A stretch of 64,000 bases of DNA from Corallococcus soli (lineage in GTDB: Bacteria > Myxococcota > Myxococcia > Myxococcales > Myxococcaceae): positions 160,367-224,366 of the forward strand of contig NZ_JAAIYO010000008.1 of NCBI RefSeq assembly GCF_014930455.1, in the 5' to 3' direction. The notes beneath the pieces were generated by a model. The model did no database searches, was not told where the DNA came from, and was given only the letters and a program-made list of their open reading frames with translations. The position numbers and the translations under genes are program-made. Positions 1 through 64,000 of the stretch are shown piece by piece; position 1 is the stretch's first letter, and each line of letters opens with the position of its first letter.

Positions 1-678
1 TTGATCCTCAACATCGCCTGCATGTGCCTTCTGGGCATCCTCAGCTACATCATCTTCAACCCCATCCTGGCGGTGCTCGCGACCCTCTTCGGCTTCTTCC
101 TGCCGATGCTGATGGTGAAGCACTACCGCAAGCGCCGGATCAAGAAGTTCAACGTGCAGCTGGTGGACGCGCTCCAGGCCATGGCCAACGCGTTCAAGGC
201 GGGCCTGACGTTCCCCCAGGCCATCGAGCACGTGGCGCGCGAGGCGATGCCGCCCCTGTCGCAGGAGTTCGGCCTCTTCGTGAAGGAAGTGAAGCTGGGC
301 GTCCCCCTGGAGGAGGCCCTGGTGAACATGGGCCGCCGCGTGGGCAGCGACGACCTGGAACTGGTGGTGGTGTCCACCAACATCGCGCGCCAGCTGGGCG
401 GCAACATGGCGGAGATGTTCGAGACCATCTCCACGGTGATCCGCGAGCGCTTCCGCCTGGAGGGCAAGATCGACGCCCTCACGTCACAGGGCAAGCTGCA
501 GGGGTGGATCGTCGCGGCCATGCCGGCGGTGCTCGGCATGGTGCTCAACTACATGCGCCCGGACCTGATGGAGCCGATGTTGGATCACTTCTTCGGCTAC
601 GTCCTGGTGACCATCATCGCCATCATGGAGATCATGGGCATCCTCATCATCCGGCGCATCGTCAACATCGACATCTGA
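1..678 (+). CDS. tadB: Tad/Flp pilus assembly protein TadB-like (type II secretion F-domain), 5' end truncated by the window edge
   Basis: Polytopic membrane protein with a T2SSF-like central region (QAMANAFKAGLTFPQAIEHVAREAMPPLSQEF...). It sits directly upstream of a second T2SSF-domain gene. Confidence 0.75.
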   Translation: MILNIACMCLLGILSYIIFNPILAVLATLFGFFLPMLMVKHYRKRRIKKFNVQLVDALQAMANAFKAGLTFPQAIEHVAREAMPPLSQEFGLFVKEVKLGVPLEEALVNMGRRVGSDDLELVVVSTNIARQLGGNMAEMFETISTVIRERFRLEGKIDALTSQGKLQGWIVAAMPAVLGMVLNYMRPDLMEPMLDHFFGYVLVTIIAIMEIMGILIIRRIVNIDI

Positions 679-691
679 AACGAGGCGTACC

Positions 692-1582
692 GTGCAGGAG
701 ATCCTGACAGCGTTCCTGATCGGCGGCTCGGCGCTGCTCACCGCGGGTGCGGTGGCGTTCCTGGGCGTGGGCCTCTACCACAACGTCTTCGAGCACTTCC
801 TCACGGAGGTCCGCGACGAGTCCGCGGGCGGCGTGAAGGGCGCGGGCTCCGTCGCCATCCGCAAGCTGGGCGCGATGAACCGCCGCTTCATGTGGCCGGG
901 CTACGAGTCCAAGACGCGCCGCAAGCTCATCAAGGCGGGTGAGCCGTCGCAGTACAAGCCCGAGGACATCATGGCGCTGCAGGAAGTCAGCGCCTTCCTG
1001 GCCCTGCTCGCGGGCCTCTTCGTCGTCAACGGCATCGGGATGAACCTGGCCTGGTCGCTGCTGGTGATGCTGCTGGGCCTGTTCTATCCGCTCATCTGGC
1101 TGAACGATCAGGTGAAGCGCCGTCACCTGGCCATCAGCCGCGCACTCCCGTACAACATCGACCTGCTGACGCTGTCGGTGGAAGCGGGCATGGACTTCAC
1201 GGGCGCGCTGGCCAAGGTGGTGGAGAAGGGCCGTCAGGGGCCGCTGCGCGAGGAGCTCCAGCTCGTGCTCAAGCAGCTCAAGATGGGCAAGACGCGTGAA
1301 GAGGGCTTGAAGAGCATGATCGCGCGCGTGGACCTGCCGCCTCTGACGACGTTCGTCACGGCGCTGATCCAGGCGGACAAGATGGGCACCAGCCTGGGCA
1401 AGGTGCTGCGCATCCAGTCCACGCAGATGCGCATCGACCGGACGCAGCGCGCGGAGAAGCTGGCCGGTGAAGCGCCGGTGAAGATGCTCTTCCCGCTCAT
1501 CGCCTGCATCTTCCCGACGGTGTTCATGGTGCTCTTCGGGCCCATCGTGTTCCAGTTCATGTACGGCAACGTCGGGGGCTAG
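692..1582 (+). CDS. tadC: Tad/Flp pilus assembly protein TadC-like (type II secretion F-domain)
   Basis: 296 aa with N- and C-terminal TM segments and a T2SSF-like core (SRALPYNIDLLTLSVEAGMDFTGAL...). Paired with the tadB-like gene. Confidence 0.75.
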   Translation: MQEILTAFLIGGSALLTAGAVAFLGVGLYHNVFEHFLTEVRDESAGGVKGAGSVAIRKLGAMNRRFMWPGYESKTRRKLIKAGEPSQYKPEDIMALQEVSAFLALLAGLFVVNGIGMNLAWSLLVMLLGLFYPLIWLNDQVKRRHLAISRALPYNIDLLTLSVEAGMDFTGALAKVVEKGRQGPLREELQLVLKQLKMGKTREEGLKSMIARVDLPPLTTFVTALIQADKMGTSLGKVLRIQSTQMRIDRTQRAEKLAGEAPVKMLFPLIACIFPTVFMVLFGPIVFQFMYGNVGG

Positions 1583-1655
1583 TCCTCTGCCCATCCTGCT
1601 CACCATCACCCAGGGGCTCCAGGTTGGGAGGGAGCTCGCCTTCGAGCAGGCCGAA

Positions 1656-4600
1656 GTGAAGATCGGCCGCACCTCGGAGAACGATCTGGTGCTGCATGAC
1701 CACGGGGTCTCCCGGCGTCATGCACGCATCACGACGAGGGACGGGCGCTACTTCGCCGAGGACGTGGGCAGTGCCAACGGCACGCAGCTCAACGGCCAGC
1801 CGCTCGGGGGCCAGAAGCAGCTGTGCGACGGGGATCGCATCACCGTCGGGCCGGTGGAGTTCACCTTCGTCTGGGTGCCTCAGGACGAAGAGGCGGACGT
1901 CACCCGGCCCATCCGCAGGGTGCTCGCGCCGCCGCACGCGCAGGTGTCGCCCCAGGGCCTGGAGCAGGCCTCGCTCGCGGCGATAGAGGCCGCGCCCACG
2001 AGCTTCCAGCAGTCGATACCCGCGATGACGCCGCCGTCGTTCCTGCCGACCCCGCGCTCCGACGCCGGGGCTCGAAGCATGGCGACGACCGCGGTGCCGC
2101 TGGTGCCCATGCCCGCGAGGAAGCCGGAGGCCCTGGCGCCTTCGCTGAAGCAGTCCTCCGCGCCGGATGTTCCAGCGGTCGGAGCGCCCGCGCCGGGCCG
2201 CTCCTCCGCGCCGGGTCTTCCATCGGTTGGGGTATCCACGCCGAACAAGGTCGCGCCTCCCGCAGGGGCGACGCCCGCGCAGGGCAGGGCCTCGGGTCCG
2301 GGCCTTCCGTCGGTGGGCGCGACGCCCGCGCAGGGCAGGGCTTCGGGCCCGGGCCTTCCGTCGGTGGGCGCGACGCCTGCGCAGGGCAGGGCTTCGGGTC
2401 CAGGACTTCCGTTGGAAGGGGCGACTCCTGCTCAGGGCAGGGCTTCGGGTCCAGGACTTCCGTTGGTAGGGGCGACTCCTGCTCAGGGCAGGGCTTCGGG
2501 GCCGGGTCTTCCGTCGGTCGGGGCGTCCGCTCCGGACAAGGCGAGCCCTCCTGGGCCTCCCGTGCTTGATGCCGCCGCGCCGAAGAAGGCTGATTCGCGC
2601 CTGCCTGCTGGTGCGCCCGCGCTGAACCGCCCCGCACTCGGTCGCGGCGCCGCGGCGGCGAAGTCACCGGCGCTCCAGCCGAGTTCTGACGCTCCATCGA
2701 TTCCTGCGGGAGCGCCTGCCCCGCGAAAGGACGCGCCGCCCCTCGCTCCCGCTGCCAGTGGCAAGGCGCCCGCGCCAAGGAGCGCGGTGGCGTCGGTGCC
2801 ACTGCTGCCGTCCGTCCCTGCGCTGACGGCTCCCGTGGCGTCCACGTCAGCGCGTGGCGCGCCGGCTTCGGTGCCACTGCTGCCGTCCGTCCCGCCGCTG
2901 ACGGCTCCCGTGGCTCACCCGTCAGCGCGTGGCGCAGTGGCTTCGGTGCCGCTGCTGCCATCCGTGCCGACGTTGACGGCTCCAGCGTCCGAGCGTGGCG
3001 CTCCGGTGCCCGTGGCTCCTGGCCTTCCTGTGCTGTCGCCCCCGGGGTTGATGCCTCCGCCGCCTCCAGTGGCCACTGCCGCCGCTTCGTGGGCCGCGCC
3101 TCCGCCGGGCCTGCCCCTGGTGGACCTGGACGAGCCCGAAGAGCGCACGCTGATGGCGATCTCCACGGTGGCGTCGCCGGAGCCAATTGCTTCGCCACTC
3201 CCAGTGGCCTCCTTCGACCTGGCCTTCCCGGATCCGGACGAGCCCGAGGAGCGCACGCTGATGGCGATCTCCACGGTGGCGTCGCCGGAGCCATTCGCTC
3301 CGCCGCCTCCGGTGGCCTCCGCCGACCTGGCCTTCCTGGATCCAGACGAGCCCGAGGAGCGCACGCTGATGGCGATCTCCACGGTGGCGTCGCCGGAGCC
3401 ATTCGCTCCGCCGCCCCCGGTGGCCTCCTTCGACCTGGCCTTCCCGGATCCGGACGAGCCCGAAGAGCGCACGCTGATGGCGATCCCCGCCGTCCAGGCC
3501 CCGCCCGAACCCCCACCCGGGAACGCCCCTCCGCCGGAAGTCGTCGCGGCGGCGCTCCCTCCGTTGGTGCAGGAAGAGGAGGTCGAGGAGCGGACCGTCC
3601 TCGACCTGCGGCCCATCACGCAGGTCAACCCGCTCGTTCCACGCCCCGTGCTTCATGTCGCGCCCGCGGCGAAGCCCGTCGTCCCCGTTGCCCCCGCGGT
3701 CAGCGAGGAGCCGGCGACCTACGTAGGCAAGGACCAGGCCCTCCCTCCCTCCCCGCCGGATGAGCCCTCCGAGACGAAGACCTTCATCGGACAGGATGGC
3801 CCCGTTCCGCCGCCGCCTCCGATGCCCGATCCGGTGACGTTCGTGGGCAAGGAGCGACGGGACGTCGCGGCGCCCCCGGCGATGCTGGCCGGCGCCTCGC
3901 CGTCAGGAGGCGCAGACCTGCTGGCCCTGCTGAGCCCGGAGGAGAACGACTCCACCCAGTCGCTCCCGCCGCCGGACTCGGAGGCGTCCTTCGTGCAGCC
4001 GGCGCGTTCCGTGACGGTGGTGGCGAAGGTCGAACCCTCGACCGCCGCCGACAGGGCCCGGAGGCGCCGTCAGCTCGCCCGGACGCTGGGGGGCCAGGTC
4101 ATCCTCGCCTGGAACCGCCAGTCCCGGCTCCGCCGCACCGGCTTCGTCTCCCTGGCGTGCGTCGTCGTGCTGGCGACGCTGTTCGGCGTCGTCTCCCTCG
4201 TGTCCCGCAGTTCGCTCGGGCTGCCGGGCCGGGAGCCCTTCAAGCTGGGCCTGGAGACGGTGCCGGACTCGTTCGGCCTGGGGCAGGGCGTCCGTTGGAT
4301 CCACGCGGACGACAAGGTCTTCGACTTCCGCTTCGTGTCGCCCACGCGCGCGGTGGCCGTGCTGCACTACCAGGCCAGCAACATCTCCAAGGACGAGGTC
4401 AACCTGTCGCTCAACGGCGTGTCCCTGGGCTGGGTCCCCCCCGACACGGCCCAGACGCAGGAGCGCGAGCTGGAGCAGGTCATGCCCCCGGGCCTGCTGC
4501 GTCGCAACGAGAACAACCAGGTGCTCTTCGACAACGCCCTCAACCCTCCAGGTCAGGAGAGCTGGCGCATCTGGAACCTCCGGCTGGAGATCATCCCGGT

Positions 4601-4979
4601 GCCGGAGCTGCCGCCGGACCAACTGCTGGCTTCCGCTCGGGAGGCCGTCACGGCGGGTGCCCGGTTCTACGAGCTCAAGGACGTGGGCGGGGAGAACCTC
4701 TTCAGGGCCTGGCAGCAGTACCGCTCCGCGTGGATTACCCTGGAGGCGCTCGACGAAAAGCCGGACCTCTACGGCGAGGTCCGGGAGCGGATCGCCCAGA
4801 TCTCAACGGAGCTGGACCACCGCTGCGGGAAGCTGATGCTGGAATTCCAGCAGGCCGTCCAGTTCCGCAGCCGACGCCAGGCGGTCGCGGCCCTGGCGGA
4901 AGTGCGGAGACGCTTCCCTAGCACCGAGCATCGCTGCCACAATCTGGCCGTGGAAAAAGCCTATGAGCATGAACTCTAG
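1656..4979 (+). CDS. FHA-domain protein (N-terminal FHA, long Pro/Ala-rich repetitive linker, one TM helix, C-terminal periplasmic domain)
   Basis: FHA motif (GRTSENDLVLHDHGVSRRHARI...SANGTQLNG...). Three in-frame tandem repeat arrays. TM helix LACVVVLATLFGVVSLV. Likely GTG start at 1656. Confidence 0.75.
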   Translation: MKIGRTSENDLVLHDHGVSRRHARITTRDGRYFAEDVGSANGTQLNGQPLGGQKQLCDGDRITVGPVEFTFVWVPQDEEADVTRPIRRVLAPPHAQVSPQGLEQASLAAIEAAPTSFQQSIPAMTPPSFLPTPRSDAGARSMATTAVPLVPMPARKPEALAPSLKQSSAPDVPAVGAPAPGRSSAPGLPSVGVSTPNKVAPPAGATPAQGRASGPGLPSVGATPAQGRASGPGLPSVGATPAQGRASGPGLPLEGATPAQGRASGPGLPLVGATPAQGRASGPGLPSVGASAPDKASPPGPPVLDAAAPKKADSRLPAGAPALNRPALGRGAAAAKSPALQPSSDAPSIPAGAPAPRKDAPPLAPAASGKAPAPRSAVASVPLLPSVPALTAPVASTSARGAPASVPLLPSVPPLTAPVAHPSARGAVASVPLLPSVPTLTAPASERGAPVPVAPGLPVLSPPGLMPPPPPVATAAASWAAPPPGLPLVDLDEPEERTLMAISTVASPEPIASPLPVASFDLAFPDPDEPEERTLMAISTVASPEPFAPPPPVASADLAFLDPDEPEERTLMAISTVASPEPFAPPPPVASFDLAFPDPDEPEERTLMAIPAVQAPPEPPPGNAPPPEVVAAALPPLVQEEEVEERTVLDLRPITQVNPLVPRPVLHVAPAAKPVVPVAPAVSEEPATYVGKDQALPPSPPDEPSETKTFIGQDGPVPPPPPMPDPVTFVGKERRDVAAPPAMLAGASPSGGADLLALLSPEENDSTQSLPPPDSEASFVQPARSVTVVAKVEPSTAADRARRRRQLARTLGGQVILAWNRQSRLRRTGFVSLACVVVLATLFGVVSLVSRSSLGLPGREPFKLGLETVPDSFGLGQGVRWIHADDKVFDFRFVSPTRAVAVLHYQASNISKDEVNLSLNGVSLGWVPPDTAQTQERELEQVMPPGLLRRNENNQVLFDNALNPPGQESWRIWNLRLEIIPVPELPPDQLLASAREAVTAGARFYELKDVGGENLFRAWQQYRSAWITLEALDEKPDLYGEVRERIAQISTELDHRCGKLMLEFQQAVQFRSRRQAVAALAEVRRRFPSTEHRCHNLAVEKAYEHEL

Positions 4980-5012
4980 CCTCACGGTTCGTGCCCCCCT
5001 CATCAGGACGCG

Positions 5013-6767
5013 GTGAACACCATGTCGAACGGTCCTCCCCCAGCCCGCCGAAGGCCTGCTTCGGGCACGCCCTCTTCCGGGACCGGACAACGCGCGCCGG
5101 TCCGTCGGTCGACCGCGGGTGCCGCCGCGGTCAAGCCCGCGAAGCTCGTGGTCATCGCCGGTCCCAGCGAGGGCGAGGAGTTCCCGCTCGCCGACACCGA
5201 GTACACGGTGGGCCGCGCGTCCGACAACCCCATCTGCCTCCAGGACACGTCCGTCTCGCGCAAGCACATCACGCTGCGCAAGGAGTCCGCGGGCTGGTTC
5301 GTCAGCGACATGAAGTCGGGCAACGGCACGCTCGTCAACGGCGAGCCCGTCACCGACGAGACGCTGCTGGCCAACGGCGACGTCATCACGATGGGCGACT
5401 CGGAGGTGCGCTACGAGGACACGGCCAACAGCACCGCCAAGGTGCAGGCCCCGTCGAGCCCCCGTCCCCGTCCGGCGGGCTCCGGGAGCCGCTCCTCCGC
5501 GTCGGTCCCCGTGCGTCCCAGCCCCCGGGGTGAGGGCCGGGCGCGCCCGCAGACGTCGCGGGCCTCCGCCGCCGCGGAGCTGACGCCGGAGGTGCAGCGC
5601 AAGCGGATGCGGATGAAGCTGGGCGCCGCGGGCGTGGTGGTGGTGCTCCTCGCCGGCCTGGGCATCGCTCGGGCGCGCATGAAGGCGCAGGAGGAGGTGC
5701 AGATCCGCATCGAGCAGGAGCAGATCGAGTACCGCGCGCAGCTGGGGGGCCTCTTCCAGGAGGCCAAGAACCTGGTGCGTGAAGGCCAGTGGCAGCAGGC
5801 CAAGGTGAAGCTGCAGGAGCTCCAGGAGCGGGCGCCCGAGTACCCCGGCGTGGCCGACTACCTGAGCGCCGCGGAGAAGGAGATCCCCAACCAGGGGCAC
5901 CTGGCCGCGGCGCAGGCGGCCATCACCAAGGGGGAGCTCGCCACGGCGCAGGCGGCGCTCGCCAAGGTGAGCAACGACACGCAGCTCTACGAGCAGGTGA
6001 AGACGGTGCGCCGGGCGCTCGCCGACGCGGCGGACGCGCGCACGAAGGAGGCCAACACGAAGATGGCCACCCGCCAGCTCGAGGACGTGCAGAAGGCCAA
6101 GGCCATCACGGACGACGTGCTCGCGACCTTCCCGGAGCACCGCGACGGCAAGCTCATCAACGAGGAGGCCCAGCGCATCATCGCGGACCTGACCCGTCCG
6201 GGGCCCGTCAAGGTGGTCGTGGCGCCCAAGCCGTGGGAGCCCGCGGTGGACCGCTTCCGCGACGGTGACATCTCCGGCGCGGTGGCCATCCTCAACACCT
6301 GCATGGGCAAGACGCCCCAGTGCAAGCAGATCATGGGGCAGATGACGGAGTTCGGGAACCTCTACAAGAAGCTGGAGGACCTGGACGCCAAGGGCCTGAC
6401 GCGACTGCTGGCGCTCGACAAGGACATCACCGACGGCCGGGGCAGCAAGATGGCGCGCAACGCGGGCACCCGCGCGGCGACGACCTTCTACAAGAGCGCC
6501 GCCGCCGCGAAGGCCTCCGCGCAGTACACGCGCGCGATGGAGTTCGCCCGCCGCGCGCTCCAGGCGGACCCCAACCACGCGGGCGCCGCCAACATCGTCA
6601 GCGACCTGCGGGGCAAGGCGAAGGACCTGTACATGCAGGCCTACTCCATCAAGGACTCCAGCCCGGATGAAGCGCTGCCCCAGTTCAAGGACGTCGTCTC
6701 CATGACGCCGCCCGACGACGAGCTGCACGGCAAGGCCCGGGGCTGGGTGGAGAAGCTGTCGCGATGA
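5013..6767 (+). CDS. FHA-domain protein with one TM helix and a coiled-coil/TPR-like periplasmic C-terminal region
   Basis: FHA motif (VGRASDNPICLQDTSVSRKHITL...KSGNGTLVNGE). TM helix LGAAGVVVVLLAGLGIA. The start is GTG at 5013 or ATG at 5022. Confidence 0.75.
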   Translation: MNTMSNGPPPARRRPASGTPSSGTGQRAPVRRSTAGAAAVKPAKLVVIAGPSEGEEFPLADTEYTVGRASDNPICLQDTSVSRKHITLRKESAGWFVSDMKSGNGTLVNGEPVTDETLLANGDVITMGDSEVRYEDTANSTAKVQAPSSPRPRPAGSGSRSSASVPVRPSPRGEGRARPQTSRASAAAELTPEVQRKRMRMKLGAAGVVVVLLAGLGIARARMKAQEEVQIRIEQEQIEYRAQLGGLFQEAKNLVREGQWQQAKVKLQELQERAPEYPGVADYLSAAEKEIPNQGHLAAAQAAITKGELATAQAALAKVSNDTQLYEQVKTVRRALADAADARTKEANTKMATRQLEDVQKAKAITDDVLATFPEHRDGKLINEEAQRIIADLTRPGPVKVVVAPKPWEPAVDRFRDGDISGAVAILNTCMGKTPQCKQIMGQMTEFGNLYKKLEDLDAKGLTRLLALDKDITDGRGSKMARNAGTRAATTFYKSAAAAKASAQYTRAMEFARRALQADPNHAGAANIVSDLRGKAKDLYMQAYSIKDSSPDEALPQFKDVVSMTPPDDELHGKARGWVEKLSR

Positions 6768-8470
6768 AGAAGCGCAAGGGCGCGGAGCCGCCGCCCCCCG
6801 AGGATCCGGGGCAGGGCGATCTCTTCGGCACGTCGCTCCTGCCGCCCCTGCGTCCTTCCACCACGGTGGCGAAGCTCGCGGCGGAGAAGCCCTCCGCCGC
6901 GCTCCCGCCGAAGGCCGAACCCGCCGCGCCGCCCCCGGCCCCCATCCCGGTGCCGCGCCCGGAGCGCACCGTGCTGACGGTGGGGGAGCTGACCCGCCAG
7001 ATAAAGCAGACGGTGGAGTCGCGCTTCCCGCGCGTCCTGGTGCGCGGCGAGGTGTCCAGCTTCCGGGGCGCCAACGCGCGCGGCCACTGGTACTTCACGC
7101 TCAAGGACGCGGACGCGTCCATCGACGCCAAGGTGTGGGCCTCGATGGCGTCGCGGATCCGCTTCGCGCTGCGCGACGGCATGGAGGTCCTGGCCGAGGG
7201 CAGCGTGGACCTGTACGAGCCGCAGGGGCGCTACAGCCTCATCGTCAGCCGGCTGGAGCCGGTGGGCGAGGGCGCGATGGCGCTCGCGTTCGAGCAGCTC
7301 AAGCAGCGGCTGGCGGCCGAGGGCCTCATCGGCGACCGGCGCGTGCGGCCACCCCGGGCCGTGCCCTTCCTGCCCCGGCGGATCGGCGTCGTCACCAGCC
7401 GCACCGGCGCGGCGCTCCAGGACTTCCTGCGCGTGCTGCACTCGCGCAACCCCCGGCTGGGCGTGCTGCTGGCGGACGCGCGCGTGCAGGGCGAGGGCGC
7501 CGCGGAGGACGTGGCGCGGGCCATTGAGCGGCTGGGCCGCACCGACGTGGACGTCATCGTCGTGACGCGCGGCGGAGGGTCCGTGGAGGACCTCTGGACC
7601 TTCAACGAAGAGCGGGTGGCGCGCGCCATCCACGCCTCGCCGGTGCCGGTGGTGTCCGCCATCGGGCACGAAATCGACTTCACCATCGCGGACTTCGTCG
7701 CGGACCTGCGCTCGCCCACGCCCAGCGCGGCGGCGGAGCGGCTGTCGCCGGTGCTGGCGGACCTGGAGCTGACGCTGGCCACGCAGTCCGGGCGGCTGCG
7801 CCGGGCGTTCGAGCGCCGCGTGCTGGAGCTGCGCGAGCGCCAGGGCCAGCTCGCCGCGCGGCTCACGGATCCACGCCGCGCGGTCAACCAGCAGCGCCTG
7901 CACCTGTCCGAACAGGTGGAGGCGATGATGCGCGTGCTGCGTCCCCAGGCGCGCGAACACCGCGAGCGGCTGCGCGCCCTGCAGGAACGGCTGCAGCGGG
8001 CGCGGCCCCAGACGCGGCTGGGGGAGCAGCGGGCGCACCTGCTCAAGCTCGCCATGCGCCTGTCGGAAGCGGCGCGCGCGGGGGTGTCCCGCCGGCGGGG
8101 CGGGCTCGCGGATGCACGGCTGGGCCTGGAGCGCGCCACGCCCACGGCGCGGGTGGCGGAGGAGCGGGCGCGGGTGGCCCGGGCGCGCTCGCGGCTGCTC
8201 GAGCTCCAGCGCGGGGCGCTGTCCTCCGCCCAGACGCATTTCGGACGCCTGGGCGGGCAGTTGGACGCCCTGAGTCCGCTGAAGGTCATGTCGCGCGGCT
8301 ACGCGGTGACGTTCCGGCAGCGGGACGGCGTCGTGGTGCGTTCCATGGGGGACGTGGTGGTGGGGGACGTGCTGGGCATCAAGCTGGCCGCCCATGGCGC
8401 CCAGACGCTGGGTGGGTGTGAAGAAATCGAAGCCACCGTCACCGGCCTGAAAGGGCCGGTGGACTGCTAG
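6764..8470 (+). CDS. xseA: exodeoxyribonuclease VII large subunit
   Basis: OB-fold and catalytic-core similarity to XseA (LTVGELTRQIKQTVESRFPRVLVRGEVSSFR...HWYFTLKD). The start overlaps the upstream stop (ATGA). Confidence 0.9.
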   Translation: MKKRKGAEPPPPEDPGQGDLFGTSLLPPLRPSTTVAKLAAEKPSAALPPKAEPAAPPPAPIPVPRPERTVLTVGELTRQIKQTVESRFPRVLVRGEVSSFRGANARGHWYFTLKDADASIDAKVWASMASRIRFALRDGMEVLAEGSVDLYEPQGRYSLIVSRLEPVGEGAMALAFEQLKQRLAAEGLIGDRRVRPPRAVPFLPRRIGVVTSRTGAALQDFLRVLHSRNPRLGVLLADARVQGEGAAEDVARAIERLGRTDVDVIVVTRGGGSVEDLWTFNEERVARAIHASPVPVVSAIGHEIDFTIADFVADLRSPTPSAAAERLSPVLADLELTLATQSGRLRRAFERRVLELRERQGQLAARLTDPRRAVNQQRLHLSEQVEAMMRVLRPQAREHRERLRALQERLQRARPQTRLGEQRAHLLKLAMRLSEAARAGVSRRRGGLADARLGLERATPTARVAEERARVARARSRLLELQRGALSSAQTHFGRLGGQLDALSPLKVMSRGYAVTFRQRDGVVVRSMGDVVVGDVLGIKLAAHGAQTLGGCEEIEATVTGLKGPVDC

Positions 8471-8511
8471 CGGGCCACCCTCTACATTCCGCGCCCCGCT
8501 CGGGGAGGTGG

Positions 8512-8850
8512 ATGGCCGTGGCGAAGTCGGAAAAGAACCCGAAGGTGGAGGCCGCCCCCGAGCAGTACGGGGACGTGGTGTCGCGTCTGGAGCAGACGGT
8601 GGCGCGGCTGGAGAGCGGCGAGCTGTCGCTGGAGGACTCGCTCAAGGCGTTCGAGGAGGGCATCCGCCTCGTCCGCCGGGGCGAGAAGCTTCTCACGGAG
8701 GCCGAACAGCGCATCGAACAGTTGCTCGTCGACGAGGACGGCCAGGAGGTCGTCGCGCCGTTGGCGGTCGCGTCGCGCCCCGCTCCCCAGGCTGCTCCCC
8801 GGGCGAGCGGCGCGGCCCGCCCGCCACCGGAGGACGACGTGCCGTTCTAG
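8512..8850 (+). CDS. xseB: exodeoxyribonuclease VII small subunit
   Basis: Typical XseB helical sequence (FEQTVARLESGELSLEDSLKAFEEGIRL). Located downstream of xseA. Confidence 0.9.
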   Translation: MAVAKSEKNPKVEAAPEQYGDVVSRLEQTVARLESGELSLEDSLKAFEEGIRLVRRGEKLLTEAEQRIEQLLVDEDGQEVVAPLAVASRPAPQAAPRASGAARPPPEDDVPF

Positions 8851-8877
8851 GAAACAGGGGAAGGGCGGAGGCCGGGA

Positions 8878-9267
8878 ATGTCGAAGCCGAAAATCACCAT
8901 TGTCGATGACGACCGTGACACGCGCGAGCTGCTCTCCGAGGCCCTGGGCTCGGAAGGCTTCGAGGTGACTTCAGCGGCCAACGGCCTGCGGTTGGTCGCG
9001 TCGCTGGAGCTGCACCGGCCGCACGCCATCCTCCTGGACGTGAACATGTCCTGGATCAACGGCTTCGAGCTGTGTCAGGCCGTGAAGCAGAACAAGCAGT
9101 TCCGGGACATCCCCATCATCTTCATCAGCGGGCGGGGAGACCCGGAGGACAAGCGGCGGGGCATGGAGGTCGGCGCCGCTGACTACTTCGTGAAGCCGCT
9201 GGAACTGGACACGCTCGTCCAACGCATCCGCGAACTCATCCCCACCGACACGGTGCAGGAGCCCTGA
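8878..9267 (+). CDS. single-domain response regulator (receiver domain only)
   Basis: CheY-like receiver with the conserved D12/D13, D56 (LLDVNM) and K (YFVKP) positions. Confidence 0.85.
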   Translation: MSKPKITIVDDDRDTRELLSEALGSEGFEVTSAANGLRLVASLELHRPHAILLDVNMSWINGFELCQAVKQNKQFRDIPIIFISGRGDPEDKRRGMEVGAADYFVKPLELDTLVQRIRELIPTDTVQEP

Positions 9268-9272
9268 AGCCG

Positions 9273-10166
9273 ATGGCCGCCTTCGAACTGGAACCCTTCA
9301 TGCGCTCGCACCAGTCGCGGGTGGAGGAACTGCTGCGCGAGCGCGCCGACCGGCTGGTCCCCGCCGGCACGCCGCCCCGGCTGGCGGAGGCCATGCGCTA
9401 CTCGCTGCTCGCGGGCGGCAAGCGGCTGCGCCCCGTGCTGTGCATCGCGTTCGCGGACGCGGTGGCGAAGGCCAGCTCCCTGAACCCGGTGGCCGTGGAT
9501 GCCGCGTGCGCGGTGGAGTACGTGCACACGTATTCGTTGGTGCACGACGACCTGCCCTGCCTGGACAACGACGACCTGCGCCGGGGCAAGCCGACGAACC
9601 ACAAGGTCTTCGGCGAGCCGCTGGCGCTGCTGGCCGGGGACGGACTGCTCACGGAGGCCTTCACGGTGCTGGCCACCGGGCCGGAGCCGGTGCGCGGCCT
9701 GCTGTGCGCGGAGCTGGCGCGCGCGGCGGGCGCGGCGGGCATGGTGGGCGGCCAGGTGCTGGACATCGCGAAGGACCGCGAGGCGACGCTCGCGTACCTG
9801 CTGCGGCTGCACCGGATGAAGACGGGCGCGCTCATCCGCGCGGCGTGCCGCCTGGGCGTGCTGGCCGGTGGGGGCGACGCGGCGGCGCTCGCGAGCGCGG
9901 AGACCTACGGGGACGCGGTGGGGCTGGCGTTCCAGATCGCCGACGACGTGCTGGACGTGACGTCGAGCGCGGAGCAGTTGGGCAAGCCCGCGGGCGCGGA
10001 CGCGGAGGCCGGGCGCTTCACCTTCCCGGCGGTGCTGGGGCTGGAGGAGTCGCGGCGCATGGCCCGGGAGCTGGTGTCGAAGGCGCAGGAGGCCGTGCGT
10101 CCGCTGGAGGGCAATGACGGTCCGCTGGCCGCCCTGGCGCGCTACTCGGTGGAGCGGACGTCCTGA
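9273..10166 (+). CDS. ispA: farnesyl diphosphate synthase / geranyltranstransferase
   Basis: FARM motif (LVHDDLPCLDNDDLRRGKPTNH) and SARM motif (FQIADDVLD). Conserved xseB-ispA-dxs arrangement. Confidence 0.9.
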   Translation: MAAFELEPFMRSHQSRVEELLRERADRLVPAGTPPRLAEAMRYSLLAGGKRLRPVLCIAFADAVAKASSLNPVAVDAACAVEYVHTYSLVHDDLPCLDNDDLRRGKPTNHKVFGEPLALLAGDGLLTEAFTVLATGPEPVRGLLCAELARAAGAAGMVGGQVLDIAKDREATLAYLLRLHRMKTGALIRAACRLGVLAGGGDAAALASAETYGDAVGLAFQIADDVLDVTSSAEQLGKPAGADAEAGRFTFPAVLGLEESRRMARELVSKAQEAVRPLEGNDGPLAALARYSVERTS

Positions 10167-11913
10167 TGGCGGACGTGCTGTCCGGCGTGTCCTCTCCCGC
10201 GGAGGTGCGCGCGCTCCCCGAGGATGCGCTGCCCGGCCTGTGCGAGGCGCTGCGCGAGGCCATCATCACGCTGTGCGGCCGCGTGGGTGGACACCTGGGC
10301 GCGTCGCTGGGCGCGGTGGAGCTGGTGGTGGCCCTGCACCGCGTCTTCCACACGCCGCAGGACGCGCTCCTCTTCGACGTGGGGCACCAGGCGTACGCGC
10401 ACAAGCTGCTCACCGGCCGGCGCGACCGCATCCACACGCTGCGGCAGGCGGGCGGCATCGCGCCGTTCCTGGATCCGCGCGAGAGCCCCCACGACGCCCT
10501 GGCGGCGGGCCATGCGTGCACGGCCATCTCCGCGGCGCTGGGCGTGCTCGCGGGCCGGCGGCAGCTGGGCCACCGGGGCCACGTCGTGGCGGTGGTGGGG
10601 GACGGGGCGCTCACGGGCGGCCTGAGCTTCGAGGGCCTCAACAACGCCGGGGGCAGCCACCTGCCGCTGGTGGTGGTGGTCAACGACAACCAGATGTCCA
10701 TCAGCGCGAACGTGGGCGCCATCCCCGCGCTGCTGCGCACGCGCAACGCCCGCGCCTTCTTCGAATCGCTGGGCTTCACCTACCTGGGCCCGGTGGACGG
10801 GCACGACCTGGACGCGCTCACGCACGCGCTGCGCGAGGCGAAGGCCTCCGGGCGTCCGGTGGTGGTGCACGCGCTGACGAAGAAGGGGCGCGGCTTCCCC
10901 CCTGCGGAGGCCGACGAGCAGACGCGCGGCCACGCGATGGGGCCGTACGAATGGCGCGCCGGCAAGCTCGTGCGCTCGCGCGGCGGACTGCCCACCTTCA
11001 GCGAGGCGTTCGCGACGGTGCTGGGCGAGGCCCTGGAGAAGGATCCGCGCGTGGTGGCCGTCACGCCCGCGATGCTGGAGGGCTCCGCGCTCACCGGCCT
11101 GAAGGCGCGCTTCCCGGACCGCGTGCACGACGTGGGCATCGCGGAGCAGCACGCCGTCACCTTCTGCGCCGGGCTGGCGGCGGCGGGGGCCCGGCCGGTG
11201 TGCGTCGTCTACTCCACCTTCCTCCAGCGTGCGTATGATCAGGTGGTCCACGACGTGTGCCTGCCGGGGCTGCCCGTCGTCTTCGCGGTGGACCGCGCGG
11301 GGCTCGTGGGCGCGGACGGCGCCACGCACCAGGGCGCCTACGACGTGTCCTTCCTGCGGCCCCTGCCGGGCCTGACGCAGTGGGCGCCGGTGGTGGGGGA
11401 GGACCTGGCGCCCATGCTCACCACCGCGCTCCAGGCGTCCGGGCCGTCCGTGCTGCGCTTCCCGCGCGGCACGCTGCCGGCGGTGCCCCCGGAGCTGCTC
11501 GTGGGGGACGCACCCGTGTCGGGAGCCCGCTGGCTGAAGCGCGCGCAGGCGCCCCGGCTGACGCTGGTGACGCTGGGCCCGCTGGGGCTCGCGGCGCTGG
11601 AGGCCGTGCGGGACGAACCGGACTGGAGCGTGCTGGACGCGCGCCGGGCCTGGCCGCTGGACGAAGCGGCGCTGCTGGAGGCCGCGGCGTGCGGGCAGGT
11701 GGTGGTGGCCGAGGAGGGCACCACCCGTGGCGGACTGGGCAGCGCGGTGCTGGAGCTGTACGCGGCCGTCGGCGTGCACCCCCGGGTGAAGCTGCTGGGC
11801 ATGCCGGACGTGTTCCTGCCGCACGGGGACGCGCGGGTGCAGCGCGCGGAGCTGGGGCTGGACGCGGTGGGCCTGCGGCGCGCGGGCCGGGGGCTGCTGG
11901 GAGAGGGGGCCCC

Positions 11914-11917
<4 letters not shown>
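10166..11917 (+). CDS. dxs: 1-deoxy-D-xylulose-5-phosphate synthase
   Basis: TPP-binding transketolase-like sequence (GGHLGASLGAVELVVALH...DVGHQAYAHKLLTGRR). Overlaps the ispA stop (TGATG). Confidence 0.9.
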
Positions 11918-12654
<737 letters not shown>

Positions 12655-12662
12655 GCCGTCCG

Positions 12663-14231
12663 CTACGGCCGGACCGCGCGGTACTCGGACAGGGGCAGTG
12701 CCTGAACCAGCCGGTTGCCCACGCGCATCCACAGCCGCTCGGCATCGTCGATGGTGCACGACAGGGTGCTGGCGACCTCGTAGCGGAACAGCTCGCCGCG
12801 CTCGGCGGAGTCGATGGCGACGATCTCCTTGGGCAGGGTGGGCAGGCCGGTGTTGTCCGGAGGCGCGCCGTTGAGCAGGATGAACGAGGGGCTGGTGTTG
12901 CGGCCCAACTGCACCTGGAGCACCTGCAGGCTGCCGGACGTATCCAGCGACTTGCCGTCCTTGTTGACGACGGCGCCCTGGTTGTTCGTGTCGAGGAACC
13001 ACACGCGCTTCAGGCCGATGGCCGCCAGCCGTGAGCCGCCCGCGTAGGGCAGGAGGAACTGGAGCGGTGCGGGCAGGTCGATGCTCTGCCACTTGAAGGC
13101 GTTGCCCTCGCAGCCATCCGCGTTCGCGGCGCACGCGATGACGCGCGAGTGGTTGTTGGCCAGACCGAACGCCATGTAGACGGTGTCACCGTCCGGGCTG
13201 AGCGACGTCACGGGGAGGACCTCGATGGCGCCGGCGTAGTCGTAGATCTTCCGCTCCTGCACCAGCACGCCCGTCGCCGCGTCCAGCGTGGCCACGACGA
13301 CCTGGAGCACGTCCGACGTGCCGACCTCCTTGTAGTTGGCGTACGGAACCAGGACCACCTCGGCCTTCTGCTGTGGCGTGGCGATGGGCTGCAGCGGCGG
13401 CTTGTACGTCCAGTCGAAGCTGCCGCCCATCGAGGTGTGCTTCATGCGCGAGACGCTCACCACGTCCCGCACGATGGCGTCCCCGTTGGTCATCACCGAC
13501 AGGTCCTTCAGCTTGTACGTCGTCGCCGTGCGACCGCTGATGACGAAGTTCGAGCTCACCGCCACCGCGCCCACGCCGGGCGTCCAGACCCAGCGCTTGT
13601 TGCTGACGCTGTTCAGGGGGGTGATGACCGTGTAGGGCGAGCACGGGATGCCCATCTCCACCTGGGCGAGCACCTCGCCCGTGGCGCCCACCCGGTAGAG
13701 CGTGCCCACGCCCGTCGTGGGGTTGCCGCACCCGATGAAGCTGATGTTGGTGCCCGAACCGTCGGCGACGAAGAAGTCCGTCACCACCTGGGCGTTCGGA
13801 TCCGGGTCCTTGATCACCTTCGTCACCGGCAGGAACGTGGTGGCCTGGGGCTGGGACACGTTGCTGCGGCCGTCCGAACAGGTGGCCCGGGCATTGAGCG
13901 CCAGTCTCACGGCGATGCCCTTGGTGTACTTGATGTCCTTCGCCAGCAGCTCGAACTCCATGGCGCCGCTGGTGTAGGGGAACGTCTGGAGGAACGTGTC
14001 CTGGTCATAGATGGACAGCTGCGACACGGTGTCGCAGCCGGACACGCTCACGCGGAGCATCAGCGAGGGGGCCGCCGAGTTGGGCTCGATGACCGAGAGC
14101 TCCACCACCGGCGGATCCGGCACGGGCGGCGGCTTCGGATCGCCACAGGCCGCGAACGCGGCGAGGGCAGAGAGGGCGAGCGAGGCCTGGAGGGCCCGCG
14201 ACGCGAACAGGCGCGGTAGTGCGAGGTTCAT
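12663..14231 (-). CDS. hypothetical lipoprotein (signal peptide with lipobox)
   Basis: N-terminus MNLALPRLFASRALQASLALSALAAFAACG carries a lipobox. Clean 520-aa ORF with no recognisable catalytic motif. Convergent with tlyA, 8 nt apart. Confidence 0.55.
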   Translation of the reverse strand: MNLALPRLFASRALQASLALSALAAFAACGDPKPPPVPDPPVVELSVIEPNSAAPSLMLRVSVSGCDTVSQLSIYDQDTFLQTFPYTSGAMEFELLAKDIKYTKGIAVRLALNARATCSDGRSNVSQPQATTFLPVTKVIKDPDPNAQVVTDFFVADGSGTNISFIGCGNPTTGVGTLYRVGATGEVLAQVEMGIPCSPYTVITPLNSVSNKRWVWTPGVGAVAVSSNFVISGRTATTYKLKDLSVMTNGDAIVRDVVSVSRMKHTSMGGSFDWTYKPPLQPIATPQQKAEVVLVPYANYKEVGTSDVLQVVVATLDAATGVLVQERKIYDYAGAIEVLPVTSLSPDGDTVYMAFGLANNHSRVIACAANADGCEGNAFKWQSIDLPAPLQFLLPYAGGSRLAAIGLKRVWFLDTNNQGAVVNKDGKSLDTSGSLQVLQVQLGRNTSPSFILLNGAPPDNTGLPTLPKEIVAIDSAERGELFRYEVASTLSCTIDDAERLWMRVGNRLVQALPLSEYRAVRP

Positions 14232-14705
14232 GGGGCGCCACTCTACCGTGCTCCCGGGCAACCGGGCGGCACCCGGGGCTCCGCACCCCAGGCTCCAGGA
14301 GCCTCTTCAGGGGACGCTTGGGCGGGATTCCTGATCGCGAACCACCCCTCGCACGCCCCGCCCGGTCGTCCGCGGACCGCCCACCCGCCGGGTTCCCCCT
14401 GCCTGCTGGCCCTGCGTTCGACCGGGCATCCCGTGGCGGTAGGGGAAGAAAGTCACAGCCGTGGCGTTCCGGTGGGGGCCAGGTTGCTGCCCCCAGGAAA
14501 CCCATGGCCCGGGTCGTTCCCGGTCATCCCAGCGTCACGCGTGCGCGGAATCCCGGGCGTTCACCTCTGGCCGGGGTATACGTCGCGCGCCTTCACTCAC
14601 CCCTCTGCCTCGGAAGAGGCCCGTCCATCCGCTGGCTCACGGACGGGTTAGACGGCATGATCCAGAATCGACCATGACCCCTTACGCACCCAACGGGCTT
14701 TCGCA

Positions 14706-17255
14706 GTGTCGTTCCCTGTCTGGGCGGGGCGGAGGCGTGCCGTGAGGATCGAGATGTTGTCGGAGCAGCGGGGACGGGTGCTGGTGCTGGCGGCGAAGGC
14801 CGCGGGCGACGCGCTGGTGGAGCGGCTGACGGCGAGCGGCTACCAGTGCGGCACCACGGAGCGGGAGAGCGGGCTGGCGGAGATGGTGGATCAGCTCCAG
14901 CCGGAGGTGGTGCTGCTGTCGGTGACGGCCAAGCGGGCGGCCGAGCTGCTGGAGACGGTGCGCAAGGTCGACCGGCTGAACCGGCTGCCGGTGCTGGTGG
15001 ATCAGGGCCGGGCGCGCTCCGCGGAGGCCTTCAAGCGGCTGGCGGTGGACGACTTCGTGCGCGGCGCGGATGAGCTGGTGCCCCGGCTGGAGTCCGCCCT
15101 GCGCGCCTGGAGGCTGAAGGAGCGCGAGGAGCGCATCCGCCTGCGCATGGGGATGCTGCTGGAGATCACCCAGGCGGCGACCAGCTCGCTGGAGCTGGAG
15201 GAGATCCTCCGCATCGCGGTGGACAAGGTGGGCCAGGTCACCGGCACGGACCGCTGTTCGGTGGTGCTGGTGGAGGGCAGCCACGCGCGCACGGCCACGG
15301 TCGTCGCGACGCAGGAGGACCCGAGCCTCGTCCAGTTGGACATCGAGGTGGCGCGCTACCCGGAGCTGCGCCGCGCGCTGGAGACGCGCCAGCCGGTGTT
15401 GATTGAGGAGGCGCAGCGCGATCCGCTCATGGCGGAGGTGCGCACGTCGCTCCTGCCGCAGGGCGTGAAGTCCATCCTGGTGCAGCCGCTCATCTGTCAG
15501 GACGACCTGCTGGGCGCGCTGTTCCTGCGCGTGTCGCGCGGGGATGCGTCCATTGGCCGCGACGAGCAGGAGTTCGCGCAGGCGGTGGCGGGCGTGCTCG
15601 CCAACTCCATCCGCAACGCGCGCCTGCACACGGCGGTGAAGAAGAAGCGCGAGGACCTGGAGCTGGCGTACGTGGAGCGCTACCGCGAGCTCAACGACGC
15701 GAACCGCCGCCTGAAGGAACTGAACCGCCTCAAGGATGAGATCATCGCGGTGTGCAGCCACGACCTGCGCGCCCCCCTCCAGGTGCTGCTGGGCCACGGC
15801 CGGCTGCTATTGGAAGGCCCGCTGGAGACGCAGCAGAAGCAGTCCGCGGAGGCGATGATCCGCCAGGGCCGGAAGATCCTCACCCTGGTCGAGTCCCTGC
15901 TGGAGAAGGGCAAGGGCGAGGCGGCGCGGTTGTCCATCGAACCGCGCGTCCTGGACGTGGCGCAGCTGTGCCGCGACGCGGCGGGGGAGCTGGAAATCCT
16001 CGCCGCGGAGAAGGCTGTGGCGCTGCGCTCCGAGTGCCCCGACAGTCTGATGCTGATTGGCGACGAGGTGAAGCTGCACGAGGTGCTGCAGAACCTCATC
16101 AGCAACGCCATCCAGCACGCCAGCGACACCCGGGGCGAGGTGGTGGTGCGCACGCAGCGGCTGTCGCGTCCGGACGGCGACGCGGTGCGGGTGATGGTGA
16201 GCGACAACGGGGTGGGCATCCCCCCGGACGAGCTGCACCTCGTGTTCGATCGCTACCGGCACGGGCCCAAGGGCACGGGGCTGGGGCTGGCCATCTGCAA
16301 GGAGTTCGTGGAGCTGCACGGCGGGGAGATCTGGGCGGAGAGCCCGTCCGACGGCGGCTGCACCTTCGTCTTCACGCTGCCGCTGGCGCAGGAGGCCGCG
16401 CGCAACCCCCGGCCGCAGCCCGCGCCCGGCTCCGCGCCCGAGCAGCCGCGCGTGCTGGTGGTGGAGGACGAGCCGGAGATCGCCGCGGTGCTGTCGGAGG
16501 TGCTGCGCTCGAAGTACCGCGTGGAGGTGGCGCGCGACGGCGCGGAGGGCCTGGCGAAGGCGCGCGCGTCCCGGCCGGACCTGGTGGTGATGGACGTCTT
16601 CCTGCCCAAGCTGGACGGGTTGGACGCGGCCATGGCGCTCAAGTCGTCCTCGGACACGGCGCACATCCCCGTCATCCTGCTGTCCGCCCACCAGGGCGTG
16701 GCCGACAAGGTCCGCGCGCTCAACCTGGGCGCGGTGGACTACATGGCCAAGCCCTTCAACGCGGTGGAGCTGCTCAACCGCACCGAGCGGGCCCTCAAGC
16801 TGCGCCAGGGTGAGAAGGATCAGCAGGACAAGGCGACCCCGCTCCAGAAGCGCACCGGCAGCGACCCGGCGACGGGGCTGCATGATCGGCGCGGGCTGTT
16901 GCTGCGGCTGGAGCAGGAGGTGGCCCGCAGCCGGCGCTACCACCGCGCGCTCACGCTGGCGGTGCTCCGGCCGGATCGCACGCTGGAAGCGCTGCCCTCC
17001 AACATGGCGGACGTGATGCGCAAGCGGGTGCGACACCCGGACGCCATCGCCCACCTGGGGCAGGGCGTCTTCGCGGTGGTGCTGCCCGAGTGCAACGCGG
17101 ACGCCGCGCGCACGGTCATCAACCGGCTGATGCCGGACGTGGAGAAGGTGACCTCCATCGAGTACCGCGCCGCCCTGGCGGACGTGAGCCAGGACAGCGA
17201 CCCGGTGGAGAAGCTGCTGGAGAAGCTGGGCGCACCGCCGCCCGAGGCCCTCTAG
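14706..17255 (+). CDS. hybrid sensor histidine kinase/response regulator: N-terminal REC-like domain, GAF, HisKA/HATPase_c, receiver, and a C-terminal degenerate GGDEF-like domain
   Basis: GAF region (TDRCSVVLVEGSHARTATVVAT). H-box (AVCSHDLRAPL). N/G boxes (LISNAIQHA...DNGVGIP...GTGLGLAICKEF). Receiver (LVVEDEPEIA...DLVVMDVFLPKLDG). C-terminal diguanylate-cyclase-like fold without a GG(D/E)EF motif (GLHDRRGLLLRLEQE...FAVVLPEC). Confidence 0.85.
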   Translation: MSFPVWAGRRRAVRIEMLSEQRGRVLVLAAKAAGDALVERLTASGYQCGTTERESGLAEMVDQLQPEVVLLSVTAKRAAELLETVRKVDRLNRLPVLVDQGRARSAEAFKRLAVDDFVRGADELVPRLESALRAWRLKEREERIRLRMGMLLEITQAATSSLELEEILRIAVDKVGQVTGTDRCSVVLVEGSHARTATVVATQEDPSLVQLDIEVARYPELRRALETRQPVLIEEAQRDPLMAEVRTSLLPQGVKSILVQPLICQDDLLGALFLRVSRGDASIGRDEQEFAQAVAGVLANSIRNARLHTAVKKKREDLELAYVERYRELNDANRRLKELNRLKDEIIAVCSHDLRAPLQVLLGHGRLLLEGPLETQQKQSAEAMIRQGRKILTLVESLLEKGKGEAARLSIEPRVLDVAQLCRDAAGELEILAAEKAVALRSECPDSLMLIGDEVKLHEVLQNLISNAIQHASDTRGEVVVRTQRLSRPDGDAVRVMVSDNGVGIPPDELHLVFDRYRHGPKGTGLGLAICKEFVELHGGEIWAESPSDGGCTFVFTLPLAQEAARNPRPQPAPGSAPEQPRVLVVEDEPEIAAVLSEVLRSKYRVEVARDGAEGLAKARASRPDLVVMDVFLPKLDGLDAAMALKSSSDTAHIPVILLSAHQGVADKVRALNLGAVDYMAKPFNAVELLNRTERALKLRQGEKDQQDKATPLQKRTGSDPATGLHDRRGLLLRLEQEVARSRRYHRALTLAVLRPDRTLEALPSNMADVMRKRVRHPDAIAHLGQGVFAVVLPECNADAARTVINRLMPDVEKVTSIEYRAALADVSQDSDPVEKLLEKLGAPPPEAL

Positions 17256-17318
17256 TCCTCCGGTCGCGCCCCCTGCCGCGGGAAAAAGGGGGCGCGCCGC
17301 GCTACACTTGGCTTTCGC

Positions 17319-19241
17319 GTGCGCAAGCTCCCGTTCCTCAGCCGTGCCGCCGTGCTGTGCCTCGCCCTGGTCACCGGGGGCGCGGGCGCCACGCCAGCGC
17401 CCCAATGGGCCGCCGCGAAGGCCCCGGCGAAGAGGGCTCCGGCGAAGAAGGCCCCTCATGTGGACCGCGAGGCGATGCTCGAGGCCATGGACGCGGCCGC
17501 GCACGACGACCCGGCCGCGTCGTCCGCCAGCTACGCGCACTACCTCCAGTCCCGCCTGCTGCACCTGGCGGGCAACCACCGGGGCGCGGTGGACGAGCTG
17601 CGCCTGGCGCTCGCCACCGACGACGGCAACCCGCGGCTGCTCACCCAGCTGGGCGAGGAGTACGCGCGCCTGGGCGACCTGGAGCGTGCCGAGCGCGAGC
17701 TGCGCCGGGCGGTGGAGAAGTCCCCCAGGTACTACCCCGCCCACGTGTTCCTCGGCCGGGTGCTGATGGAGTCCGGCCGGCTCGCGCGGGCCCGCCAGCA
17801 CCTGCGCCGCGCGGTGGGCCTGCGCCCGCGCGACCCGGAGGCGTACCTGGTGCTGTCGCAGCTCCACCTGGACGCGAAGGCGCCGGACGAAGCGGTGAAG
17901 GTGGTGGAGGCGCTCGCGCACGCGCTGCCCGGTGAGGCCTCCGGCTACCGGCGCCTGGGGCTGGCGCTGGCCGAGCGCGGCGACACGGCCCGGGCCGAGA
18001 AGCTGCTCGCGAAGGCCGCCGAGCGCGATCCGGGGGACGTGGAGGTGTGGTCCACGCTGGCCCGCCTGTACGAGGAGGCGGGGCGGGCGAAGGAGGCGGA
18101 GGACGCGCTGGCGCGCGCGCTGGAGGCGGATCCCGACAGCCGTGAGGTGTTGCTGTCCGCGGGGCGGGCCGCGCTCAAGGGCGGTTCGCTGACGCGGGCC
18201 CGGGCGTACTTCGACCGGCTGCTGTCGCTGTCGTCCTCGCCGGAGCTGGCGGTGCGGGTGGCCTTCAGCTACCTGTCCGCGCACCAGTCCGCCGCCGCGG
18301 AGGCCGTGCTGGTCGCCGCCCGGAAGGACGCGCCGGACGAACCCCGGCTGGCGTACTACGCGGGCCTCGTCGCCGAACGGATGCGCCGCTTCTCCGCCGC
18401 CGCCACGGCCTTCGCCGACGTGCCCCCCAACGCGGAGGTGTTCCCCGACGCCCGCGTGCGCCGGGCCCGCTGCCTGTCCCTGGCGGGCGACCATGCCCGG
18501 GCGCTGGTGCTCTACCGCGCCGCCGTGAAGGAGGCGCCCGAGGACCTGGAGCTGCGCGTCGCCTACGCCCGGGCGCTGGAGCGCGGCGGCGCGCCGGCGA
18601 AGGCGGAAGGCGTGCTGCGCGAGGCCCTGGGAGGGGAGGGCGCCGCGATGGCCTACGAGGCCCTGGCCTCCCTGCTGGAGCGACAGGGGCGCCCCGGCGA
18701 GGCGCTCACGCTGCTGCGCGACGCCGTCGCCCGTTCGCCCAGGAACCAGGACCTGCTCTTCTCCCTGGGCGCCGCGCTGGAGCGCCAGGGGGACGTGGCC
18801 GGGGCGCTGTCGCGCATGCGCGCGGTGCTCGCGGTGGCGCCGGAGCACTCCGCGGCGATGAACTTCATCGGCTACCTGCTGGCGCAGCAAGGCCGGGACC
18901 TGGACGAAGCGGAGCGGCTGGTGCGGCGCGCGCTGGCGCTGCGGCCGGACAGCGCGGCCTACGTGGACTCGCTGGGGTGGGTCTATTTCCAGCGCGGCGA
19001 GGCGCGCAAGGCGGTGGAGCTGCTGGAGCGCGCGGTGGAGCTGGCCCCCGACGAGCCCGCCATCCTGGAGCACCTGGGGGATGCCTACCTCAAGGCCGCC
19101 CGCGCCTCGGACGCCGCCGCGTCCTGGAAGCGCGCGCTGGACGTGCTGACCCTGGAGCCGGAGGCCGCGGAGCCCGCCGGCCAGCGCACGGCGTTGGAGC
19201 GCAAGCTGAAGGCGCTACCCTCGACAGCGCCGGGCCGCTAA
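17319..19241 (+). CDS. secreted TPR-repeat protein
   Basis: Signal peptide (MRKLPFLSRAAVLCLALVTGGAGA) followed by many TPR-like helical repeats. Confidence 0.7.
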   Translation: MRKLPFLSRAAVLCLALVTGGAGATPAPQWAAAKAPAKRAPAKKAPHVDREAMLEAMDAAAHDDPAASSASYAHYLQSRLLHLAGNHRGAVDELRLALATDDGNPRLLTQLGEEYARLGDLERAERELRRAVEKSPRYYPAHVFLGRVLMESGRLARARQHLRRAVGLRPRDPEAYLVLSQLHLDAKAPDEAVKVVEALAHALPGEASGYRRLGLALAERGDTARAEKLLAKAAERDPGDVEVWSTLARLYEEAGRAKEAEDALARALEADPDSREVLLSAGRAALKGGSLTRARAYFDRLLSLSSSPELAVRVAFSYLSAHQSAAAEAVLVAARKDAPDEPRLAYYAGLVAERMRRFSAAATAFADVPPNAEVFPDARVRRARCLSLAGDHARALVLYRAAVKEAPEDLELRVAYARALERGGAPAKAEGVLREALGGEGAAMAYEALASLLERQGRPGEALTLLRDAVARSPRNQDLLFSLGAALERQGDVAGALSRMRAVLAVAPEHSAAMNFIGYLLAQQGRDLDEAERLVRRALALRPDSAAYVDSLGWVYFQRGEARKAVELLERAVELAPDEPAILEHLGDAYLKAARASDAAASWKRALDVLTLEPEAAEPAGQRTALERKLKALPSTAPGR

Positions 19242-19254
19242 GGTCCCGGCACCC

Positions 19255-20094
19255 ATGGCCCGCCACGACGAAGGCTTCTTCACCGGCAAGGACAACACCC
19301 GGCTGTTCTGGACGCTGGACCAGCCGGACGCGGGCGCCCCACGCGCGCACGTCGCCATCGTCCATGGCTACGGCGACCACATCGGCCGCTACCGGCCCGT
19401 CATCGACGCGCTGGTGGCGGAGGGCTTCGCGGTGCACGGCTTCGACTACCGGGGCCACGGCCGCGCCGACGGACGCCGCGCCTACGCGAACAAGTGGCCC
19501 GACTTCCTGGAGGACCTGGACGGCTTCTGGCAGCGCGTGCGCGCCGCCGCCGGCACCCAGAAGATCTTCCTCCTGGCGCACAGCCACGGCGGCCTGATGG
19601 CCGTGCACGCGCTGGCCAAGGGGATGGAGGGCCTCAGCGGGGCCATCCTCTCCGCGCCCTATCTCAAGCTGGCCATCACCCCGCCCGCGGCGAAGGTCCT
19701 CGCCGCCCGCATGGTGGGCTCCCTGGTGCCGTGGCTGCGCGTCAGCTCCGGCCTCACCCCGGACATGCTCAGCACCGACCTGGACATGCAGAAGGCGGTC
19801 GGCGCGGACCCGCTGTACGTCCCCTTCGCCACGCCGCGCTGGTTCGTGGAGTCCACGCTGGCCCAGGCGCAGACGCAGCTTTTGGCGCCGAAGATTCAAG
19901 TGCCGCTGTTCATCCTGTGCGGCCAGGAGGACGGGGTGGCGCTCCCCGCGGCGGCGCGGGCCTTCTTCGAAGTGGCGGGGACGGCCGACAAGAAGTTCAA
20001 GGAGTACCCGGGCATGCGGCACGAACCGCTCAACGAACGGGATCGCTCGGCGGTGTTCCAGGACATCTCCGGCTGGATCTCCGCGCATCTCTGA
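19255..20094 (+). CDS. alpha/beta hydrolase (lysophospholipase / monoacylglycerol-lipase-like)
   Basis: HG oxyanion motif (VAIVHGYGDH) and nucleophile elbow (LLAHSHGG). Conserved catalytic His near the C-terminus. Confidence 0.8.
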   Translation: MARHDEGFFTGKDNTRLFWTLDQPDAGAPRAHVAIVHGYGDHIGRYRPVIDALVAEGFAVHGFDYRGHGRADGRRAYANKWPDFLEDLDGFWQRVRAAAGTQKIFLLAHSHGGLMAVHALAKGMEGLSGAILSAPYLKLAITPPAAKVLAARMVGSLVPWLRVSSGLTPDMLSTDLDMQKAVGADPLYVPFATPRWFVESTLAQAQTQLLAPKIQVPLFILCGQEDGVALPAAARAFFEVAGTADKKFKEYPGMRHEPLNERDRSAVFQDISGWISAHL

Positions 20095-20148
20095 CATAAT
20101 CAGGTCGCCCCGCTCCGGAATGGAGCAGGCGCTGGCGAGGATCACCTC

Positions 20149-20490
20149 ATGGCACAGGGTGAAACGGGCATCATTGGCAAGGGCATCGTCATCAGGGGCA
20201 ACCTCACGGGCGGAGGAGACCTGGTCATCGAAGGGCGTGTGGAGGGGCAGATCGCCCTGAAGAACCACCTCACCATCGAAGGCACCGGCAAGGTGCAGGC
20301 GGACATCCGCGCCGAGGAGCTGACCATCAACGGCGAGGCGAGCGGCAACATCGACGCGTCGACCCGTGTGGCCATCAATGCCTCGGCGAAGGTCGCGGGC
20401 GACATCAAGGCTCCGCGCGTCGTCATCGAGGATGGCGCCGTGTTCAACGGCTCCATCGAGATGGACGTGAAGTTGCCGGACGACATCTAG
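20149..20490 (+). CDS. bacN: bactofilin
   Basis: Beta-helical DUF583 repeats (IEGRVEGQIALKNHLTIEGTGKVQADIRAEELTINGEASGNIDA...). First of three tandem bactofilin genes, as at the M. xanthus bacNOP locus. Confidence 0.85.
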   Translation: MAQGETGIIGKGIVIRGNLTGGGDLVIEGRVEGQIALKNHLTIEGTGKVQADIRAEELTINGEASGNIDASTRVAINASAKVAGDIKAPRVVIEDGAVFNGSIEMDVKLPDDI

Positions 20491-20553
20491 CATCCACCGG
20501 GGTTCGTCCCACGGACCCCCCAGGCGCAAGCTTCGAGAAGGCGGACAACACTC

Positions 20554-20877
20554 ATGGCGAATACGGTCATTGGTTCGAGCATCGTCATCGACGGGGAGAT
20601 TTCCGGTGACGAGGTCCTGGTCATCCAGGGCACCGTGAAGGGGAAGATCTCCCTCAAGGAGAGCCTCTACGTGGAGGGCTCCGGCGTCGTCGAGGCGGAC
20701 ATCGACACGCAGAACGTGGAGATCGCCGGCCGGGTGACGGGCAACATCGTCGCCAGCGACAAGGTGGAGCTCAAGACGGACTGCCGCGTGGTGGGCGACA
20801 TCAAGGCCCCGCGCATCCTCATCGCCGATGGCGCCTCCTTCAAGGGCAACGTCGACATGGACATGAAGGAGCGCTGA
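20554..20877 (+). CDS. bacO: bactofilin
   Basis: Bactofilin repeats (IQGTVKGKISLKESLYVEGSGVVEADIDTQNVEIAGRVTGNIVAS). Confidence 0.85.
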   Translation: MANTVIGSSIVIDGEISGDEVLVIQGTVKGKISLKESLYVEGSGVVEADIDTQNVEIAGRVTGNIVASDKVELKTDCRVVGDIKAPRILIADGASFKGNVDMDMKER

Positions 20878-20880
20878 TCC

Positions 20881-21606
20881 GTGGCCACCGCCAAGGAGCT
20901 CGCAGACAATGCCGTGGACAACACCGTGGTGGGGCCGTCCATCCTCATCAGCGGTCGTCTCACGGGTGACGAGGACCTCACGGTCCGCGGGCGCGTCGAG
21001 GGTGAACTGACCCTCAGCCGCACCCTCATCGTGGAGCCCTCGGGCGTGGTGAAGGCCAACGTGGCGGTGAAGAACGCCATCGTCAGCGGCGTGGTGGTGG
21101 GCAACATCAACGCCACCGAGAGCGTGGAGCTCACCCGCGAAGGCCGCATGGTGGGCGACATCCGCGCCCCCCGCGTCATCATCGTGGACGGCGCCAGCTT
21201 CCGCGGCCGCGTGGACATGGGCGACGTGGAGCCGGGCCGTCTGCCGGCCGAGCGCCCTGCGGTGGCGCGTCCCCAGGCCGTCACGCGTCCCACGGTGCGC
21301 CCCGGCGCCACGCCGCCGCGCCCCCCGACGCCTCCGGCGGCGCCCTCGCGCGCCCCGACCCCGCCGCCTCCTCCGGCGCGCCCCGCGCCCACGAGCTCGG
21401 CGCCCGCGACCGTGGTGTCCCGGCCCTCGGCTCCGGCCAGCAAGCCGCTGCCGCCGCCGCCGCCCGCGACGCCCACGTTCACCCCGCGCGCGCCGGAACC
21501 GCCGCGTCCGCCACCCACTGAGCAGGCGAGCAGTGCCTCGGGACCCATGTCCCGCGTCGTGGCCGCTGGCGCGAAGAAGAAGGTCGTGGTGAAGAAGTCC
21601 CGCTAG
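20881..21606 (+). CDS. bacP: bactofilin with a long Pro-rich C-terminal tail
   Basis: Bactofilin core followed by a ~120-aa P/A/T-rich tail. This matches the BacP architecture. Confidence 0.8.
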
Positions 21607-21667
21607 AGCCCGCCCACCGCGCCGCCGTTTCCGGCGGCGCGGGGGTGGAACAACCGGGGGTGCCACC

Positions 21668-23221
21668 ATGGACGCCGAGCACAGGGCCGAGGGACAGGAA
21701 GGAATGCCGGGCACACCTGGGGAGAACGCGACGTCGTCCCAGCAGGAGGGCGCGTCCGAAGCGTCCCCGCCGGGGCCTGGCGAAGGCGTGGCAGGGACCT
21801 CGCACGCGCAGGGCGAGGGTGGGGAAGTCATTTCGGAAGGCGCCTCTCAGGCGGGAGCGGGTGGCGAGGCCGTGAGTGGAGCGCGCGCGGAAGCAGGCGG
21901 GGCGGACGTGTCCGGAGCAGGTGATGCATCCGGAGCCCCGGTGGAAGCTGGCGATGGGGCCCAGGATGCGGGAGCCGCGTCCGCGAAGCCTTCCGATGCC
22001 GACACGGCGTCCGGAAGTGGTGTTGACGCGGGTGACTCGTCCGGGACGGGCTCCGAGGCTGGCGCGGCGTCCGGGAGCGACTCCCAGGCAGGCGCCGATG
22101 CGGGGGCCTCCCCGATGACGGGCTCCGAGTCAGGCGGCGTGTCCGACGCGGGTGCTCCTCCGATGACGGGTCCCGAAGCAGGTGGCGTGTCTGGCGCCGG
22201 CCACGATGCGGCTGCGTCGTCCGCGATGGACTCCGGGGCGGATGCATCGTCTGGCACGGGCTCCGATACCGGGGCCTCGTCCGGAGCGGGCTCCGACACG
22301 GGCGCGTCGAACGAGGCAGGCGCGGCCTCCGCGCAGGACGCCTCCCAGGAGCCTTCGGGGCCGGGCCGCTACGTCGAGCTGTCGTCGGGCGGAGACGGGC
22401 CAGAGGCTTCCGGTGGGGACCCGGCCAGTGAGCCGAAGGACGCGACGCGCTCCGGCCCGGTGTCGGGGGTGGACGCGGCGCTGCTGAGCGCGGGCATCTG
22501 GGACGTGGCGAGCCGCGCGAGCCAGGAAGAGGCTCCCGGCCCGGATGGCGGCTCCGAAGAAGACGTGGCGACCCCGAGTGAGGCACCCCTCGCGGAGGCC
22601 ATGGAGCCCCGCGTGATGGGACAGGTGACGGCGATGGTGTTGCCGCTGGAGCGACTGGAGGAGGACACCACCTTCCGTCTGCGGGACGAAGGCGACGTGT
22701 CCGAACTGGCCACGGACCTGGCGCGCCTGGGACAGCTGTTCCCGGTGGACGTGCGCCCGCGCGGGGACGAGCGCTACCAGCTCATCTGCGGCTTCCGGCG
22801 CGTGGCGGCGCTGCGCTTCCTCAAGCGCGACCAGGTGCAGGTCCGCGTGCACGAGGAGCTGTCCGACGAGGACGCGCTGCTCTTGTCCCTGGCGGAGGCC
22901 ATCCACGCCACGCCGGTGGAGCACGACACGCTGGAGGCCAAGCGGGACGCGCTGGAGGCAGAAGGCCGGCTGACCGCGCCGGTGCGCGACATGCTGGAGA
23001 AGGCGCTCGCCACCGACGAGACGCTGGCCCCGGAGGGCGTGGAAGAGGAGATCGACGCGGATGAGCTGGCGGCGGACGTCGCGCAGCGCATGGGCGCCCT
23101 CAACCAGGACCTGTCGCTGCTGGCGGACGTGTTCTCCTCGCTGGACGAATCCCGGCGCGCGGAGTTGTTGATGCAGGTGCGCTACTCGGCGGAGCTGGTG
23201 AAGTACCTGGAGGGTTTGTAG
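21668..23221 (+). CDS. padC: ParB-like domain protein (bactofilin-associated PadC-like)
   Basis: ~300-aa acidic, low-complexity N-terminal region. C-terminal ParB/Srx fold ([48 protein letters not shown]). Sits immediately downstream of bacNOP. Confidence 0.75.
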
Positions 23222-23224
23222 GCC

Positions 23225-23791
23225 ATGGCGGAACCGCTGACTCGCGACCGCGCCCGGCTCCTGGAGGTGCTCACCCAGCGCTCCTTCGAGCGGCGGCGCG
23301 TGGTGCTCTCCTCCGGCAAGGAGTCGGACTTCTACATCGACTGCAAGCGCACGGCGCTGCTCGCCGAGGGCCACTACCTCATCGGCCGGCTGCTGCTGGA
23401 GGCCATCCGGCGCGACGCCCCGTCGGCGGTGGCCGCCGGCGGCCTGACGCTCGGCGCGGATCCGCTCGCGTCGGCGGTGAGCCTCACCAGCTTCCTGGAG
23501 GGCTCCCCGCTGCACGCGTTCATCGTGCGCAAGGAGCCCAAGGGCCACGGCACCGGCCAATGGATCGAGGGCCTGTCCGCGCTGGGCCCCGGCGCTCCGG
23601 TGGCCATCGTGGAGGACGTGGTGACGACGGGTGCGTCCACGCTCAAGGCCATCGAGCGCGCGAAGCTGGAGGGCCTGACGGTGCTGGGCGCCTTCGCGCT
23701 GGTGGACCGGTTGGAGGGGGGACGCGAGGCCGTGGAGGCCTCGGGCCACCGTCTCACCACGTTGTTCACGCGCAAGGACTTCATCCCGTGA
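23225..23791 (+). CDS. pyrE: orotate phosphoribosyltransferase
   Basis: PRTase motif (VAIVEDVVTTGAST) and overall PyrE similarity. Confidence 0.9.
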   Translation: MAEPLTRDRARLLEVLTQRSFERRRVVLSSGKESDFYIDCKRTALLAEGHYLIGRLLLEAIRRDAPSAVAAGGLTLGADPLASAVSLTSFLEGSPLHAFIVRKEPKGHGTGQWIEGLSALGPGAPVAIVEDVVTTGASTLKAIERAKLEGLTVLGAFALVDRLEGGREAVEASGHRLTTLFTRKDFIP

Positions 23792-24417
23792 GAAGGCTGC
23801 TGAGGGCCGTGGTGCTGCTGGGCGTGCTGGGCGGCTGCGCCAACACGCCCCCCGTCGTCGGGGAGCCCGCGCCCACGCTGGATGATCCGAAGGCGGAGGC
23901 CGCGTACATGGCGGTGTTGGATCGCTACTCGGACCGCAAGGAGATCTACGACGGCTTCGACACGCGCATCTTCGCGGGGGCCACGCTCCAGACGCCCGCC
24001 TTCCGCGATGCCCGCGTCCGTCGCCGCGCGCTCTTCCAGTCGCTGCCGCCCGCCAAGGTGGAGGCGCTGCTCGCGGAGGAGCAGGCCGAGGCGGCGAAGT
24101 TCCACGAGTTCTTCATGGGCGTGCACGTCAACGACTCGCGCTACGAAGACTTCGCCAACCGCAACAGCATCTGGCGGCTGGCGCTGGTGACGCCCGCGGG
24201 AGAGGTGACGCCGGTGGAGATCCGCCGCATCGGCCGGTCGGACCTCAACGTGCGCGCGTACTACCCGTACACCAGCCTCTTCTGGGTGGGCTACCGCGTG
24301 CGCTTCCCGCGCACCTTCGCGGAGGGCCAGCCCGTCATCCCCGAAGGCACCGACCAGGTGATGCTGCGCGTGGCCTCGTCGCTGGGCAACGCGGAGCTCA
24401 AGGTGAAGGCGCACTGA
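23788..24417 (+). CDS. hypothetical lipoprotein
   Basis: GTG start overlaps the pyrE stop (GTGA). The signal/lipobox VRRLLRAVVLLGVLGGC is followed by a conserved-looking soluble domain. Confidence 0.6.
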   Translation: MRRLLRAVVLLGVLGGCANTPPVVGEPAPTLDDPKAEAAYMAVLDRYSDRKEIYDGFDTRIFAGATLQTPAFRDARVRRRALFQSLPPAKVEALLAEEQAEAAKFHEFFMGVHVNDSRYEDFANRNSIWRLALVTPAGEVTPVEIRRIGRSDLNVRAYYPYTSLFWVGYRVRFPRTFAEGQPVIPEGTDQVMLRVASSLGNAELKVKAH

Positions 24418-24435
24418 CGCGCCGGGGCCGCCGGC

Positions 24436-25038
24436 CTACGTCTGCTGGCCGTCCTTGAGCCACTTCGCCGTCACCGGCATCGTGGGCCCCGCGAGCAGGC
24501 GGTCCAGGAGCGCGTCCGGCGAAGGCTCCACCGCGAAGGGCATCGCCTGGGTCTCCGGCACGAAGCCGGCCTCCACCATGCGCCGCACCAGCGCCAGCAG
24601 CGGCTGGAAGAAGCCATCCACGTCCAGGAGGCCCATGGGCTTGCGGTGCAGCCCCAGCTGGGCCCAGGTGACGATCTCGAACAGCTCGTCCAGGGTGCCG
24701 AAGCCGCCGGGCAGGGCGAGGAAGGCGTCCGCGCGCTCGGCCATCAGCGCCTTGCGCGAGTGCATGGAGTCCACCCGGTGCAGCTCCGTCAGACGCGGGT
24801 GGCCCAGCTCCTTCGCGTCCATGAAGTGGGGCAGCACGCCCACGGCCCTGCCGCCGCCCGCCAGCACCGCGTCCGCCACCGCGCCCATCAACCCCACGCT
24901 GGCGCCGCCGTAGACGAGCGTCAGCCCCCGCCGGGCCAGCGCGGCGCCCAGCTTCGTGGCCGCCTCGCGGTACTCGGGGCGCACGCCCGGGCGCGAGCCA
25001 CAGAAGACGCAGACGCTGCGCACGTTCGTGTCCGCCAT
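24436..25038 (-). CDS. LOG-family protein (cytokinin riboside 5'-monophosphate phosphoribohydrolase-like, TIGR00730)
   Basis: LVYGGASVGLMG and PGGFGTLDELFE motifs. Confidence 0.85.
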   Translation of the reverse strand: MADTNVRSVCVFCGSRPGVRPEYREAATKLGAALARRGLTLVYGGASVGLMGAVADAVLAGGGRAVGVLPHFMDAKELGHPRLTELHRVDSMHSRKALMAERADAFLALPGGFGTLDELFEIVTWAQLGLHRKPMGLLDVDGFFQPLLALVRRMVEAGFVPETQAMPFAVEPSPDALLDRLLAGPTMPVTAKWLKDGQQT

Positions 25039-25039
25039 G

Positions 25040-25807
25040 TCAGAAACCTCCGTGCCGCTCGGGGTGGGAGGCGACCAGGGCCAGGGCCGCGGCGATGAAC
25101 AGCAGCACGGGGATGGCGCGCGCGTAGAACTTCCGGCCCTGGCGCAGCGCCATGCCGCACGGCAGGCCGAAGAGGAACCCGCCCAGGTGTCCCGCCCAGC
25201 TCACGCCGGGCAGCAGGCTGATGACCGCCACCTGCACCAGCCAGAAGTACAGGTCCTTGCGGCCCTGCTGCGTGGCGATGATCAGCATCGCGCCGCCCCA
25301 GCCCAGGATCATCCCGGAGGCGCCCACCGTCTGGACGTTGAAGTTGAAGAAGAGCGCGAACGCGGAGCCGCCCAGCGCGGTGACGAGCGACAGCGCCAGG
25401 AAGCGCAGGCTGCCGATGCCGCGCTCCAGCGTCTGGCCCATCGTGAAGACGACGGACATGTTGAAGAAGAGGTGCAGCGCGTTGCCGTGCTCGAACACCA
25501 TGCCCAGCAGGCGCCAGTACTCGCCCGCCCGCACCGACGGCCCGAAGAGGGCCAGCGGCTTCAGGACCCCCATCACCGTTCCGTCCGGGGCCACCATCGT
25601 CTGCCCCAGCGAGCCGCCCAGGAAGAACATCCCCACGGCGCCGGCCATCAGCGCGTAGCAGACGTACGGGCGGGGCAGGGCGACCTGGGGATGCGGCGGG
25701 CCGGGCGGCGGACCGTCGCCGTCGTGGCCGTGCGGGGTGGGGGCTTGCTCGTCTCCCAGGCCGGAGGGGCCCGGCAGGTCATGCTGCGTACGGCGCGGCG
25801 TCGACAT
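25040..25807 (-). CDS. rhomboid-family intramembrane serine protease
   Basis: GASGMI (GxSG catalytic Ser) and AGHLGGFLFG (catalytic His) within TM helices. Confidence 0.8.
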   Translation of the reverse strand: MSTPRRTQHDLPGPSGLGDEQAPTPHGHDGDGPPPGPPHPQVALPRPYVCYALMAGAVGMFFLGGSLGQTMVAPDGTVMGVLKPLALFGPSVRAGEYWRLLGMVFEHGNALHLFFNMSVVFTMGQTLERGIGSLRFLALSLVTALGGSAFALFFNFNVQTVGASGMILGWGGAMLIIATQQGRKDLYFWLVQVAVISLLPGVSWAGHLGGFLFGLPCGMALRQGRKFYARAIPVLLFIAAALALVASHPERHGGF

Positions 25808-25813
25808 GGCGGC

Positions 25814-27400
25814 TCACAGCTCCCGGGACAGCACGGTGTCTCGCGTGCCCTGGTGCTCATCGGTGTGGGGGTAGTCCAGGGTGTAGTGCAGCCCCCGGCT
25901 CTCCTTGCGACGGCTGGCGCAGTCCACGATGAGGTGCGCCACCTCCGCGATGTTGCGCAGCTCGATGACGTCGCGGGTCACCTTGAAGCGCCAGTAGTAG
26001 TCGCGGATCTCCTCGCGCAGCAGCTCCAGCCGGCGGCGCGCGCGCATCAGCCGCTTGTCCGTGCGCACGATGCCGACGTAGTTCCACATCAGGCGGCGGA
26101 TCTCATCCCAGTTGTGGGTGACGACCACGCTCTCGTCGGAGTCCACCGCGCTGCCGGAGTCCCATGCGGGCGGCTCCTCCTTGAGGTGCGACAGCGCGGC
26201 GATCTCCTCCGCCGCCACCTGCACCGCGCGGTGGCCGAACACCAGGCCCTCCAGCAGCGAATTGGACGCGAGCCGGTTGGCGCCGTGCAGGCCCGTGGAG
26301 GACACCTCGCCAATGGCGTAGAGGCCCGGCACGTTGGTGCGCCCGTGCAGGTCCGTCACCACGCCGCCGCACTGGTAGTGGGCCGCGGGCACGACGGGGA
26401 TGGGCTGCACGGCCATGTCGATGTTGAAGGCCTTGCAGGCGGCGTAGATGTTGGGGAAGCGCTCGGTGAGGTACGCGCGGCCCAGGTGCGTCATGTCCAG
26501 GTAGACGCTGTCGTTGCCCGTGCGCTTCAGCTCCGCGTCGATGGCGCGCGCCACCACGTCGCGCGGGGCCAGCGCCCCCATGGGGTGGTAGCGCTCCATG
26601 AACGTCTGCCCGCCCTTGAGCCGCAGCTTGCCGCCCTCGCCGCGCAGCGCCTCGCTGATGAGGAAGCTCTTGGCCTCCGGGTGGAACAGGCAGGTGGGGT
26701 GGAACTGGTAGAACTCCATGTTCGCGATGCGCGCGCCCGCGCGGTACGCCATGGCCACCCCGTCCCCCGTCGCGACGTCCGGGTTGGACGTGTACAGGTA
26801 CACCTTGCCCGCGCCGCCGGTGGCCAGCACCGTCACCTTGGCCAGGAAGCGCTCGATGGCGCCCGTCTCCAGGAGCGCGTACACCCCCACGCACCGGCTG
26901 GCGGAGGGCGCGTGCGGACGCCGGTCGAGCATCAGGTCGATGGCGGCGGTGTTCTGGAAGAAGGTGATGTTGGGCTGCTCGTCGCACGCGGCCAGGAGCG
27001 CGCGCTGCACCTCGCGGCCGGTGATGTCGCCCGCGTGGACGACCCGGCGGGCGGAGTGGCCGCCCTCGCGCGTGAGGTCGAACTCGCTGCCGCGCATGTC
27101 GAACTCCGCGCCCAGCGCCACCAGCTCCTTCAGGCGGGTGGGGCCCTCGCGCACCGTGACCTCCACCGCGTCCCGGTGGCACAGGCCCGCGCCCGCCACG
27201 AGCGTGTCCTCGATGTGGGCATCGAACGTGTCAGTGGGTGCCAGCACCCCGGCGATTCCGCCCTGCGCGTAGGCCGTGTTTCCCTCGCCCCGCTCACGCT
27301 TGGTGAGCACCGCGACGGTGCCATGCCGGGCCGCCTGCAGGGCGAACGACAGGCCTGCCACGCCTCCGCCCAGGACCAGGAAATCAAACCGATGGGGCAT
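25814..27400 (-). CDS. nadB: L-aspartate oxidase
   Basis: FAD-binding N-terminus (FDFLVLGGGVAGLS) and a fumarate-reductase/succinate-dehydrogenase flavoprotein-like body. ATG at 27400. Confidence 0.9.
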   Translation of the reverse strand: MPHRFDFLVLGGGVAGLSFALQAARHGTVAVLTKRERGEGNTAYAQGGIAGVLAPTDTFDAHIEDTLVAGAGLCHRDAVEVTVREGPTRLKELVALGAEFDMRGSEFDLTREGGHSARRVVHAGDITGREVQRALLAACDEQPNITFFQNTAAIDLMLDRRPHAPSASRCVGVYALLETGAIERFLAKVTVLATGGAGKVYLYTSNPDVATGDGVAMAYRAGARIANMEFYQFHPTCLFHPEAKSFLISEALRGEGGKLRLKGGQTFMERYHPMGALAPRDVVARAIDAELKRTGNDSVYLDMTHLGRAYLTERFPNIYAACKAFNIDMAVQPIPVVPAAHYQCGGVVTDLHGRTNVPGLYAIGEVSSTGLHGANRLASNSLLEGLVFGHRAVQVAAEEIAALSHLKEEPPAWDSGSAVDSDESVVVTHNWDEIRRLMWNYVGIVRTDKRLMRARRRLELLREEIRDYYWRFKVTRDVIELRNIAEVAHLIVDCASRRKESRGLHYTLDYPHTDEHQGTRDTVLSREL

Positions 27401-27488
27401 GGCGAACAGCCATAATGGCGGTAAGTGCCGGAAACAAGGCGTTTTCTTGAGGACTTTCCGGCCGTTGTCTAAGGTTTCGGCCGCCGCC

Positions 27489-28178
27489 ATGCGTGTCCTG
27501 ACCGCCCTCCTTGCCCTGCTGTCCCTCGCCCCCACGGCTGCGTTCGCCGACGGCATCTACAGCTACGTGGAGAAGGACGGCACCATCGTCTACACGAACG
27601 TGCCGCCGGGGGGCTCGCGCAAGGCGCGCAAGCTGGCCGGGACCTTCACGCCCGCGCCCGCCGTCAACGCGCCGGTGCGGGGCCGCTCGCGCACGCCCCA
27701 GGAGCTGGATCCGCACATCGCCAAGGCGGCCCTGCGCTACCGCATCCCGTCCGCGCTGGTGCGCGCCATCATGCACACGGAGAGCAACTTCAACCCGAAC
27801 GCGCTCAGCCACAAGGGCGCCAGCGGGCTGATGCAGCTCATGCCGGCCACCGCGTCGGACATGTACGTGAAGGACATCTTCGACTCGAAGGAGAACATCG
27901 AGGGCGGCGTGCGCTACCTGCGCGTGCTGGCCAACATGTTCGACGGCGACATGGTGAAGATGGTCGCCGCATACAACGCCGGGCCGGACGCCGTGAAGAA
28001 GTACAAGGGCCAGGTGCCGCCCTACGCGGAGACGCAGGCGTACGTGCGCAAGGTCGTCCAGCTCTACTACCACTACAAGGAGCGCGAGCGGCTTGCGCAG
28101 GCCGAGGCCAGCAGCCGTGAGCCCACACCCGAGAATGACGACGCGCACGAAGGGGACGAAGGAGCAGGGCCCCGCTGA
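27489..28178 (+). CDS. lytic transglycosylase (SLT-domain) with signal peptide
   Basis: Signal peptide (MRVLTALLALLSLAPTAAFA). SLT motifs (AIMHTESNFNPNALSHKGASGLMQLMP...AYNAGP). Confidence 0.85.
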   Translation: MRVLTALLALLSLAPTAAFADGIYSYVEKDGTIVYTNVPPGGSRKARKLAGTFTPAPAVNAPVRGRSRTPQELDPHIAKAALRYRIPSALVRAIMHTESNFNPNALSHKGASGLMQLMPATASDMYVKDIFDSKENIEGGVRYLRVLANMFDGDMVKMVAAYNAGPDAVKKYKGQVPPYAETQAYVRKVVQLYYHYKERERLAQAEASSREPTPENDDAHEGDEGAGPR

Positions 28179-29793
28179 CGAGGAGTTCCTCCAGCAGTTG
28201 TACCGTGGCGGGGAGCTGCTGGGCGCCGGCAAGGTCATTGAAGCGAAGGACTTCCTGGAGCGTGCGCACCAGCTCCAGCCGCGGCACGAGAAGGCCCAGA
28301 ACCTGCTGGGCCTGGCGTATTTCAAGCTGGGCCTCTTCGACCGCGCCGCCGACCTGTACGAGATGCTCGTGCGGGACAACCCGGTGGACCCCACGCTGCG
28401 CGTCAACCTGGGGCTCGTCTACCTGAAGACGAACGCGCTCCAGCGCGCGGCGCGTGAATTCGAGACGGCCACCGACCTGGCCCCGGACCACAAGAAGGCC
28501 CACAACTACCTGGGCCTGACCTTCGCCCAGATGGGCGAGTACGGCCGCGCGCGCGAGCACTTCCTCCTGTCCGGCAGCGACGCCATGGCGGAGAAGATGT
28601 CGCGCGCCATCGCCGGCGAGGGCTTCAGCCGTCCCGCCGCGCAGCCTCGCGCGCGCGACGCGGAGGGCGGGGAAGGGGAGGCGCCCGGCACCGGCGAGAG
28701 CGACTGGGGCGCCCAGTTCGGTCTGGACGAAGCGCCTCGCGCTGGCGGCCGCACGGCCCGCGCGCCCTCCAAGGCGACCCCGCCGCCCCGCCCTGCGGAC
28801 GACGAGCTGAGCTTCGCCGACGACGAGGGGCCGCCGAGGGCCTCGGGCTCCGAAGCGGTCCTGGCCGCGGAGGAGACGGCCTCCGACGACGAGGAGGCCC
28901 GGGCGCTGGCCGCGACGACGGACGTGGACACGTCCGGTGACGACGTGGAGGTGTCGGACGAGCTGCCTCCCACGCCGGTGTCAGAGGAGATTGAAGTCTC
29001 CGAGGAGCCCCCCGTCCTCGCCTCCGACCTGGAGTCGGAGCCCGGCGCCGCCTTCGAGGAGACCTCCGCCGCGCTGGCCGCGAGCGACTCCCCCGCGCCT
29101 CCCACCGCCGTCTCGCCCGCGACGCCTTCCCCCGCCGTGAGCGGATCCGGACCTGGCGTGAACCCGCCCATGCTCACGGAGTGGGTGCCCACGGTGGCGC
29201 TGCCGGGCGTGTCGCCGGGGCAGCCCTTCGTGCAGGGGCCGGCGGGCTGCGCCCTGACGGTGGACGGGGAGCTGCTCACGCGGCTGGAGGGGCTCGTCGC
29301 GGTGCAGGGACAGGTCACCTTCCAGCCGGAGATGAAGCGCTTCCGGGGCCGGGCCACGGACAAGCCCTTCGGCGAGGGCGAGCAGGCGATGGTGCGCGCC
29401 CGGGGCCAGGGCACGCTGCACCTGGAGCCGGCCGGCGGGCGGCAGCTGGTGGCGGTGGTGCTGGACGACGAGTCCGTCTACCTGCGCGACCCGTGCGTCT
29501 TCGCCTTCGAGGAGCCGGTGGTGTTCGAGAACGGCCGCGTGCCGTCGGACCTGGACCTGGTGCACCTGCGCGGGCAGGGGCGGGTGCTGCTGAGCCTGTC
29601 CGGGCCGCTGCGCTCGGTGGCGGTGACCATGGACGCGCCGGTGTCGGTGCCGCTGTCGCATCTGGTGGGCTGGCTGGGCAACCTCACGCCCCGCGTGGTG
29701 CCGCTGCTCCAGTCCGCGGGCGGGGAGACGGTGCGCTCGGCGGTGGAGCTGGGCGGTGAAGGTTTTGCCCTCATCGCACTCGGGGTCCGGTAG
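28135..29793 (+). CDS. TPR-repeat protein with an acidic disordered middle and a conserved C-terminal domain
   Basis: N-terminal TPRs (AQNLLGLAYFKLGLFDRAADLYE...). D/E-rich linker. Structured C-terminal ~200 aa. The start is uncertain: ATG at 28135 overlaps the SLT gene by 44 nt, and an alternative TTG lies at 28198. Confidence 0.55.
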   Translation: MTTRTKGTKEQGPADEEFLQQLYRGGELLGAGKVIEAKDFLERAHQLQPRHEKAQNLLGLAYFKLGLFDRAADLYEMLVRDNPVDPTLRVNLGLVYLKTNALQRAAREFETATDLAPDHKKAHNYLGLTFAQMGEYGRAREHFLLSGSDAMAEKMSRAIAGEGFSRPAAQPRARDAEGGEGEAPGTGESDWGAQFGLDEAPRAGGRTARAPSKATPPPRPADDELSFADDEGPPRASGSEAVLAAEETASDDEEARALAATTDVDTSGDDVEVSDELPPTPVSEEIEVSEEPPVLASDLESEPGAAFEETSAALAASDSPAPPTAVSPATPSPAVSGSGPGVNPPMLTEWVPTVALPGVSPGQPFVQGPAGCALTVDGELLTRLEGLVAVQGQVTFQPEMKRFRGRATDKPFGEGEQAMVRARGQGTLHLEPAGGRQLVAVVLDDESVYLRDPCVFAFEEPVVFENGRVPSDLDLVHLRGQGRVLLSLSGPLRSVAVTMDAPVSVPLSHLVGWLGNLTPRVVPLLQSAGGETVRSAVELGGEGFALIALGVR

Positions 29794-29804
29794 AAAGCGC
29801 GCCC

Positions 29805-30494
29805 ATGGCCACGGACCGAGCTCTCAGGAAGCAGAAGAAGCGCGAGGAGCGGGCCCGCAAGCGCGCCTCCCGCCGTCCCAGCATCCTGGTGCAGGAGTTC
29901 TGGAACCTGCCCAACATGCTCACGCTGGGGCGCATCCTCATCATCCCCCTGTTCGTCTGGCTCACCTACGACGCGGATCCGCTCCACTCGCTGCTCGCGG
30001 GGCTCGTGTTCGCGGTGGCCTCCATCACCGACGTGGTGGACGGCTACCTGGCCCGCAAGTGGAACCTCATCACCGTGGTGGGCAAGTTCATGGACCCGCT
30101 GGCGGACAAGCTCATCGCCATGGCCGCCCTGGTGATGATGGTCCGCCTGGGCCGCATCGCCGCCTGGGTCGTCATCGTGCTGCTGGCGCGCGAGTTCATC
30201 GTCAGCGGTCTGCGCACCATCGCCGCCAGCGAGGGCATGGTCATCGCCGCCGGCCAGGAGGGGAAGTGGAAGACGTCCCTCCAGCTCGTGGGGATCATCT
30301 CCCTGTGCGTCCACTACGTGCACCCCCTGGACCTGGGCTTCCAGACCGTCACCGTGGACTACAACCAGGTGGGCAAGGTGCTCGTCTACCTGTCGGGCGC
30401 CTTCTCGGTCTGGAGCGCGGTCGTCTACTTCCGCGCCTTCCTGTCCATGCTGGCCCGGAGGGGGGCCGCGGATCCGGATGCGAAAAGTGTTTGA
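29805..30494 (+). CDS. pgsA: CDP-diacylglycerol--glycerol-3-phosphate 3-phosphatidyltransferase
   Basis: CDP-alcohol phosphatidyltransferase motif (DVVDGYLARKWNLITVVGKFMDPLADKL). Confidence 0.85.
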   Translation: MATDRALRKQKKREERARKRASRRPSILVQEFWNLPNMLTLGRILIIPLFVWLTYDADPLHSLLAGLVFAVASITDVVDGYLARKWNLITVVGKFMDPLADKLIAMAALVMMVRLGRIAAWVVIVLLAREFIVSGLRTIAASEGMVIAAGQEGKWKTSLQLVGIISLCVHYVHPLDLGFQTVTVDYNQVGKVLVYLSGAFSVWSAVVYFRAFLSMLARRGAADPDAKSV

Positions 30495-30588
30495 CGGGTG
30501 CGAAGGCCCTCTGTATACCCCATCTCACTTCCGGCGCGGCACCGCCCGACGGAAAGCAGCAAGCGGTCGGCAGTACGGCAGTCCTGAT

Positions 30589-30663
30589 GCGGGAATAGCT
30601 CAGCGGTAGAGCATCGCCTTGCCAAGGCGAGGGTCGAGGGTTCAAATCCCTTTTCCCGCTCCA
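30589..30663 (+). tRNA. tRNA-Gly (anticodon GCC)
   Basis: Cloverleaf: acceptor stem GCGGGAA/TTCCCGC, D-arm AGCTCAGCGGTAGAGC, anticodon loop CTTGCCAAG, T-arm GGTTCAAATCC, 3' CCA. Confidence 0.9.
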
Positions 30664-30670
30664 AAAATAA

Positions 30671-30709
30671 AGGCCCTCTGGGAAACCAGGGGGCCTTTTT
30701 CTTTTCCGG
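30671..30709 (+). terminator. rho-independent terminator after tRNA-Gly
   Basis: GC-rich hairpin GGCCCTCTGG / CCAGGGGGCC followed by a T-rich tract. Confidence 0.6.
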
Positions 30710-30819
30710 GAGGGGCGTCGCGGCGGCGTCCAGCGGCAGCGCGGCGCACCGGGGCGAGCGGCCGGATGGGCGGGCCCGCGAGCGCATGGAAGTCCCGTTG
30801 CTCACCTCTTCCGCTTCGC

Positions 30820-31620
30820 ATGATGTATGGATGGCCCTGCATGCTTCGCAACCTGCGTGAGCTCTACCAATACCGGGGCCTCCTGCTCAGCCTGACCCAA
30901 CGGGAGCTCAAGGCGCGGTACCGGAATTCGGTGCTCGGCTTCCTGTGGACGTTCCTCAACCCCATGCTGCAGATGGGCGTCTACTCCCTGCTCTTCACCG
31001 TCTACATGCGGCAGAACATCCCGGGGTACACGTACTTCGTGTTCGTGGGGCTGCTGCCGTGGATCTGGTTCGCCACGTCGCTGGGGGGCGGTGCCAGCTC
31101 CATCAGTGATCGGCGCGACCTGCTCACCAAGGTGCGCTTCCCCGCGCAGGTGCTGCCGGCCACGGTGGTGGTGACCAACCTGTGCAACTACGTGCTGTCG
31201 CTGCCCCTGATGCTGGGGCTGGGGCTGCTCCTGGGCTACGTGCCCACGTGGCACGTGGTGGCCTTCCCGGTGGTGCTGCTCACCCAGCTGAGCATCACGG
31301 TGGCGCTGGTCTACATCGTGTCCGCGCTGAACGTGACGTTCCGGGACCTGCAGCAGATCATCGGCAACCTGCTGACCATGTGGTTCTTCGTCACGCCCGT
31401 CTTCTACCAGGTGCACACGCTGCCCGAGGCCGCGCAGGGGCCGCTCGTGCTGCTCAACCCGATGGCGGTGATGGTGACGTCCTACCAGGCCATCTTCTAC
31501 GAGCACCAGCTCCCCCAGCCCGGCCCGCTCCTCCTGTGGATGGGCATCTCCATGGGGCTGCTCTGGGTGGCCGCCGGCATCTTCGAGCGTCGGCGCGAGG
31601 ACTTCGCGGAGTTCATATGA
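30820..31620 (+). CDS. wzm: ABC-2 type polysaccharide export permease (O-antigen exporter, Wzm)
   Basis: Six-TM ABC-2 permease (RELKARYRNSVLGFLWTFLNPMLQMGVYSLLF). Alternative start at 30841. Its stop overlaps the wzt start (ATGA). Confidence 0.85.
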   Translation: MMYGWPCMLRNLRELYQYRGLLLSLTQRELKARYRNSVLGFLWTFLNPMLQMGVYSLLFTVYMRQNIPGYTYFVFVGLLPWIWFATSLGGGASSISDRRDLLTKVRFPAQVLPATVVVTNLCNYVLSLPLMLGLGLLLGYVPTWHVVAFPVVLLTQLSITVALVYIVSALNVTFRDLQQIIGNLLTMWFFVTPVFYQVHTLPEAAQGPLVLLNPMAVMVTSYQAIFYEHQLPQPGPLLLWMGISMGLLWVAAGIFERRREDFAEFI

Positions 31621-32927
31621 GCAGCGACATCGCGTCGCCAGACGCCATCGTCCTGCGGAACGTGGTGAAGCGCTTCCGCAAGAGCACCATCCGCCGCGAG
31701 TACACCACCATCAAGTCGGAGCTCATCCGCATGCTCCGGGGCAAGCGCGACGTGGACGGCAAGTCCATGATCGAAGCGCTCCGGGGCGTGGACCTCGTGG
31801 TGCCCCGTGGCAAGACGGTGGGCATCATCGGGCGCAACGGCTCCGGCAAGAGCACGTTGCTCAAGCTCATCTCCGGCATCTACACGCCCACGACGGGCAC
31901 CATCGACATCCACGGGCGCATCAGCGCGCTCCTGGACCTGGGCGCGGGCTTCCACCCGGACTTCTCCGGCCGGGAGAACATCCTCATCAACGGCATCATC
32001 CTGGGCATGACGCGCGCCGAGGTGAAGTCCCGGATGCAGGACATCATCACCTTCAGCGAGCTGGGCGACTTCATCGACGAGCCGGTGCGCACCTACTCCA
32101 GCGGCATGTACATGCGGCTGGCGTTCTCGGTGGCCACGCACGTGGATCCGGACATCCTCATCATTGATGAGATCCTGGCCGTGGGCGACGAGCACTTCGG
32201 CAAGAAGAGCCTCGCGAAGATGACGGAGTTCAAGCGGGCCGGGAAGACCATCGTCATCGTCACCCACGACCTGGGGACGCTGGAGCGCTGGTGCGACCTG
32301 GGGGCGTGGATCGACGCCGGCCGCATCCGCGAGTTCGGTCCTCCCGCGGACGTCATCAAGAGCTACAAGCGCGCGGTGGAACTGGCCGAAGAGCGGGGCA
32401 TGTCCATGGAGTCGCCCGCGCTGGCGTCGGATGGCGGGGCCCTGCCTTCGCTCGCGGCGCCCATCGCCGCGCCGTCGCCGCTGGAGCTGGACGCGGTGCG
32501 GCTGCTGCGCCGGGACGGCACCCCGGCCGAGTGGGTGGACACCGAGGACGGGGTGGAGCTGTGCGTGGGGTTCACCACCCGGACGTCCTCGCCGGCGCTG
32601 GGCTTCGGCCTGGAGCTGACGCGCGCGGACGGGGTGGTCGTCTACGGCACGAACACCTTCGTGGAGCGCGTGCCCTTCCACGCGGAGACGCCTGGAAGCG
32701 GGACGGTGCGCTTCGTCGTCGACCGGCTGGGGCTCACCGTGGGGCGCTACGCCTTCACGGTGACGGTCCAGGACGCGGCCGGGCAGGTGCTGCAGAAGCG
32801 CGAAGCCGCGTGTTCCTTCGAGGTGCGCTCCGGTGTCCAGGACGTGGGCGTGACGCGGCCCGTGCATCGCTGGGTCGTGGAGGGTGTCGGGGCGCGCGTG
32901 GCGCAGGTGCGAGACGTAGGCTCGTGA
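31617..32927 (+). CDS. wzt: O-antigen ABC transporter ATP-binding protein (Wzt) with a C-terminal carbohydrate-binding extension
   Basis: Walker A (GRNGSGKST). Signature motif (YSSGMYMRLAF). Walker B (ILIIDE). ~170-aa C-terminal beta-rich domain as in Wzt proteins that recognise capped O-antigen. Confidence 0.85.
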   Translation: MSSDIASPDAIVLRNVVKRFRKSTIRREYTTIKSELIRMLRGKRDVDGKSMIEALRGVDLVVPRGKTVGIIGRNGSGKSTLLKLISGIYTPTTGTIDIHGRISALLDLGAGFHPDFSGRENILINGIILGMTRAEVKSRMQDIITFSELGDFIDEPVRTYSSGMYMRLAFSVATHVDPDILIIDEILAVGDEHFGKKSLAKMTEFKRAGKTIVIVTHDLGTLERWCDLGAWIDAGRIREFGPPADVIKSYKRAVELAEERGMSMESPALASDGGALPSLAAPIAAPSPLELDAVRLLRRDGTPAEWVDTEDGVELCVGFTTRTSSPALGFGLELTRADGVVVYGTNTFVERVPFHAETPGSGTVRFVVDRLGLTVGRYAFTVTVQDAAGQVLQKREAACSFEVRSGVQDVGVTRPVHRWVVEGVGARVAQVRDVGS

Positions 32928-33775
32928 GCGGGCGGGATGCGGCAGGCCGGGGGGAGCCGGGCATCTGGCTGGGCATCGTGCTGTACCGGAACCCGGCGCG
33001 GGAGCTGGAGCGACTCCGCGCTTCGCTCCAGTGGAACCGCGACGCCGCGGGCGCTCCCGCCTTCCGCGTGGTGTGGCTGGACAACTCGCCGGACGACTCG
33101 CTGCGGGCGGTGGTGGGCGGCCTGGATGCGCGGGCGGACTACCGGTACTCCGGACAGAACCTGGGCTTCGGCGGTGCGCACAACCGGCTGATGGCGGAGG
33201 CCTTCGGGAAGGCCGGGGCGCGCCACTACATCTGCGTGAACCCGGATGGGGTGCTGCACCCGGACTGCGTGCGGGAGCTGGTCCACGAAGCGGACCGGCA
33301 GTCGGACACCGGCCTGGTGGAGGCGCGCCTGTTCCCGGATGAACACCCCAAGCCGTATGACCCGGCGACAGGGGAGACGCCCTGGTGCAGTGGGTGCGTG
33401 CTGCTCGTCACGCGGAAGCTGCATGCGCGGGCGGGCGGCTTCGACGAGCGCTTCTTCATGTACTGCGAGGACGTGGACCTGTCGTGGCGCGCCCGGGGCC
33501 TGGGGCTGTCCATCCGGGTGGCTCCGGCGGCACGCGTGCACCACTACACCGTCACCCGCGAGGAGAGCCCGCTGCGGGAGCGGATGGTGCGCCGCAGCGC
33601 GGCCCTCCTGGGGGCGAAGTATGGGAATGCCGCCTTCATGCACGACCGCCTCCGGGAGTACGCCGCGCTGGGAGGCGAGCCGTTCGCCGTGCCGGAGCTG
33701 GTGAAGCCGGGATGGCGCCTCTCGCGGATCGCCGAATTCGGCCACCACCTGGAGTTCGCGCGGAGGCGCTGGTGA
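32924..33775 (+). CDS. family 2 glycosyltransferase (rhamnosyltransferase-like)
   Basis: GT2 features (LGIVLYRN...VVWLDNSPDDS...FMYCEDVDLSWR). GTG start overlaps the wzt stop (GTGA). Confidence 0.75.
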   Translation: MSGRDAAGRGEPGIWLGIVLYRNPARELERLRASLQWNRDAAGAPAFRVVWLDNSPDDSLRAVVGGLDARADYRYSGQNLGFGGAHNRLMAEAFGKAGARHYICVNPDGVLHPDCVRELVHEADRQSDTGLVEARLFPDEHPKPYDPATGETPWCSGCVLLVTRKLHARAGGFDERFFMYCEDVDLSWRARGLGLSIRVAPAARVHHYTVTREESPLRERMVRRSAALLGAKYGNAAFMHDRLREYAALGGEPFAVPELVKPGWRLSRIAEFGHHLEFARRRW

Positions 33776-35211
33776 GCGCCCGACCGGAGGCGGTCGCGCC
33801 CTTCGATGCCGGGGCACGGTGGACCGCGCTCGTGCTGTCGCGCGTGCGCGCCGGGGCGGTGGTGTGCCTCGTGGGTGAAGCGAAGCCCCTGGCGGTGGCG
33901 CTGCGAGCCCACGGGTGTGACGTGCGGGAGCAGCCCGGACCGGGGTGGACGCGTCCCGAAGGGGCCGAGCCGGCCCTGGTGGTGCTCACCGGTGACGCCG
34001 TGGCGCACGTGCTGACGGGCGGGCTGGAGGTGCTGCGGCAGGACGCGCCCCGGGCGGAGCTGCTGTTCTGCCTGCGCAACGCTGGCTCGGCCAGCGCGCT
34101 CCTGGAGACGTGGCTGGGCACCGCGCCCGCCCGCGCCGGCATCTCGGAGCAGGGGATGCTGCGGCGGCTGTCCGACGTGGGCTATCGCGTCGCCCACCGG
34201 GAGGCTCAGCCTGGGGCGCCAGGCAACACCGGGCTGGCGACGGACACCGAACAGGCCCTGCGGGCGTTGCTGGCCCAGCTCTCCCCGTCCACGCAGGTGG
34301 AGGAGGGGCTGTACGTCGTCGTCCCGGACGCGCCCGCGCGGGCGCTCGAACCGGGGCTGCTCAGCGTCGTGCTCACGCATGATCCGCGCGCCTCCGCCGC
34401 GACCCTGGACGAAGCCCTCTTCGCGCTGGCGTGTCAGGAGCAGCAGCCGCTGGAGCTGCTCCTCGCGGCGTCGGAGGGCAGCGACCTGTCCGCCGCCCAG
34501 GCCTCGCTGGAGCGCTACGCGACGCTGGGCACCTTCCAGCCTCGCACGGTGCGCGCGCCCGCGGGTGAGCTGCACGCGGAGGCGCTCCGTCAGGCCCGGG
34601 GCCAGTACGTGTCCCTCCTGGATTCGCGGTGCCTGGTGTATCCGCGCCACTACGCGCGGCTCGTCCAGGCGCTCCAGCAAGGCGGCGCGGCGTGGGCCGT
34701 CTCCCGATCCTTCCGCACCGAGTGGGCGTCCACGTCCGGGGCCATGCCCTACGTGGGCTCGAAGGAGCCGTTTCCGCTGGGGGAGCGGTTGGAGGTGGAT
34801 CAACTCACCCTGCACCCGGAGCTCGTCCACGCGCTGGTCATCGACCGGACGCGGATCGGTCCCTTCCCGTTGACCGGGGCGGGGCAGGGGGCGGGGATCG
34901 CGGACCTGACGGTGCGGCTGGCGGCGCTCTTCGTGCCCGAGTTCCTCGGCGGCATCGCCTCGTGCGAGGTGCGCGGGCCCCGCGGGGCTCCGGTGGACGG
35001 TGAGGCTCCGGCGTCGCCGGAACACTGGCTGCTGCGCTCCGTGAGCGCCTGGACCGGCGCCGTCGGACAGGCCCGTGAGGAAGCCCTGCTGGCGCGCGAG
35101 TTCCGTCACCGCCTCGTGGACGGGGTGAACGCGCGGCTTCACTCCATCCCCTGGATCCACGACACGCTGCGAGCGCTGGCGGATCGGCTCAAGTCCGACC
35201 GCACTCCCTGA
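33772..35211 (+). CDS. hypothetical protein of the O-antigen locus (Rossmann-like N-terminal half, GT-like C-terminal half)
   Basis: GTG start overlaps the upstream stop (GTGA). The C-terminal segment (GQYVSLLDSRCLVYPRHYARLVQ) resembles the start of a GT2 domain. Function not assignable from sequence. Confidence 0.5.
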   Translation: MSARPEAVAPFDAGARWTALVLSRVRAGAVVCLVGEAKPLAVALRAHGCDVREQPGPGWTRPEGAEPALVVLTGDAVAHVLTGGLEVLRQDAPRAELLFCLRNAGSASALLETWLGTAPARAGISEQGMLRRLSDVGYRVAHREAQPGAPGNTGLATDTEQALRALLAQLSPSTQVEEGLYVVVPDAPARALEPGLLSVVLTHDPRASAATLDEALFALACQEQQPLELLLAASEGSDLSAAQASLERYATLGTFQPRTVRAPAGELHAEALRQARGQYVSLLDSRCLVYPRHYARLVQALQQGGAAWAVSRSFRTEWASTSGAMPYVGSKEPFPLGERLEVDQLTLHPELVHALVIDRTRIGPFPLTGAGQGAGIADLTVRLAALFVPEFLGGIASCEVRGPRGAPVDGEAPASPEHWLLRSVSAWTGAVGQAREEALLAREFRHRLVDGVNARLHSIPWIHDTLRALADRLKSDRTP

Positions 35212-35218
35212 GGCGGCC

Positions 35219-37522
35219 ATGAACCACTCCACCCGCAGTGGGGGGCTCCCGCCGCCGCTCGACGCCTTCACGCAGGTGCTCGGCTTCGATGTGCCCCCAT
35301 CCCACCGGGCGCGCTGGGGTACGACCATCACCACCGCGAAGCGCCTGGGCACGGTGGGGCTCGGCCCCGTGCAGCGGTTGCTGCTGGCGCGTCAGGTCCG
35401 CTTCAACACCGTGCTGACGGAGCTGCTGCGGCACCCGGAGCGGACGCTGCCGGAGCGCGCGCGTGGGGAACTCGCGGGGCTCGTGGAGCCGCTGCCCATG
35501 GCCCTGCCGGGGCTGGTGGCGAAGCGTGCCGGGTGGCTCCTGCCGGCGCCGGGGCTGCGTGAGCAGCGGGCCTGGAACGCGGCCGTCGTGGCGTTGCTCT
35601 CCGGGCCGGGTTGGCCCCTGCGCACCGATGGCGTGCGCGAACCCCTGGACTCACTGGAGGCCCGCTGTGACGTGCTGGCGCGGCAGCCGCGGACGTCCGT
35701 GGGGATGCCCCTGTGGCGCGAGGTATGGCGACGGCAAATAGGCTTCAACCATGCCTGCGTCCGGACCTTGCGGCACATGCTGGGCGCGGCCCGGCCCGTC
35801 GTGGTGATGCCCGAGCCGGAGGCCTATGCGCGCGCCGCCCGCGAGCAGGAGGCCCGCGACGTCGCGGTGGCCACCGCCGCCTTGGAGCGCCTGACGCACC
35901 GGCCCCTCATCAGCATCATCACGCCCGCGTGGGAGACGCCGCTGGACGTGCTCCAGGCCTGCGTCGCTTCCGTGACGGCGCAGGTGTATCCGCGCTGGGA
36001 GCTGTGCATCGTGGACGATGGTTCGCGGGGTGGGGAGGTCGCCGCCACGCTGCGACGGCTCGCCGCCGGGGATGCGCGCATCCGCTTCGAGCGGCTGTCG
36101 GAAAACCAGGGCATCGCTCGCGCGACGAATGCAGCGCTGGCCATGGCCACGGGGGAGTACGTCGGGTTCCTGGACCATGACGACCTGCTGGCCCCGCACG
36201 CGCTCGCGGAGATGGTGCTGCGTCTGGCGTCCGCTCCGGACACGGACGTCCTCTACTCGGACGAGGACAAGGTGGACGCGCGGGGGCAGCGCTTCGCGCC
36301 CTACCTGAAGCCGGAGCTGTCTCCGGAGATGCTGCGCGCGGTGAACTACGTGTGTCACTTCCTGGTGGTGCGCACGTCGCTGCTCCGGGAGGTCGGTGGC
36401 ATCCGGCCCGGCTTCGAGGGGGCGCAGGACCATGAGCTGCTCCTGCGCCTGATGGAGCGTACGCGGCGCTTCGCCCACATCCCGAAGGTGCTCTACCACT
36501 GGCGCACGTTGCCCGGCTCCACGGCCACGGACGCCAGCGCCAAGCCCGCGGCATCCGAGGCAGGTCGTCGCGCCGTGGCCGCGCACCTGGAGCGCTCGGG
36601 AGAGACGGCGACGGTCGAGACCTCCGCACCAGGGCTGTATCGGATCCGCCGTCCGCTCGGCGCTCGCCCGCGAGTGTCCGTGCTGATGTCGGCTGCGAGC
36701 ACCGAGGCGGAGCTCGCCGCGCTGCTCGCCCTGACGGATGGCCTGGACGTGGAGGTGCTCGTCCCCGTTTCTGGGGAGGACAGCCCGAAGGCTTCCGCGC
36801 CAGATGCGCCGGCAGGGATGGAGCCGCGTTCTACGCGCGATAGCATGGGGCCTCCTGCTTCGCCCGGAGGCAATGCGCGGGCCGTGCGCGTCCCGGTGGA
36901 CGGGGCGCTCACCCCCGGGGCCGTGGCCAACCGCCTGCTCCGCGAAGCCCAGGGAGCGCTGGTGTTGTGCCTGGAGGCGGGCACGTTGCCCACCGAACCC
37001 GGATGGCTGACCGAGCTGGCGTCGCAGGCCCTTCGCCCCGACGTGGGCGTGGTGGGCGCACAAGTCGTCTCGCCCGGCGGGCACGTACTGCACGCGGGCC
37101 TGGGGCTGGGCGCGGAAGGTCAGGCGCTTCGGCCCTTCGCGGGGCTTCCGGCTCCCACGCTCTCCACCTTCGGGGGCTCCCACTGGCCGCGTGAGCTGCT
37201 GGCTGTCTCCACTGCGTGCTCGATGAGTCGGCGCGAGGTGCTGGAGTCGCTGGGCGGATGGGACGAGGGCTTCACTTCGTCGGAGGCCCAGGGCGTGGAC
37301 CTGTGCCTGCGCGCGGGGGCTCAGGGCCTTCGCGTGCTGTACACCCCGCATGCGCGACTGGTGCGGACGCACGCGCGAGTCGATGGGGCCTGGCGCGCGC
37401 CGGAGGTCGCCAGGCTGCGTGAGACCTGGGCGCGACAGCCGCGCTCGGAGCGGGGCGATCCCTTCGGTCATCCCCGGCGCGAGCGGGCAGGGCAGGGCGG
37501 CCCGGAAGGAACAGGACCATGA
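35219..37522 (+). CDS. multidomain family 2 glycosyltransferase
   Basis: GT2 motifs (ISIITPAWETP...CIVDDGS...FLDHDDLLAPHAL...DEDK) plus a second GT2-like C-terminal domain. Paralogue of the next gene. Confidence 0.7.
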   Translation: MNHSTRSGGLPPPLDAFTQVLGFDVPPSHRARWGTTITTAKRLGTVGLGPVQRLLLARQVRFNTVLTELLRHPERTLPERARGELAGLVEPLPMALPGLVAKRAGWLLPAPGLREQRAWNAAVVALLSGPGWPLRTDGVREPLDSLEARCDVLARQPRTSVGMPLWREVWRRQIGFNHACVRTLRHMLGAARPVVVMPEPEAYARAAREQEARDVAVATAALERLTHRPLISIITPAWETPLDVLQACVASVTAQVYPRWELCIVDDGSRGGEVAATLRRLAAGDARIRFERLSENQGIARATNAALAMATGEYVGFLDHDDLLAPHALAEMVLRLASAPDTDVLYSDEDKVDARGQRFAPYLKPELSPEMLRAVNYVCHFLVVRTSLLREVGGIRPGFEGAQDHELLLRLMERTRRFAHIPKVLYHWRTLPGSTATDASAKPAASEAGRRAVAAHLERSGETATVETSAPGLYRIRRPLGARPRVSVLMSAASTEAELAALLALTDGLDVEVLVPVSGEDSPKASAPDAPAGMEPRSTRDSMGPPASPGGNARAVRVPVDGALTPGAVANRLLREAQGALVLCLEAGTLPTEPGWLTELASQALRPDVGVVGAQVVSPGGHVLHAGLGLGAEGQALRPFAGLPAPTLSTFGGSHWPRELLAVSTACSMSRREVLESLGGWDEGFTSSEAQGVDLCLRAGAQGLRVLYTPHARLVRTHARVDGAWRAPEVARLRETWARQPRSERGDPFGHPRRERAGQGGPEGTGP

Positions 37523-39765
37523 GTGAGGATCGACACGGAAGCCGCGGACACAGGTTGTCGCGGCGCATGCGGGAGACCCTGCATCAGGTTCACCGGGGGC
37601 TGACGCGGCCCACGGTTCACCTGACGCCAGCTCCTGGCGCGGGGGTGACCGCCGAGCACGGCGGTCCCTTCGAGTGGCGCGCGGACGGCGCCGGGGCCCA
37701 CCTGGCGCTTCTTCCCGGCGCGGCGGCCCTGCCCACGGGGTGGACGGAGTTCTCCTTCCGGCTCCTGACCGGGGAGGCCGGCGCCGCGTCGCCCGTGCTC
37801 ATCGTGGACACGGACGTCGCTGGAGCCGAGCAGAGCATCCGCCTGCCGCTCGACGCCGACGGTCGTGCGCGGATGCTCGTCCGTCTTCCAGAGGCCGTGC
37901 TCGCCCTGCGCCTGGGCCCGGTGAACGGCCCCACGCGCTTCCACCTGTCCGACGTGCGCGCGGTGCAGGTGGCGCCCGCGGAAGCCGCGGTGCGCATGAC
38001 GTGGCCCCTGGCGCTGCGACTCGCGCGGGAGCCCGAGCGCATTCCGCGCGTGGCCCGCCGTTACCTGGACGCGCTGCGCACCGGGGGCCTGCGGGCCGTG
38101 GACGGCGTGCTGGGCCAGAAGTCCAACGGCCATCTCTCGCTCGAAAGCTACGAGGCTTGGGTTCGCCAGTACGACACGCTCGGTGACGCGGACCGGGAGG
38201 CGCTCCGCCACGCGGCGGAGGCGTTCGCCTGGAAGCCGCTCGTGTCCGTGGTGATGCCGACCTACAACACCCCGGAGGTGTGGCTGCGGCGTGCCATCGA
38301 CTCCGTGCGCGCGCAGCTCTATCCGCACTGGGAGCTGTGCATCGCGGACGACGCCTCCCGTCAACCGCACGTGCGCGCCGTGCTGGAGGAATACGCCCGG
38401 CGCGATGCCCGCATCCGCTACGTCGTCCGGCCCGCCAATGGGCACATCTCCGCGGCCTCCAACTCCGCCCTGGAGCTGGTCCAGGGCCAGTTCATCGCGC
38501 TCCTGGACCATGACGACGAACTCACGGAGGACGCCCTGCTCCGGGTGGTGGAGGTCCTCAACGCGCACCCCGACGCGGACATCGTCTACAGCGACGAGGA
38601 CAAGATTGATCCGCAGGGTCGCCGATTCGATCCGTACTTCAAGCCCGCGTTCAACCTGGACCTTTTCCGCACCCAGAACCTCATCAGCCATCTGGGCGTC
38701 TACCGCACGGAGCGCGTGCGCGAGGTGGGCGGCTTCCGCGTGGGCTTCGAAGGCAGTCAGGACCACGACCTGGCCCTGCGCGTGGTGGAGCGCACCTCGG
38801 CGGATCGCATCCAGCACGTTCCGCGCGTGCTCTACCTCTGGCGCGCCATCCCCGGCTCCACCGCGCTGGACGCGGGGGAGAAGAGCTATGCCAGCATCGC
38901 GGCGAGCAGGGCGCTCCAGGAGCACCTGGACCGGACGGAGCCTGGCGCGCGCCTTGAACCGGGACCCAACGCCTCGCTCCACCGCGTCCGCCACCCGCTC
39001 CCCACGCCCAGGCCCCACGTCACGGCCATCCTCCAGGCCCGCACGGCCTCCGAGGCCATGGTTCGTCTGGACGCCTGGCGGGCCACCGCGGAAGGGTGGG
39101 ACGTGGATTGGCGCGTGGCCTCGGGAAGTCCTGAGCGGGCCTCCCTGTCCGCCAACGAAGCCGCGCGCGACGCCCCTGGCGAAGTGCTCATCTTCCTCGC
39201 CGCGGACCTCTCTCCGGAGGGGGCGGACTGGCTCGCGGAGCTGGTCTCGCAGGCCCTGCGGCCGGAGGTGGGCGCCGTGGGCGCGAAGCTGCTCGCGCCG
39301 GACGGTCGCGTCGAACACGCGGGCTTCGTGCTGGGCATGGGCGCGGATGGCGTCGCCGGAGGTCCGTACCGGGGCCTGTCCCGCGAATCCACCGGCCATA
39401 TCGGTCGCGCGGCGGTGCAGCAGCGGGTGTCCGCGGTCAGCGCGGCGTGCCTCGCCGTGCGACGAAGCGTCTTCGAGCGCGTGGGAGGCTTCGACGCGGC
39501 CGTCCTGCCCGGGCCCTGGCGCGACGTGGACCTGTGCCTGCGGCTCGCGCAGCACGGCCTGATGACCGTCTGGACGCCGCACGCGGTGTTGATCCACACG
39601 ACCGCCCCCATGTCACCTGATGCGGACCCGCTGTCCTCGTCAGCGGCCACCGCGTTCAAGGCCCGGTGGAAAGAAACAGTGGGCGATGAGCCCTTCCACA
39701 GCCCCAACCACGCACTGGGAAATGGCCCCCTGCGCTTCGCCTGGCCACCTCGCCGGGCGCGTTGA
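37519..39765 (+). CDS. multidomain family 2 glycosyltransferase (tandem paralogue)
   Basis: GT2 motifs (VSVVMPTYNTP...CIADDAS...LLDHDDELTEDAL...DEDK). ATG overlaps the upstream stop (ATGA). Confidence 0.7.
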   Translation: MSEDRHGSRGHRLSRRMRETLHQVHRGLTRPTVHLTPAPGAGVTAEHGGPFEWRADGAGAHLALLPGAAALPTGWTEFSFRLLTGEAGAASPVLIVDTDVAGAEQSIRLPLDADGRARMLVRLPEAVLALRLGPVNGPTRFHLSDVRAVQVAPAEAAVRMTWPLALRLAREPERIPRVARRYLDALRTGGLRAVDGVLGQKSNGHLSLESYEAWVRQYDTLGDADREALRHAAEAFAWKPLVSVVMPTYNTPEVWLRRAIDSVRAQLYPHWELCIADDASRQPHVRAVLEEYARRDARIRYVVRPANGHISAASNSALELVQGQFIALLDHDDELTEDALLRVVEVLNAHPDADIVYSDEDKIDPQGRRFDPYFKPAFNLDLFRTQNLISHLGVYRTERVREVGGFRVGFEGSQDHDLALRVVERTSADRIQHVPRVLYLWRAIPGSTALDAGEKSYASIAASRALQEHLDRTEPGARLEPGPNASLHRVRHPLPTPRPHVTAILQARTASEAMVRLDAWRATAEGWDVDWRVASGSPERASLSANEAARDAPGEVLIFLAADLSPEGADWLAELVSQALRPEVGAVGAKLLAPDGRVEHAGFVLGMGADGVAGGPYRGLSRESTGHIGRAAVQQRVSAVSAACLAVRRSVFERVGGFDAAVLPGPWRDVDLCLRLAQHGLMTVWTPHAVLIHTTAPMSPDADPLSSSAATAFKARWKETVGDEPFHSPNHALGNGPLRFAWPPRRAR

Positions 39766-39970
39766 TTCGCCCGCTGGAGAAAGCCGCGGTGCTGGTTCCC
39801 TCCCTGTGGGGCGAGCGGCCTGCCAGTCTTGACGCTCCCCAGGTGTGATGACATGGAAGGGCTTTCACCATTGGGGGGCGCCTGTTCGAGACTCCGCCTC
39901 CCGCGCCAACGCCTGGATAGGGGGGCGTGCCTTCCATTCGCGAGGGCCGCGTCTTTCCGACACCACGACC

Positions 39971-42900
39971 ATGCACCCACTGCTCAATCCCCTGGAACAC
40001 CCTCTCAGCCTGACGCTCCCCAATCGGCTGCTGGCCTCCTCCGCGTGGGTGGAGCACGTCCCGTTCGCGATGTTCATCGTGGACCTGCTCCGGCCCGGGA
40101 CGCTGGTGGAGCTGGGGACGCACACCGGGGTGTCGTACTCCGCGTTCTGCCAGGCGGTGGACGCGCTGAAGCTGGAGACCCGGTGCCACGCGGTGGACAC
40201 GTGGCAGGGGGACCCGCACGCCGGATTCTACGGTCCGGATGTGCTCGCGGACCTGCGCGCGCACCATGACCCGCTCTACAGCGGGTTCTCCCAACTGCAC
40301 CAGATGACCTTCTCCGAGGCCGCCAGCGCCTTCGCGGACGGCTCCATCGACCTGCTCCACATCGACGGCTGCCACGAATACGAGCAGGTGAAGGCGGACT
40401 TCGAAGAGTGGCTGCCCCGGATGAGCCCGCGCGGCGTCATCCTCTTCCACGACACCCGGGTGCGGGAGCGCAACTTCGGCGTCTGGCGGCTGTGGGAGGA
40501 GATCTCGGGCCGCCATCCCTCCTTCGAGTTCTTCCATGGCCACGGCCTGGGCGTCCTCGCCGTGGGGGCGGAGCAGCCGGAGGGTCTGCGCGCGCTGGTG
40601 GAGACCCGGGGCGAGGACCGGGAGCGCGTGAAGGCGGCCTTCGCCGCCCTGGGCGCGCGGCTGTCGCTCCTCTTGGAGGGACAGACCCTCAGGACGGAGT
40701 ACGGCCGGGTGAGCCAGCAGGTCGCGGAGGGCGCGCAGCGGCTGGAGCGGCTCCAGGCGGAACTGGAGGCCTCCAACCAGCGGGCACACGGCGCCGCCGC
40801 CGACCTGCGGGAGCAGCAGGGGCGGCTCGCCAGGATGAGCCTGACCCAGCAATTGCTGCAGGAGGAGCTGGCGCGCAAGAACGCGCGCCTCGCGGAACTT
40901 GATGCGTTGGCATCGCACCAGGGAAGCCAGCTGGCGCACATCTCCGGGAGCCTCGCCTGGAAGACCATCAACCGGTACTGGTCCGTGCGCGAGCGCGTGC
41001 TGCCACCCGGCACACGGCGCGGCAACCTCTACCAGCGCGGCAAGCGGACGCTGCACTCCGTGGGCGCGAAGCTGGTGGAACTGCCCGCCGCGCGCCGCAC
41101 GGCCCGTGCGCTCAAGAGCGCCGCGGCCACGGTCGTCGTCCCGGCGCACACCCCGCCCCCGCCCCCTCCGGCACCCTGGACCCTGCCTCTGACGGAGCGC
41201 TCGCAGGCGAGCATGGGTCGGCGCGTGCTCATCATCGCGGAGCTGTCGCTGCCCCAGTGCAAGCGCTACCGCGTGGACCAGAAGGTCGCGATGTTCCACC
41301 GGCTGGGCTACGAGGTCACCGTCCTGCCGTGGAATGACCACGTGGAGTGCAAGACGGCGCTCCAGTTCCACGGCCTGGTCATCTACTACCGGGTCCCGGC
41401 GTTCCCTTCGGTGGTGGAGACCCTGGAGGAGACGAAGCGCCTGGGCATTCCCCACTTCTTCGACGTCGACGACCTCATCTTCGACGTGGAGGAGTACCAG
41501 CGGAACAGCAACGTGCAGCGCCTGCCCCAGGAGGAGCGAGACCTGCTGCTCAGCGGCGCCGCGCTCTACCGCAAGACGCTCAGCCTCTGCGAGCATGGCA
41601 TCGCCAGCACGCCGACCATCGCGGAGCACATGGCGCGCGTCGTTCCCGGGAAGGTCTACGTCGTCGAGAACTGCCTGGACGACGGCATCCTGGAGCTCGC
41701 CCGGGAGATGGAGCAGCGGCCGTTCTCGGTGGATCCGGGCACGATCACCATCGGCTACGGCAGCGGCACCCGCACGCATGACGCCGACTTCACCATCGCG
41801 GCGGACGCCATCCTCGCGGTGATGGAGCGCCACGCGAACGTGCGTCTGGCCATCCACGGCTTCCTGGAGTTGCCCAAGGACTTCGAGCGCGTCTCCGAGC
41901 GCGTCTTCCGCATCCCGTTCCTGGACGCGGATGACTACCTGCGGGCGCTCGCGTCGTGGCAGATCAGCATCGCGCCGCTGGAGCCCACGGTCTTCAACGA
42001 CGCCAAGAGCAACATCAAGTTCATCGAGGCGTCCATCTTCCGCGTGCCCGCGGTGTGTTCGGGCGCGGGACCGTTCCGTGAGATCGTCGAACACGGCCGC
42101 AACGGGATGATCGCCACGACCCGCGAGGAGTGGGAGTCCGCCCTGTCCGCGCTGGTGGAGGACGCCGCCTTGCGCCAGCGGCTGGGCGAGGAGGCGCACC
42201 GCAGCGTGATGGCGCGCTACCACCCCGCGGTGGTGGCCACCGAACGGCTCCAGCCCGTCCTTTCGCACCTGCCGCCCGCGCCCCCGCCGCGCCTCAAGGT
42301 GTTGGAGGCCAACGTCCTCTTCGCGCCGCTGAGCTTCGGCGGGGCCACGCTCGTCGCCGAACAGGTGGCGCACCGGCTCCAGGCGGAGGGCTGCGACGTC
42401 ACCGTGTTCACCGGCATCATGAACTCGCCGCTGCCGGCCTACACGGTGGTTCGCTACGAGACGCAGGGCCTGCCCGTCATCGCCACGCAGCTTGTGCACG
42501 GCGGTGACCGCGCGCTCGACTACCAGAACCCGCGCATGGGGACGACGTTCGTCCAGGTCCTCAAGACCGTGCGCCCGGACGTGGTGCACTTCCACTCCAT
42601 CCAGATGCTGAGCGCGTCGCTGGCGACGGCGTGCGCCGCGGAAGGAATCCCCTACACCATCACCCTGCACGACGCGTGGTGGCTGTGCGAACGCCAGTTC
42701 ATGGTCAAGGAGGACGCCACCTACTGCAACCAGAAGGGCATCGACCTGCGCGTCTGCTCCAAGTGCGTGCCGGACACCCGCTTCACCTTCAAGCGCACGG
42801 TCGCGCTGCGCAAGGTGCTGGACGGCGCGGCCCTGCTGCTCACGCCCAGCGAGTTCCAACGCCAGCTCTACATCGCCAACGGCATCGCGCCGGAGCGCAT

Positions 42901-43522
42901 CGTCGTGAACAAGAACGGCGTGCTGCTGCCCACGCAGCCCCGGCCCACGCGGGATGAGCAGTCCCCGGTGCGCTTCGCCTACCTGGGCGGGCGCGCGGTG
43001 CACAAAGGCTACTTCTGGCTCAAGGACATCCTCGAGGCAATGCCAGAGTCCCGCTACGTCCTGAAGATGACCGACATCCAGCTGCGCATGGGGTCGGCGT
43101 CCATCGACGCGAAGGACTGGAAGGTGGCAGGTGGCGTGGAAGTCGTCCCTCCGTATGATCAGGACGGCCTGGATGCCTTCTTCGAAGGCATTGACGTGTT
43201 GCTCATGCCCTCCCAGTGGAAGGAGAGCTTCGGCCTGGCGGTGCGCGAGGCGTTGGCCCGCGATGTCTGGGTCGTCACCACGGCGTCAGGCGGCGTCACC
43301 GAGGACATCGTGGAGGGCATCAACGGCAACATCCTGGAGATTGGCGACCGGGAAGGCTTCAGCCGCGTGCTGCGCGACCTGATCGCCCACCCGGAGCGGC
43401 TGGCGCGCTACCGCAATCCCAAGCGCGCCACCGTGCGCGACTATGTGAAGCAGGCCCAGGAGCTCCGGACCCTGCTGGATGGTATTGTGAGCAACCCGGT
43501 CCAGAAGCGGGCCGCGAGCTGA
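39971..43522 (+). CDS. fusion protein: N-terminal class I SAM-dependent methyltransferase, coiled-coil, C-terminal GT1/GT4 glycosyltransferase domains
   Basis: MTase core ([12 protein letters not shown]...[13 protein letters not shown]). ~100-aa coiled coil ([33 protein letters not shown]...). Two GT-B-like regions. An upstream in-frame ATG at 39845 is possible. Confidence 0.7.
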
Positions 43523-43556
43523 ACCCTGGGCCGCAGTGAACACAGTCACTGCCTGA

Positions 43557-44447
43557 ATGGAGACTCCCGTGCGTCTTTCCCAACTGCGGTCACTGATTCC
43601 AAGCTCGTTCAAGTCGGTCATCCGTGAGTCGCTGGGCGTCGCCCAGCTCCACACCCGCCTGTCCGAAACCGAGAACCAGCTGGCGGCGGTGCGCGAGCGC
43701 CTGGGCCCATCCCCGTCCCCGTCCCCGTCCCCGTCCCCGTCCCCTGCGCCCACGACGGCCCTGCCCGGCATCACCCGGGAGCTCATCGCGGCCCAGTACC
43801 TCCGGGGTGAAGGTCTGGAGGTCGGGGCCCTCCACAACCCGACGAAGGTGCCCGCGGGAGTCCGGGTCCGCTACGTGGACGTGGCGCCCATTGAAGTGCT
43901 GCGCGCCCGGTTCCCGGAGGCTGGGGACCGCATCACGGTGCCCGACATCGTGGACAACGGGGAGGAGCTGGGCCGGGTGGCGACGTCATCCCAGGACTTC
44001 ATCATCGCCAACCACTTCCTGGAGCACTGTGAAGATCCCATCGGCGCGATGAAGAACTTCATCCGCGTGCTGAAGCCGGGGGGCATCATCTTCATGGCCG
44101 TCCCCGACAAGCGCTTCACCTTCGACAGCGTCCGGGACGTCACCACCACCGAACACGTGGTGGAGGATCACCTGAAGGGCCCGGAAGTGTCCCGCCGCGA
44201 CCACTACGACGAGTGGCTGCGCATCATCGACAAGAAGAGCGGCGATGAGCTGGCGCACCTGACGAACCTGTTCGTCCAGGACCGCGTGAACATCCACTTC
44301 CACGTATGGACCTTCGACGGGATGTTCGAGCTGTTCTCCGCGGCCAGGAACCGGGTGGGCCTGCCCTTTGATATCAAGATGGCCTTCCTGGACCCGCCCT
44401 GCCTGGAGGTGGTGTGGATCCTGGAGGTCACCAAGCCGCGGGACTGA
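43557..44447 (+). CDS. class I SAM-dependent methyltransferase with an (SP)n linker
   Basis: Methyltransf_11/23-like core (FIIANHFLEHCEDPIGAMKNFIRVLKPGGIIFMAVPD). SPSPSPSPSPSP is encoded by a perfect hexanucleotide repeat. Confidence 0.75.
   Translation: METPVRLSQLRSLIPSSFKSVIRESLGVAQLHTRLSETENQLAAVRERLGPSPSPSPSPSPSPAPTTALPGITRELIAAQYLRGEGLEVGALHNPTKVPAGVRVRYVDVAPIEVLRARFPEAGDRITVPDIVDNGEELGRVATSSQDFIIANHFLEHCEDPIGAMKNFIRVLKPGGIIFMAVPDKRFTFDSVRDVTTTEHVVEDHLKGPEVSRRDHYDEWLRIIDKKSGDELAHLTNLFVQDRVNIHFHVWTFDGMFELFSAARNRVGLPFDIKMAFLDPPCLEVVWILEVTKPRD
43709..43744 (+). repeat. perfect (TCCCCG)x6 hexanucleotide microsatellite inside the coding sequence, encoding (SP)6
   Basis: Direct read of the sequence at 43707-43745. 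Confidence 0.9.
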
Positions 44448-44450
44448 GCC

Positions 44451-45845
44451 TCACACCGCGCCGTAGTAGCGCTGGTACACCGTGGTGAGCGTCACGCCGA
44501 CGGACAGCGCGATGAAGCCGGCGATCAACACCGGCTTGAGCCGCGCCAGCGTGCGCGGTGCCCACGCGGGCGGGGCCAGGGCCACCACCAGCAGGGGCGC
44601 ATAGGGCAGCAGGTAGCGGCCCTGCACGCCGTCCACGCGGTCCGCTCCCGGAGGCGTCCACGCCAGGTAGAGCATGGCCTGGATGGCGAGCACGCCCGCC
44701 ACGGCGACGCCCAGCGCCACCACGCGCACGCGCCAGCCCACCGTGGGCGAGGGGGCCGCGTCCAGCGCCATCACCCCCAGCAGCAGCGCGCCCAGGCCCA
44801 GCAGCACGGGCCTCGACACCGGAGTGTCCAGCCAGCCGAGCACGCCGCCCGCCTGATGGAGGAAGTCCGGCAGCCGCGTCCAGAAGTCCGACACCAGCAC
44901 CCCCATCACCTGGAACGGGTGCGCGCGGACATGGGCCACCTGCGCCACCACTTCGCTCGGACGGAAGATGTCCCTCACCGTGCTGGACCACGCGAACTGG
45001 AGCAGCGCGGGGACGGCCACGACGGCGACGACGGCCAGCGCATAGCGTCCGGGTGTCCCCATCCGGGTGAGCGGCAGCAGCAGGAACACCAGCGTCAGGG
45101 GCAGGTAGGCCTGCTTGCACAGGGCCACGAACACCGCGCTCAAGAGCAGCAGCCCCAGCTGCTTCGCCCCGAGCGGCCCCGGGTGCGCGAAGGTGTAGTG
45201 CAGCGATAGCGCCACCAGCAGCAGGCACGCCGACAGGGTGATGGGGTCCGCGGACACCGAGGCCCGCTGGAACAGCACCATGGGCGTGAGCGCCAGCAGC
45301 GCGAACGCCCACCGCTGGAAGGGCATCAGCCGCAGCGCCAGCGCCGTGAGCGCCAGCGCCACCAGCACGTTGCCCAGCCGGCCCGCCCACAGCACCACCA
45401 CCGGCGGCGCCTCCAGGATTCGCGCGGGCGCCATGCCCAGCGACTGAGGGAAGTACACCAGCGGGAAGTAGATGGCGGACGCGGCGAAGTGCCACTCCAC
45501 GGTATCCCGGGGCGCGAGCGCGGCGTGCATGGCGTCGCGCAGGCGCTGCCGGTCCTGCCGCACGTTGGCGTGACCCCCGACCCCCTCCGACACGTGCTCC
45601 GCCACCTGGACCACGCTGCGCGGAAGCTGCCCGCCCGCGGACGCCGTCGGAAGCCGCGTGGCCGTCAGCTGGCCCTCGGAGATTTGATACGCCCGGAAGA
45701 AGTGCGCCGGTTCGTCCGCCACCTGGAACGGGGGCGTGAGGAAGCTCAGCACCCCGCCCAGCACGGCGGCCACGACCAGGAAGACGTTGATGGGCGCGAT
45801 GAAGAACGGGCGCAGGGGAGACGGGGTCGGCGAAGACGCGAGCAT
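44451..45845 (-). CDS. DUF2142-like polytopic membrane protein (putative GT-C fold glycosyltransferase)
   Basis: ~11 predicted TM helices and periplasmic loops. Context: adjacent DUF2304 and polyprenyl-phosphate GT2 genes. Start at the internal Met (45845); the ORF extends to 45947. Confidence 0.55.
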   Translation of the reverse strand: MLASSPTPSPLRPFFIAPINVFLVVAAVLGGVLSFLTPPFQVADEPAHFFRAYQISEGQLTATRLPTASAGGQLPRSVVQVAEHVSEGVGGHANVRQDRQRLRDAMHAALAPRDTVEWHFAASAIYFPLVYFPQSLGMAPARILEAPPVVVLWAGRLGNVLVALALTALALRLMPFQRWAFALLALTPMVLFQRASVSADPITLSACLLLVALSLHYTFAHPGPLGAKQLGLLLLSAVFVALCKQAYLPLTLVFLLLPLTRMGTPGRYALAVVAVVAVPALLQFAWSSTVRDIFRPSEVVAQVAHVRAHPFQVMGVLVSDFWTRLPDFLHQAGGVLGWLDTPVSRPVLLGLGALLLGVMALDAAPSPTVGWRVRVVALGVAVAGVLAIQAMLYLAWTPPGADRVDGVQGRYLLPYAPLLVVALAPPAWAPRTLARLKPVLIAGFIALSVGVTLTTVYQRYYGAV

Positions 45846-45870
45846 GGAAGGGGAGTCGTTCCGCGAAGGC

Positions 45871-46281
45871 TCAGGCGGCGTGGGGGTCGTGCCGGGCGGC
45901 GGCGGGGACGGAGTCGGAGCGGGGCGGGGCGCGCGCGAGGCGCTCATGCTCCGTGGAGGTGAGCAGGGCCACCTCCTGCGCCAGCCGCTTGAGCTGCTGG
46001 CGCTGCTCCGCCACCTGGAGGCTCAGCCGGTACACGACCCACATCAGGGCCGACAGGGCGAGGAAGAAGAGGGCCGAGGGCGCGTAGTAGATGCCCATGG
46101 CCGACGCCAGCGTGTCGATGCCATGGCGCCACAGGGACAGGCCCGCGATGGTCGCGGCGACCAGCAACCAGGCGAAGGTATGACGCTCGTTGGTGCGCCG
46201 GCCTCGGGCCGACCACAGCACCGTGAACGCGAAGGCGGCCGCGAAGGCAACGCCAATGAGGCTGGAGCGAAGCATGGGCAT
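45871..46281 (-). CDS. DUF2304-like small membrane protein (GT2-associated)
   Basis: 136 aa, with two TM helices then a coiled coil (MPMLRSSLIGVAFAAAFAFTVLW...QRQQLKRLAQEVALL). Its start overlaps the upstream GT2 stop by 1 nt (TGATG). Confidence 0.5.
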   Translation of the reverse strand: MPMLRSSLIGVAFAAAFAFTVLWSARGRRTNERHTFAWLLVAATIAGLSLWRHGIDTLASAMGIYYAPSALFFLALSALMWVVYRLSLQVAEQRQQLKRLAQEVALLTSTEHERLARAPPRSDSVPAAARHDPHAA

Positions 46282-46979
46282 CAGACGGGACGGACCCGCT
46301 CCATGAGGAGGGCGAAGGACACCTTCGCCATGTAGAAGGCCGACTTCCACGGCGTCAGCGAGCTGGTACCGGTGAGGCGCGGCCGCATGCGCACGGCCAC
46401 CTCCGCGATGGGGAAGCCCTGCCGCGCCGCCATGAGGACGCTCTCGGGTTCCGGGTAGTCGTGGGGGTGGGTGCGCGCGAAGAAGCGGATGGCCTGGGGC
46501 CCGAAGCCCCGGAAGCCGGAGGTCGGGTCGGTGATGCGCTGGCGGCTCAGCGTGGACAGCAGCCCCGCGAGGAACTGGTTGCCGAAGCGGCGCAGCCACG
46601 TGGAGCGGAAGCTCGCGACCCCCGCGAACCGGCTGCCGATGACGAGCTCCACGCCAGACTGGAGCGCCTCGCGCAGGGCAGGGACGGAGGCCGGATCATG
46701 CTGGCCGTCGCCGTCCATGCGGATGACCTGTGCGTAGCCGTGCCGCGAGGCGTAGAGCAGGCCGCTTGCCTCACCCGCGGCGACGCCCAGGTTGAAGGGA
46801 TGGGTCAGGACGAATGCGCCAGCGGCCCGGGCACGCTCCGCCGTCTGGTCCCGCGAGCCGTCGTCCACGACGAGCACGTCCAGGTCCGGCAGGGCTTCAC
46901 GCAGCTCCGCCACCGTGGTGGCGATGCATTCCTCTTCGTTGAAGGCCAGCAACACGATGAGGCCCCGTCGGGTGTCCAT
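46281..46979 (-). CDS. polyprenyl-phosphate glycosyltransferase, family 2 (GtrB/PpgS/DPM1-like)
   Basis: LIVLLAFNEEECI...VLVVDDGSRD...DGDGQHDP. DXD-type GT2 with no TM domain. Confidence 0.8.
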   Translation of the reverse strand: MDTRRGLIVLLAFNEEECIATTVAELREALPDLDVLVVDDGSRDQTAERARAAGAFVLTHPFNLGVAAGEASGLLYASRHGYAQVIRMDGDGQHDPASVPALREALQSGVELVIGSRFAGVASFRSTWLRRFGNQFLAGLLSTLSRQRITDPTSGFRGFGPQAIRFFARTHPHDYPEPESVLMAARQGFPIAEVAVRMRPRLTGTSSLTPWKSAFYMAKVSFALLMERVRPV

Positions 46980-47360
46980 GCTTCCCTTTCCTGTCTCTTC
47001 GGGGGCTTCTACCGTTTACCACGGGGACCAAACAACCCTCCTGCCCCCCAGGCCCGAGCCTGCCCCTCGCGTGCGATGGAGCTCCAGGTGTCCTGCCATC
47101 GTCGGCCCACGGCCAAGGCGCCCGACCCTGGTCTGCCAGGGTGACGAGCGGGCGGGGGAGCCGTCATGGGGCATGCACCCGGTCAGCAGCGAGGCTGCCC
47201 GCCTCGAAGTCCAGGTCGCCAAAGGCCTCCACCGGCTCCTGGCCCCGTGTCGCAGCAGGGCCTCCATGGGGAGGCCCGGGTGATGGGAATCCCAGGCAGG
47301 ACAGGCGGGGGATGACACCCTACCTGTCGGTGCATGGCGATGTCTGTCCATGCCTGGAGG

Positions 47361-47888
47361 CTATCGGCGTCTGGGTTTGCGGCGAGCCGGCTCCGCGCCT
47401 GCGTCTTGCCCGGAGGGCTTCCCGGGGGGCACGACCTCCGGTCCGCTCCGAGGGAGGTGGGCGTCGAGCTGTTCCAGCCGCTTCTCCACTTCCTGGCGCC
47501 AGAGCGTCTGCGTTCGCGCCTGCACCCGCTGGTGCTCGTGGATGAGCGCGAGCGCCTCCAGGATGGCCTCGTTGAACTCCACCTGCCGGCGCAGCGCTTC
47601 GTTGATGAAGGGCTGGAACGTCAGCCGGAAGGCGCGCTTGGCCATGACGAGCGCGGGGCCCACCACGGGCCGGTGGGAGGTCGGCGCATCCGCGTAGCGG
47701 CTGTCGCGCTTGCGCCGGGCGGCGTCCAGGAAGGTCGGCCACGCGGAGCTTGAGGCCTGCTCCTGGGTGGCGCTGAACTTGCCGCGCAGTGCCTCCACCA
47801 CTTCGGGCGGGGGCGCCGGCAACCGTCGCAGGGCTTCGGCCACGGCCTCCGGGGTGGGCTGGGTGCTGATGAGGTCCTCAGCGCGCAT
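47361..47888 (-). CDS. hypothetical protein
   Basis: Clean ORF upstream of the GT2/DUF2304/DUF2142 genes on the same strand. No recognisable domain. Confidence 0.4.
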   Translation of the reverse strand: MRAEDLISTQPTPEAVAEALRRLPAPPPEVVEALRGKFSATQEQASSSAWPTFLDAARRKRDSRYADAPTSHRPVVGPALVMAKRAFRLTFQPFINEALRRQVEFNEAILEALALIHEHQRVQARTQTLWRQEVEKRLEQLDAHLPRSGPEVVPPGKPSGQDAGAEPARRKPRRR

Positions 47889-49518
47889 GCGTGCGTCCTC
47901 CTTCGTCCAGGGCCCGGGCCACGTCCGCCGCGAGCGCGTCCACATCCTGGCCGGGCTTCAGCTCCCACAGTCGGGACCCCAGCGCACCGCGAACCCCCGC
48001 ATCCGGCGCGCGAGGGGGCTCCCAGAGGCCCCAGGCGCGGGCCTGGACCTGGGCCGCCGTCCTGCGCGCCACCTCTTCATCCGCGCCAGCGAACAGCACG
48101 GGGCCGGTGACGGAGCACACGCCCGTCTCCAGGGACGAGGACGGAGGCACGTCCTGGCGCATCCGGGAGGCCGGCTCATCCGGCGTGAAGTGCCACACCG
48201 GGGTGCCGTCCTGCGATGACTCGCGGGGGGAAAGCTGCAGCGGCATCACCTGACGCCTCACCGTCCAGAGCCGTGCTCCGGGCAGCCGGTCCACCACGGC
48301 GCGCGCCAGTCGCGACATGGGCGCGTCCGGGGCCGTGTCGAAGCCCGGGCAGACCACGGTGGCGCCGTCCGGGCCTTGCTTCGAGGGGGCCGGGGCCCGG
48401 CCCTCCAGGAACGGGGCCAGGGCTTCTCGCACGCGCCGTGCGACCGTCGGCTGGTCCAGCGGGGTCAGCCGCTCGCGCTGGGCGGCCACCACCCTCGCGC
48501 GCAGGCCAGCGTCGCGCTCCAGCACCGCGAGCAGCCCCGCCACCTCCACGGGGTCGTCCGACAGCGTGGTGAGGCCCGCGCCGCCCATGGTCTCCGGCAC
48601 CGCCGCGGCGCCATACGCCACCACCGGCACGCCCCGGTACATCGCCTCCAGCAGGGGCACGCCGAAGCCCTCGTGGCGGCTCATGGACAGGTAGGCCGTG
48701 GCGGAGGCGAAGCACGCGGAAAGCTGCGCCGCGTCCACCCGGCCCAGGAACACGACGCGCTCGGGGCCCAGCTGCTCGCATAGCGCGAGCACGGTCGCGT
48801 CATAGAGGGTGTCGCGGCGCAGCGTCCCCGCCACCAGCAGCCGGCTGCGCGGCTGGTACAGGCGCTGATACGCGGTGAAGACGCGCAGCACGTCCTCCAG
48901 GCGCTTGCTGGGCACCATGCGGCCCACGAACAGGACGTTCGCGCACCCGTCCTCCATCTGCGCCTGGAGCGCCGGATCCGCCGGCACGTCGAAGGCGTTC
49001 CAGTCCACCGCGAAGGGCAGCACCGCCGCGTCCCGGTAGCCCGCCGCGGCCAGCTCCTCCGCGCTGAAGTGTGAGTAGGCCCACGCGTGCGTCACGTGGT
49101 CGCGCAGCGCCCGCAGCTCCTCGCGCGCCTGCGCGCAGCCGCTCATCACGTTGCGATCCACGCCCTCGAAGAACCGGGCCGGCGTGACGTTGTGGTACAG
49201 CAGCGCCTTGCGCCCCTTCGCCCGCGCCACGAGCGGGACGAGGCGCGACTGGAAGCTGTGGTGGACGAGCAGCGCGCTGTCGGCGCGGGCCTCGCGCGGG
49301 TAGTCCCGGGCCGGGCGCACCTGATCGCGGCAGGCCTCGTCCCACTGGGCCGCGTAGATCTCCGACGCGTAACCCCAGCCGCGCAGCAGGTCCCGCAGGT
49401 AGCGCACCTGGTTGCCCACGGCGTCGCCCCACGCGAGGTGCGCGACCAGCTGGTGGACCCCTCCGACGCTCGGTGAGGCGGTCCCTTGCTTGCTGTTCCA
49501 GAGGCTCACGGTGACCAT
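47878..49518 (-). CDS. family 1 (GT4-type) glycosyltransferase with a C-terminal extension
   Basis: GT-B C-terminal domain motifs (VLFVGRMVPSKRLEDVL...SMSRHEGFGVPLLEAMYRGVPVVA). ATG at 49518, or GTG at 49536. Confidence 0.75.
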   Translation of the reverse strand: MVTVSLWNSKQGTASPSVGGVHQLVAHLAWGDAVGNQVRYLRDLLRGWGYASEIYAAQWDEACRDQVRPARDYPREARADSALLVHHSFQSRLVPLVARAKGRKALLYHNVTPARFFEGVDRNVMSGCAQAREELRALRDHVTHAWAYSHFSAEELAAAGYRDAAVLPFAVDWNAFDVPADPALQAQMEDGCANVLFVGRMVPSKRLEDVLRVFTAYQRLYQPRSRLLVAGTLRRDTLYDATVLALCEQLGPERVVFLGRVDAAQLSACFASATAYLSMSRHEGFGVPLLEAMYRGVPVVAYGAAAVPETMGGAGLTTLSDDPVEVAGLLAVLERDAGLRARVVAAQRERLTPLDQPTVARRVREALAPFLEGRAPAPSKQGPDGATVVCPGFDTAPDAPMSRLARAVVDRLPGARLWTVRRQVMPLQLSPRESSQDGTPVWHFTPDEPASRMRQDVPPSSSLETGVCSVTGPVLFAGADEEVARRTAAQVQARAWGLWEPPRAPDAGVRGALGSRLWELKPGQDVDALAADVARALDEGGRTHAR

Positions 49519-49632
49519 GGCGTTTACAACCGGCACGCACCGGCGACAAGTGGGCGCGGCCTTGCCTTGACGGGGCTCCCCTGCCTCCGCTACGGAGGGC
49601 GCTTTCTCCTGCGTCCGAGTGGTGGCTTGTCA

Positions 49633-50658
49633 ATGAACGTCCTGGTGACAGGGGGCTGCGGCTTCATCGGCTCCAATCTGGTGAAGTACCTGCGTCGCGA
49701 GCGGCCCGACTGGAAGATCGTCAACCTCGATAAGCTCACCTACGCGGGCAACCTCGAGACGCTCGCGGACCTGGAAGGCGACCCGAAGCACGTCTTCGTG
49801 CGCGGCGACATTGGCAACCGCGAGCTGGTGGAGCACCTGATGGTGCAGCACTCCATCAACGCGGTGATGCACCTGGCGGCGGAGAGCCACGTGGACCGCT
49901 CCATCCTGGGGCCGGAGATCTTCGTCACCACGAACGTGCTGGGCACCCAGCAGCTGCTGGAGGCCAGCCGGGCGCGCGGCGTGAAGCGCTTCCTGATGGT
50001 CTCCACGGACGAGGTGTACGGCTCGCTGGGCCCCACGGGCGCGTTCACGGAAGCCTCGCCCCTGCAGCCGTCCAGCCCGTACTCGGCGTCGAAGACGAGC
50101 TCGGACCTCATCGCGCTGGCGTACCACCACACGTTCAAGATGGACGTGGTGGTGACGCGCTGCTCGAACAACTACGGCCGCTACCAGTTCCCGGAGAAGC
50201 TCATCCCGCTGATGGTGGTGAACGCGCTGCACGACAAGCCGCTGCCCGTCTACGGCGACGGCGCCAACGTGCGCGACTGGCTCCACGTCGAGGACCACTG
50301 CCAGGGTCTGCTCGTGGCGCTGGAGAAGGGCCGGCCGGGCGAGGTCTACAACATCGGCGGCGGCTCCGAGCGTCGCAACATCGAGATCGTCAAGGGCATC
50401 CTGGGCCTGCTGGGCAAGCCCGAGTCGCTCATCCAGTACGTGGCGGATCGCCCCGGGCATGACCGGCGCTACGCCATCGACCCGACGAAGATCCGCACGG
50501 AGCTGGGCTGGAAGGCGAACCACACCTTCGAGCAGGGGCTGGCGGACACGGTGAAGTGGTTCGTGGAGAACCGCGCCTGGTGGGAGCGGGTGACGAGCGG
50601 CGCGTACCGCCAGTACTTCGACACGCAGTACCGGACCCGCCTCCAGGGGCGGGGCTAG
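49633..50658 (+). CDS. rfbB: dTDP-glucose 4,6-dehydratase
   Basis: MNVLVTGGCGFIGSN. YxxxK in YSASKTSSD. High overall RmlB similarity. Confidence 0.9.
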   Translation: MNVLVTGGCGFIGSNLVKYLRRERPDWKIVNLDKLTYAGNLETLADLEGDPKHVFVRGDIGNRELVEHLMVQHSINAVMHLAAESHVDRSILGPEIFVTTNVLGTQQLLEASRARGVKRFLMVSTDEVYGSLGPTGAFTEASPLQPSSPYSASKTSSDLIALAYHHTFKMDVVVTRCSNNYGRYQFPEKLIPLMVVNALHDKPLPVYGDGANVRDWLHVEDHCQGLLVALEKGRPGEVYNIGGGSERRNIEIVKGILGLLGKPESLIQYVADRPGHDRRYAIDPTKIRTELGWKANHTFEQGLADTVKWFVENRAWWERVTSGAYRQYFDTQYRTRLQGRG

Positions 50659-50661
50659 GCC

Positions 50662-51561
50662 ATGCGCCTTCTGGTCACGGGGGCCAACGGCCTGGTGGGC
50701 AGCCGCGTCTGCGTGCTGCTGACGCAGCAGGGGCACGACGTGGTGGGGCTGGGGCGCGGTCCCCGGCGCACGGGCGGGACGCACCGCTACGTGGAGGTGG
50801 ACCTGACGCGTGAGGCGGACGTGGCCGCGGCCATCGCCGCCGCGGCGCCCGAGGTGATCATCCACCCCGCCTCCATGACGGAGGTGGACGCCTGCGAGAA
50901 GGACCCGGAGGCCGCCTTCGCGGCGAACGTCACCGCCACGGCGGCGGTGGCCCGGGGCGCCCGCGCGCTGGGCGCGCACCTGGTGCATGTGTCCACGGAC
51001 TACGTGTTCGACGGGGACGCGGGCCCGTACTCCGAGGACGCCCTGCCGAACCCCAAAGGCGTGTACGCGCTCACCAAGCACATGGCGGAGCAGGCGGCGC
51101 GCACCTTCGTGCCGGGCTGCGCCATCGCGCGCACGGCGGTGGTGTACGGCTGGCCGGCGGCGGGGCGTCCCAACTTCGGCGCCTGGCTGGTGGGCGCGCT
51201 GGAGAAGGGGCAGCCCGTGAAGCTCTTCGAGGACCAGGTGGTGTCCCCGAGCTTCGCGGACAGCGTGGCCGCGATGCTGGCGGAGCTGGGCGTGCGGCGG
51301 CTGGGCGGGGTGTGGAACACCTGCGGCGGCACCGTCATCGACCGGGTGGGGTTTGGCCGGGCGCTGTGCGAGGTGTTCGGCTTCGACGCGTCGCTCATCA
51401 CGCCCACGCGCATGGCGGACCTGAAGCTCGCGAGCCCCCGGCCGCTGCGCAGTGGCCTGACGACGGACAAGGTGCGCGCGGAGCTGGAAGCCAAGCCGCT
51501 GGCGCTGCCCGAATCGCTGGCGCGCTTCCACGCGGCCTGGAAGGCGAACCGTCCCGTTTGA
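50662..51561 (+). CDS. rfbD: dTDP-4-dehydrorhamnose reductase
   Basis: MRLLVTGANGLVGSR, and a YALTKHMAE (YxxxK) motif. RmlD-like. Confidence 0.85.
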   Translation: MRLLVTGANGLVGSRVCVLLTQQGHDVVGLGRGPRRTGGTHRYVEVDLTREADVAAAIAAAAPEVIIHPASMTEVDACEKDPEAAFAANVTATAAVARGARALGAHLVHVSTDYVFDGDAGPYSEDALPNPKGVYALTKHMAEQAARTFVPGCAIARTAVVYGWPAAGRPNFGAWLVGALEKGQPVKLFEDQVVSPSFADSVAAMLAELGVRRLGGVWNTCGGTVIDRVGFGRALCEVFGFDASLITPTRMADLKLASPRPLRSGLTTDKVRAELEAKPLALPESLARFHAAWKANRPV

Positions 51562-51648
51562 TCATCCGCGCGTGGCGGCCGACCGCGCGCATCCCTCCAC
51601 GCGCCCTTCCGGGACTCCGGGACGGGCCGTGGAATGCAAGGAGCATCC

Positions 51649-52530
51649 ATGAAGGGAATCGTTCTCGCGGGCGGCTCGGGCACGCGCCTGTATCCGCTGA
51701 CGCGCGTGGTGAGCAAGCAGCTCTTGCCCGTCTACGACAAGCCGATGATCTACTACCCGGTGACGACGCTGATGCTGGCGGGCATCCGGGAGATCCTCAT
51801 CATCTCCACGCCGCAGGATCTGCCGCGCTTCCGCGAGCTGCTGGGCGACGGTGAGCAGTGGGGCGTGCGCTTCCAATACGCGGAGCAGCCGAAGCCGGAG
51901 GGGCTGGCGCAGGCCTTCGTCATCGGCCGGGACTTCGTGGGCAAGGATCCGGTGTCGCTCATCCTGGGCGACAACATCTTCTACGGCCACGGCATGGGAG
52001 AGCTCACGCAGCGGGCCTCACGGCGCACGCAGGGCGCGACGGTGTTCGGCTACTACGTGAAGGATCCGGAGCGCTACGGCGTGGTGGAGCTCAACGCGCA
52101 GCACCAGGCGGTGAGCATCGAGGAGAAGCCGGCGAAGCCGAAGTCGCACTACGCCGTCACGGGGTTGTACTTCTACGACAACCAGGTGGTGGACATCGCC
52201 GCCAACCTCAAGCCCGGACGGCGCGGTGAGTATGAAATCACCGACGTGAACGCGGAGTACCTGCGGCGCGGTGAGCTCAACGTGGAGCTGATGGGCCGCG
52301 GCTACGCGTGGCTGGACACCGGCACGCACGAGTCGCTGATGCAGGCGTCCAACTACATCGAGATCATCGAGCGCCGGCAGGGCCTCAAGGTCGCGTGTCC
52401 GGAGGAGATCGCCTTCCGCATGGGCTACATCGACGACAAGCAGCTGGCGGCGCTGGCGGCGCCCATGCGCAAGAACGAGTACGGCCAGTACCTGTTGGAT
52501 CTCATCGAGAACCGGGGAGCGGTGTCGTGA
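51649..52530 (+). CDS. rfbA: glucose-1-phosphate thymidylyltransferase
   Basis: [18 protein letters not shown]...[12 protein letters not shown]. RmlA signature. Confidence 0.9.
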
Positions 52531-53072
52531 AGGTCACCCCCCTGGAGCTTCCCGAAGTCCTCCTGTTGGAGCCGAAGGTGTTCGGCGACGACCGGGGCTT
52601 CTTCCTCGAGTCCTACAACGCGAAGCGCTACGCGGACGCGGGCATCCCCGGCCCCTTCGTGCAGGACAACCTGTCCCGCTCCGTGAAGGGCACCCTCCGG
52701 GGGCTGCACTTCCAGGAGCCGAACGCGCAGGGCAAGCTGGTGCAGTGCCTGGCGGGCGCGGTGTGGGACGTGGCGGTGGACGTGCGGCGCGGGTCGCCCA
52801 CGTTCGGCCGCTGGGTGGCCGCGGAGCTGTCGTTCGAGAACAAGCGGCAGCTGTGGGTGCCGCCGGGCTTCGCGCACGGCTTCTGCGTGCTGAGCGACTC
52901 CGCGGACTTCTTCTACAAGTGCACCGCGCTATACTCCCCGGAGACCGAGCGCAGCGTGCACTGGAATGATCCGGACCTGGCCATCCCGTGGCCGGTGAGC
53001 GCGCCGCTGCTGTCGGGCAAGGATCAGCAGGCGCCCCGGTTGAAGGACGCCCCCGTCCTGCCCATTTTCTGA
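52527..53072 (+). CDS. rfbC: dTDP-4-dehydrorhamnose 3,5-epimerase
   Basis: Cupin RmlC motifs (FFLESYN...RGLHFQ...[18 protein letters not shown]). GTG overlaps the rfbA stop (GTGA). Confidence 0.9.
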
Positions 53073-53118
53073 CGCTGCGCTGACGCCTGGAGCAGGCGGG
53101 CAGGCGTGAAGCCGGGGC

Positions 53119-54309
53119 TTGCCGTTCTGGACCTCCTGCGCGGTCAGCAGGCAGGGGGGCAGGCCCCGTCCATGGGGAGGAAGCCAGTCAGGGGATGGAA
53201 TGCCCAATCTCCTCCGAGCGGTCGCGTCGTACCTCGGAGGAGACGGCATGGTTTTGCCCGGCAAGGGAATGAGTTGGAAGGAGTTCTTCAAGTCCCTCAA
53301 GGCCGAGTGGGGGCGGGACAACGTGGGCAACGTGGCGGGGGCGCTGACGTTCCAGGGCATCCTCGCGCTGTTCCCGTTCCTGCTGTTCCTCGTGTCGCTT
53401 GCGGGCGTGCTGATTGATCCGCGTCAGGCGCAGCTGCTCATCCAGGAGCTGTCGCGCGTGGCGCCCCAGGAGGTGACGAAGATCCTGGGCGAGCGCCTGG
53501 AGGCGCTGGCGAACAGCAACCCGGTGGGGCTGCTGACCATCGGTGGTGTGGGCGCCATCTGGGCGGCGTCGGGCGGCATCGTGGGGCTGATGGAGGCGCT
53601 CAACACGGTGTACGGCGTGGAGGAGAAGCGCCCGTTCTGGAAGAAGCGGGGCATCGCGCTCCTGACGACGCTGGGTACAGCGGTGGTCGCGGTGCTGGCG
53701 GCCATCGTCGCGGTCGTCACGCCGGCGGTGGCGAACAAGCTGGGCGAGCCGCTGGGGACGGTCGTCATGTGGCTGCGCCTGCCGGTGGCCGGGTTCCTGA
53801 TGATGTGCCTTTGGGCCGTGCTGTACTACGCGCTGCCGGACGTGAAGCAGAAGTTCAAGTTCATCACGCCGGGCTCGGTGGTGGGCGTGCTCATCTGGGT
53901 GGCCGCGTCGTGGGCGTTCTCCATGTACGTGGCGAACTTCGGCTCGTACGACGTGAACTACGGCGCCATCGGCGGCGTCATCGTGCTCCTTCTGTGGATG
54001 TGGATCTCCGCGCAGGTCATCCTGCTGGGCGCGGAGATCAACGGCATCCTGGAGCACAAGTCGCCGGACGGTAAGTCGCCGGGGCAGCGCGATCCGGACC
54101 AGGCCGGGGCGAACGTGACGAAGTCGGAGGCGGAGGCGGAGGGCGCGGACCTGCCCGGCGCCACCGACTTCCGACCCAAGCCGCCGGTGCCGCCGTACAG
54201 CACGGCGCCGGTGCCGCTGAGCAAGACGCCCCTGGCGGCGGCGGCGAAGGTGGCCGCGGGCGTGGGCCTGGGCGTGTTCCTGATGCGCCGCAAGTCCCCG
54301 GTGCGGTAG
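53119..54309 (+). CDS. YihY/BrkB-family inner membrane protein
   Basis: LTFQGILALFPFLLFLVSLAG and six TM helices typical of the YihY/virulence factor BrkB family. The start may be one of the internal Met codons. Confidence 0.8.
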   Translation: MPFWTSCAVSRQGGRPRPWGGSQSGDGMPNLLRAVASYLGGDGMVLPGKGMSWKEFFKSLKAEWGRDNVGNVAGALTFQGILALFPFLLFLVSLAGVLIDPRQAQLLIQELSRVAPQEVTKILGERLEALANSNPVGLLTIGGVGAIWAASGGIVGLMEALNTVYGVEEKRPFWKKRGIALLTTLGTAVVAVLAAIVAVVTPAVANKLGEPLGTVVMWLRLPVAGFLMMCLWAVLYYALPDVKQKFKFITPGSVVGVLIWVAASWAFSMYVANFGSYDVNYGAIGGVIVLLLWMWISAQVILLGAEINGILEHKSPDGKSPGQRDPDQAGANVTKSEAEAEGADLPGATDFRPKPPVPPYSTAPVPLSKTPLAAAAKVAAGVGLGVFLMRRKSPVR

Positions 54310-54372
54310 GGCCTGGGACACGGTGCCTGACGACGGCGGGCGGTCTCCTCGCGGAGGCCGCCCGTTGGCGTT

Positions 54373-54861
54373 TCAGGGCAGGGGCGTGGTGACGTAGTCC
54401 TTCCCGTCCGAGTGACAGCCGTGGCAGGTGTCGTGGGCGCGGCCGTAGTAGTTGTTGTCGTAGTTCGGGGCGAAGCCCTCGTAGAAGAGCCAGGTGTCCT
54501 TGCCGGCCCCGTCGGCGATCTTCACGTCCAGCGCGTGGCCCCGGAGGGTCTTGCCGTCGCTTTCGAACATCTCCTTGACGAGGATGCTCCCCACCGGGTG
54601 CGTGGCATTGCCATCGCGCAGCGAGCCCACGACGCGATCATTGAAGAAGACGCGGACCTTGCTGCCGTGGGGGGCGCGGGTCTCGTGGACGGTGGGCTCC
54701 GCGAGCCACGACTTGTAGCGACCGGAGCGCACGAAGTCGGTGATGCCCTGCTCGGAGGTGTCGAGTTCCTCGACGACGCCCAGGCCTTCGTCCACCGACG
54801 ATGAGGGGCCACAGGCGCTGGTGAGCAGCAGGACGGAGGTCAGCAGGAGGCGTGGGTGCAT
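54373..54861 (-). CDS. lipoprotein with a C-terminal CXXCH heme-binding motif (cytochrome P460 / c'-beta-like)
   Basis: Signal/lipobox (MHPRLLLTSVLLLTSAC). A single CHGCH motif near the C-terminus. ~160-aa size. Confidence 0.5.
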   Translation of the reverse strand: MHPRLLLTSVLLLTSACGPSSSVDEGLGVVEELDTSEQGITDFVRSGRYKSWLAEPTVHETRAPHGSKVRVFFNDRVVGSLRDGNATHPVGSILVKEMFESDGKTLRGHALDVKIADGAGKDTWLFYEGFAPNYDNNYYGRAHDTCHGCHSDGKDYVTTPLP

Positions 54862-54905
54862 TCCTGCGTTACGCGCGTGCGCCCGGTGGGGTTACGGGGA
54901 GCTGC

Positions 54906-55535
54906 TCAATGCTCTGAATAGGTGTGGGAGAGGAAGAAGGTCAGCGAGGTGACCGCCTCGGGGATGTCGATCTCGAACCAGCCCCGGTTCAGGTCCGCGG
55001 GGGTGACCTGGTAGTGGATGGTGCCGAATTCGTCGTCGAGGGAGAAGTCATCGACGTCGAAGATGGAGATCTCGATGGGGTTCTTGAGGAGGTTGGAGGA
55101 CACCACCTCACAGCTCCCCGAGGACCACCGGGGCTCTAGGCTCTGGACGGTTTCGGTCCGGGAGCGCTCGGGGGCGGAAGGGCAGCGCATCTCGACGACG
55201 ACATCCGGCGGTGAGCCATCCAGGTCCCAATCCGGATCCTCCTCGTCCCAGGGGTTGAAATCGAGGATGGAGGCCCGGATGGGCTGCACCTGCGTCCGCA
55301 TCACGCCCACGACGCAGCTCTGCCGCTGCAGGTGACAGACGGAGCCGCTGGCGCAGCCCTCACACGCGGCACCGCCCCTGAGTCCGCAGGCGTCGTCGCG
55401 CTGCTCGCGGATGCACTCGGCCTCCGCGGTGCAGCACCCGTCCCGGCAGTTGTCCGGGGTGCACTCCGAGGGCCCACAGGCAGGGAGCAACAGCGCGCAG
55501 GTCAGGGCGAGGAGGACGGAGGCGAGTCGATTCAT
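54906..55535 (-). CDS. cysteine-rich lipoprotein (Myxococcus-type Cys-rich repeats)
   Basis: Signal/lipobox (MNRLASVLLALTCALLLPAC). 16 Cys residues in the first ~60 mature residues. Confidence 0.5.
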   Translation of the reverse strand: MNRLASVLLALTCALLLPACGPSECTPDNCRDGCCTAEAECIREQRDDACGLRGGAACEGCASGSVCHLQRQSCVVGVMRTQVQPIRASILDFNPWDEEDPDWDLDGSPPDVVVEMRCPSAPERSRTETVQSLEPRWSSGSCEVVSSNLLKNPIEISIFDVDDFSLDDEFGTIHYQVTPADLNRGWFEIDIPEAVTSLTFFLSHTYSEH

Positions 55536-55549
55536 GACGGTTCAGGGAC

Positions 55550-56377
55550 TCACTTACTCCAACGCAGCAGCTTCGCGCGAGCCGTGTCGGAAAGTTGGGT
55601 CACCACGAACTGTTCGAGCAGTGAGGGATCCGGCTCCTTGCGCACGGGCTCCACCATGAAGTCCCAGGTCTCGAAGTCGTCCGCGTCTTGGAACAGGATC
55701 AGTCCCACCCCCATGCGCTGCGCCTCCGACGTGAGCCGAGCGATGTCCGAGTCGTCGGGGTTCTCCGGCGTCTCGAACAGCGCGAAGGCATGCGTAGCCG
55801 TTCTCGCGTGCGCGGCGGCCTCGAAGACGCCGGTGATGTTGAACTGCCAGCTCGGCTTGATTTCGAAGGTCCAGATGTCGAAGGTGCGGCCGGGCCAGTG
55901 GGTGAAGGTCCGCATGCTGATGGCGGTGATGTCGGGGCGGGTCCACACGCCCCCTGTCTTCTTCCCGCCCTGGTTCGCGGTGATCTCGATGTGGAAGTCG
56001 TGCAGCCCGCGCTCCTTCGTCCACTTCTCGTGCAGCACTTCCAGGCACGGGGCGTAGAGGTCGGCCTCCGCTCCCTCTTTGGGCTCGGGAGGAACCTCCA
56101 CGATGCTGCCGGTGAAGGGGTTCGTGTCGGAGGGTTTGATCTCCTTGACGATGTTGACGCTGCCGCCGCGCCCCCGGCCGCGGAGGATCTGTCCATCCTC
56201 GATGAGCTTTTCGCGCAGCCGCCAGTACTCGGATTCAGACCAACCCAACTCATTCATCAGGCTGGTGTTGCCGGAAGAGCCCCCGTTCGCGATCAAGACC
56301 TCGAGGAACTTCCGGCGCTGGGCTTCATCAATGGGGCGTCCTGCCATGGAAATGTCTCCTTGCGCTGGCTGCATCAA
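55550..56377 (-). CDS. winged-helix + PD-(D/E)xK nuclease-like protein (candidate effector of a two-gene cassette)
   Basis: N-terminal wHTH-like segment (RRKFLEVLIANGGSSGNTSLMNELGWSESEYWRLREKLIEDGQILRG). C-terminal half has the D...PD...ExK pattern (DFHIEI...RPDITAI...FEIKPS). Its ATG overlaps the upstream gene's stop (ATGA). GC is lower than the flanks. Confidence 0.55.
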   Translation of the reverse strand: MMQPAQGDISMAGRPIDEAQRRKFLEVLIANGGSSGNTSLMNELGWSESEYWRLREKLIEDGQILRGRGRGGSVNIVKEIKPSDTNPFTGSIVEVPPEPKEGAEADLYAPCLEVLHEKWTKERGLHDFHIEITANQGGKKTGGVWTRPDITAISMRTFTHWPGRTFDIWTFEIKPSWQFNITGVFEAAAHARTATHAFALFETPENPDDSDIARLTSEAQRMGVGLILFQDADDFETWDFMVEPVRKEPDPSLLEQFVVTQLSDTARAKLLRWSK

Positions 56378-57936
56378 GCCACAGCCCGGATGGATTTGCT
56401 TCGCTCCTCCTCCAGGAGCGCCAATGTCTTGCGGTACTCCGCAGCTTCCGCGAGCTGGGTCAGCTCGAACTCACCGTGGTGCTTGCGGACAGCCGTGGCG
56501 ATCTCCTCCAGGCTGACGCGGAAGAACTCCTTGCGCTCATTGATGCGATTGACGCGCCGGTCCGTGAACGTGCGGTGCAACGCGCTCTCCAGTGCGGGTG
56601 CATCCGAGGTCCGGATGATGGCGTGGACGTCGAACTCGAAGGGGACGGAGGCATCTCCCAGCTCGTCGATGCGGTCCTGCGGCACCAGCCGTCGCGTCAT
56701 GCCCAGCTTGTAGACGCCCTCTCCGAACGAGCCGATGTTGGAGATGACGTAGACGTGCCCCGTCCGCGTGAGCTGCGCCTGGGAGATGGCCCGCTGCTTC
56801 TCCAGGTCTTCGGCCACCCTCCGCTCCAGCTCCGCGATGCGCTCCAGCATCCGCTGCTGCTCGGGGCCCTTGGCCTTTTCGTAGTCCAGCCGGGCCCGGG
56901 CCAGGGCCTCCGCATCGCGCTTCGCTTCACGCTCTGCTTCCAGCTTCGCCTTCTCCAGCTCTCGCTGGGCGGCTTCCTCCTCCCGCATCTGCTCCCGGAT
57001 GCGGCGCTGCTCGTCTCGTTCTCGCTGAAGTCGCTCCGCGTACTCATAGGCCAACCGCAATTCATCTGACTTGAGTGAGACGTAGCTGCTCGCGATGGTG
57101 CAGTGTTGTGAATTCGTTAGATCATTGATTGCGTCCGCTGCCTTTTTGAGGCGAGCTTCCATCGTCTTGATGTTTTTATAGGTCACCTTGGCGATGCAGG
57201 CGTCAGCCTCGCCGTTGAAGGCTCTGAGCATCAGCTTCAGTGTGCGATCAATCTGCTTCTTGCCTTCGGCTTTGCTGCCGTTGACCTCCCATTGGATGGC
57301 GCACGTTGCTGCCTGTTTGTTCTGCAACATGGACTTCTGTGACTTACGAATCTCGTCCAGGCGCGACTCATATTCGGCCACGGTGGAGAAGGCATAGACT
57401 GGCTTGTAGAAGGCGCAGGCCAGTAGGATGGTTTCCTCATCCAGAGGGCGAAGCTGTTCGCGCAGTCGTACGATGGATTCTTCCAGCTCGTGGCATTCCA
57501 TGCGCAGTTGCTGGCGTTTTGCCTCTGCATCTGCAACGGAGCGCGCGGCGGCCACGGTTGCCCGCGATGCATCTTCGTGCATGCGGTGACAGGCTGCGGC
57601 AACTTGCTTCCGCTCGACAGCGATGGCTCGTGATGAATCCGCTTTCGCTCGAGCGAGGTGGGCTTCCAATCGCGCTTGTTCGTCCAGCCGTTCCCTGGCA
57701 GCTGCGTTGCGGGATTGAGCCAATTCCTGGGCTGCGCGATGTCGCTCGGTCTCAAGTGCAGCCGTCGCGGCCTCTTGCGTCAGAGCAATGGCATCCTTGA
57801 GCCGTCGCTGTTCGGCCTCCAGATCCACAATGGGCCTGAATCGCTCCTGTTCGGCCCGTAGCTCGCGCCTCGTCCGGCTCGCCACTCCCGCGAGAATCAG
57901 GACCAACAATCCCAGCCCGATGGCAACGATCGACAT
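56374..57936 (-). CDS. DUF4041-like membrane-anchored coiled-coil protein with a C-terminal T5orf172 (GIY-YIG-superfamily) domain
   Basis: N-terminal TM helix (IVAIGLGLLVLILAGVA), ~150-aa coiled coil, a DUF4041-like middle region, and a C-terminal GHVYVISNIGSFGEGVYKLGMTRR...PFEFDVHAII...EFF domain. Markedly lower GC (~53%) around 57.05-57.55 kb. Confidence 0.7.
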   Translation of the reverse strand: MSIVAIGLGLLVLILAGVASRTRRELRAEQERFRPIVDLEAEQRRLKDAIALTQEAATAALETERHRAAQELAQSRNAAARERLDEQARLEAHLARAKADSSRAIAVERKQVAAACHRMHEDASRATVAAARSVADAEAKRQQLRMECHELEESIVRLREQLRPLDEETILLACAFYKPVYAFSTVAEYESRLDEIRKSQKSMLQNKQAATCAIQWEVNGSKAEGKKQIDRTLKLMLRAFNGEADACIAKVTYKNIKTMEARLKKAADAINDLTNSQHCTIASSYVSLKSDELRLAYEYAERLQRERDEQRRIREQMREEEAAQRELEKAKLEAEREAKRDAEALARARLDYEKAKGPEQQRMLERIAELERRVAEDLEKQRAISQAQLTRTGHVYVISNIGSFGEGVYKLGMTRRLVPQDRIDELGDASVPFEFDVHAIIRTSDAPALESALHRTFTDRRVNRINERKEFFRVSLEEIATAVRKHHGEFELTQLAEAAEYRKTLALLEEERSKSIRAVA

Positions 57937-57963
57937 GGCGTTCCCCCACCGCAGCGGGAAAGT

Positions 57964-58242
57964 CTAGTTCAGGCACTCAGCGAACGCATCTGCCCCTCGG
58001 CGGGAGGGTCTTCGCGGACCACCACGGGCAGCTCTGCCGCCTGTTCTTCCCGTAACAGCGTGTCCACGCGCGCGATGGTTGCTCAGCCGCTCGAAGATGA
58101 GGCCGGGGAGTTCATCCACCAGCCGCAGCGACGTCCTGGCGGTGTGCCGAAAGTGGAGGAGCCGGTTGGACGCGCTCAGGTCCAGGAGCCGCGTGCGCTG
58201 CCGTTCAAGCTCCTTCAGCAGGGCCGGATCTTGTGGAGTCAT
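57964..58242 (-). pseudogene. N-terminal remnant of a DUF4011-type superfamily-1 helicase gene (truncated/frameshifted)
   Basis: LLDLSASNRLLHFRHTARTSLRLVDELPGLIFERL is the characteristic N-terminus of DUF4011 helicase-nuclease proteins. The ORF then degenerates and stops after 92 codons, abutting the start of the DUF4041 gene. Confidence 0.5.
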
Positions 58243-58384
58243 CGGTGCGTGCCCCTCCCCGGGCCGTCACGGGAGGGCGACCTGGCACGCATTGTTCTGA
58301 CGCATTCCGCAGGGTGGGGGCATTCCCCGAGAGGGGTATGGACACGCCACGGAATTCAGCGTGGCGACGTCAGGGCCCGATGAC

Positions 58385-58852
58385 TCAGTCGCAGTTTTCA
58401 AACACCAGGATGCCTGGGCCGTACGGGGTCAGCACGGGGACCCAGGCCTCGGTGACTTCATCCAGGCGCTCCCGGTCCAGGGCCAGGTGGAGTCTCTCTC
58501 CCAAGACCTGATCGGGGTGGGTCGCGTGCCACATCGGAACGCGGCTGATGAGGAGGGCCAGTCGCTCGAAGTGCGAGGGCGTCCAGACCTCACGCATGTA
58601 GGGATGGCCCCGGAACCCTTTCTTGAAGAAGTCGAAGAGCGCGTGCTCCACGTTGAACACTTCATCGTCGTCTGGATCCAGACTCAAATCGACGGAATGG
58701 AGCGGAACAAAGAAGCCCTCTGCCCACCGCATTTCGTTCAGGTGCCCATCGCACTGGTTCCCATACATCACACCCGTGGGGGCCTGGACGATGGCGCCAA
58801 GCCCAAAGGGCCGCAGGCCATCCGGGTTCAAGAAGACATAGTGGGGCGCCAT
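58385..58852 (-). CDS. hypothetical protein (unknown function)
   Basis: 155-aa clean ORF with a non-random composition (W/F/Y/H-rich: MAPHYVFLNPDG...HPYMREVWTPSHFERLALL). GC ~60%, below the flanks. No recognisable motif. Confidence 0.45.
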   Translation of the reverse strand: MAPHYVFLNPDGLRPFGLGAIVQAPTGVMYGNQCDGHLNEMRWAEGFFVPLHSVDLSLDPDDDEVFNVEHALFDFFKKGFRGHPYMREVWTPSHFERLALLISRVPMWHATHPDQVLGERLHLALDRERLDEVTEAWVPVLTPYGPGILVFENCD

Positions 58853-58877
58853 GGCTCCCTCCTCGTAGCACTTCAAG

Positions 58878-58925
58878 CCCACGAAAATCGCCGCCTCGCT
58901 TCCGGAAGTACCGGAGGCGGGCGGC
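58878..58925 (-). terminator. rho-independent terminator downstream of the ABC-F gene
   Basis: Imperfect GC-rich hairpin (CCGCCTCGCTTCCGG-AAGTA-CCGGAGGCGGGCGG) followed on the minus strand by ATTTTCG. Confidence 0.45.
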
Positions 58926-58950
58926 GATGGGCCCTTCGCTTGAACGAGGC

Positions 58951-60549
58951 CTACCGGCGCTTCATCGCCGCGTCGGCGTGCTTCTCACGGAACTCGGAGT
59001 AGGGGCCGTTGAAGTCGAGCACTTCCTTGCCCGCCTCCATGCTCCAGATGCGCGTGGCGACCTCGGAGATGAGCTCCTGGTCGTGCGTGACGACGATGAC
59101 CGTGCCCTCGAACTTCTGGAGGCCTTCGGCCAGCGCCGCGATGGACTCCAGGTCCAGGTGGTTCGTCGGCTCGTCCAGGATGAGCACGTTGTCCTGCATG
59201 ATCATCAGCTTCGACAGGAGCACGCGCACCGTCTCACCACCGGAGAGCGTGTCCGTGTTCTTCATCCGCTCCTCGCCCGAGAACAGCATCCGGCCCAGCA
59301 CGCCGGAGATCTCCTCGTTCGTCAGCTTCTCGCTGATCTCCCGCAGGTAGCCGAAGCAGGTCGTGCCCTTGTAGATGACGCCGTGGTGGTCCTGCGGCAG
59401 GTAGCCCACCGACGCCTGGTGGCCCCAGGTGATGGTGCCACCGTCCGGCTCCGTCTTCCCGGCCAGCATCTTCACCAGCGTGGACTTGCCCACGGCGTTA
59501 CGGCCGATCACGCAGATGCGCTCGCCCTTGCAGACCAGCCCGGTGAACGGCTTGATGACCTGCACGCCGTCGTAGGACTTCTTCAGGCCCTCGAACATCA
59601 GCGTCTGCCGGCCGCTGACCACCTTCTGGTCGAACCGGATGAAGGGCCGCGCGATGTTCGAGCGCTTCAGGTCCTCCGTCTTCAGCTTGTCGATCTGCTT
59701 GATGCGGCTCTGCACCTGCGAGGCGCGCGTGCCGGCGTGGAAGCGCGCCACGAAGTCCTGCAACTGGAGGATCTTCTTCTTCTTCTCCTCCGTCTCCGAC
59801 TCCACCCGGGTCCGCAGCTGCGACTTCTGCCGGACCATGTCGTCGTAACCACCCGTGTACTGGATGATGGTCTCGTAATCGATGTCCGCGATGTGCGTGC
59901 AGATGGAGTTCAGGAAGTGCCGGTCGTGGCTGATGGTGATCAGCACGCCCTCGTAGTCGTGGAGGAAGTTCTCCAGCCAGCGGATGGAATCGATGTCCAG
60001 GTTGTTCGTGGGCTCGTCGAGCAGCAGCCCGTCCGGCTTGCCGAACAGCGCCTGCGCGAGCAACACGCGCAGCTTCAGGCCGCCGGTGAGCTGGCGCATG
60101 GGCTCTTCGTGGAAGGCCTCGTCGATGCCAAGGCCCGCCAGCAGCGTGGCCGCGTCGCTCTCCGCGGAGTAGCCGTCCTCTTCCGCGATGACGCCTTCCA
60201 GCTCACCCAGCCGGTTGCCGTCCTCCTCGGTGATGTCCGACTTGGCGAGCAGCTTGTTCTTCTCATCCATCGCCGCCCACAGGTGGCGGTTGCCCATCAG
60301 CACCACGTCCAGGACGCGGTCGTTCTCGTAGCGGAAGTGGTCCTGGCGCAGGATGCCCAGCTTGCGCGGGCGGATGATGTCGCCCATGTCCTGCTCCTCG
60401 TCACCGGCGAGGATCTTCATGAAGGTGGACTTGCCGGCACCGTTCGGTCCGGTCAGGCCGTAGCGACGGCCCGGCGAGAAGGCGACGTTGACCTCCTCGA
60501 AAAGCTTCTTGGGCCCATAGGCCTTGGAGACGTTGATGACGTTGAACAT
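58951..60549 (-). CDS. uup: ABC-F family ATPase (Uup/EttA-like, tandem ABC domains, no TM)
   Basis: Two Walker A motifs (GPNGAGKST and GRNAVGKST), two signature motifs (LSGGLKLRV / LSGGETVRV) and a linker. ATG at 60549. Confidence 0.9.
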   Translation of the reverse strand: MFNVINVSKAYGPKKLFEEVNVAFSPGRRYGLTGPNGAGKSTFMKILAGDEEQDMGDIIRPRKLGILRQDHFRYENDRVLDVVLMGNRHLWAAMDEKNKLLAKSDITEEDGNRLGELEGVIAEEDGYSAESDAATLLAGLGIDEAFHEEPMRQLTGGLKLRVLLAQALFGKPDGLLLDEPTNNLDIDSIRWLENFLHDYEGVLITISHDRHFLNSICTHIADIDYETIIQYTGGYDDMVRQKSQLRTRVESETEEKKKKILQLQDFVARFHAGTRASQVQSRIKQIDKLKTEDLKRSNIARPFIRFDQKVVSGRQTLMFEGLKKSYDGVQVIKPFTGLVCKGERICVIGRNAVGKSTLVKMLAGKTEPDGGTITWGHQASVGYLPQDHHGVIYKGTTCFGYLREISEKLTNEEISGVLGRMLFSGEERMKNTDTLSGGETVRVLLSKLMIMQDNVLILDEPTNHLDLESIAALAEGLQKFEGTVIVVTHDQELISEVATRIWSMEAGKEVLDFNGPYSEFREKHADAAMKRR

Positions 60550-60598
60550 GGCGGCGGCTTGTAGCGGAAATGGCGCGTCCACCAAAGACGCGCGGTGA

Positions 60599-62011
<1,413 letters not shown>

Positions 62012-62158
62012 AGCCCCGGCGGTGGGCGCGGGCGCGCGTCCCGTCGTCCGCCCCCCGGCCGGGTTGGGCGCCAGGGTGAAGGCCGGCGCGGTGCGGCGCT
62101 TCCGGGCGGGTTAGCCTGGGGAACCCCGGGCGCGCAGGTGCCCGGCCCTCTTCGCCGC

Positions 62159-63346
62159 ATGGACTCCCGCGTCGCCACCCTCCTGAGCCACGTTCGCGCG
62201 CAGGCCGAGAACCGGCCCGGCGTGTACCGCATGCTCGGGCCCGCCGGGGAGCTGCTCTACGTGGGCAAGTCCGTGCGGGTTCGCACGCGGCTCCTGTCGT
62301 ACTTCCGCGCGGACGAGGGCGAGAAGGCGGCGGAGATCATCGCGCAGGCGCACCGGGTGGAGTGGGAATACACGGCCAGCGAGTTCGCGGCGCTCCTGCA
62401 TGAGTTCCGGCTCATCAAGGGCCACCGGCCGCTCTACAACGTGGAGCACAAGAAGGACCGCGCGCACTGCTTCCTGCAACTCACGCGGGAGGCCGTGCCC
62501 CGGCTGCGCGTCGTGGCGCAGCCCGGCGGCGGTGGCACCGCGGAGTACTTCGGGCCCTTCCACGGCCGGCACACCATGGCGGAGGTGGTGCGCGCGGTGA
62601 ACGACCTGCTGGAGCTGCGCGACTGTCCCTCCGACACGCCCATGCGGCTGGCGGACCAGTTCCAGCTCTTCGCGATGAAGGACGACCCCCGGTGCATGCG
62701 GGGCCAGACGGCGCGGTGCCTGTCGCCCTGCGCGAGCGGGTGCACACAGGCGGAGTACCTGGCCCAGGTCGCGCTGGCGCGGGCGTTCCTCAACGGCGGG
62801 TCGGACCGGCCGCTGGTCATCCTGCGCGAGCGCATGGCGATGGCGGCGCGGCGGCTCCAGTTCGAGTACGCGGCGGAGCTGCGCGACCGCGCCGAACGGC
62901 TGGAGAACGTCCAGGCGTGGATCGTGGAGCTGGGCCGGACGCTGCGGCGGCTGTCCCTGGTCTACACGGTGCGGGGGCAGGGCGGCGGCGAGGACCGCGC
63001 GTACGTGCTGCGGCGGGGGCGGATCCGCGCGGAGGTGCCCGCGCCCCGGACGCAGGAGGAGCAGGCGGCGCTGGAGGCGCGGGTGCGGGACATCTTCGCG
63101 CTGCCGGAGCCGGAGGCCATCGGCCTTCGTGCCCAGGAGGCGCAGGAGGTGATGCTCATCGCGAAGTGGTTCCGCCTGCACCCCGACGAGCTGGAGGGCA
63201 CGGTGCCGGCCTCGGCGCGCACCGGCGAGGCGGCGGCGTCCGAGGAGGCCGCCGAAGCGCGGGCCGAGCTGGCCCGGACGCTGGAGCGCACCGTCGAGGG
63301 GCCGGGTGGGGAAGCGCCGGAGCCCCCTAACGCAGTTGCCGGATGA
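62159..63346 (+). CDS. UvrC-homologue / Cho-like excinuclease (GIY-YIG domain plus Cys-rich UvrC N-terminal half)
   Basis: GIY-YIG signature (GVYRMLGPAGELLYVGKSVRVRTRLLSY...E). UvrC-like region (CLSPCASGC). No C-terminal RNaseH-like or HhH domain. Confidence 0.7.
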   Translation: MDSRVATLLSHVRAQAENRPGVYRMLGPAGELLYVGKSVRVRTRLLSYFRADEGEKAAEIIAQAHRVEWEYTASEFAALLHEFRLIKGHRPLYNVEHKKDRAHCFLQLTREAVPRLRVVAQPGGGGTAEYFGPFHGRHTMAEVVRAVNDLLELRDCPSDTPMRLADQFQLFAMKDDPRCMRGQTARCLSPCASGCTQAEYLAQVALARAFLNGGSDRPLVILRERMAMAARRLQFEYAAELRDRAERLENVQAWIVELGRTLRRLSLVYTVRGQGGGEDRAYVLRRGRIRAEVPAPRTQEEQAALEARVRDIFALPEPEAIGLRAQEAQEVMLIAKWFRLHPDELEGTVPASARTGEAAASEEAAEARAELARTLERTVEGPGGEAPEPPNAVAG

Positions 63347-63887
63347 CGCGGCAGGGATTGCCCGCGGCGAAGACGTAGGGCGGGATGTCCCGGGTCACCA
63401 CGCTGCCAGCGCCGATGGTGGTGCCCTCCCCGATGGTGACGCCCGGGCAGATGATGGAGCCGCCGCCAATCCACACCTTGGCGCCGATGGTGATGGGGCG
63501 CCCCAGCTCCGGGCCCTTGATGCGCTCGTCCGCGTCCAGGGGATGCGTGGCCGCGTAGAGCTGCACGCCGGGGCCCATGAACACGTCATCCCCCAGCGTC
63601 ACCGGATTGCAGTCGAGGATGACGCATTGGAAGTTCATGAACACGCGCGTGCCCAGCCGGATGTGCGCGCCGTAGTCGCAGAAGAACGGGGGCTCGATCC
63701 AGGTGCCTTCGCCCACCGCGCCCAGGAGCCGGGTCAGCAGCTCGGCGCGCTGCTTCGGCTCGTCCTGGGTGGACTGGTTGTACTCGCGCAGGAGCTTGCG
63801 CGCGTGGCCCCGCTCGGCCATCAGCTGGGGGTCCGTCGCGAGGTACAGCTCGCCCGCGAGCATCTTCTCCTTCTCGGTCCGTGCCAT
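63327..63887 (-). CDS. sugar O-acetyltransferase (Maa/LacA-like, left-handed beta-helix)
   Basis: Hexapeptide repeats (VFMGPGVQLYAATHPLD...ITIGAKVWIGGGSIICPGVTIGEGTTIGAGSVV). Its 3' end overlaps the convergent upstream gene by 20 nt. Confidence 0.85.
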   Translation of the reverse strand: MARTEKEKMLAGELYLATDPQLMAERGHARKLLREYNQSTQDEPKQRAELLTRLLGAVGEGTWIEPPFFCDYGAHIRLGTRVFMNFQCVILDCNPVTLGDDVFMGPGVQLYAATHPLDADERIKGPELGRPITIGAKVWIGGGSIICPGVTIGEGTTIGAGSVVTRDIPPYVFAAGNPCRVIRQLR

Positions 63888-64000
63888 GCCGACAGGGTAG
63901 GCATGAAACGCGAGGGCCTCCACGGTGCAGTGCGCAACCCCCTGTCATGCACGGACAGGGGTCCATGGTGAACAGCCGGCGTGGAGCCCGTCTCCGGAAG

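Follow-up and report, generated by a model that had tools for sequence, protein, structure and literature searches.

Several bacterial systems are described in which one protein joins a chain terminator to glycosyltransferase (GT) modules. WbbB of Klebsiella pneumoniae O12 unites a terminator and a coiled coil with a pair of polymerase GTs on one polypeptide (Kelly et al. 2024, PMC11231755), and in ORF6 of K. pneumoniae O7 an N-terminal methyltransferase-kinase is joined through a coiled coil to two GT modules (PMC11231755). The coiled coil is held to be the hallmark of a strategy found throughout the bacterial kingdom; in characterised systems it is the coiled-coil end distal to the polymerase that bears the terminator, and polymerase modules are spread variably over several proteins (Kelly et al., PMC11231755). 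A homologous cluster in Gluconacetobacter produces an exopolysaccharide (PMC11231755). For WbdD of E. coli O9a/O8 (K. pneumoniae O3/O5) the paper describes a methyl-based terminator, with methyl alone in O8/O5, whose coiled-coil ruler has been experimentally demonstrated and whose cap is recognised by the Wzt C-terminal domain (PMC11231755). G. stearothermophilus WsaE combines a methyltransferase with two rhamnosyltransferase domains and adds a 2-O-methyl cap, methylation in vitro being independent of chain length (PMC2943079). The O-antigen of M. xanthus is Wzm/Wzt-dependent, the ATPase having been located there via its Wzt_C domain, and the Myxococcus ligase WaaL and priming enzyme WbaP are named apart from Wzm/Wzt (PMC7484181).

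The Corallococcus soli gene analysed here lies in a 64-kb stretch of DNA (the window); its parts and neighbours are listed in Table 1. The ATG was taken as start because 90% or more of the 41 homologues keep M1, and a GTG at 39845 was rejected as an alternative since the homologues start at the ATG-encoded M1. Third-position GC of the gene is 0.92, as in genuine genes of this window of ~71% GC; an antisense ORF of 1115 aa (39656-43003) was ruled out as a high-GC shadow by third-position GC and Pfam. The product has 1183 residues, the 1184 of the first-pass annotation being the number of codons including the stop. By Pfam and AlphaFold2 it was divided into five parts: a methyltransferase, a helix, a basic segment with Pro-rich linker and two GT-B modules. 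The methyltransferase, coiled coil and GTs named earlier were thus all recovered in the positions assigned to them, far above chance (Pfam, AlphaFold2, heptad scan), and the full-protein AlphaFold2 model (mean pLDDT 84.7) bore out the domain parsing. Corallococcus orthologues are 89-90% identical.

Table 1. Positions, in the window, of the fusion gene, its parts and neighbouring genes.
Feature	Position	Strand	Basis and remarks
wzm (ABC-2 permease)	30619..31620	+	ABC2_membrane, E 5e-16; listed start TTG, real start probably further downstream
wzt (ABC ATPase with C-terminal Wzt_C)	31620..32927 (start approximate)	+	ABC_tran, E 2e-21; Wzt_C, E 4e-18
Two paralogous large GT2 proteins (767 and 748 aa)	35219..39765	+	Glycos_transf_2, E 1e-28 and 1e-33
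ORF of the fusion gene	39845..43522	+	ATG at 39971 gives 1183 aa + stop
Whole gene: methyltransferase / coiled coil / GT-B / GT4 protein, 1183 aa	39971..43522	+	ORF, Pfam, AlphaFold2, orthologues
Class I SAM O-methyltransferase domain, residues 1-211 (Rossmann core 27-211)	39971..40603	+	Pfam, AlphaFold2
Coiled-coil stalk, residues 214-326, ~13 heptads	40610..40948	+	AlphaFold2, heptad scan
Junction: S-x-S-W-[RK] motif helix (328-343), basic amphipathic helices (352-368, 376-385), Pro-rich disordered linker (386-417)	40949..41221	+	Conservation, AlphaFold2
GT-B module 1, residues 418-770	41222..42280	+	Glyco_trans_1_2 at 615-758; two Rossmann halves in AlphaFold2
GT-B module 2, family GT4, residues 776-1175	42296..43495	+	Glyco_transf_4 at 789-984; Glycos_transf_1 at 1055-1149
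Stand-alone methyltransferase, 296 aa: N-terminal helix, (SP)6 linker, Methyltransf_11	43557..44447	+	Pfam
rmlB, rmlD, rmlA, rmlC (complete dTDP-L-rhamnose pathway)	49486..53072	+	Pfam

Residues 46-162 of the N-terminal domain match Methyltransf_24 with 97.5 bits (cut-off 26.3; E 1e-27). The glycine-rich SAM loop E47-x-G49-x3-G53 and the acidic residues D76, D132 and D161 are all present, and the full pattern (E47, G49, G53, D76, D81, H83, H130, D132, H135, H160, D161) is that of 86 of 133 family members. The SAM-binding residues, on which the first-pass annotation had made its terminator depend, were checked against the family: every consensus motif residue is kept in the Corallococcus soli protein, and because such residues were lost in 24 of the 133 relatives, motif integrity is a discriminating test. 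Relatives with a decayed methyltransferase still have stalk and GT modules, and the stalk therefore has a role independent of methylation. D132 and D161 are putative metal ligands, judged from their position. In the fold comparison M. hassiacum MeT1 (6g80/6g7d) ranked first for the domain and Mg-dependent COMT-like O-methyltransferases came next; SafC and COMT were among the further matches. MeT1, the nearest solved fold, is likewise a SAM-dependent methyltransferase, with a structure in the SAM-bound state, but it is a stand-alone protein of 218 aa and only 17-18% identical. It O-methylates a polysaccharide sugar, at the reducing-end O-1 of methylmannose polysaccharide. Searches of PDB sequences with the full protein and with the methyltransferase profile gave nothing beyond GT4 matches and one marginal match to MeT1.

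Support for the predicted coiled coil came from two sides. Residues 214-326 form a single unbroken helix of 113 residues in both AlphaFold2 models, and in the heptad scan one register spans about residues 238 to 328, with L, I, V, M or A at 67% of its a and d positions; the top 3% of heptad windows in the protein fall nearly all within 238-328 (two lie at 361-362). The profile weakly resembles the coiled coils of tropomyosin, myosin, SMC and gp26. The stalk is estimated at roughly 13-17 nm, and the heptad scan of the other proteins of the cluster revealed no extended coiled coil comparable to it.

Stalk length was compared among 41 full-length homologues. It ranges from 43 to 172 aa, whereas the GT modules differ in length by no more than 10 aa, and it differs from that of Corallococcus soli by multiples of 7 in 26 of the 41 homologues, or 10 of 22 distinct lengths (p = 4e-4). 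The signal was weaker in a wider sample delimited with cruder regex anchors (34 of 80 lengths in heptad phase; 10 of 40 distinct lengths, p = 0.05). Tandem repeats of 7, 14 or 21 aa are visible in the stalks of some homologues. Among close relatives (overall identity 73-90%), the stalk as delimited in this comparison measures 99 aa in Corallococcus soli, and Pyxidicoccus xibeiensis has one of 106 aa and Corallococcus praedator one of 120 aa. Stalk identity drops to 47-62% where the enzyme modules hold 78-87%. Near-constant enzyme modules and heptad-biased stalk lengths plausibly fit the behaviour of a spacer.

At the junction that follows the stalk, S327 and W330 are conserved in at least 90% of the 41 homologues, and a Nitrosomonas homologue (L016) is naturally split immediately after the S-x-S-W-[RK] motif. 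Residues 327-410 contain 15 K/R against 3 D/E and include amphipathic helices with hydrophobic moments of 0.40-0.68, from which membrane binding by this basic segment is inferred; pLDDT is below 50 at residues 369-395. In the profile comparison GT-B module 1 resembles the C-terminal halves of PimB' and BshA, and N676, K679, S680, N681, I682, K683 and E686 are invariant in the 41 homologues. The Pfam scores of module 2 (72 and 81 bits for Glyco_transf_4 and Glycos_transf_1) exceed the cut-offs, Foldseek matched it to MshA, GlgM, 7qsg and BshA (E about 1e-17 to 1e-14, lowest 5e-17), and both the EX7E pair E1085/E1093 and a Cys cluster (C906/C919/C929/C932) are invariant in the same homologues. 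By predicted fold, profiles and EX7E motif, the C-terminal module is clearly assignable to the GT4-type retaining GT-B glycosyltransferases.

The wzm and wzt genes precede the fusion gene by 7-9 kb and share its strand. Both ABC_tran and Wzt_C exceed the gathering score in Wzt, and the carbohydrate-binding Wzt_C domain is encoded at about 32484-32855. The pair of large GT2 proteins adjoins the 5' side of the fusion gene and two smaller GT2-like ORFs also lie between wzt and the gene; the large GT2 proteins are candidates for additional polymerase or adaptor modules. In total the cluster holds at least six GT modules besides the two of the fusion protein, so that the two GT-B modules may make up only part of the polymerase, or none of it. 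The stand-alone methyltransferase, which begins 35 nt downstream of the fusion gene and had no relative in a search of PDB sequences, could be the true terminator or add a second methyl. The suggestion that rmlC was missing and that the sugar was hence not L-rhamnose was rejected, as rmlC was found at 52527-53072. No ligase or priming transferase was found in the examined part of the 64-kb window.

In a protein search 2755 relatives were recovered at E ≤ 1e-10, and nearly all of the best 120 of these combine Methyltransf_24 with GT domains; Variovorax, Paraburkholderia, Caballeronia, Rhodopila and Ruegeria have proteins of the same architecture. No part of the family is better conserved or more widely distributed than the dual GT-B unit (398 genomes), and some relatives bear WsaF-type domains (PF21374/PF22772). 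Of 80 related loci, 30-33 have wzm/wzt within 10 kb and 20-37 have rml genes, homologues of the two large GT2 proteins are present at 41 and 22. Some homologues lie away from any wzm/wzt. Paraburkholderia homologues are found in rmlBACD-wzm-wzt clusters together with a Glycos_transf_4 (PF00953) polyprenyl-phosphate sugar-phosphate transferase, an arrangement that resembles typical O-antigen clusters. In a first count a long Wzt accompanied 10 of 11 intact methyltransferases and a short Wzt 6 of 7 degenerate ones. Exceptions were found in both directions (L084 and L012, methyltransferase intact and Wzt without Wzt_C; L081 and L009, methyltransferase degenerate and Wzt_C present), so that this co-variation was dropped as evidence for cap-dependent export; the correlation was set aside because the pattern tracks lineages.

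Among the closest described counterparts is O7 ORF6, also a single polypeptide, in which an N-terminal SAM methyltransferase (the terminator in ORF6) precedes the coiled coil and a C-terminal pair of GT modules; it is encoded in a wzm/wzt/rml cluster with extra GTs on separate proteins. Its polymer contains rhamnose, as is predicted for that of the Corallococcus protein. ORF6 differs in having an extra kinase domain, a CBM-like fold and a methyl-phosphate cap; the Corallococcus protein has no space for a kinase because its helix (from 214) follows almost directly on the methyltransferase (to 211). The ORF6 methyltransferase, compared by description only, resembles CgnL and the Corallococcus one MeT1/COMT, and the GT modules of ORF6 are GT2 (GT-A) as opposed to GT-B/GT4. 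WbbB of K. pneumoniae O12 and Raoultella terrigena (Williams et al. 2017, as described in PMC11231755) shares the single chain, the distal N-terminal module (a terminator in WbbB, a putative one here), the coiled coil (a ruler in WbbB) and the two C-terminal GT modules; its terminator, however, is a beta-Kdo glycosyltransferase (GT99) and its polymerase modules are GT102/GT103. With WbdD, in the same source, the protein has in common an amphipathic region after the coiled coil (membrane-binding in WbdD, predicted to be so here) and a Wzt with C-terminal domain, but in that system the polymerase is not fused, WbdA being a protein of its own that WbdD recruits. WsaE is comparable by architecture alone: it has an N-terminal O-methyltransferase and two GT domains in one protein and the cluster order wzm-wzt-GT genes-rml, but its substrate is a Gram-positive S-layer glycan (a poly-rhamnan), and its description postulates a further length factor and makes no mention of a coiled-coil ruler (PMC2943079). 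WbdD and WbbB chains were absent from the PDB sequence matches and from the top 50 fold matches of the terminator domain; the WbdD methyltransferase was absent among the best 50 fold and best 60 profile matches, and the WbdD and Corallococcus enzymes do not look closely related. The likeness of the putative terminator to those of WbdD, WbbB and ORF6 is one of architecture and not of shared descent, ORF6 being set apart by its description.

We consider it probable that the fusion protein acts in the cytoplasm, peripherally at the membrane, in the assembly of an ABC-exported, L-rhamnose-containing surface polysaccharide that is methyl-capped to set its length, the LPS O-antigen being the most likely product. 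An intact methyltransferase lies at one end of the stalk and the GT modules at the other, and the best-supported reading, a plausible one, is that a coiled-coil ruler keeps a methyltransferase terminator apart from the polymerising GT modules. The protein would oligomerise via the helix, and the basic segment and GT modules would be at the membrane, lengthening an undecaprenyl-diphosphate-linked chain, possibly with the neighbouring GT2 proteins. The methyl cap would stop extension and serve as an export signal read by the Wzt_C domain, and the stalk length would set the lower bound of chain length. Several observations speak against this reading: the second methyltransferase downstream, the further GT modules of the cluster, the stalks kept by relatives with a decayed methyltransferase, the loci where an intact methyltransferase goes with a Wzt without Wzt_C, the homologues away from any wzm/wzt, the length-independent methylation by WsaE in vitro (PMC2943079) and the weaker heptad phase of the wider sample. 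A more far-reaching version appears rather doubtful to us, namely a founding myxobacterial methyl-only, COMT/MeT1-like terminator, ruler-fused to a dual GT-B polymerase, with stalks retuned in heptad steps, decayed heads and a doubly methylated cap made via a second, stalk-docked methyltransferase; as part of it, the retention of the stalk in several lineages with a decayed capping domain would point to a second, non-catalytic role of the N-terminal head.

The terminator-ruler reading has to be weighed against three others. It is unlikely that the methyltransferase is a decoration enzyme placing non-terminal O-methyls (stoichiometric or partial), with the helix as scaffold or oligomeriser and chain length set by the Methyltransf_11 protein or the balance of polymerisation and export. 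The presence of that second methyltransferase, with its N-terminal helix and flexible (SP)6 tether, directly downstream is consistent with such a role, as are the coiled coil kept by relatives with a degenerate N-domain, the homologues that have a Wzt lacking Wzt_C or no adjacent transporter, and the length-independent methylation by WsaE in vitro (PMC2943079). A mere dimerisation element, however, is not expected to vary in length as widely as the stalk does (43-172 aa), the methyltransferase sits at the stalk end far from the GTs, as do the terminators of characterised systems (PMC11231755), and Wzt possesses Wzt_C, the reader of terminal groups in known systems.

Distinctly improbable is a terminator-ruler without polymerase role, in which the GT-B modules would make an adaptor or side branch and the upstream large GT2 proteins would polymerise the repeat. 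Terminator-fused GT modules polymerise in WbbB, O7 ORF6 and WsaE (PMC11231755, PMC2943079), and it is the dual GT-B unit that is most conserved and most widespread in the family (the 398 genomes mentioned above). What lies between wzt and the gene, the large GT2 pair (about 750 aa each) and two smaller GT2-like ORFs, nonetheless fits this arrangement, as do the homologues of the large GT2 proteins at 22-41 of 80 related loci and the variable spread of polymerase modules over several proteins elsewhere (PMC11231755). Very improbable is another ABC-exported glycan (capsule-like, secreted or protein-linked) as product, the role of the protein being unchanged: the lack of a ligase or priming transferase in the examined part of the window, the S-layer glycoprotein glycan of WsaE (PMC2943079) and the Gluconacetobacter exopolysaccharide (PMC11231755) would agree with it, but Wzm/Wzt is the O-antigen pathway in Myxococcus, where WaaL and WbaP are named apart from Wzm/Wzt (PMC7484181), and the Paraburkholderia homologues lie in rmlBACD-wzm-wzt clusters with a PF00953 transferase.

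The proposal made in the first-pass annotation, a terminator-ruler fusion, is thus strengthened by the intact motifs, the fold match, the heptad helix, the Wzt_C domain and the stalk variation, but not its description as an unusual single-polypeptide solution, which is contradicted by WbbB and O7 ORF6 (PMC11231755), by WsaE (PMC2943079) and by the 2755 relatives. The design is genuine, but already known from other bacteria and common, and the present understanding of chain-length control is unchanged. The analysis gives a functional reading to a large and widespread group of proteins labelled just 'glycosyltransferase' or 'class I SAM-dependent methyltransferase', and it predicts a rhamnose-containing, methyl-capped O-polysaccharide of defined length in Corallococcus soli; O-antigen affects myxobacterial motility and development according to the title of Perez-Burgos et al. 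2019 (cited in PMC7484181). The heptad-step variation of the stalk could test the ruler model naturally, without engineering, and if the reading is true, the 99-, 106- and 120-aa stalks of close relatives would be a natural allelic series for it.

The window gene lies in a plus-strand open frame at 39845–43522 of the window (G+C about 71%), and, read from the ATG at 39971, encodes 1183 residues before its stop codon; the first-pass annotation had the coordinates 39971–43522 right but counted 1184 aa. The N-terminal methionine supports this start: of 41 full-length homologues, at least 90% share it. Third-position GC of the gene is 0.92, and an antisense ORF of 1115 aa overlapping it (39656–43003, minus strand) was rejected as a high-GC shadow frame. 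Pfam and an AlphaFold2 model built from 41 homologues (mean pLDDT 84.7) bore out the annotated architecture of methyltransferase, coiled coil and glycosyltransferase domains, and the structure prediction proposed for the full protein returned a Rossmann methyltransferase, a 214–326 helix and two GT-B modules (Table). A second run with residues 1–350 alone gave the identical helix (pLDDT 91). NCBIfam yielded GT4 matches that were all sub-threshold and weak SMC-type coiled-coil matches at 232–317.

Table. Genes around the window gene (window nucleotides) and parts of its product (residues)
Feature	Position	Strand	Remark
CDP-alcohol phosphatidyltransferase	29805–30494	+	directly upstream of wzm
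wzm		+	upstream of window gene, after CDP-alcohol phosphatidyltransferase
wzt with Wzt_C domain		+	upstream, after wzm; Wzt_C E 4e-18
Small GT2, ~270 aa	within 32963–35211	+	
472-aa protein	within 32963–35211	+	frame differs from that of GT2; only marginal GT2 match
Tandem paralogous GT2 proteins, 767 and 748 aa	35219–39765	+	stop/start codons overlap
Methyltransf_11 protein, 296 aa	43557–44447	+	stand-alone; 35 nt downstream of window gene
DUF2142 membrane protein and 232-aa GT2	44451–46979	−	
GT4		−	downstream of window gene
rmlB, rmlD, rmlA, rmlC			in that order, beyond opposite-strand genes
rmlC (dTDP_sugar_isom)	52527–53072	+	E 9e-74; GTG start overlaps rmlA stop
Methyltransf_24	residues 46–162		Pfam, E 1e-27
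Glyco_trans_1_2	residues 615–758		Pfam
Glyco_transf_4 and Glycos_transf_1	residues 789–1149		Pfam
Rossmann methyltransferase	residues 27–211		AlphaFold2
Single uninterrupted helix	residues 214–326		AlphaFold2
Short helices	residues 328–343, 352–368, 376–385		AlphaFold2
Disordered proline-rich stretch			AlphaFold2; after short helices, before module 1
Two complete GT-B modules (1, 2)	residues 418–770, 776–1175		AlphaFold2

The SAM-binding residues of the methyltransferase were checked as the first-pass annotation had proposed, and the full family motif set was found intact (E47-x-G49-x3-G53, D76, D81/H83, H130-x-D132-x2-H135 and H160-D161). Of 133 family members, 86 have precisely these residues; since the acidic and glycine positions are decayed in 24 of the 133, the motif test is discriminating, and the window methyltransferase passes it. 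The top fold match of the N-terminal model was the sugar O-methyltransferase MeT1 of Mycobacterium hassiacum (6g80/6g7d, E 1e-10); next came catechol-type enzymes that depend on Mg, among them the O-methyltransferases SafC, COMT and CCoAOMT. WbdD was missing among the best fold matches, so the resemblance to it is functional, not familial. The homologues that have lost SAM-loop or acidic residues (about 18%, 24/133) retain the coiled coil, both GT modules and the length of the methyltransferase fold, and their N-terminal domain appears to be a pseudo-enzyme head (related loci L005, L007, L009, L010, L019, L028, L031, L034, L044 and L071; homologous proteins P0015–P0023, P0033, P0042 and P0056).

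The predicted coiled coil was supported by one heptad register and a continuous modelled helix. The register runs unbroken over residues ~238–328, with L/I/V/M/A at 67% of its a and d positions; almost all heptad-scan windows in the protein's top 3% fall within it, and the other proteins of the cluster show nothing comparable. Calculated lengths are ~17 nm for the helix of 113 residues and ~13 nm for its heptad part. The segment after the helix, opened by an S-x-S-W-[RK] motif with conservation of 90% or more, contains amphipathic helices and 15 K/R versus 3 D/E, and we infer that it is the membrane-proximal end. Among 41 aligned homologues, module 1 measures 357–367 aa and module 2 383–393 aa; the distance from methyltransferase to S-x-S-W in the same sequences is 43–172 aa. 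Stalk length differs from the 99 aa of the window protein by a multiple of seven in 26 of the 41 sequences and for 10 of 22 distinct lengths (binomial p = 4e-4). In a cruder regex-anchored recount of 80 sequences the phase signal was weaker, with 34/80 sequences and 10/40 distinct lengths in phase (p = 0.05) and a secondary +4 class. Stalks of close relatives have 99, 106 and 120 residues, fresh tandem repeats of 7, 14 or 21 residues are visible in several homologues, and stalk identity among Corallococcus loci is 47–62%, versus 78–87% for the enzyme modules. This length pattern looks like that of a rigid, length-tunable spacer, which by itself is no proof of a ruler.

The full model matched the retaining GT4 enzymes MshA, GlgM, 7qsg (a methylmannose-polysaccharide mannosyltransferase) and BshA at E 1e-17 to 1e-12. 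The EX7E pair E1085 and E1093 is invariant, and in a profile search module 1 also aligned with the C-terminal halves of GT4-type enzymes. In the N-half of module 2, an insertion carries the invariant residues C906, C919, C929 and C932 (window 42686–42766), a cysteine cluster that may bind a structural zinc; model confidence is reduced there (pLDDT 65–75).

A protein search gave 2755 matches at E<=1e-10, and Methyltransf_24 with GT domains was present in nearly all of the best 120 of these. Full-length matches came from Corallococcus, Pyxidicoccus, Cystobacter, Variovorax, Paraburkholderia, Caballeronia, Rhodopila and Ruegeria, with orthologues of 89–90% identity in Corallococcus sp. bb12-1 and C. 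terminator and one 100% identical fragment labelled C. soli. The dual GT-B unit is present in 398 species genomes; within 10 kb of it, wzm/wzt were found in 30–33 and rml genes in 20–37 of 80 loci. Modules are replaced by WsaF-type, GT2 or RgpF domains in some relatives, and in a Nitrosomonas MAG (L016, 8010–12340) the architecture is naturally split into a PIG-L deacetylase/GT2/coiled-coil protein ending in SRSWRITAPLR and a second gene, its start overlapping the first stop, for a basic linker and two GT-B modules. Swaps and split mark the family as modular, in parallel with the findings of Kelly et al. on Klebsiella. A Methyltransf_11/GNAT protein is encoded just upstream of the split pair. 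In a first tally, an intact methyltransferase accompanied a long, Wzt_C-bearing Wzt in 10/11 loci and a decayed one a 258-aa Wzt in 6/7; this co-variation is weak evidence, because further contexts gave counter-examples both ways (L084, L012, L081, L009) and the distribution follows lineages. Two homologues have no transporter nearby.

Myxococcus LPS O-antigen is made via a Wzm/Wzt system (PMC7484181). The position of the CDP-alcohol phosphatidyltransferase is kept in five related Myxococcaceae loci (93–98% identity). Plain ORF listing fused the two genes at 32963–35211 through out-of-frame extensions; the N-terminus of the 472-aa product looks Rossmann-like. Each ~750-aa GT2 opens with ~230 residues that match nothing in Pfam and gives another, weak GT2 signal towards its C-terminal end. 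The Methyltransf_11 protein, for which no PDB relative was found by sequence, consists of an N-terminal helix of ~50 aa, an (SP)6 repeat linker and the catalytic domain; it looks tethered, with the membrane or the coiled-coil protein as a possible docking partner. Either this enzyme or the N-terminal domain of the window protein may cap the chain, and each of the many GT modules is a candidate for polymerising it. The DUF2142 protein and 232-aa GT2 resemble a membrane glycosyltransferase paired with a polyprenyl-phosphate-sugar synthase for extracytoplasmic addition of a side-chain sugar; the pair recurs, plus GtrA, in homologous Paraburkholderia clusters (L082–L084). The rmlB-D-A-C set is complete with rmlC, which the GC3 filter had not flagged.

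WbdD, WbbB, O4 ORF7 and O7 ORF6 all carry their terminator on the distal tip of a coiled-coil ruler, a strategy called widespread by Kelly et al. (2024, PMC11231755). WbbB unites terminator, ruler and two-module polymerase in a single polypeptide, and in O7 ORF6, whose polymer contains rhamnose, an N-terminal methyltransferase(-kinase) precedes a coiled coil plus two GT modules (PMC11231755). WsaE of G. stearothermophilus joins an N-terminal 2-O-methyltransferase to two rhamnosyltransferase domains, with wzm/wzt and rml genes adjoining (PMC2943079). With these precedents, the first-pass idea that a single-polypeptide solution would be unusual finds no support. The window protein is methyl-only like O8/O5 WbdD and fused in one polypeptide like WbbB and ORF6, and its candidate polymerase modules are GT-B rather than GT-A; it is a new permutation of modules known from WbdD, WbbB, ORF6 and WsaE. 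Judged by architecture, context and analogy, a methyltransferase terminator held on a coiled-coil ruler is the best available reading of this protein, and a reasonably probable one.

Follow-up and report, generated by a model that had tools for sequence, protein, structure and literature searches.

A chimeric SNIPE (PD-lambda-1) homologue and a solitary candidate nuclease in a variable defence hotspot of Corallococcus soli

SNIPE, also known as PD-lambda-1 (Vassallo et al. 2022 screen; Saxton et al., Nature 2026; PMC13190303), is a single membrane-anchored GIY-YIG nuclease that cuts phage DNA during injection in E. coli. Binding partners of its DUF4041 domain are DNA and the tape-measure protein of the phage, and one protein is enough for defence in E. 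coli, a partner not being needed. An N-terminal TM anchor is present in 66% of SNIPE homologues, and the family has diversified mostly in its N-terminal region and DUF4041 (PMC13190303). A second group of comparable systems is formed by the type IV restriction enzymes with a fused winged helix (wH), described as DpnI-like PD-(D/E)XK-wH, wH-GIY-YIG, PUA-wH-HNH and PLD-wH enzymes (Helbrecht et al. 2024; PMC11037411). The comparison also includes Mrr (Mrr_N winged helix and Mrr_cat PD-(D/E)xK), Shedu (variable N-domain and DUF4263 PD-(D/E)xK), the ThsB-type TIR of Thoeris, and Hhe (DUF4011 SF1 helicase with a C-terminal nuclease; PADLOC Hhe / PDC-S37).

The window analysed here is a 64-kb stretch of the C. 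soli genome. Two minus-strand genes reported in it by a first-pass annotation were both recovered: gene A (56374..57936; 520 aa) and, downstream of it, gene B (55550..56347; 265 aa from its most likely start). The flanking genes were also as annotated, judging from ORFs, Pfam and congener synteny. On the left is the ORF of a uup-like ABC-F ATPase (58951..60549, minus strand; GC3 = 0.957), the orthologues of which (532 aa, two ABC_tran domains) occupy the same position in the genomes L081, L165 and L167. The right flank (53119..55535) consists of genes for a C2-like lipoprotein (54906..55535, minus strand), a P460-like protein (54373..54861, minus strand) and yihY/BrkB (53119..54309, plus strand), and the same three bound the interval in L001, L081, L165 and L167. 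The interval between uup and the lipoprotein/yihY genes in Corallococcus is a variable defence hotspot of independent co-oriented genes, not one system, with DUF6210, Hhe (deleted here), SNIPE and then variable cargo as its content. The earlier description of a horizontally shaped anti-phage region is supported. We are confident that the locus is best explained jointly by SNIPE with a foreign N-terminal allele, the solitary nuclease B and a deleted Hhe, all within this hotspot.

Gene A matched the PADLOC PD-Lambda-1 model PDLC03977 with E=4.8e-150, aa 92-514 aligning on profile positions 55-478 of 496, and a second model, PDLC03976, with E=6.1e-150. The complete profile of PF13250 (DUF4041, now named 'SNIPE' in Pfam) was found at aa 234-289 (57070..57237, minus strand; E=3.7e-21), within a block conserved in the homologue alignment (aa 165-300). 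The GIY-YIG-superfamily nuclease domain (T5orf172/MUG113) was located at aa 393-485 (56482..56760, minus strand), where PF10544 and PF13455 both matched with E~1e-17. Its core residues G393, Y396, K410, G412, R415, R416, N463 and E470 were invariant across 18 homologues, and E470 would be the counterpart of E414 in E. coli SNIPE. The N-terminus is hydrophobic (MSIVAIGLGLLVLILAGVA, then RTRRELR), with a stretch of 17 residues at aa 3-19 on sequence reading, and the AlphaFold model places a helix over aa 3-30; from the two together, a single-pass membrane anchor is predicted at codons 3-20 (57877..57930, minus strand). The model also contained a continuous 117-residue helix at aa 57-173. The layout is TM anchor, long helix, DUF4041, helical linker and GIY-YIG domain. 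Pfam and the AlphaFold model confirmed the domains first called for this protein. More than 7,590 homologues were found, and the protein is 100% identical to that of Corallococcus sp. ZKHCc1 1396.

By homology to the E. coli protein, gene A is assigned as a SNIPE (PD-lambda-1) orthologue, from which we infer its activity in C. soli. It shares with SNIPE the TM anchor, the variable helical N-region, DUF4041, the helical linker and the C-terminal GIY-YIG domain; its AlphaFold model agrees with the published architecture, and its diversification likewise falls mainly in the N-region and DUF4041. It differs in its myxobacterial host, with no ManYZ link known for it, and in being a natural chimera, the N-terminus/DUF4041 module having been exchanged relative to sister genomes. 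The locus had been put forward as an undescribed system; gene A, however, belongs to the already named and mechanistically characterised single-gene system PD-lambda-1 = SNIPE (PADLOC; PMC13190303).

The chimera was apparent in both base composition and alignments. GC content of the region was 0.630, the lowest among all 3395-nt windows of the 64 kb (z=-4.9 versus non-overlapping windows, mean 0.712), and was distributed unevenly: 0.589 in the N-terminal half of gene A, 0.660 in its C-terminal half and 0.638 in gene B; the lowest 400-nt values, 0.535-0.55, fell at 56951-57500. The low GC content first noted is thus real (63% vs 71%), but the range of 53-60% is true only of the N-terminal half of gene A. 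Third codon positions gave a similarly divided result. GC3 was 0.669 in the N-terminal half of gene A, a true outlier, whereas gene B (0.865) and the C-terminal half of gene A (0.861) lay just a little under the flanking genes (0.92-0.97).

At the centre of the trough lies a foreign lower-GC allele module comprising the TM segment, the long helix and DUF4041 (56977..57936, minus strand; gene A codons 1-320), the GC3 of which was 0.669 compared to 0.89 for the same part in the sister genomes L001 and L165. Nucleotide identity to L001 and L165 was 43-83% in this module and 87-100% downstream, and L001 and L165 were 85-98% identical to each other throughout. Segment-wise protein identities likewise gave the N-terminal module a different nearest allele class. 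The GC trough arises mainly because the first ~310 codons of gene A are a foreign allele, which recombination swapped in to replace the specificity-determining N-terminus and DUF4041 of SNIPE.

The left end of the foreign tract coincides with the junction of a deletion in the neighbouring gene, and a single recombination event may therefore have produced both the Hhe deletion and the SNIPE allele swap. The neighbour, first described as a decayed DUF4011 helicase gene, proved to be a true remnant of the defence gene Hhe (57964..58242, minus strand), since its 92-aa ORF matched NCBIfam Hhe_antiphage (2.2e-10) and Pfam DUF4011 (1.8e-06). It retains the first 57 native codons of Hhe followed by a frameshifted tail. 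When aligned with the complete 1727-aa Hhe of L001, it shows an internal deletion of ~4.9 kb at a CGCGC microhomology near 58068-58075, with the last ~33 Hhe codons persisting in another frame. No intact DUF4011, SF1 helicase (AAA_11/AAA_12) or C-terminal nuclease (MTES_1575) domain was found at this locus, and the local copy differs from described Hhe in being a pseudogene. The same position holds a complete Hhe (1727-1732 aa) in L001, L165 and L081; in C. soli, the deletion has destroyed this further single-gene system. Next to it is a 531-bp indel (58346..58876, minus strand) bounded by the imperfect direct repeat TTTCGTGGGC / TTCCGTGGC and carrying a DUF6210 ORF (likely 58385..58852, 155 aa; Pfam E 8.9e-18). 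Corallococcus sp. bb12-1 has this segment, and L001 and C. coralloides lack it.

Gene B was found to encode an N-terminal winged helix (aa ~5-66), a disordered linker (aa 70-88) and a C-terminal PD-(D/E)xK restriction-endonuclease-like domain (aa ~94-232) followed by two C-terminal helices. The winged-helix and nuclease-type domains originally proposed were borne out by the motif, the model and fold matches: the model is confident with a canonical core, structure comparison gave REase-like fold matches, and the E...PD...(D/E)xK motif lies on an alpha-beta-beta-beta-alpha-beta core, as in the PD-(D/E)xK superfamily. E94, PD139 and E162xK164 were invariant across 34 diverse homologues, down to 33% identity, speaking for a functional active site. 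The family is unannotated, none of the PADLOC models matching gene B, and comprises ~580 clusters at 50% identity with a patchy, multi-phylum distribution. Its members carry arrays of one to six winged helices with the signature GNxxL...YWxxR...GRGxGGS, and some relatives add an XRE-type HTH. In the relatives P0253 and P0269, six copies of the winged helix are joined to a ThsB-like TIR (E=4e-47 and 2e-39), which replaces the nuclease. The copy in Archangium has a low GC3, indicating horizontal transfer. Gene B had no counterpart in 50,697 phage records and almost none among plasmids.

Comparison with described systems showed partial likenesses. Like the wH-fusion type IV enzymes, gene B joins a winged helix and a restriction-type nuclease in one polypeptide and is usually solitary, without a cognate methyltransferase. 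A profile search of PDB sequences gave no match to gene B, and its best winged-helix fold matches were of the Z-alpha and MarR/ArsR types, with DpnI outside the top 60. The overall logic of one stand-alone protein with an N-terminal DNA-sensing domain and a C-terminal PD-(D/E)xK nuclease is the same as in Mrr and Shedu. Membership of gene B in either was rejected, as there was no match at E<=1 to Pfam Mrr_N, Mrr_cat or DUF4263 (SduA) and none to PADLOC Shedu or mREase. The fusion in P0253 and P0269 connects the winged-helix module to Thoeris, whereas gene B itself carries a nuclease domain and no TIR. The closest analogy is a methyltransferase-less, type-IV-like restriction enzyme. Gene B is a solitary predicted winged-helix and PD-(D/E)xK endonuclease of a horizontally mobile family that most likely works alone as a DNA-sensing nuclease; a stand-alone role in immunity is plausible but unproven.

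The genomic context of gene B bears on whether it is immune at all. Recurrent neighbours were Hhe (in three independent lineages), HsdR, an MmeI-like enzyme, SNF2 and PbeA-like helicases, BrxHI, type IV REases and PDC candidates. DNA methyltransferase-type genes were few among the 146 immediate-neighbour ORFs scanned around gene B homologues, namely the MmeI-like IIG enzyme, one large N6_N4 MTase and one type I MTase. Many loci were flanked by housekeeping genes (AspRS, GuaA, methylmalonyl-CoA mutase, recA-recX/alaS). Gene B might accordingly be a solitary selfish, homing-like element inserting at many chromosomal sites, or a DNA repair/recombination nuclease, that lies in the hotspot by chance. 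Its isolated position among the housekeeping genes of many lineages (recA-recX and alaS in Binatia), its patchy spread with atypical composition in Archangium and the lack of a PADLOC match are all consistent with this alternative. Nevertheless, we consider it unlikely, although it is the strongest of the rival explanations: defence and restriction-modification neighbours recur in independent lineages, the rare Hhe three times; relatives with this winged-helix array exchange the nuclease for a ThsB-type TIR effector, a swap characteristic of immune proteins; gene B is missing from the phage records and nearly so from plasmids; and neither an intein or intron nor a target-gene context was observed.

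The two genes had been described as translationally coupled through an ATGA overlap, but the minus strand at the junction reads cTTGATGc, with the stop codon TGA of gene A at 56376..56374 and candidate starts for gene B at TTG 56377, ATG 56374 and ATG 56347. The last was favoured by the N-termini of homologues (typically 264-270 aa), by the NCBI call in Corallococcus sp. bb12-1 (265 aa) and by an AAGGAGA box 8 nt before it. This start leaves a 26-nt spacer (56348..56373, minus strand) containing its own Shine-Dalgarno box, the same spacing as annotated in bb12-1. No terminator-like signal was found between the genes.

The same strand, the short spacer and the missing terminator-like signal would suit a genuine two-gene cassette, if perhaps only within this Corallococcus clade, with gene B serving SNIPE as a second effector or as a regulator or adaptor that binds DNA. 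Moreover, the adjacency is kept in three related Corallococcus genomes, and a T5orf172-domain ORF lies 59 bp upstream of a gene B homologue in a Caulobacter MAG. Yet the first-pass proposal of such a cassette failed on synteny. SNIPE was adjacent in only 1 of the 80 gene B-centred loci, that of the sister genome L001, and a B-family protein was encoded in none of the 83 SNIPE-centred loci, 59 of which have at least 900 nt downstream. The three pair-bearing genomes are close relatives (85-98% nucleotide identity) and therefore count as one evolutionary event. Unrelated genes occupy the position of gene B at the same uup-yihY site in congeners, a SIR2_2 gene in C. coralloides and a DUF3800 gene (= PDC-M04A) in C. 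exercitus. M. xanthus has gene A without gene B, and gene B is widespread without gene A, as in M. fulvus, Archangium, Binatia and Bryobacteraceae. Together with the single-protein function of SNIPE in E. coli (PMC13190303), these findings make the cassette highly improbable. Gene A and gene B are independent and gene B is not a regular SNIPE partner; it simply fills the cargo slot downstream of SNIPE in this clade, where co-transcription and some local functional interplay are conceivable. Least credible of all is that gene B is a winged-helix transcription factor regulating the island through a catalytically dead nuclease fold, since, although its winged-helix fold matches are mostly transcription regulators (MarR, ArsR, IclR) and some relatives add the XRE-type HTH, the invariance of E94, D139, E162 and K164 and the lack of a fixed neighbour to regulate both speak against it.

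The remaining interest of the locus is the gene B family. We tentatively suggest, at somewhat less than even chance, that it constitutes undescribed stand-alone immune proteins in which an array of one to six winged helices drives a nuclease or TIR effector, alongside the SNIPE module exchange. The array would serve as a sensor of nucleic acid that is foreign or modified, and the effector at the C-terminus would be a PD-(D/E)xK nuclease in proteins such as gene B or else a Thoeris-type TIR. For SNIPE, this strain records a natural exchange of its specificity module, the N-terminus and DUF4041.

Two open reading frames (ORFs) were found on the minus strand of the window, gene A at 56374..57936 (520 aa) and gene B at 55550..56377 (a maximal ORF of 275 aa), exactly where the first-pass annotation had placed them. 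The domains assigned to A were also correct, with Pfam DUF4041 at aa 234-289 (E=3.7e-21) and T5orf172/MUG113 at aa 393-485 (E~1e-17). The N-terminus of A contained 17 hydrophobic residues followed by RTRRELR. In an AlphaFold model built with 18 homologues, a helix (aa 3-30) was followed by a single continuous helix (aa 57-173), an alpha/beta DUF4041 region (aa 186-281), a helical linker (aa 283-389) and a beta-rich GIY-YIG domain (aa 394-492). The PADLOC PD-Lambda-1 models covered A nearly end to end (E=4.8e-150). A protein of Corallococcus sp. ZKHCc1 1396 was 100% identical to A, more than 7,590 matches to the family were obtained, and the GIY-YIG core residues were invariant. These properties make A a new member of a single-gene system that is already known and whose mechanism is understood. 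PD-lambda-1 first came from the E. coli screen of Vassallo et al., and according to Saxton et al. (Nature 2026, PMC13190303) it is SNIPE, one inner-membrane-anchored protein in which diversification related to specificity falls in the N-terminal region and DUF4041, the parts to which recognition of phage and host factors is tied. The present Pfam name of DUF4041 is likewise 'SNIPE'.

An ATGA overlap that was thought to couple A and B translationally is not present, as the junction reads cTTGATGc and the stop codon of A lies at 56376..56374. The N-termini of homologues, the length of 265 aa that NCBI gives for the orthologue and an AAGGAGA box all favour the ATG at 56347 as the start of B, so that A and B are separated by a spacer of 26 nt. 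Scans for promoter and terminator consensus sequences gave no signal above chance, such scans being uninformative for this high-GC organism. The drop in GC content was found to be real, since the region, at 0.630, is lower than any other window of 3395 nt in the 64 kb (z=-4.9), but the previously given range of 53-60% fits the N-terminal half of A only. GC3 was 0.669 in that half, 0.861 in the C-terminal half of A and 0.865 in B, compared to 0.92-0.97 in the flanking housekeeping genes.

When one genome per species was scanned from the side of B, 80 loci with B homologues were obtained, spanning Myxococcota, Acidobacteriota, Proteobacteria, Actinomycetota, Planctomycetota and others. A SNIPE homologue was close to B in only one of them, that of the sister genome, Corallococcus MAG PMG_225 (B 95% identical). 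A phmmer search of the 80 loci with the T5orf172 domain of A detected one more case, in a Caulobacter MAG, where an ORF with T5orf172 only is found upstream of B. This 233-aa ORF (L077, 6241-6942; HNH_repeat and T5orf172/MUG113) lies 59 bp upstream of the B homologue and is the one additional instance, within the 80 loci, of T5orf172 next to B. From the side of SNIPE, 83 loci with SNIPE homologues were examined and no B-family ORF was found in any of them, at least 900 nt of downstream sequence being present in 59 of the 83. Clustering of the ORFs around B revealed no conserved partner. M. xanthus carries SNIPE without B at a different site, and B occurs without SNIPE amid housekeeping genes in M. 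fulvus, Archangium, a Binatia MAG and a Bryobacteraceae MAG. The A-B pair was confined to three close Corallococcus genomes (the window, Corallococcus sp. bb12-1 and PMG_225); bb12-1 and PMG_225 were 85-98% identical in nucleotide sequence over this stretch, and the three genomes count as a single evolutionary event.

Between uup and yihY, bb12-1 carries, in order, a DUF6210 gene, an intact gene (1727 aa) for Hhe, the DUF4011 helicase-nuclease that is itself a single-gene anti-phage system, then SNIPE, B, a reverse-strand pentapeptide-repeat gene and lipoprotein genes. At the same site C. coralloides has Hhe, SNIPE, a SIR2_2 gene and other genes, and C. exercitus has SNIPE and DUF3800 (the PADLOC candidate PDC-M04A) plus other genes, without Hhe. 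Across these three genomes and PMG_225, SNIPE was constant, DUF6210 and Hhe were each present or absent, and the slot downstream of SNIPE was occupied by B, by SIR2_2 with other genes or by DUF3800 (PDC-M04A) with other genes. These findings show that the uup-yihY locus is a defence hotspot prone to turnover, and the window is a clear myxobacterial example of SNIPE inside a defined chromosomal hotspot. The first-pass observation thus holds for the most part. With co-occurrence in 1 of 80 and 0 of 83 loci, with other genes in the slot of B and with A belonging to a known single-gene system, the proposal of a novel two-gene cassette is not upheld: B is not a partner of A and is an independent, uncharacterised neighbour. 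This spares cloning effort directed at the wrong unit.

On the yihY/BrkB side, the genes at 54373-55535, for a 209-aa lipoprotein resembling a C2 domain and a 162-aa protein resembling cytochrome P460, are conserved as a pair in all Corallococcus loci examined; the ATG of the lipoprotein gene is only 14 nt past the stop codon of B. The DUF6210 ORF of the window (likely 58385..58852, 155 aa, with an AGGAGG box) lies on a 531-bp indel (58346..58876) with an imperfect direct repeat of 10 bp (TTTCGTGGGC / TTCCGTGGC) on either side. It has a counterpart in bb12-1 (70% aa identity) and is absent from C. coralloides and from PMG_225, in which the DUF6210 segment is missing. The ORF matched nothing in PHROGs, NCBIfam or PADLOC, and no publication on DUF6210 turned up in a search of the literature.

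In the window, 57 native codons of Hhe are kept before a deletion of ~4.9 kb that shifts the frame, with CGCGC microhomology at the junction (58068-58075), and the last ~33 codons can still be recognised in another frame. Nucleotide identity of the window to PMG_225 and bb12-1 was 43-83% over nt 1-960 of A and 87-100% from A codon ~320 through the end of B, compared to 85-98% throughout between PMG_225 and bb12-1. At the protein level, aa 311-520 of A were nearest to the PMG_225 and bb12-1 alleles (96-99% identity), and residues 41-310 were nearest to another allele class, represented by P0122-P0124 and P0127 (60-78% versus 38-69%). GC3 of the N-terminal part was 0.669 in the window compared to about 0.89 in the sister genomes. 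The window SNIPE is thus a natural chimera, in which codons 1 to ~310-320, encoding the TM, long helix and DUF4041, come from a different, lower-GC3 allele class; the breakpoint is near 56977-57036, and the second half (linker and GIY-YIG) shares 96-100% identity with the sister genomes. The GC trough corresponds to this swapped module.

Upstream of A, identity to PMG_225 was 79% as far as the Hhe deletion junction and 90.6% past it, which places the foreign tract at about 58068 to 56977 with its left end at the deletion junction. We infer that one recombination event may both have swapped the N-terminal/DUF4041 module of SNIPE and removed Hhe; this would involve an illegitimate join inside Hhe and, where the SNIPE linker is conserved, a homologous crossover. 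The swapped part is the region linked by Saxton et al. (PMC13190303) to phage and host-factor recognition. This allele swap, which is limited to the N-terminal region and DUF4041, supports the adapter model at a micro-evolutionary scale and provides ready-made chimeras for specificity tests.

Gene B matched no Pfam, NCBIfam, PADLOC or PHROG model. Searching PDB sequences with a profile of the B alignment produced no useful match, so that no solved relative was found by sequence, and Foldseek gave only weak matches in the PDB, with none at E<=0.001. When a B profile was searched against 1.84 billion representatives, the thresholds E<=1e-3, E<=1e-10 and E<=1e-30 were passed by 3,010, 1,350 and 577 matches, respectively, which makes this a reasonably large family of about 580 clusters at 50% identity (E<=1e-30). 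Among the 142 representatives that were new in the 150 matches listed, one winged helix was counted in 100 proteins, two in 32, three in 4, five in 1 and six in 3, and in two proteins the counting criterion registered no winged-helix stretch. In two of the three six-copy proteins (P0253 and P0269), six tandem copies of the winged-helix module of B are present, the PD-(D/E)xK nuclease is gone and a C-terminal TIR domain matches Thoeris ThsB (E=4e-47 and 2e-39, respectively). Other members carry two to six copies ahead of the nuclease. P0253 and P0269 represent an effector swap to TIR within the B family.

The immediate neighbours of B were heterogeneous, and many were plain housekeeping genes. 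Neighbours of defence or restriction-modification type recurred: HsdR, BrxHI, an SNF2 helicase, a PbeA-like helicase in one Rhodococcus lineage, a IIG enzyme resembling MmeI, a large N6/N4 methylase, type IV and AspBHI-like restriction endonucleases, several PDC candidates and two integrases. A specific partnership of Hhe with B was rejected, since full-length Hhe adjoins B in only three independent lineages and the Rhodococcus matches are to another SF1 helicase, which shares 26% identity with Hhe over the C-terminal third of the latter; Hhe and B are therefore read as co-residents of a hotspot. In four Rhodococcus/Rhodococcoides loci (L050, L056, L061 and L064), the SF1 helicase, a ~585-aa PbeA-like SF2 helicase and a B homologue 47-116 bp downstream occur in conserved order, an arrangement that could be a lineage-specific multi-gene system including B.

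In the Binatia MAG (L168, 4886-12435), the B homologue lies in a classic housekeeping cluster that is conserved, with recA/recX on one side and alaS on the other, which indicates that B can insert on its own at a distance from defence islands. B had no matches in 50,697 phage records and was nearly absent from plasmids (two weak matches). The B homologue of Archangium violaceum (L166, 8001-8795) had a GC3 of 0.54 compared to about 0.77-0.97 in myxobacterial genes of the other loci examined, suggesting a recent horizontal acquisition of this copy.

The most economical reading is that B is a putative endonuclease that senses DNA, stands alone and is horizontally mobile. A serious alternative is that B has no part in immunity and is a selfish or repair nuclease. 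For a DNA-sensing endonuclease, the closest analogues in function are type IV restriction enzymes that carry a winged-helix fusion and lack a methyltransferase (Helbrecht et al. 2024, PMC11037411), from which B differs in domain order. The winged helix of B has no demonstrable homology to that of DpnI, and membership of B in Mrr or Shedu is unsupported by sequence. The END nucleases (PMC12191111) were discarded as a match, as they are PLD plus inactive EndoIII proteins. The B family can reasonably be regarded as a candidate new family of single-gene defence or type-IV-like restriction and, more broadly, as a candidate single-gene nuclease/TIR immune family. The remaining interest of the locus lies in this unannotated wH-PD-(D/E)xK family and in the natural swap of a SNIPE specificity module.
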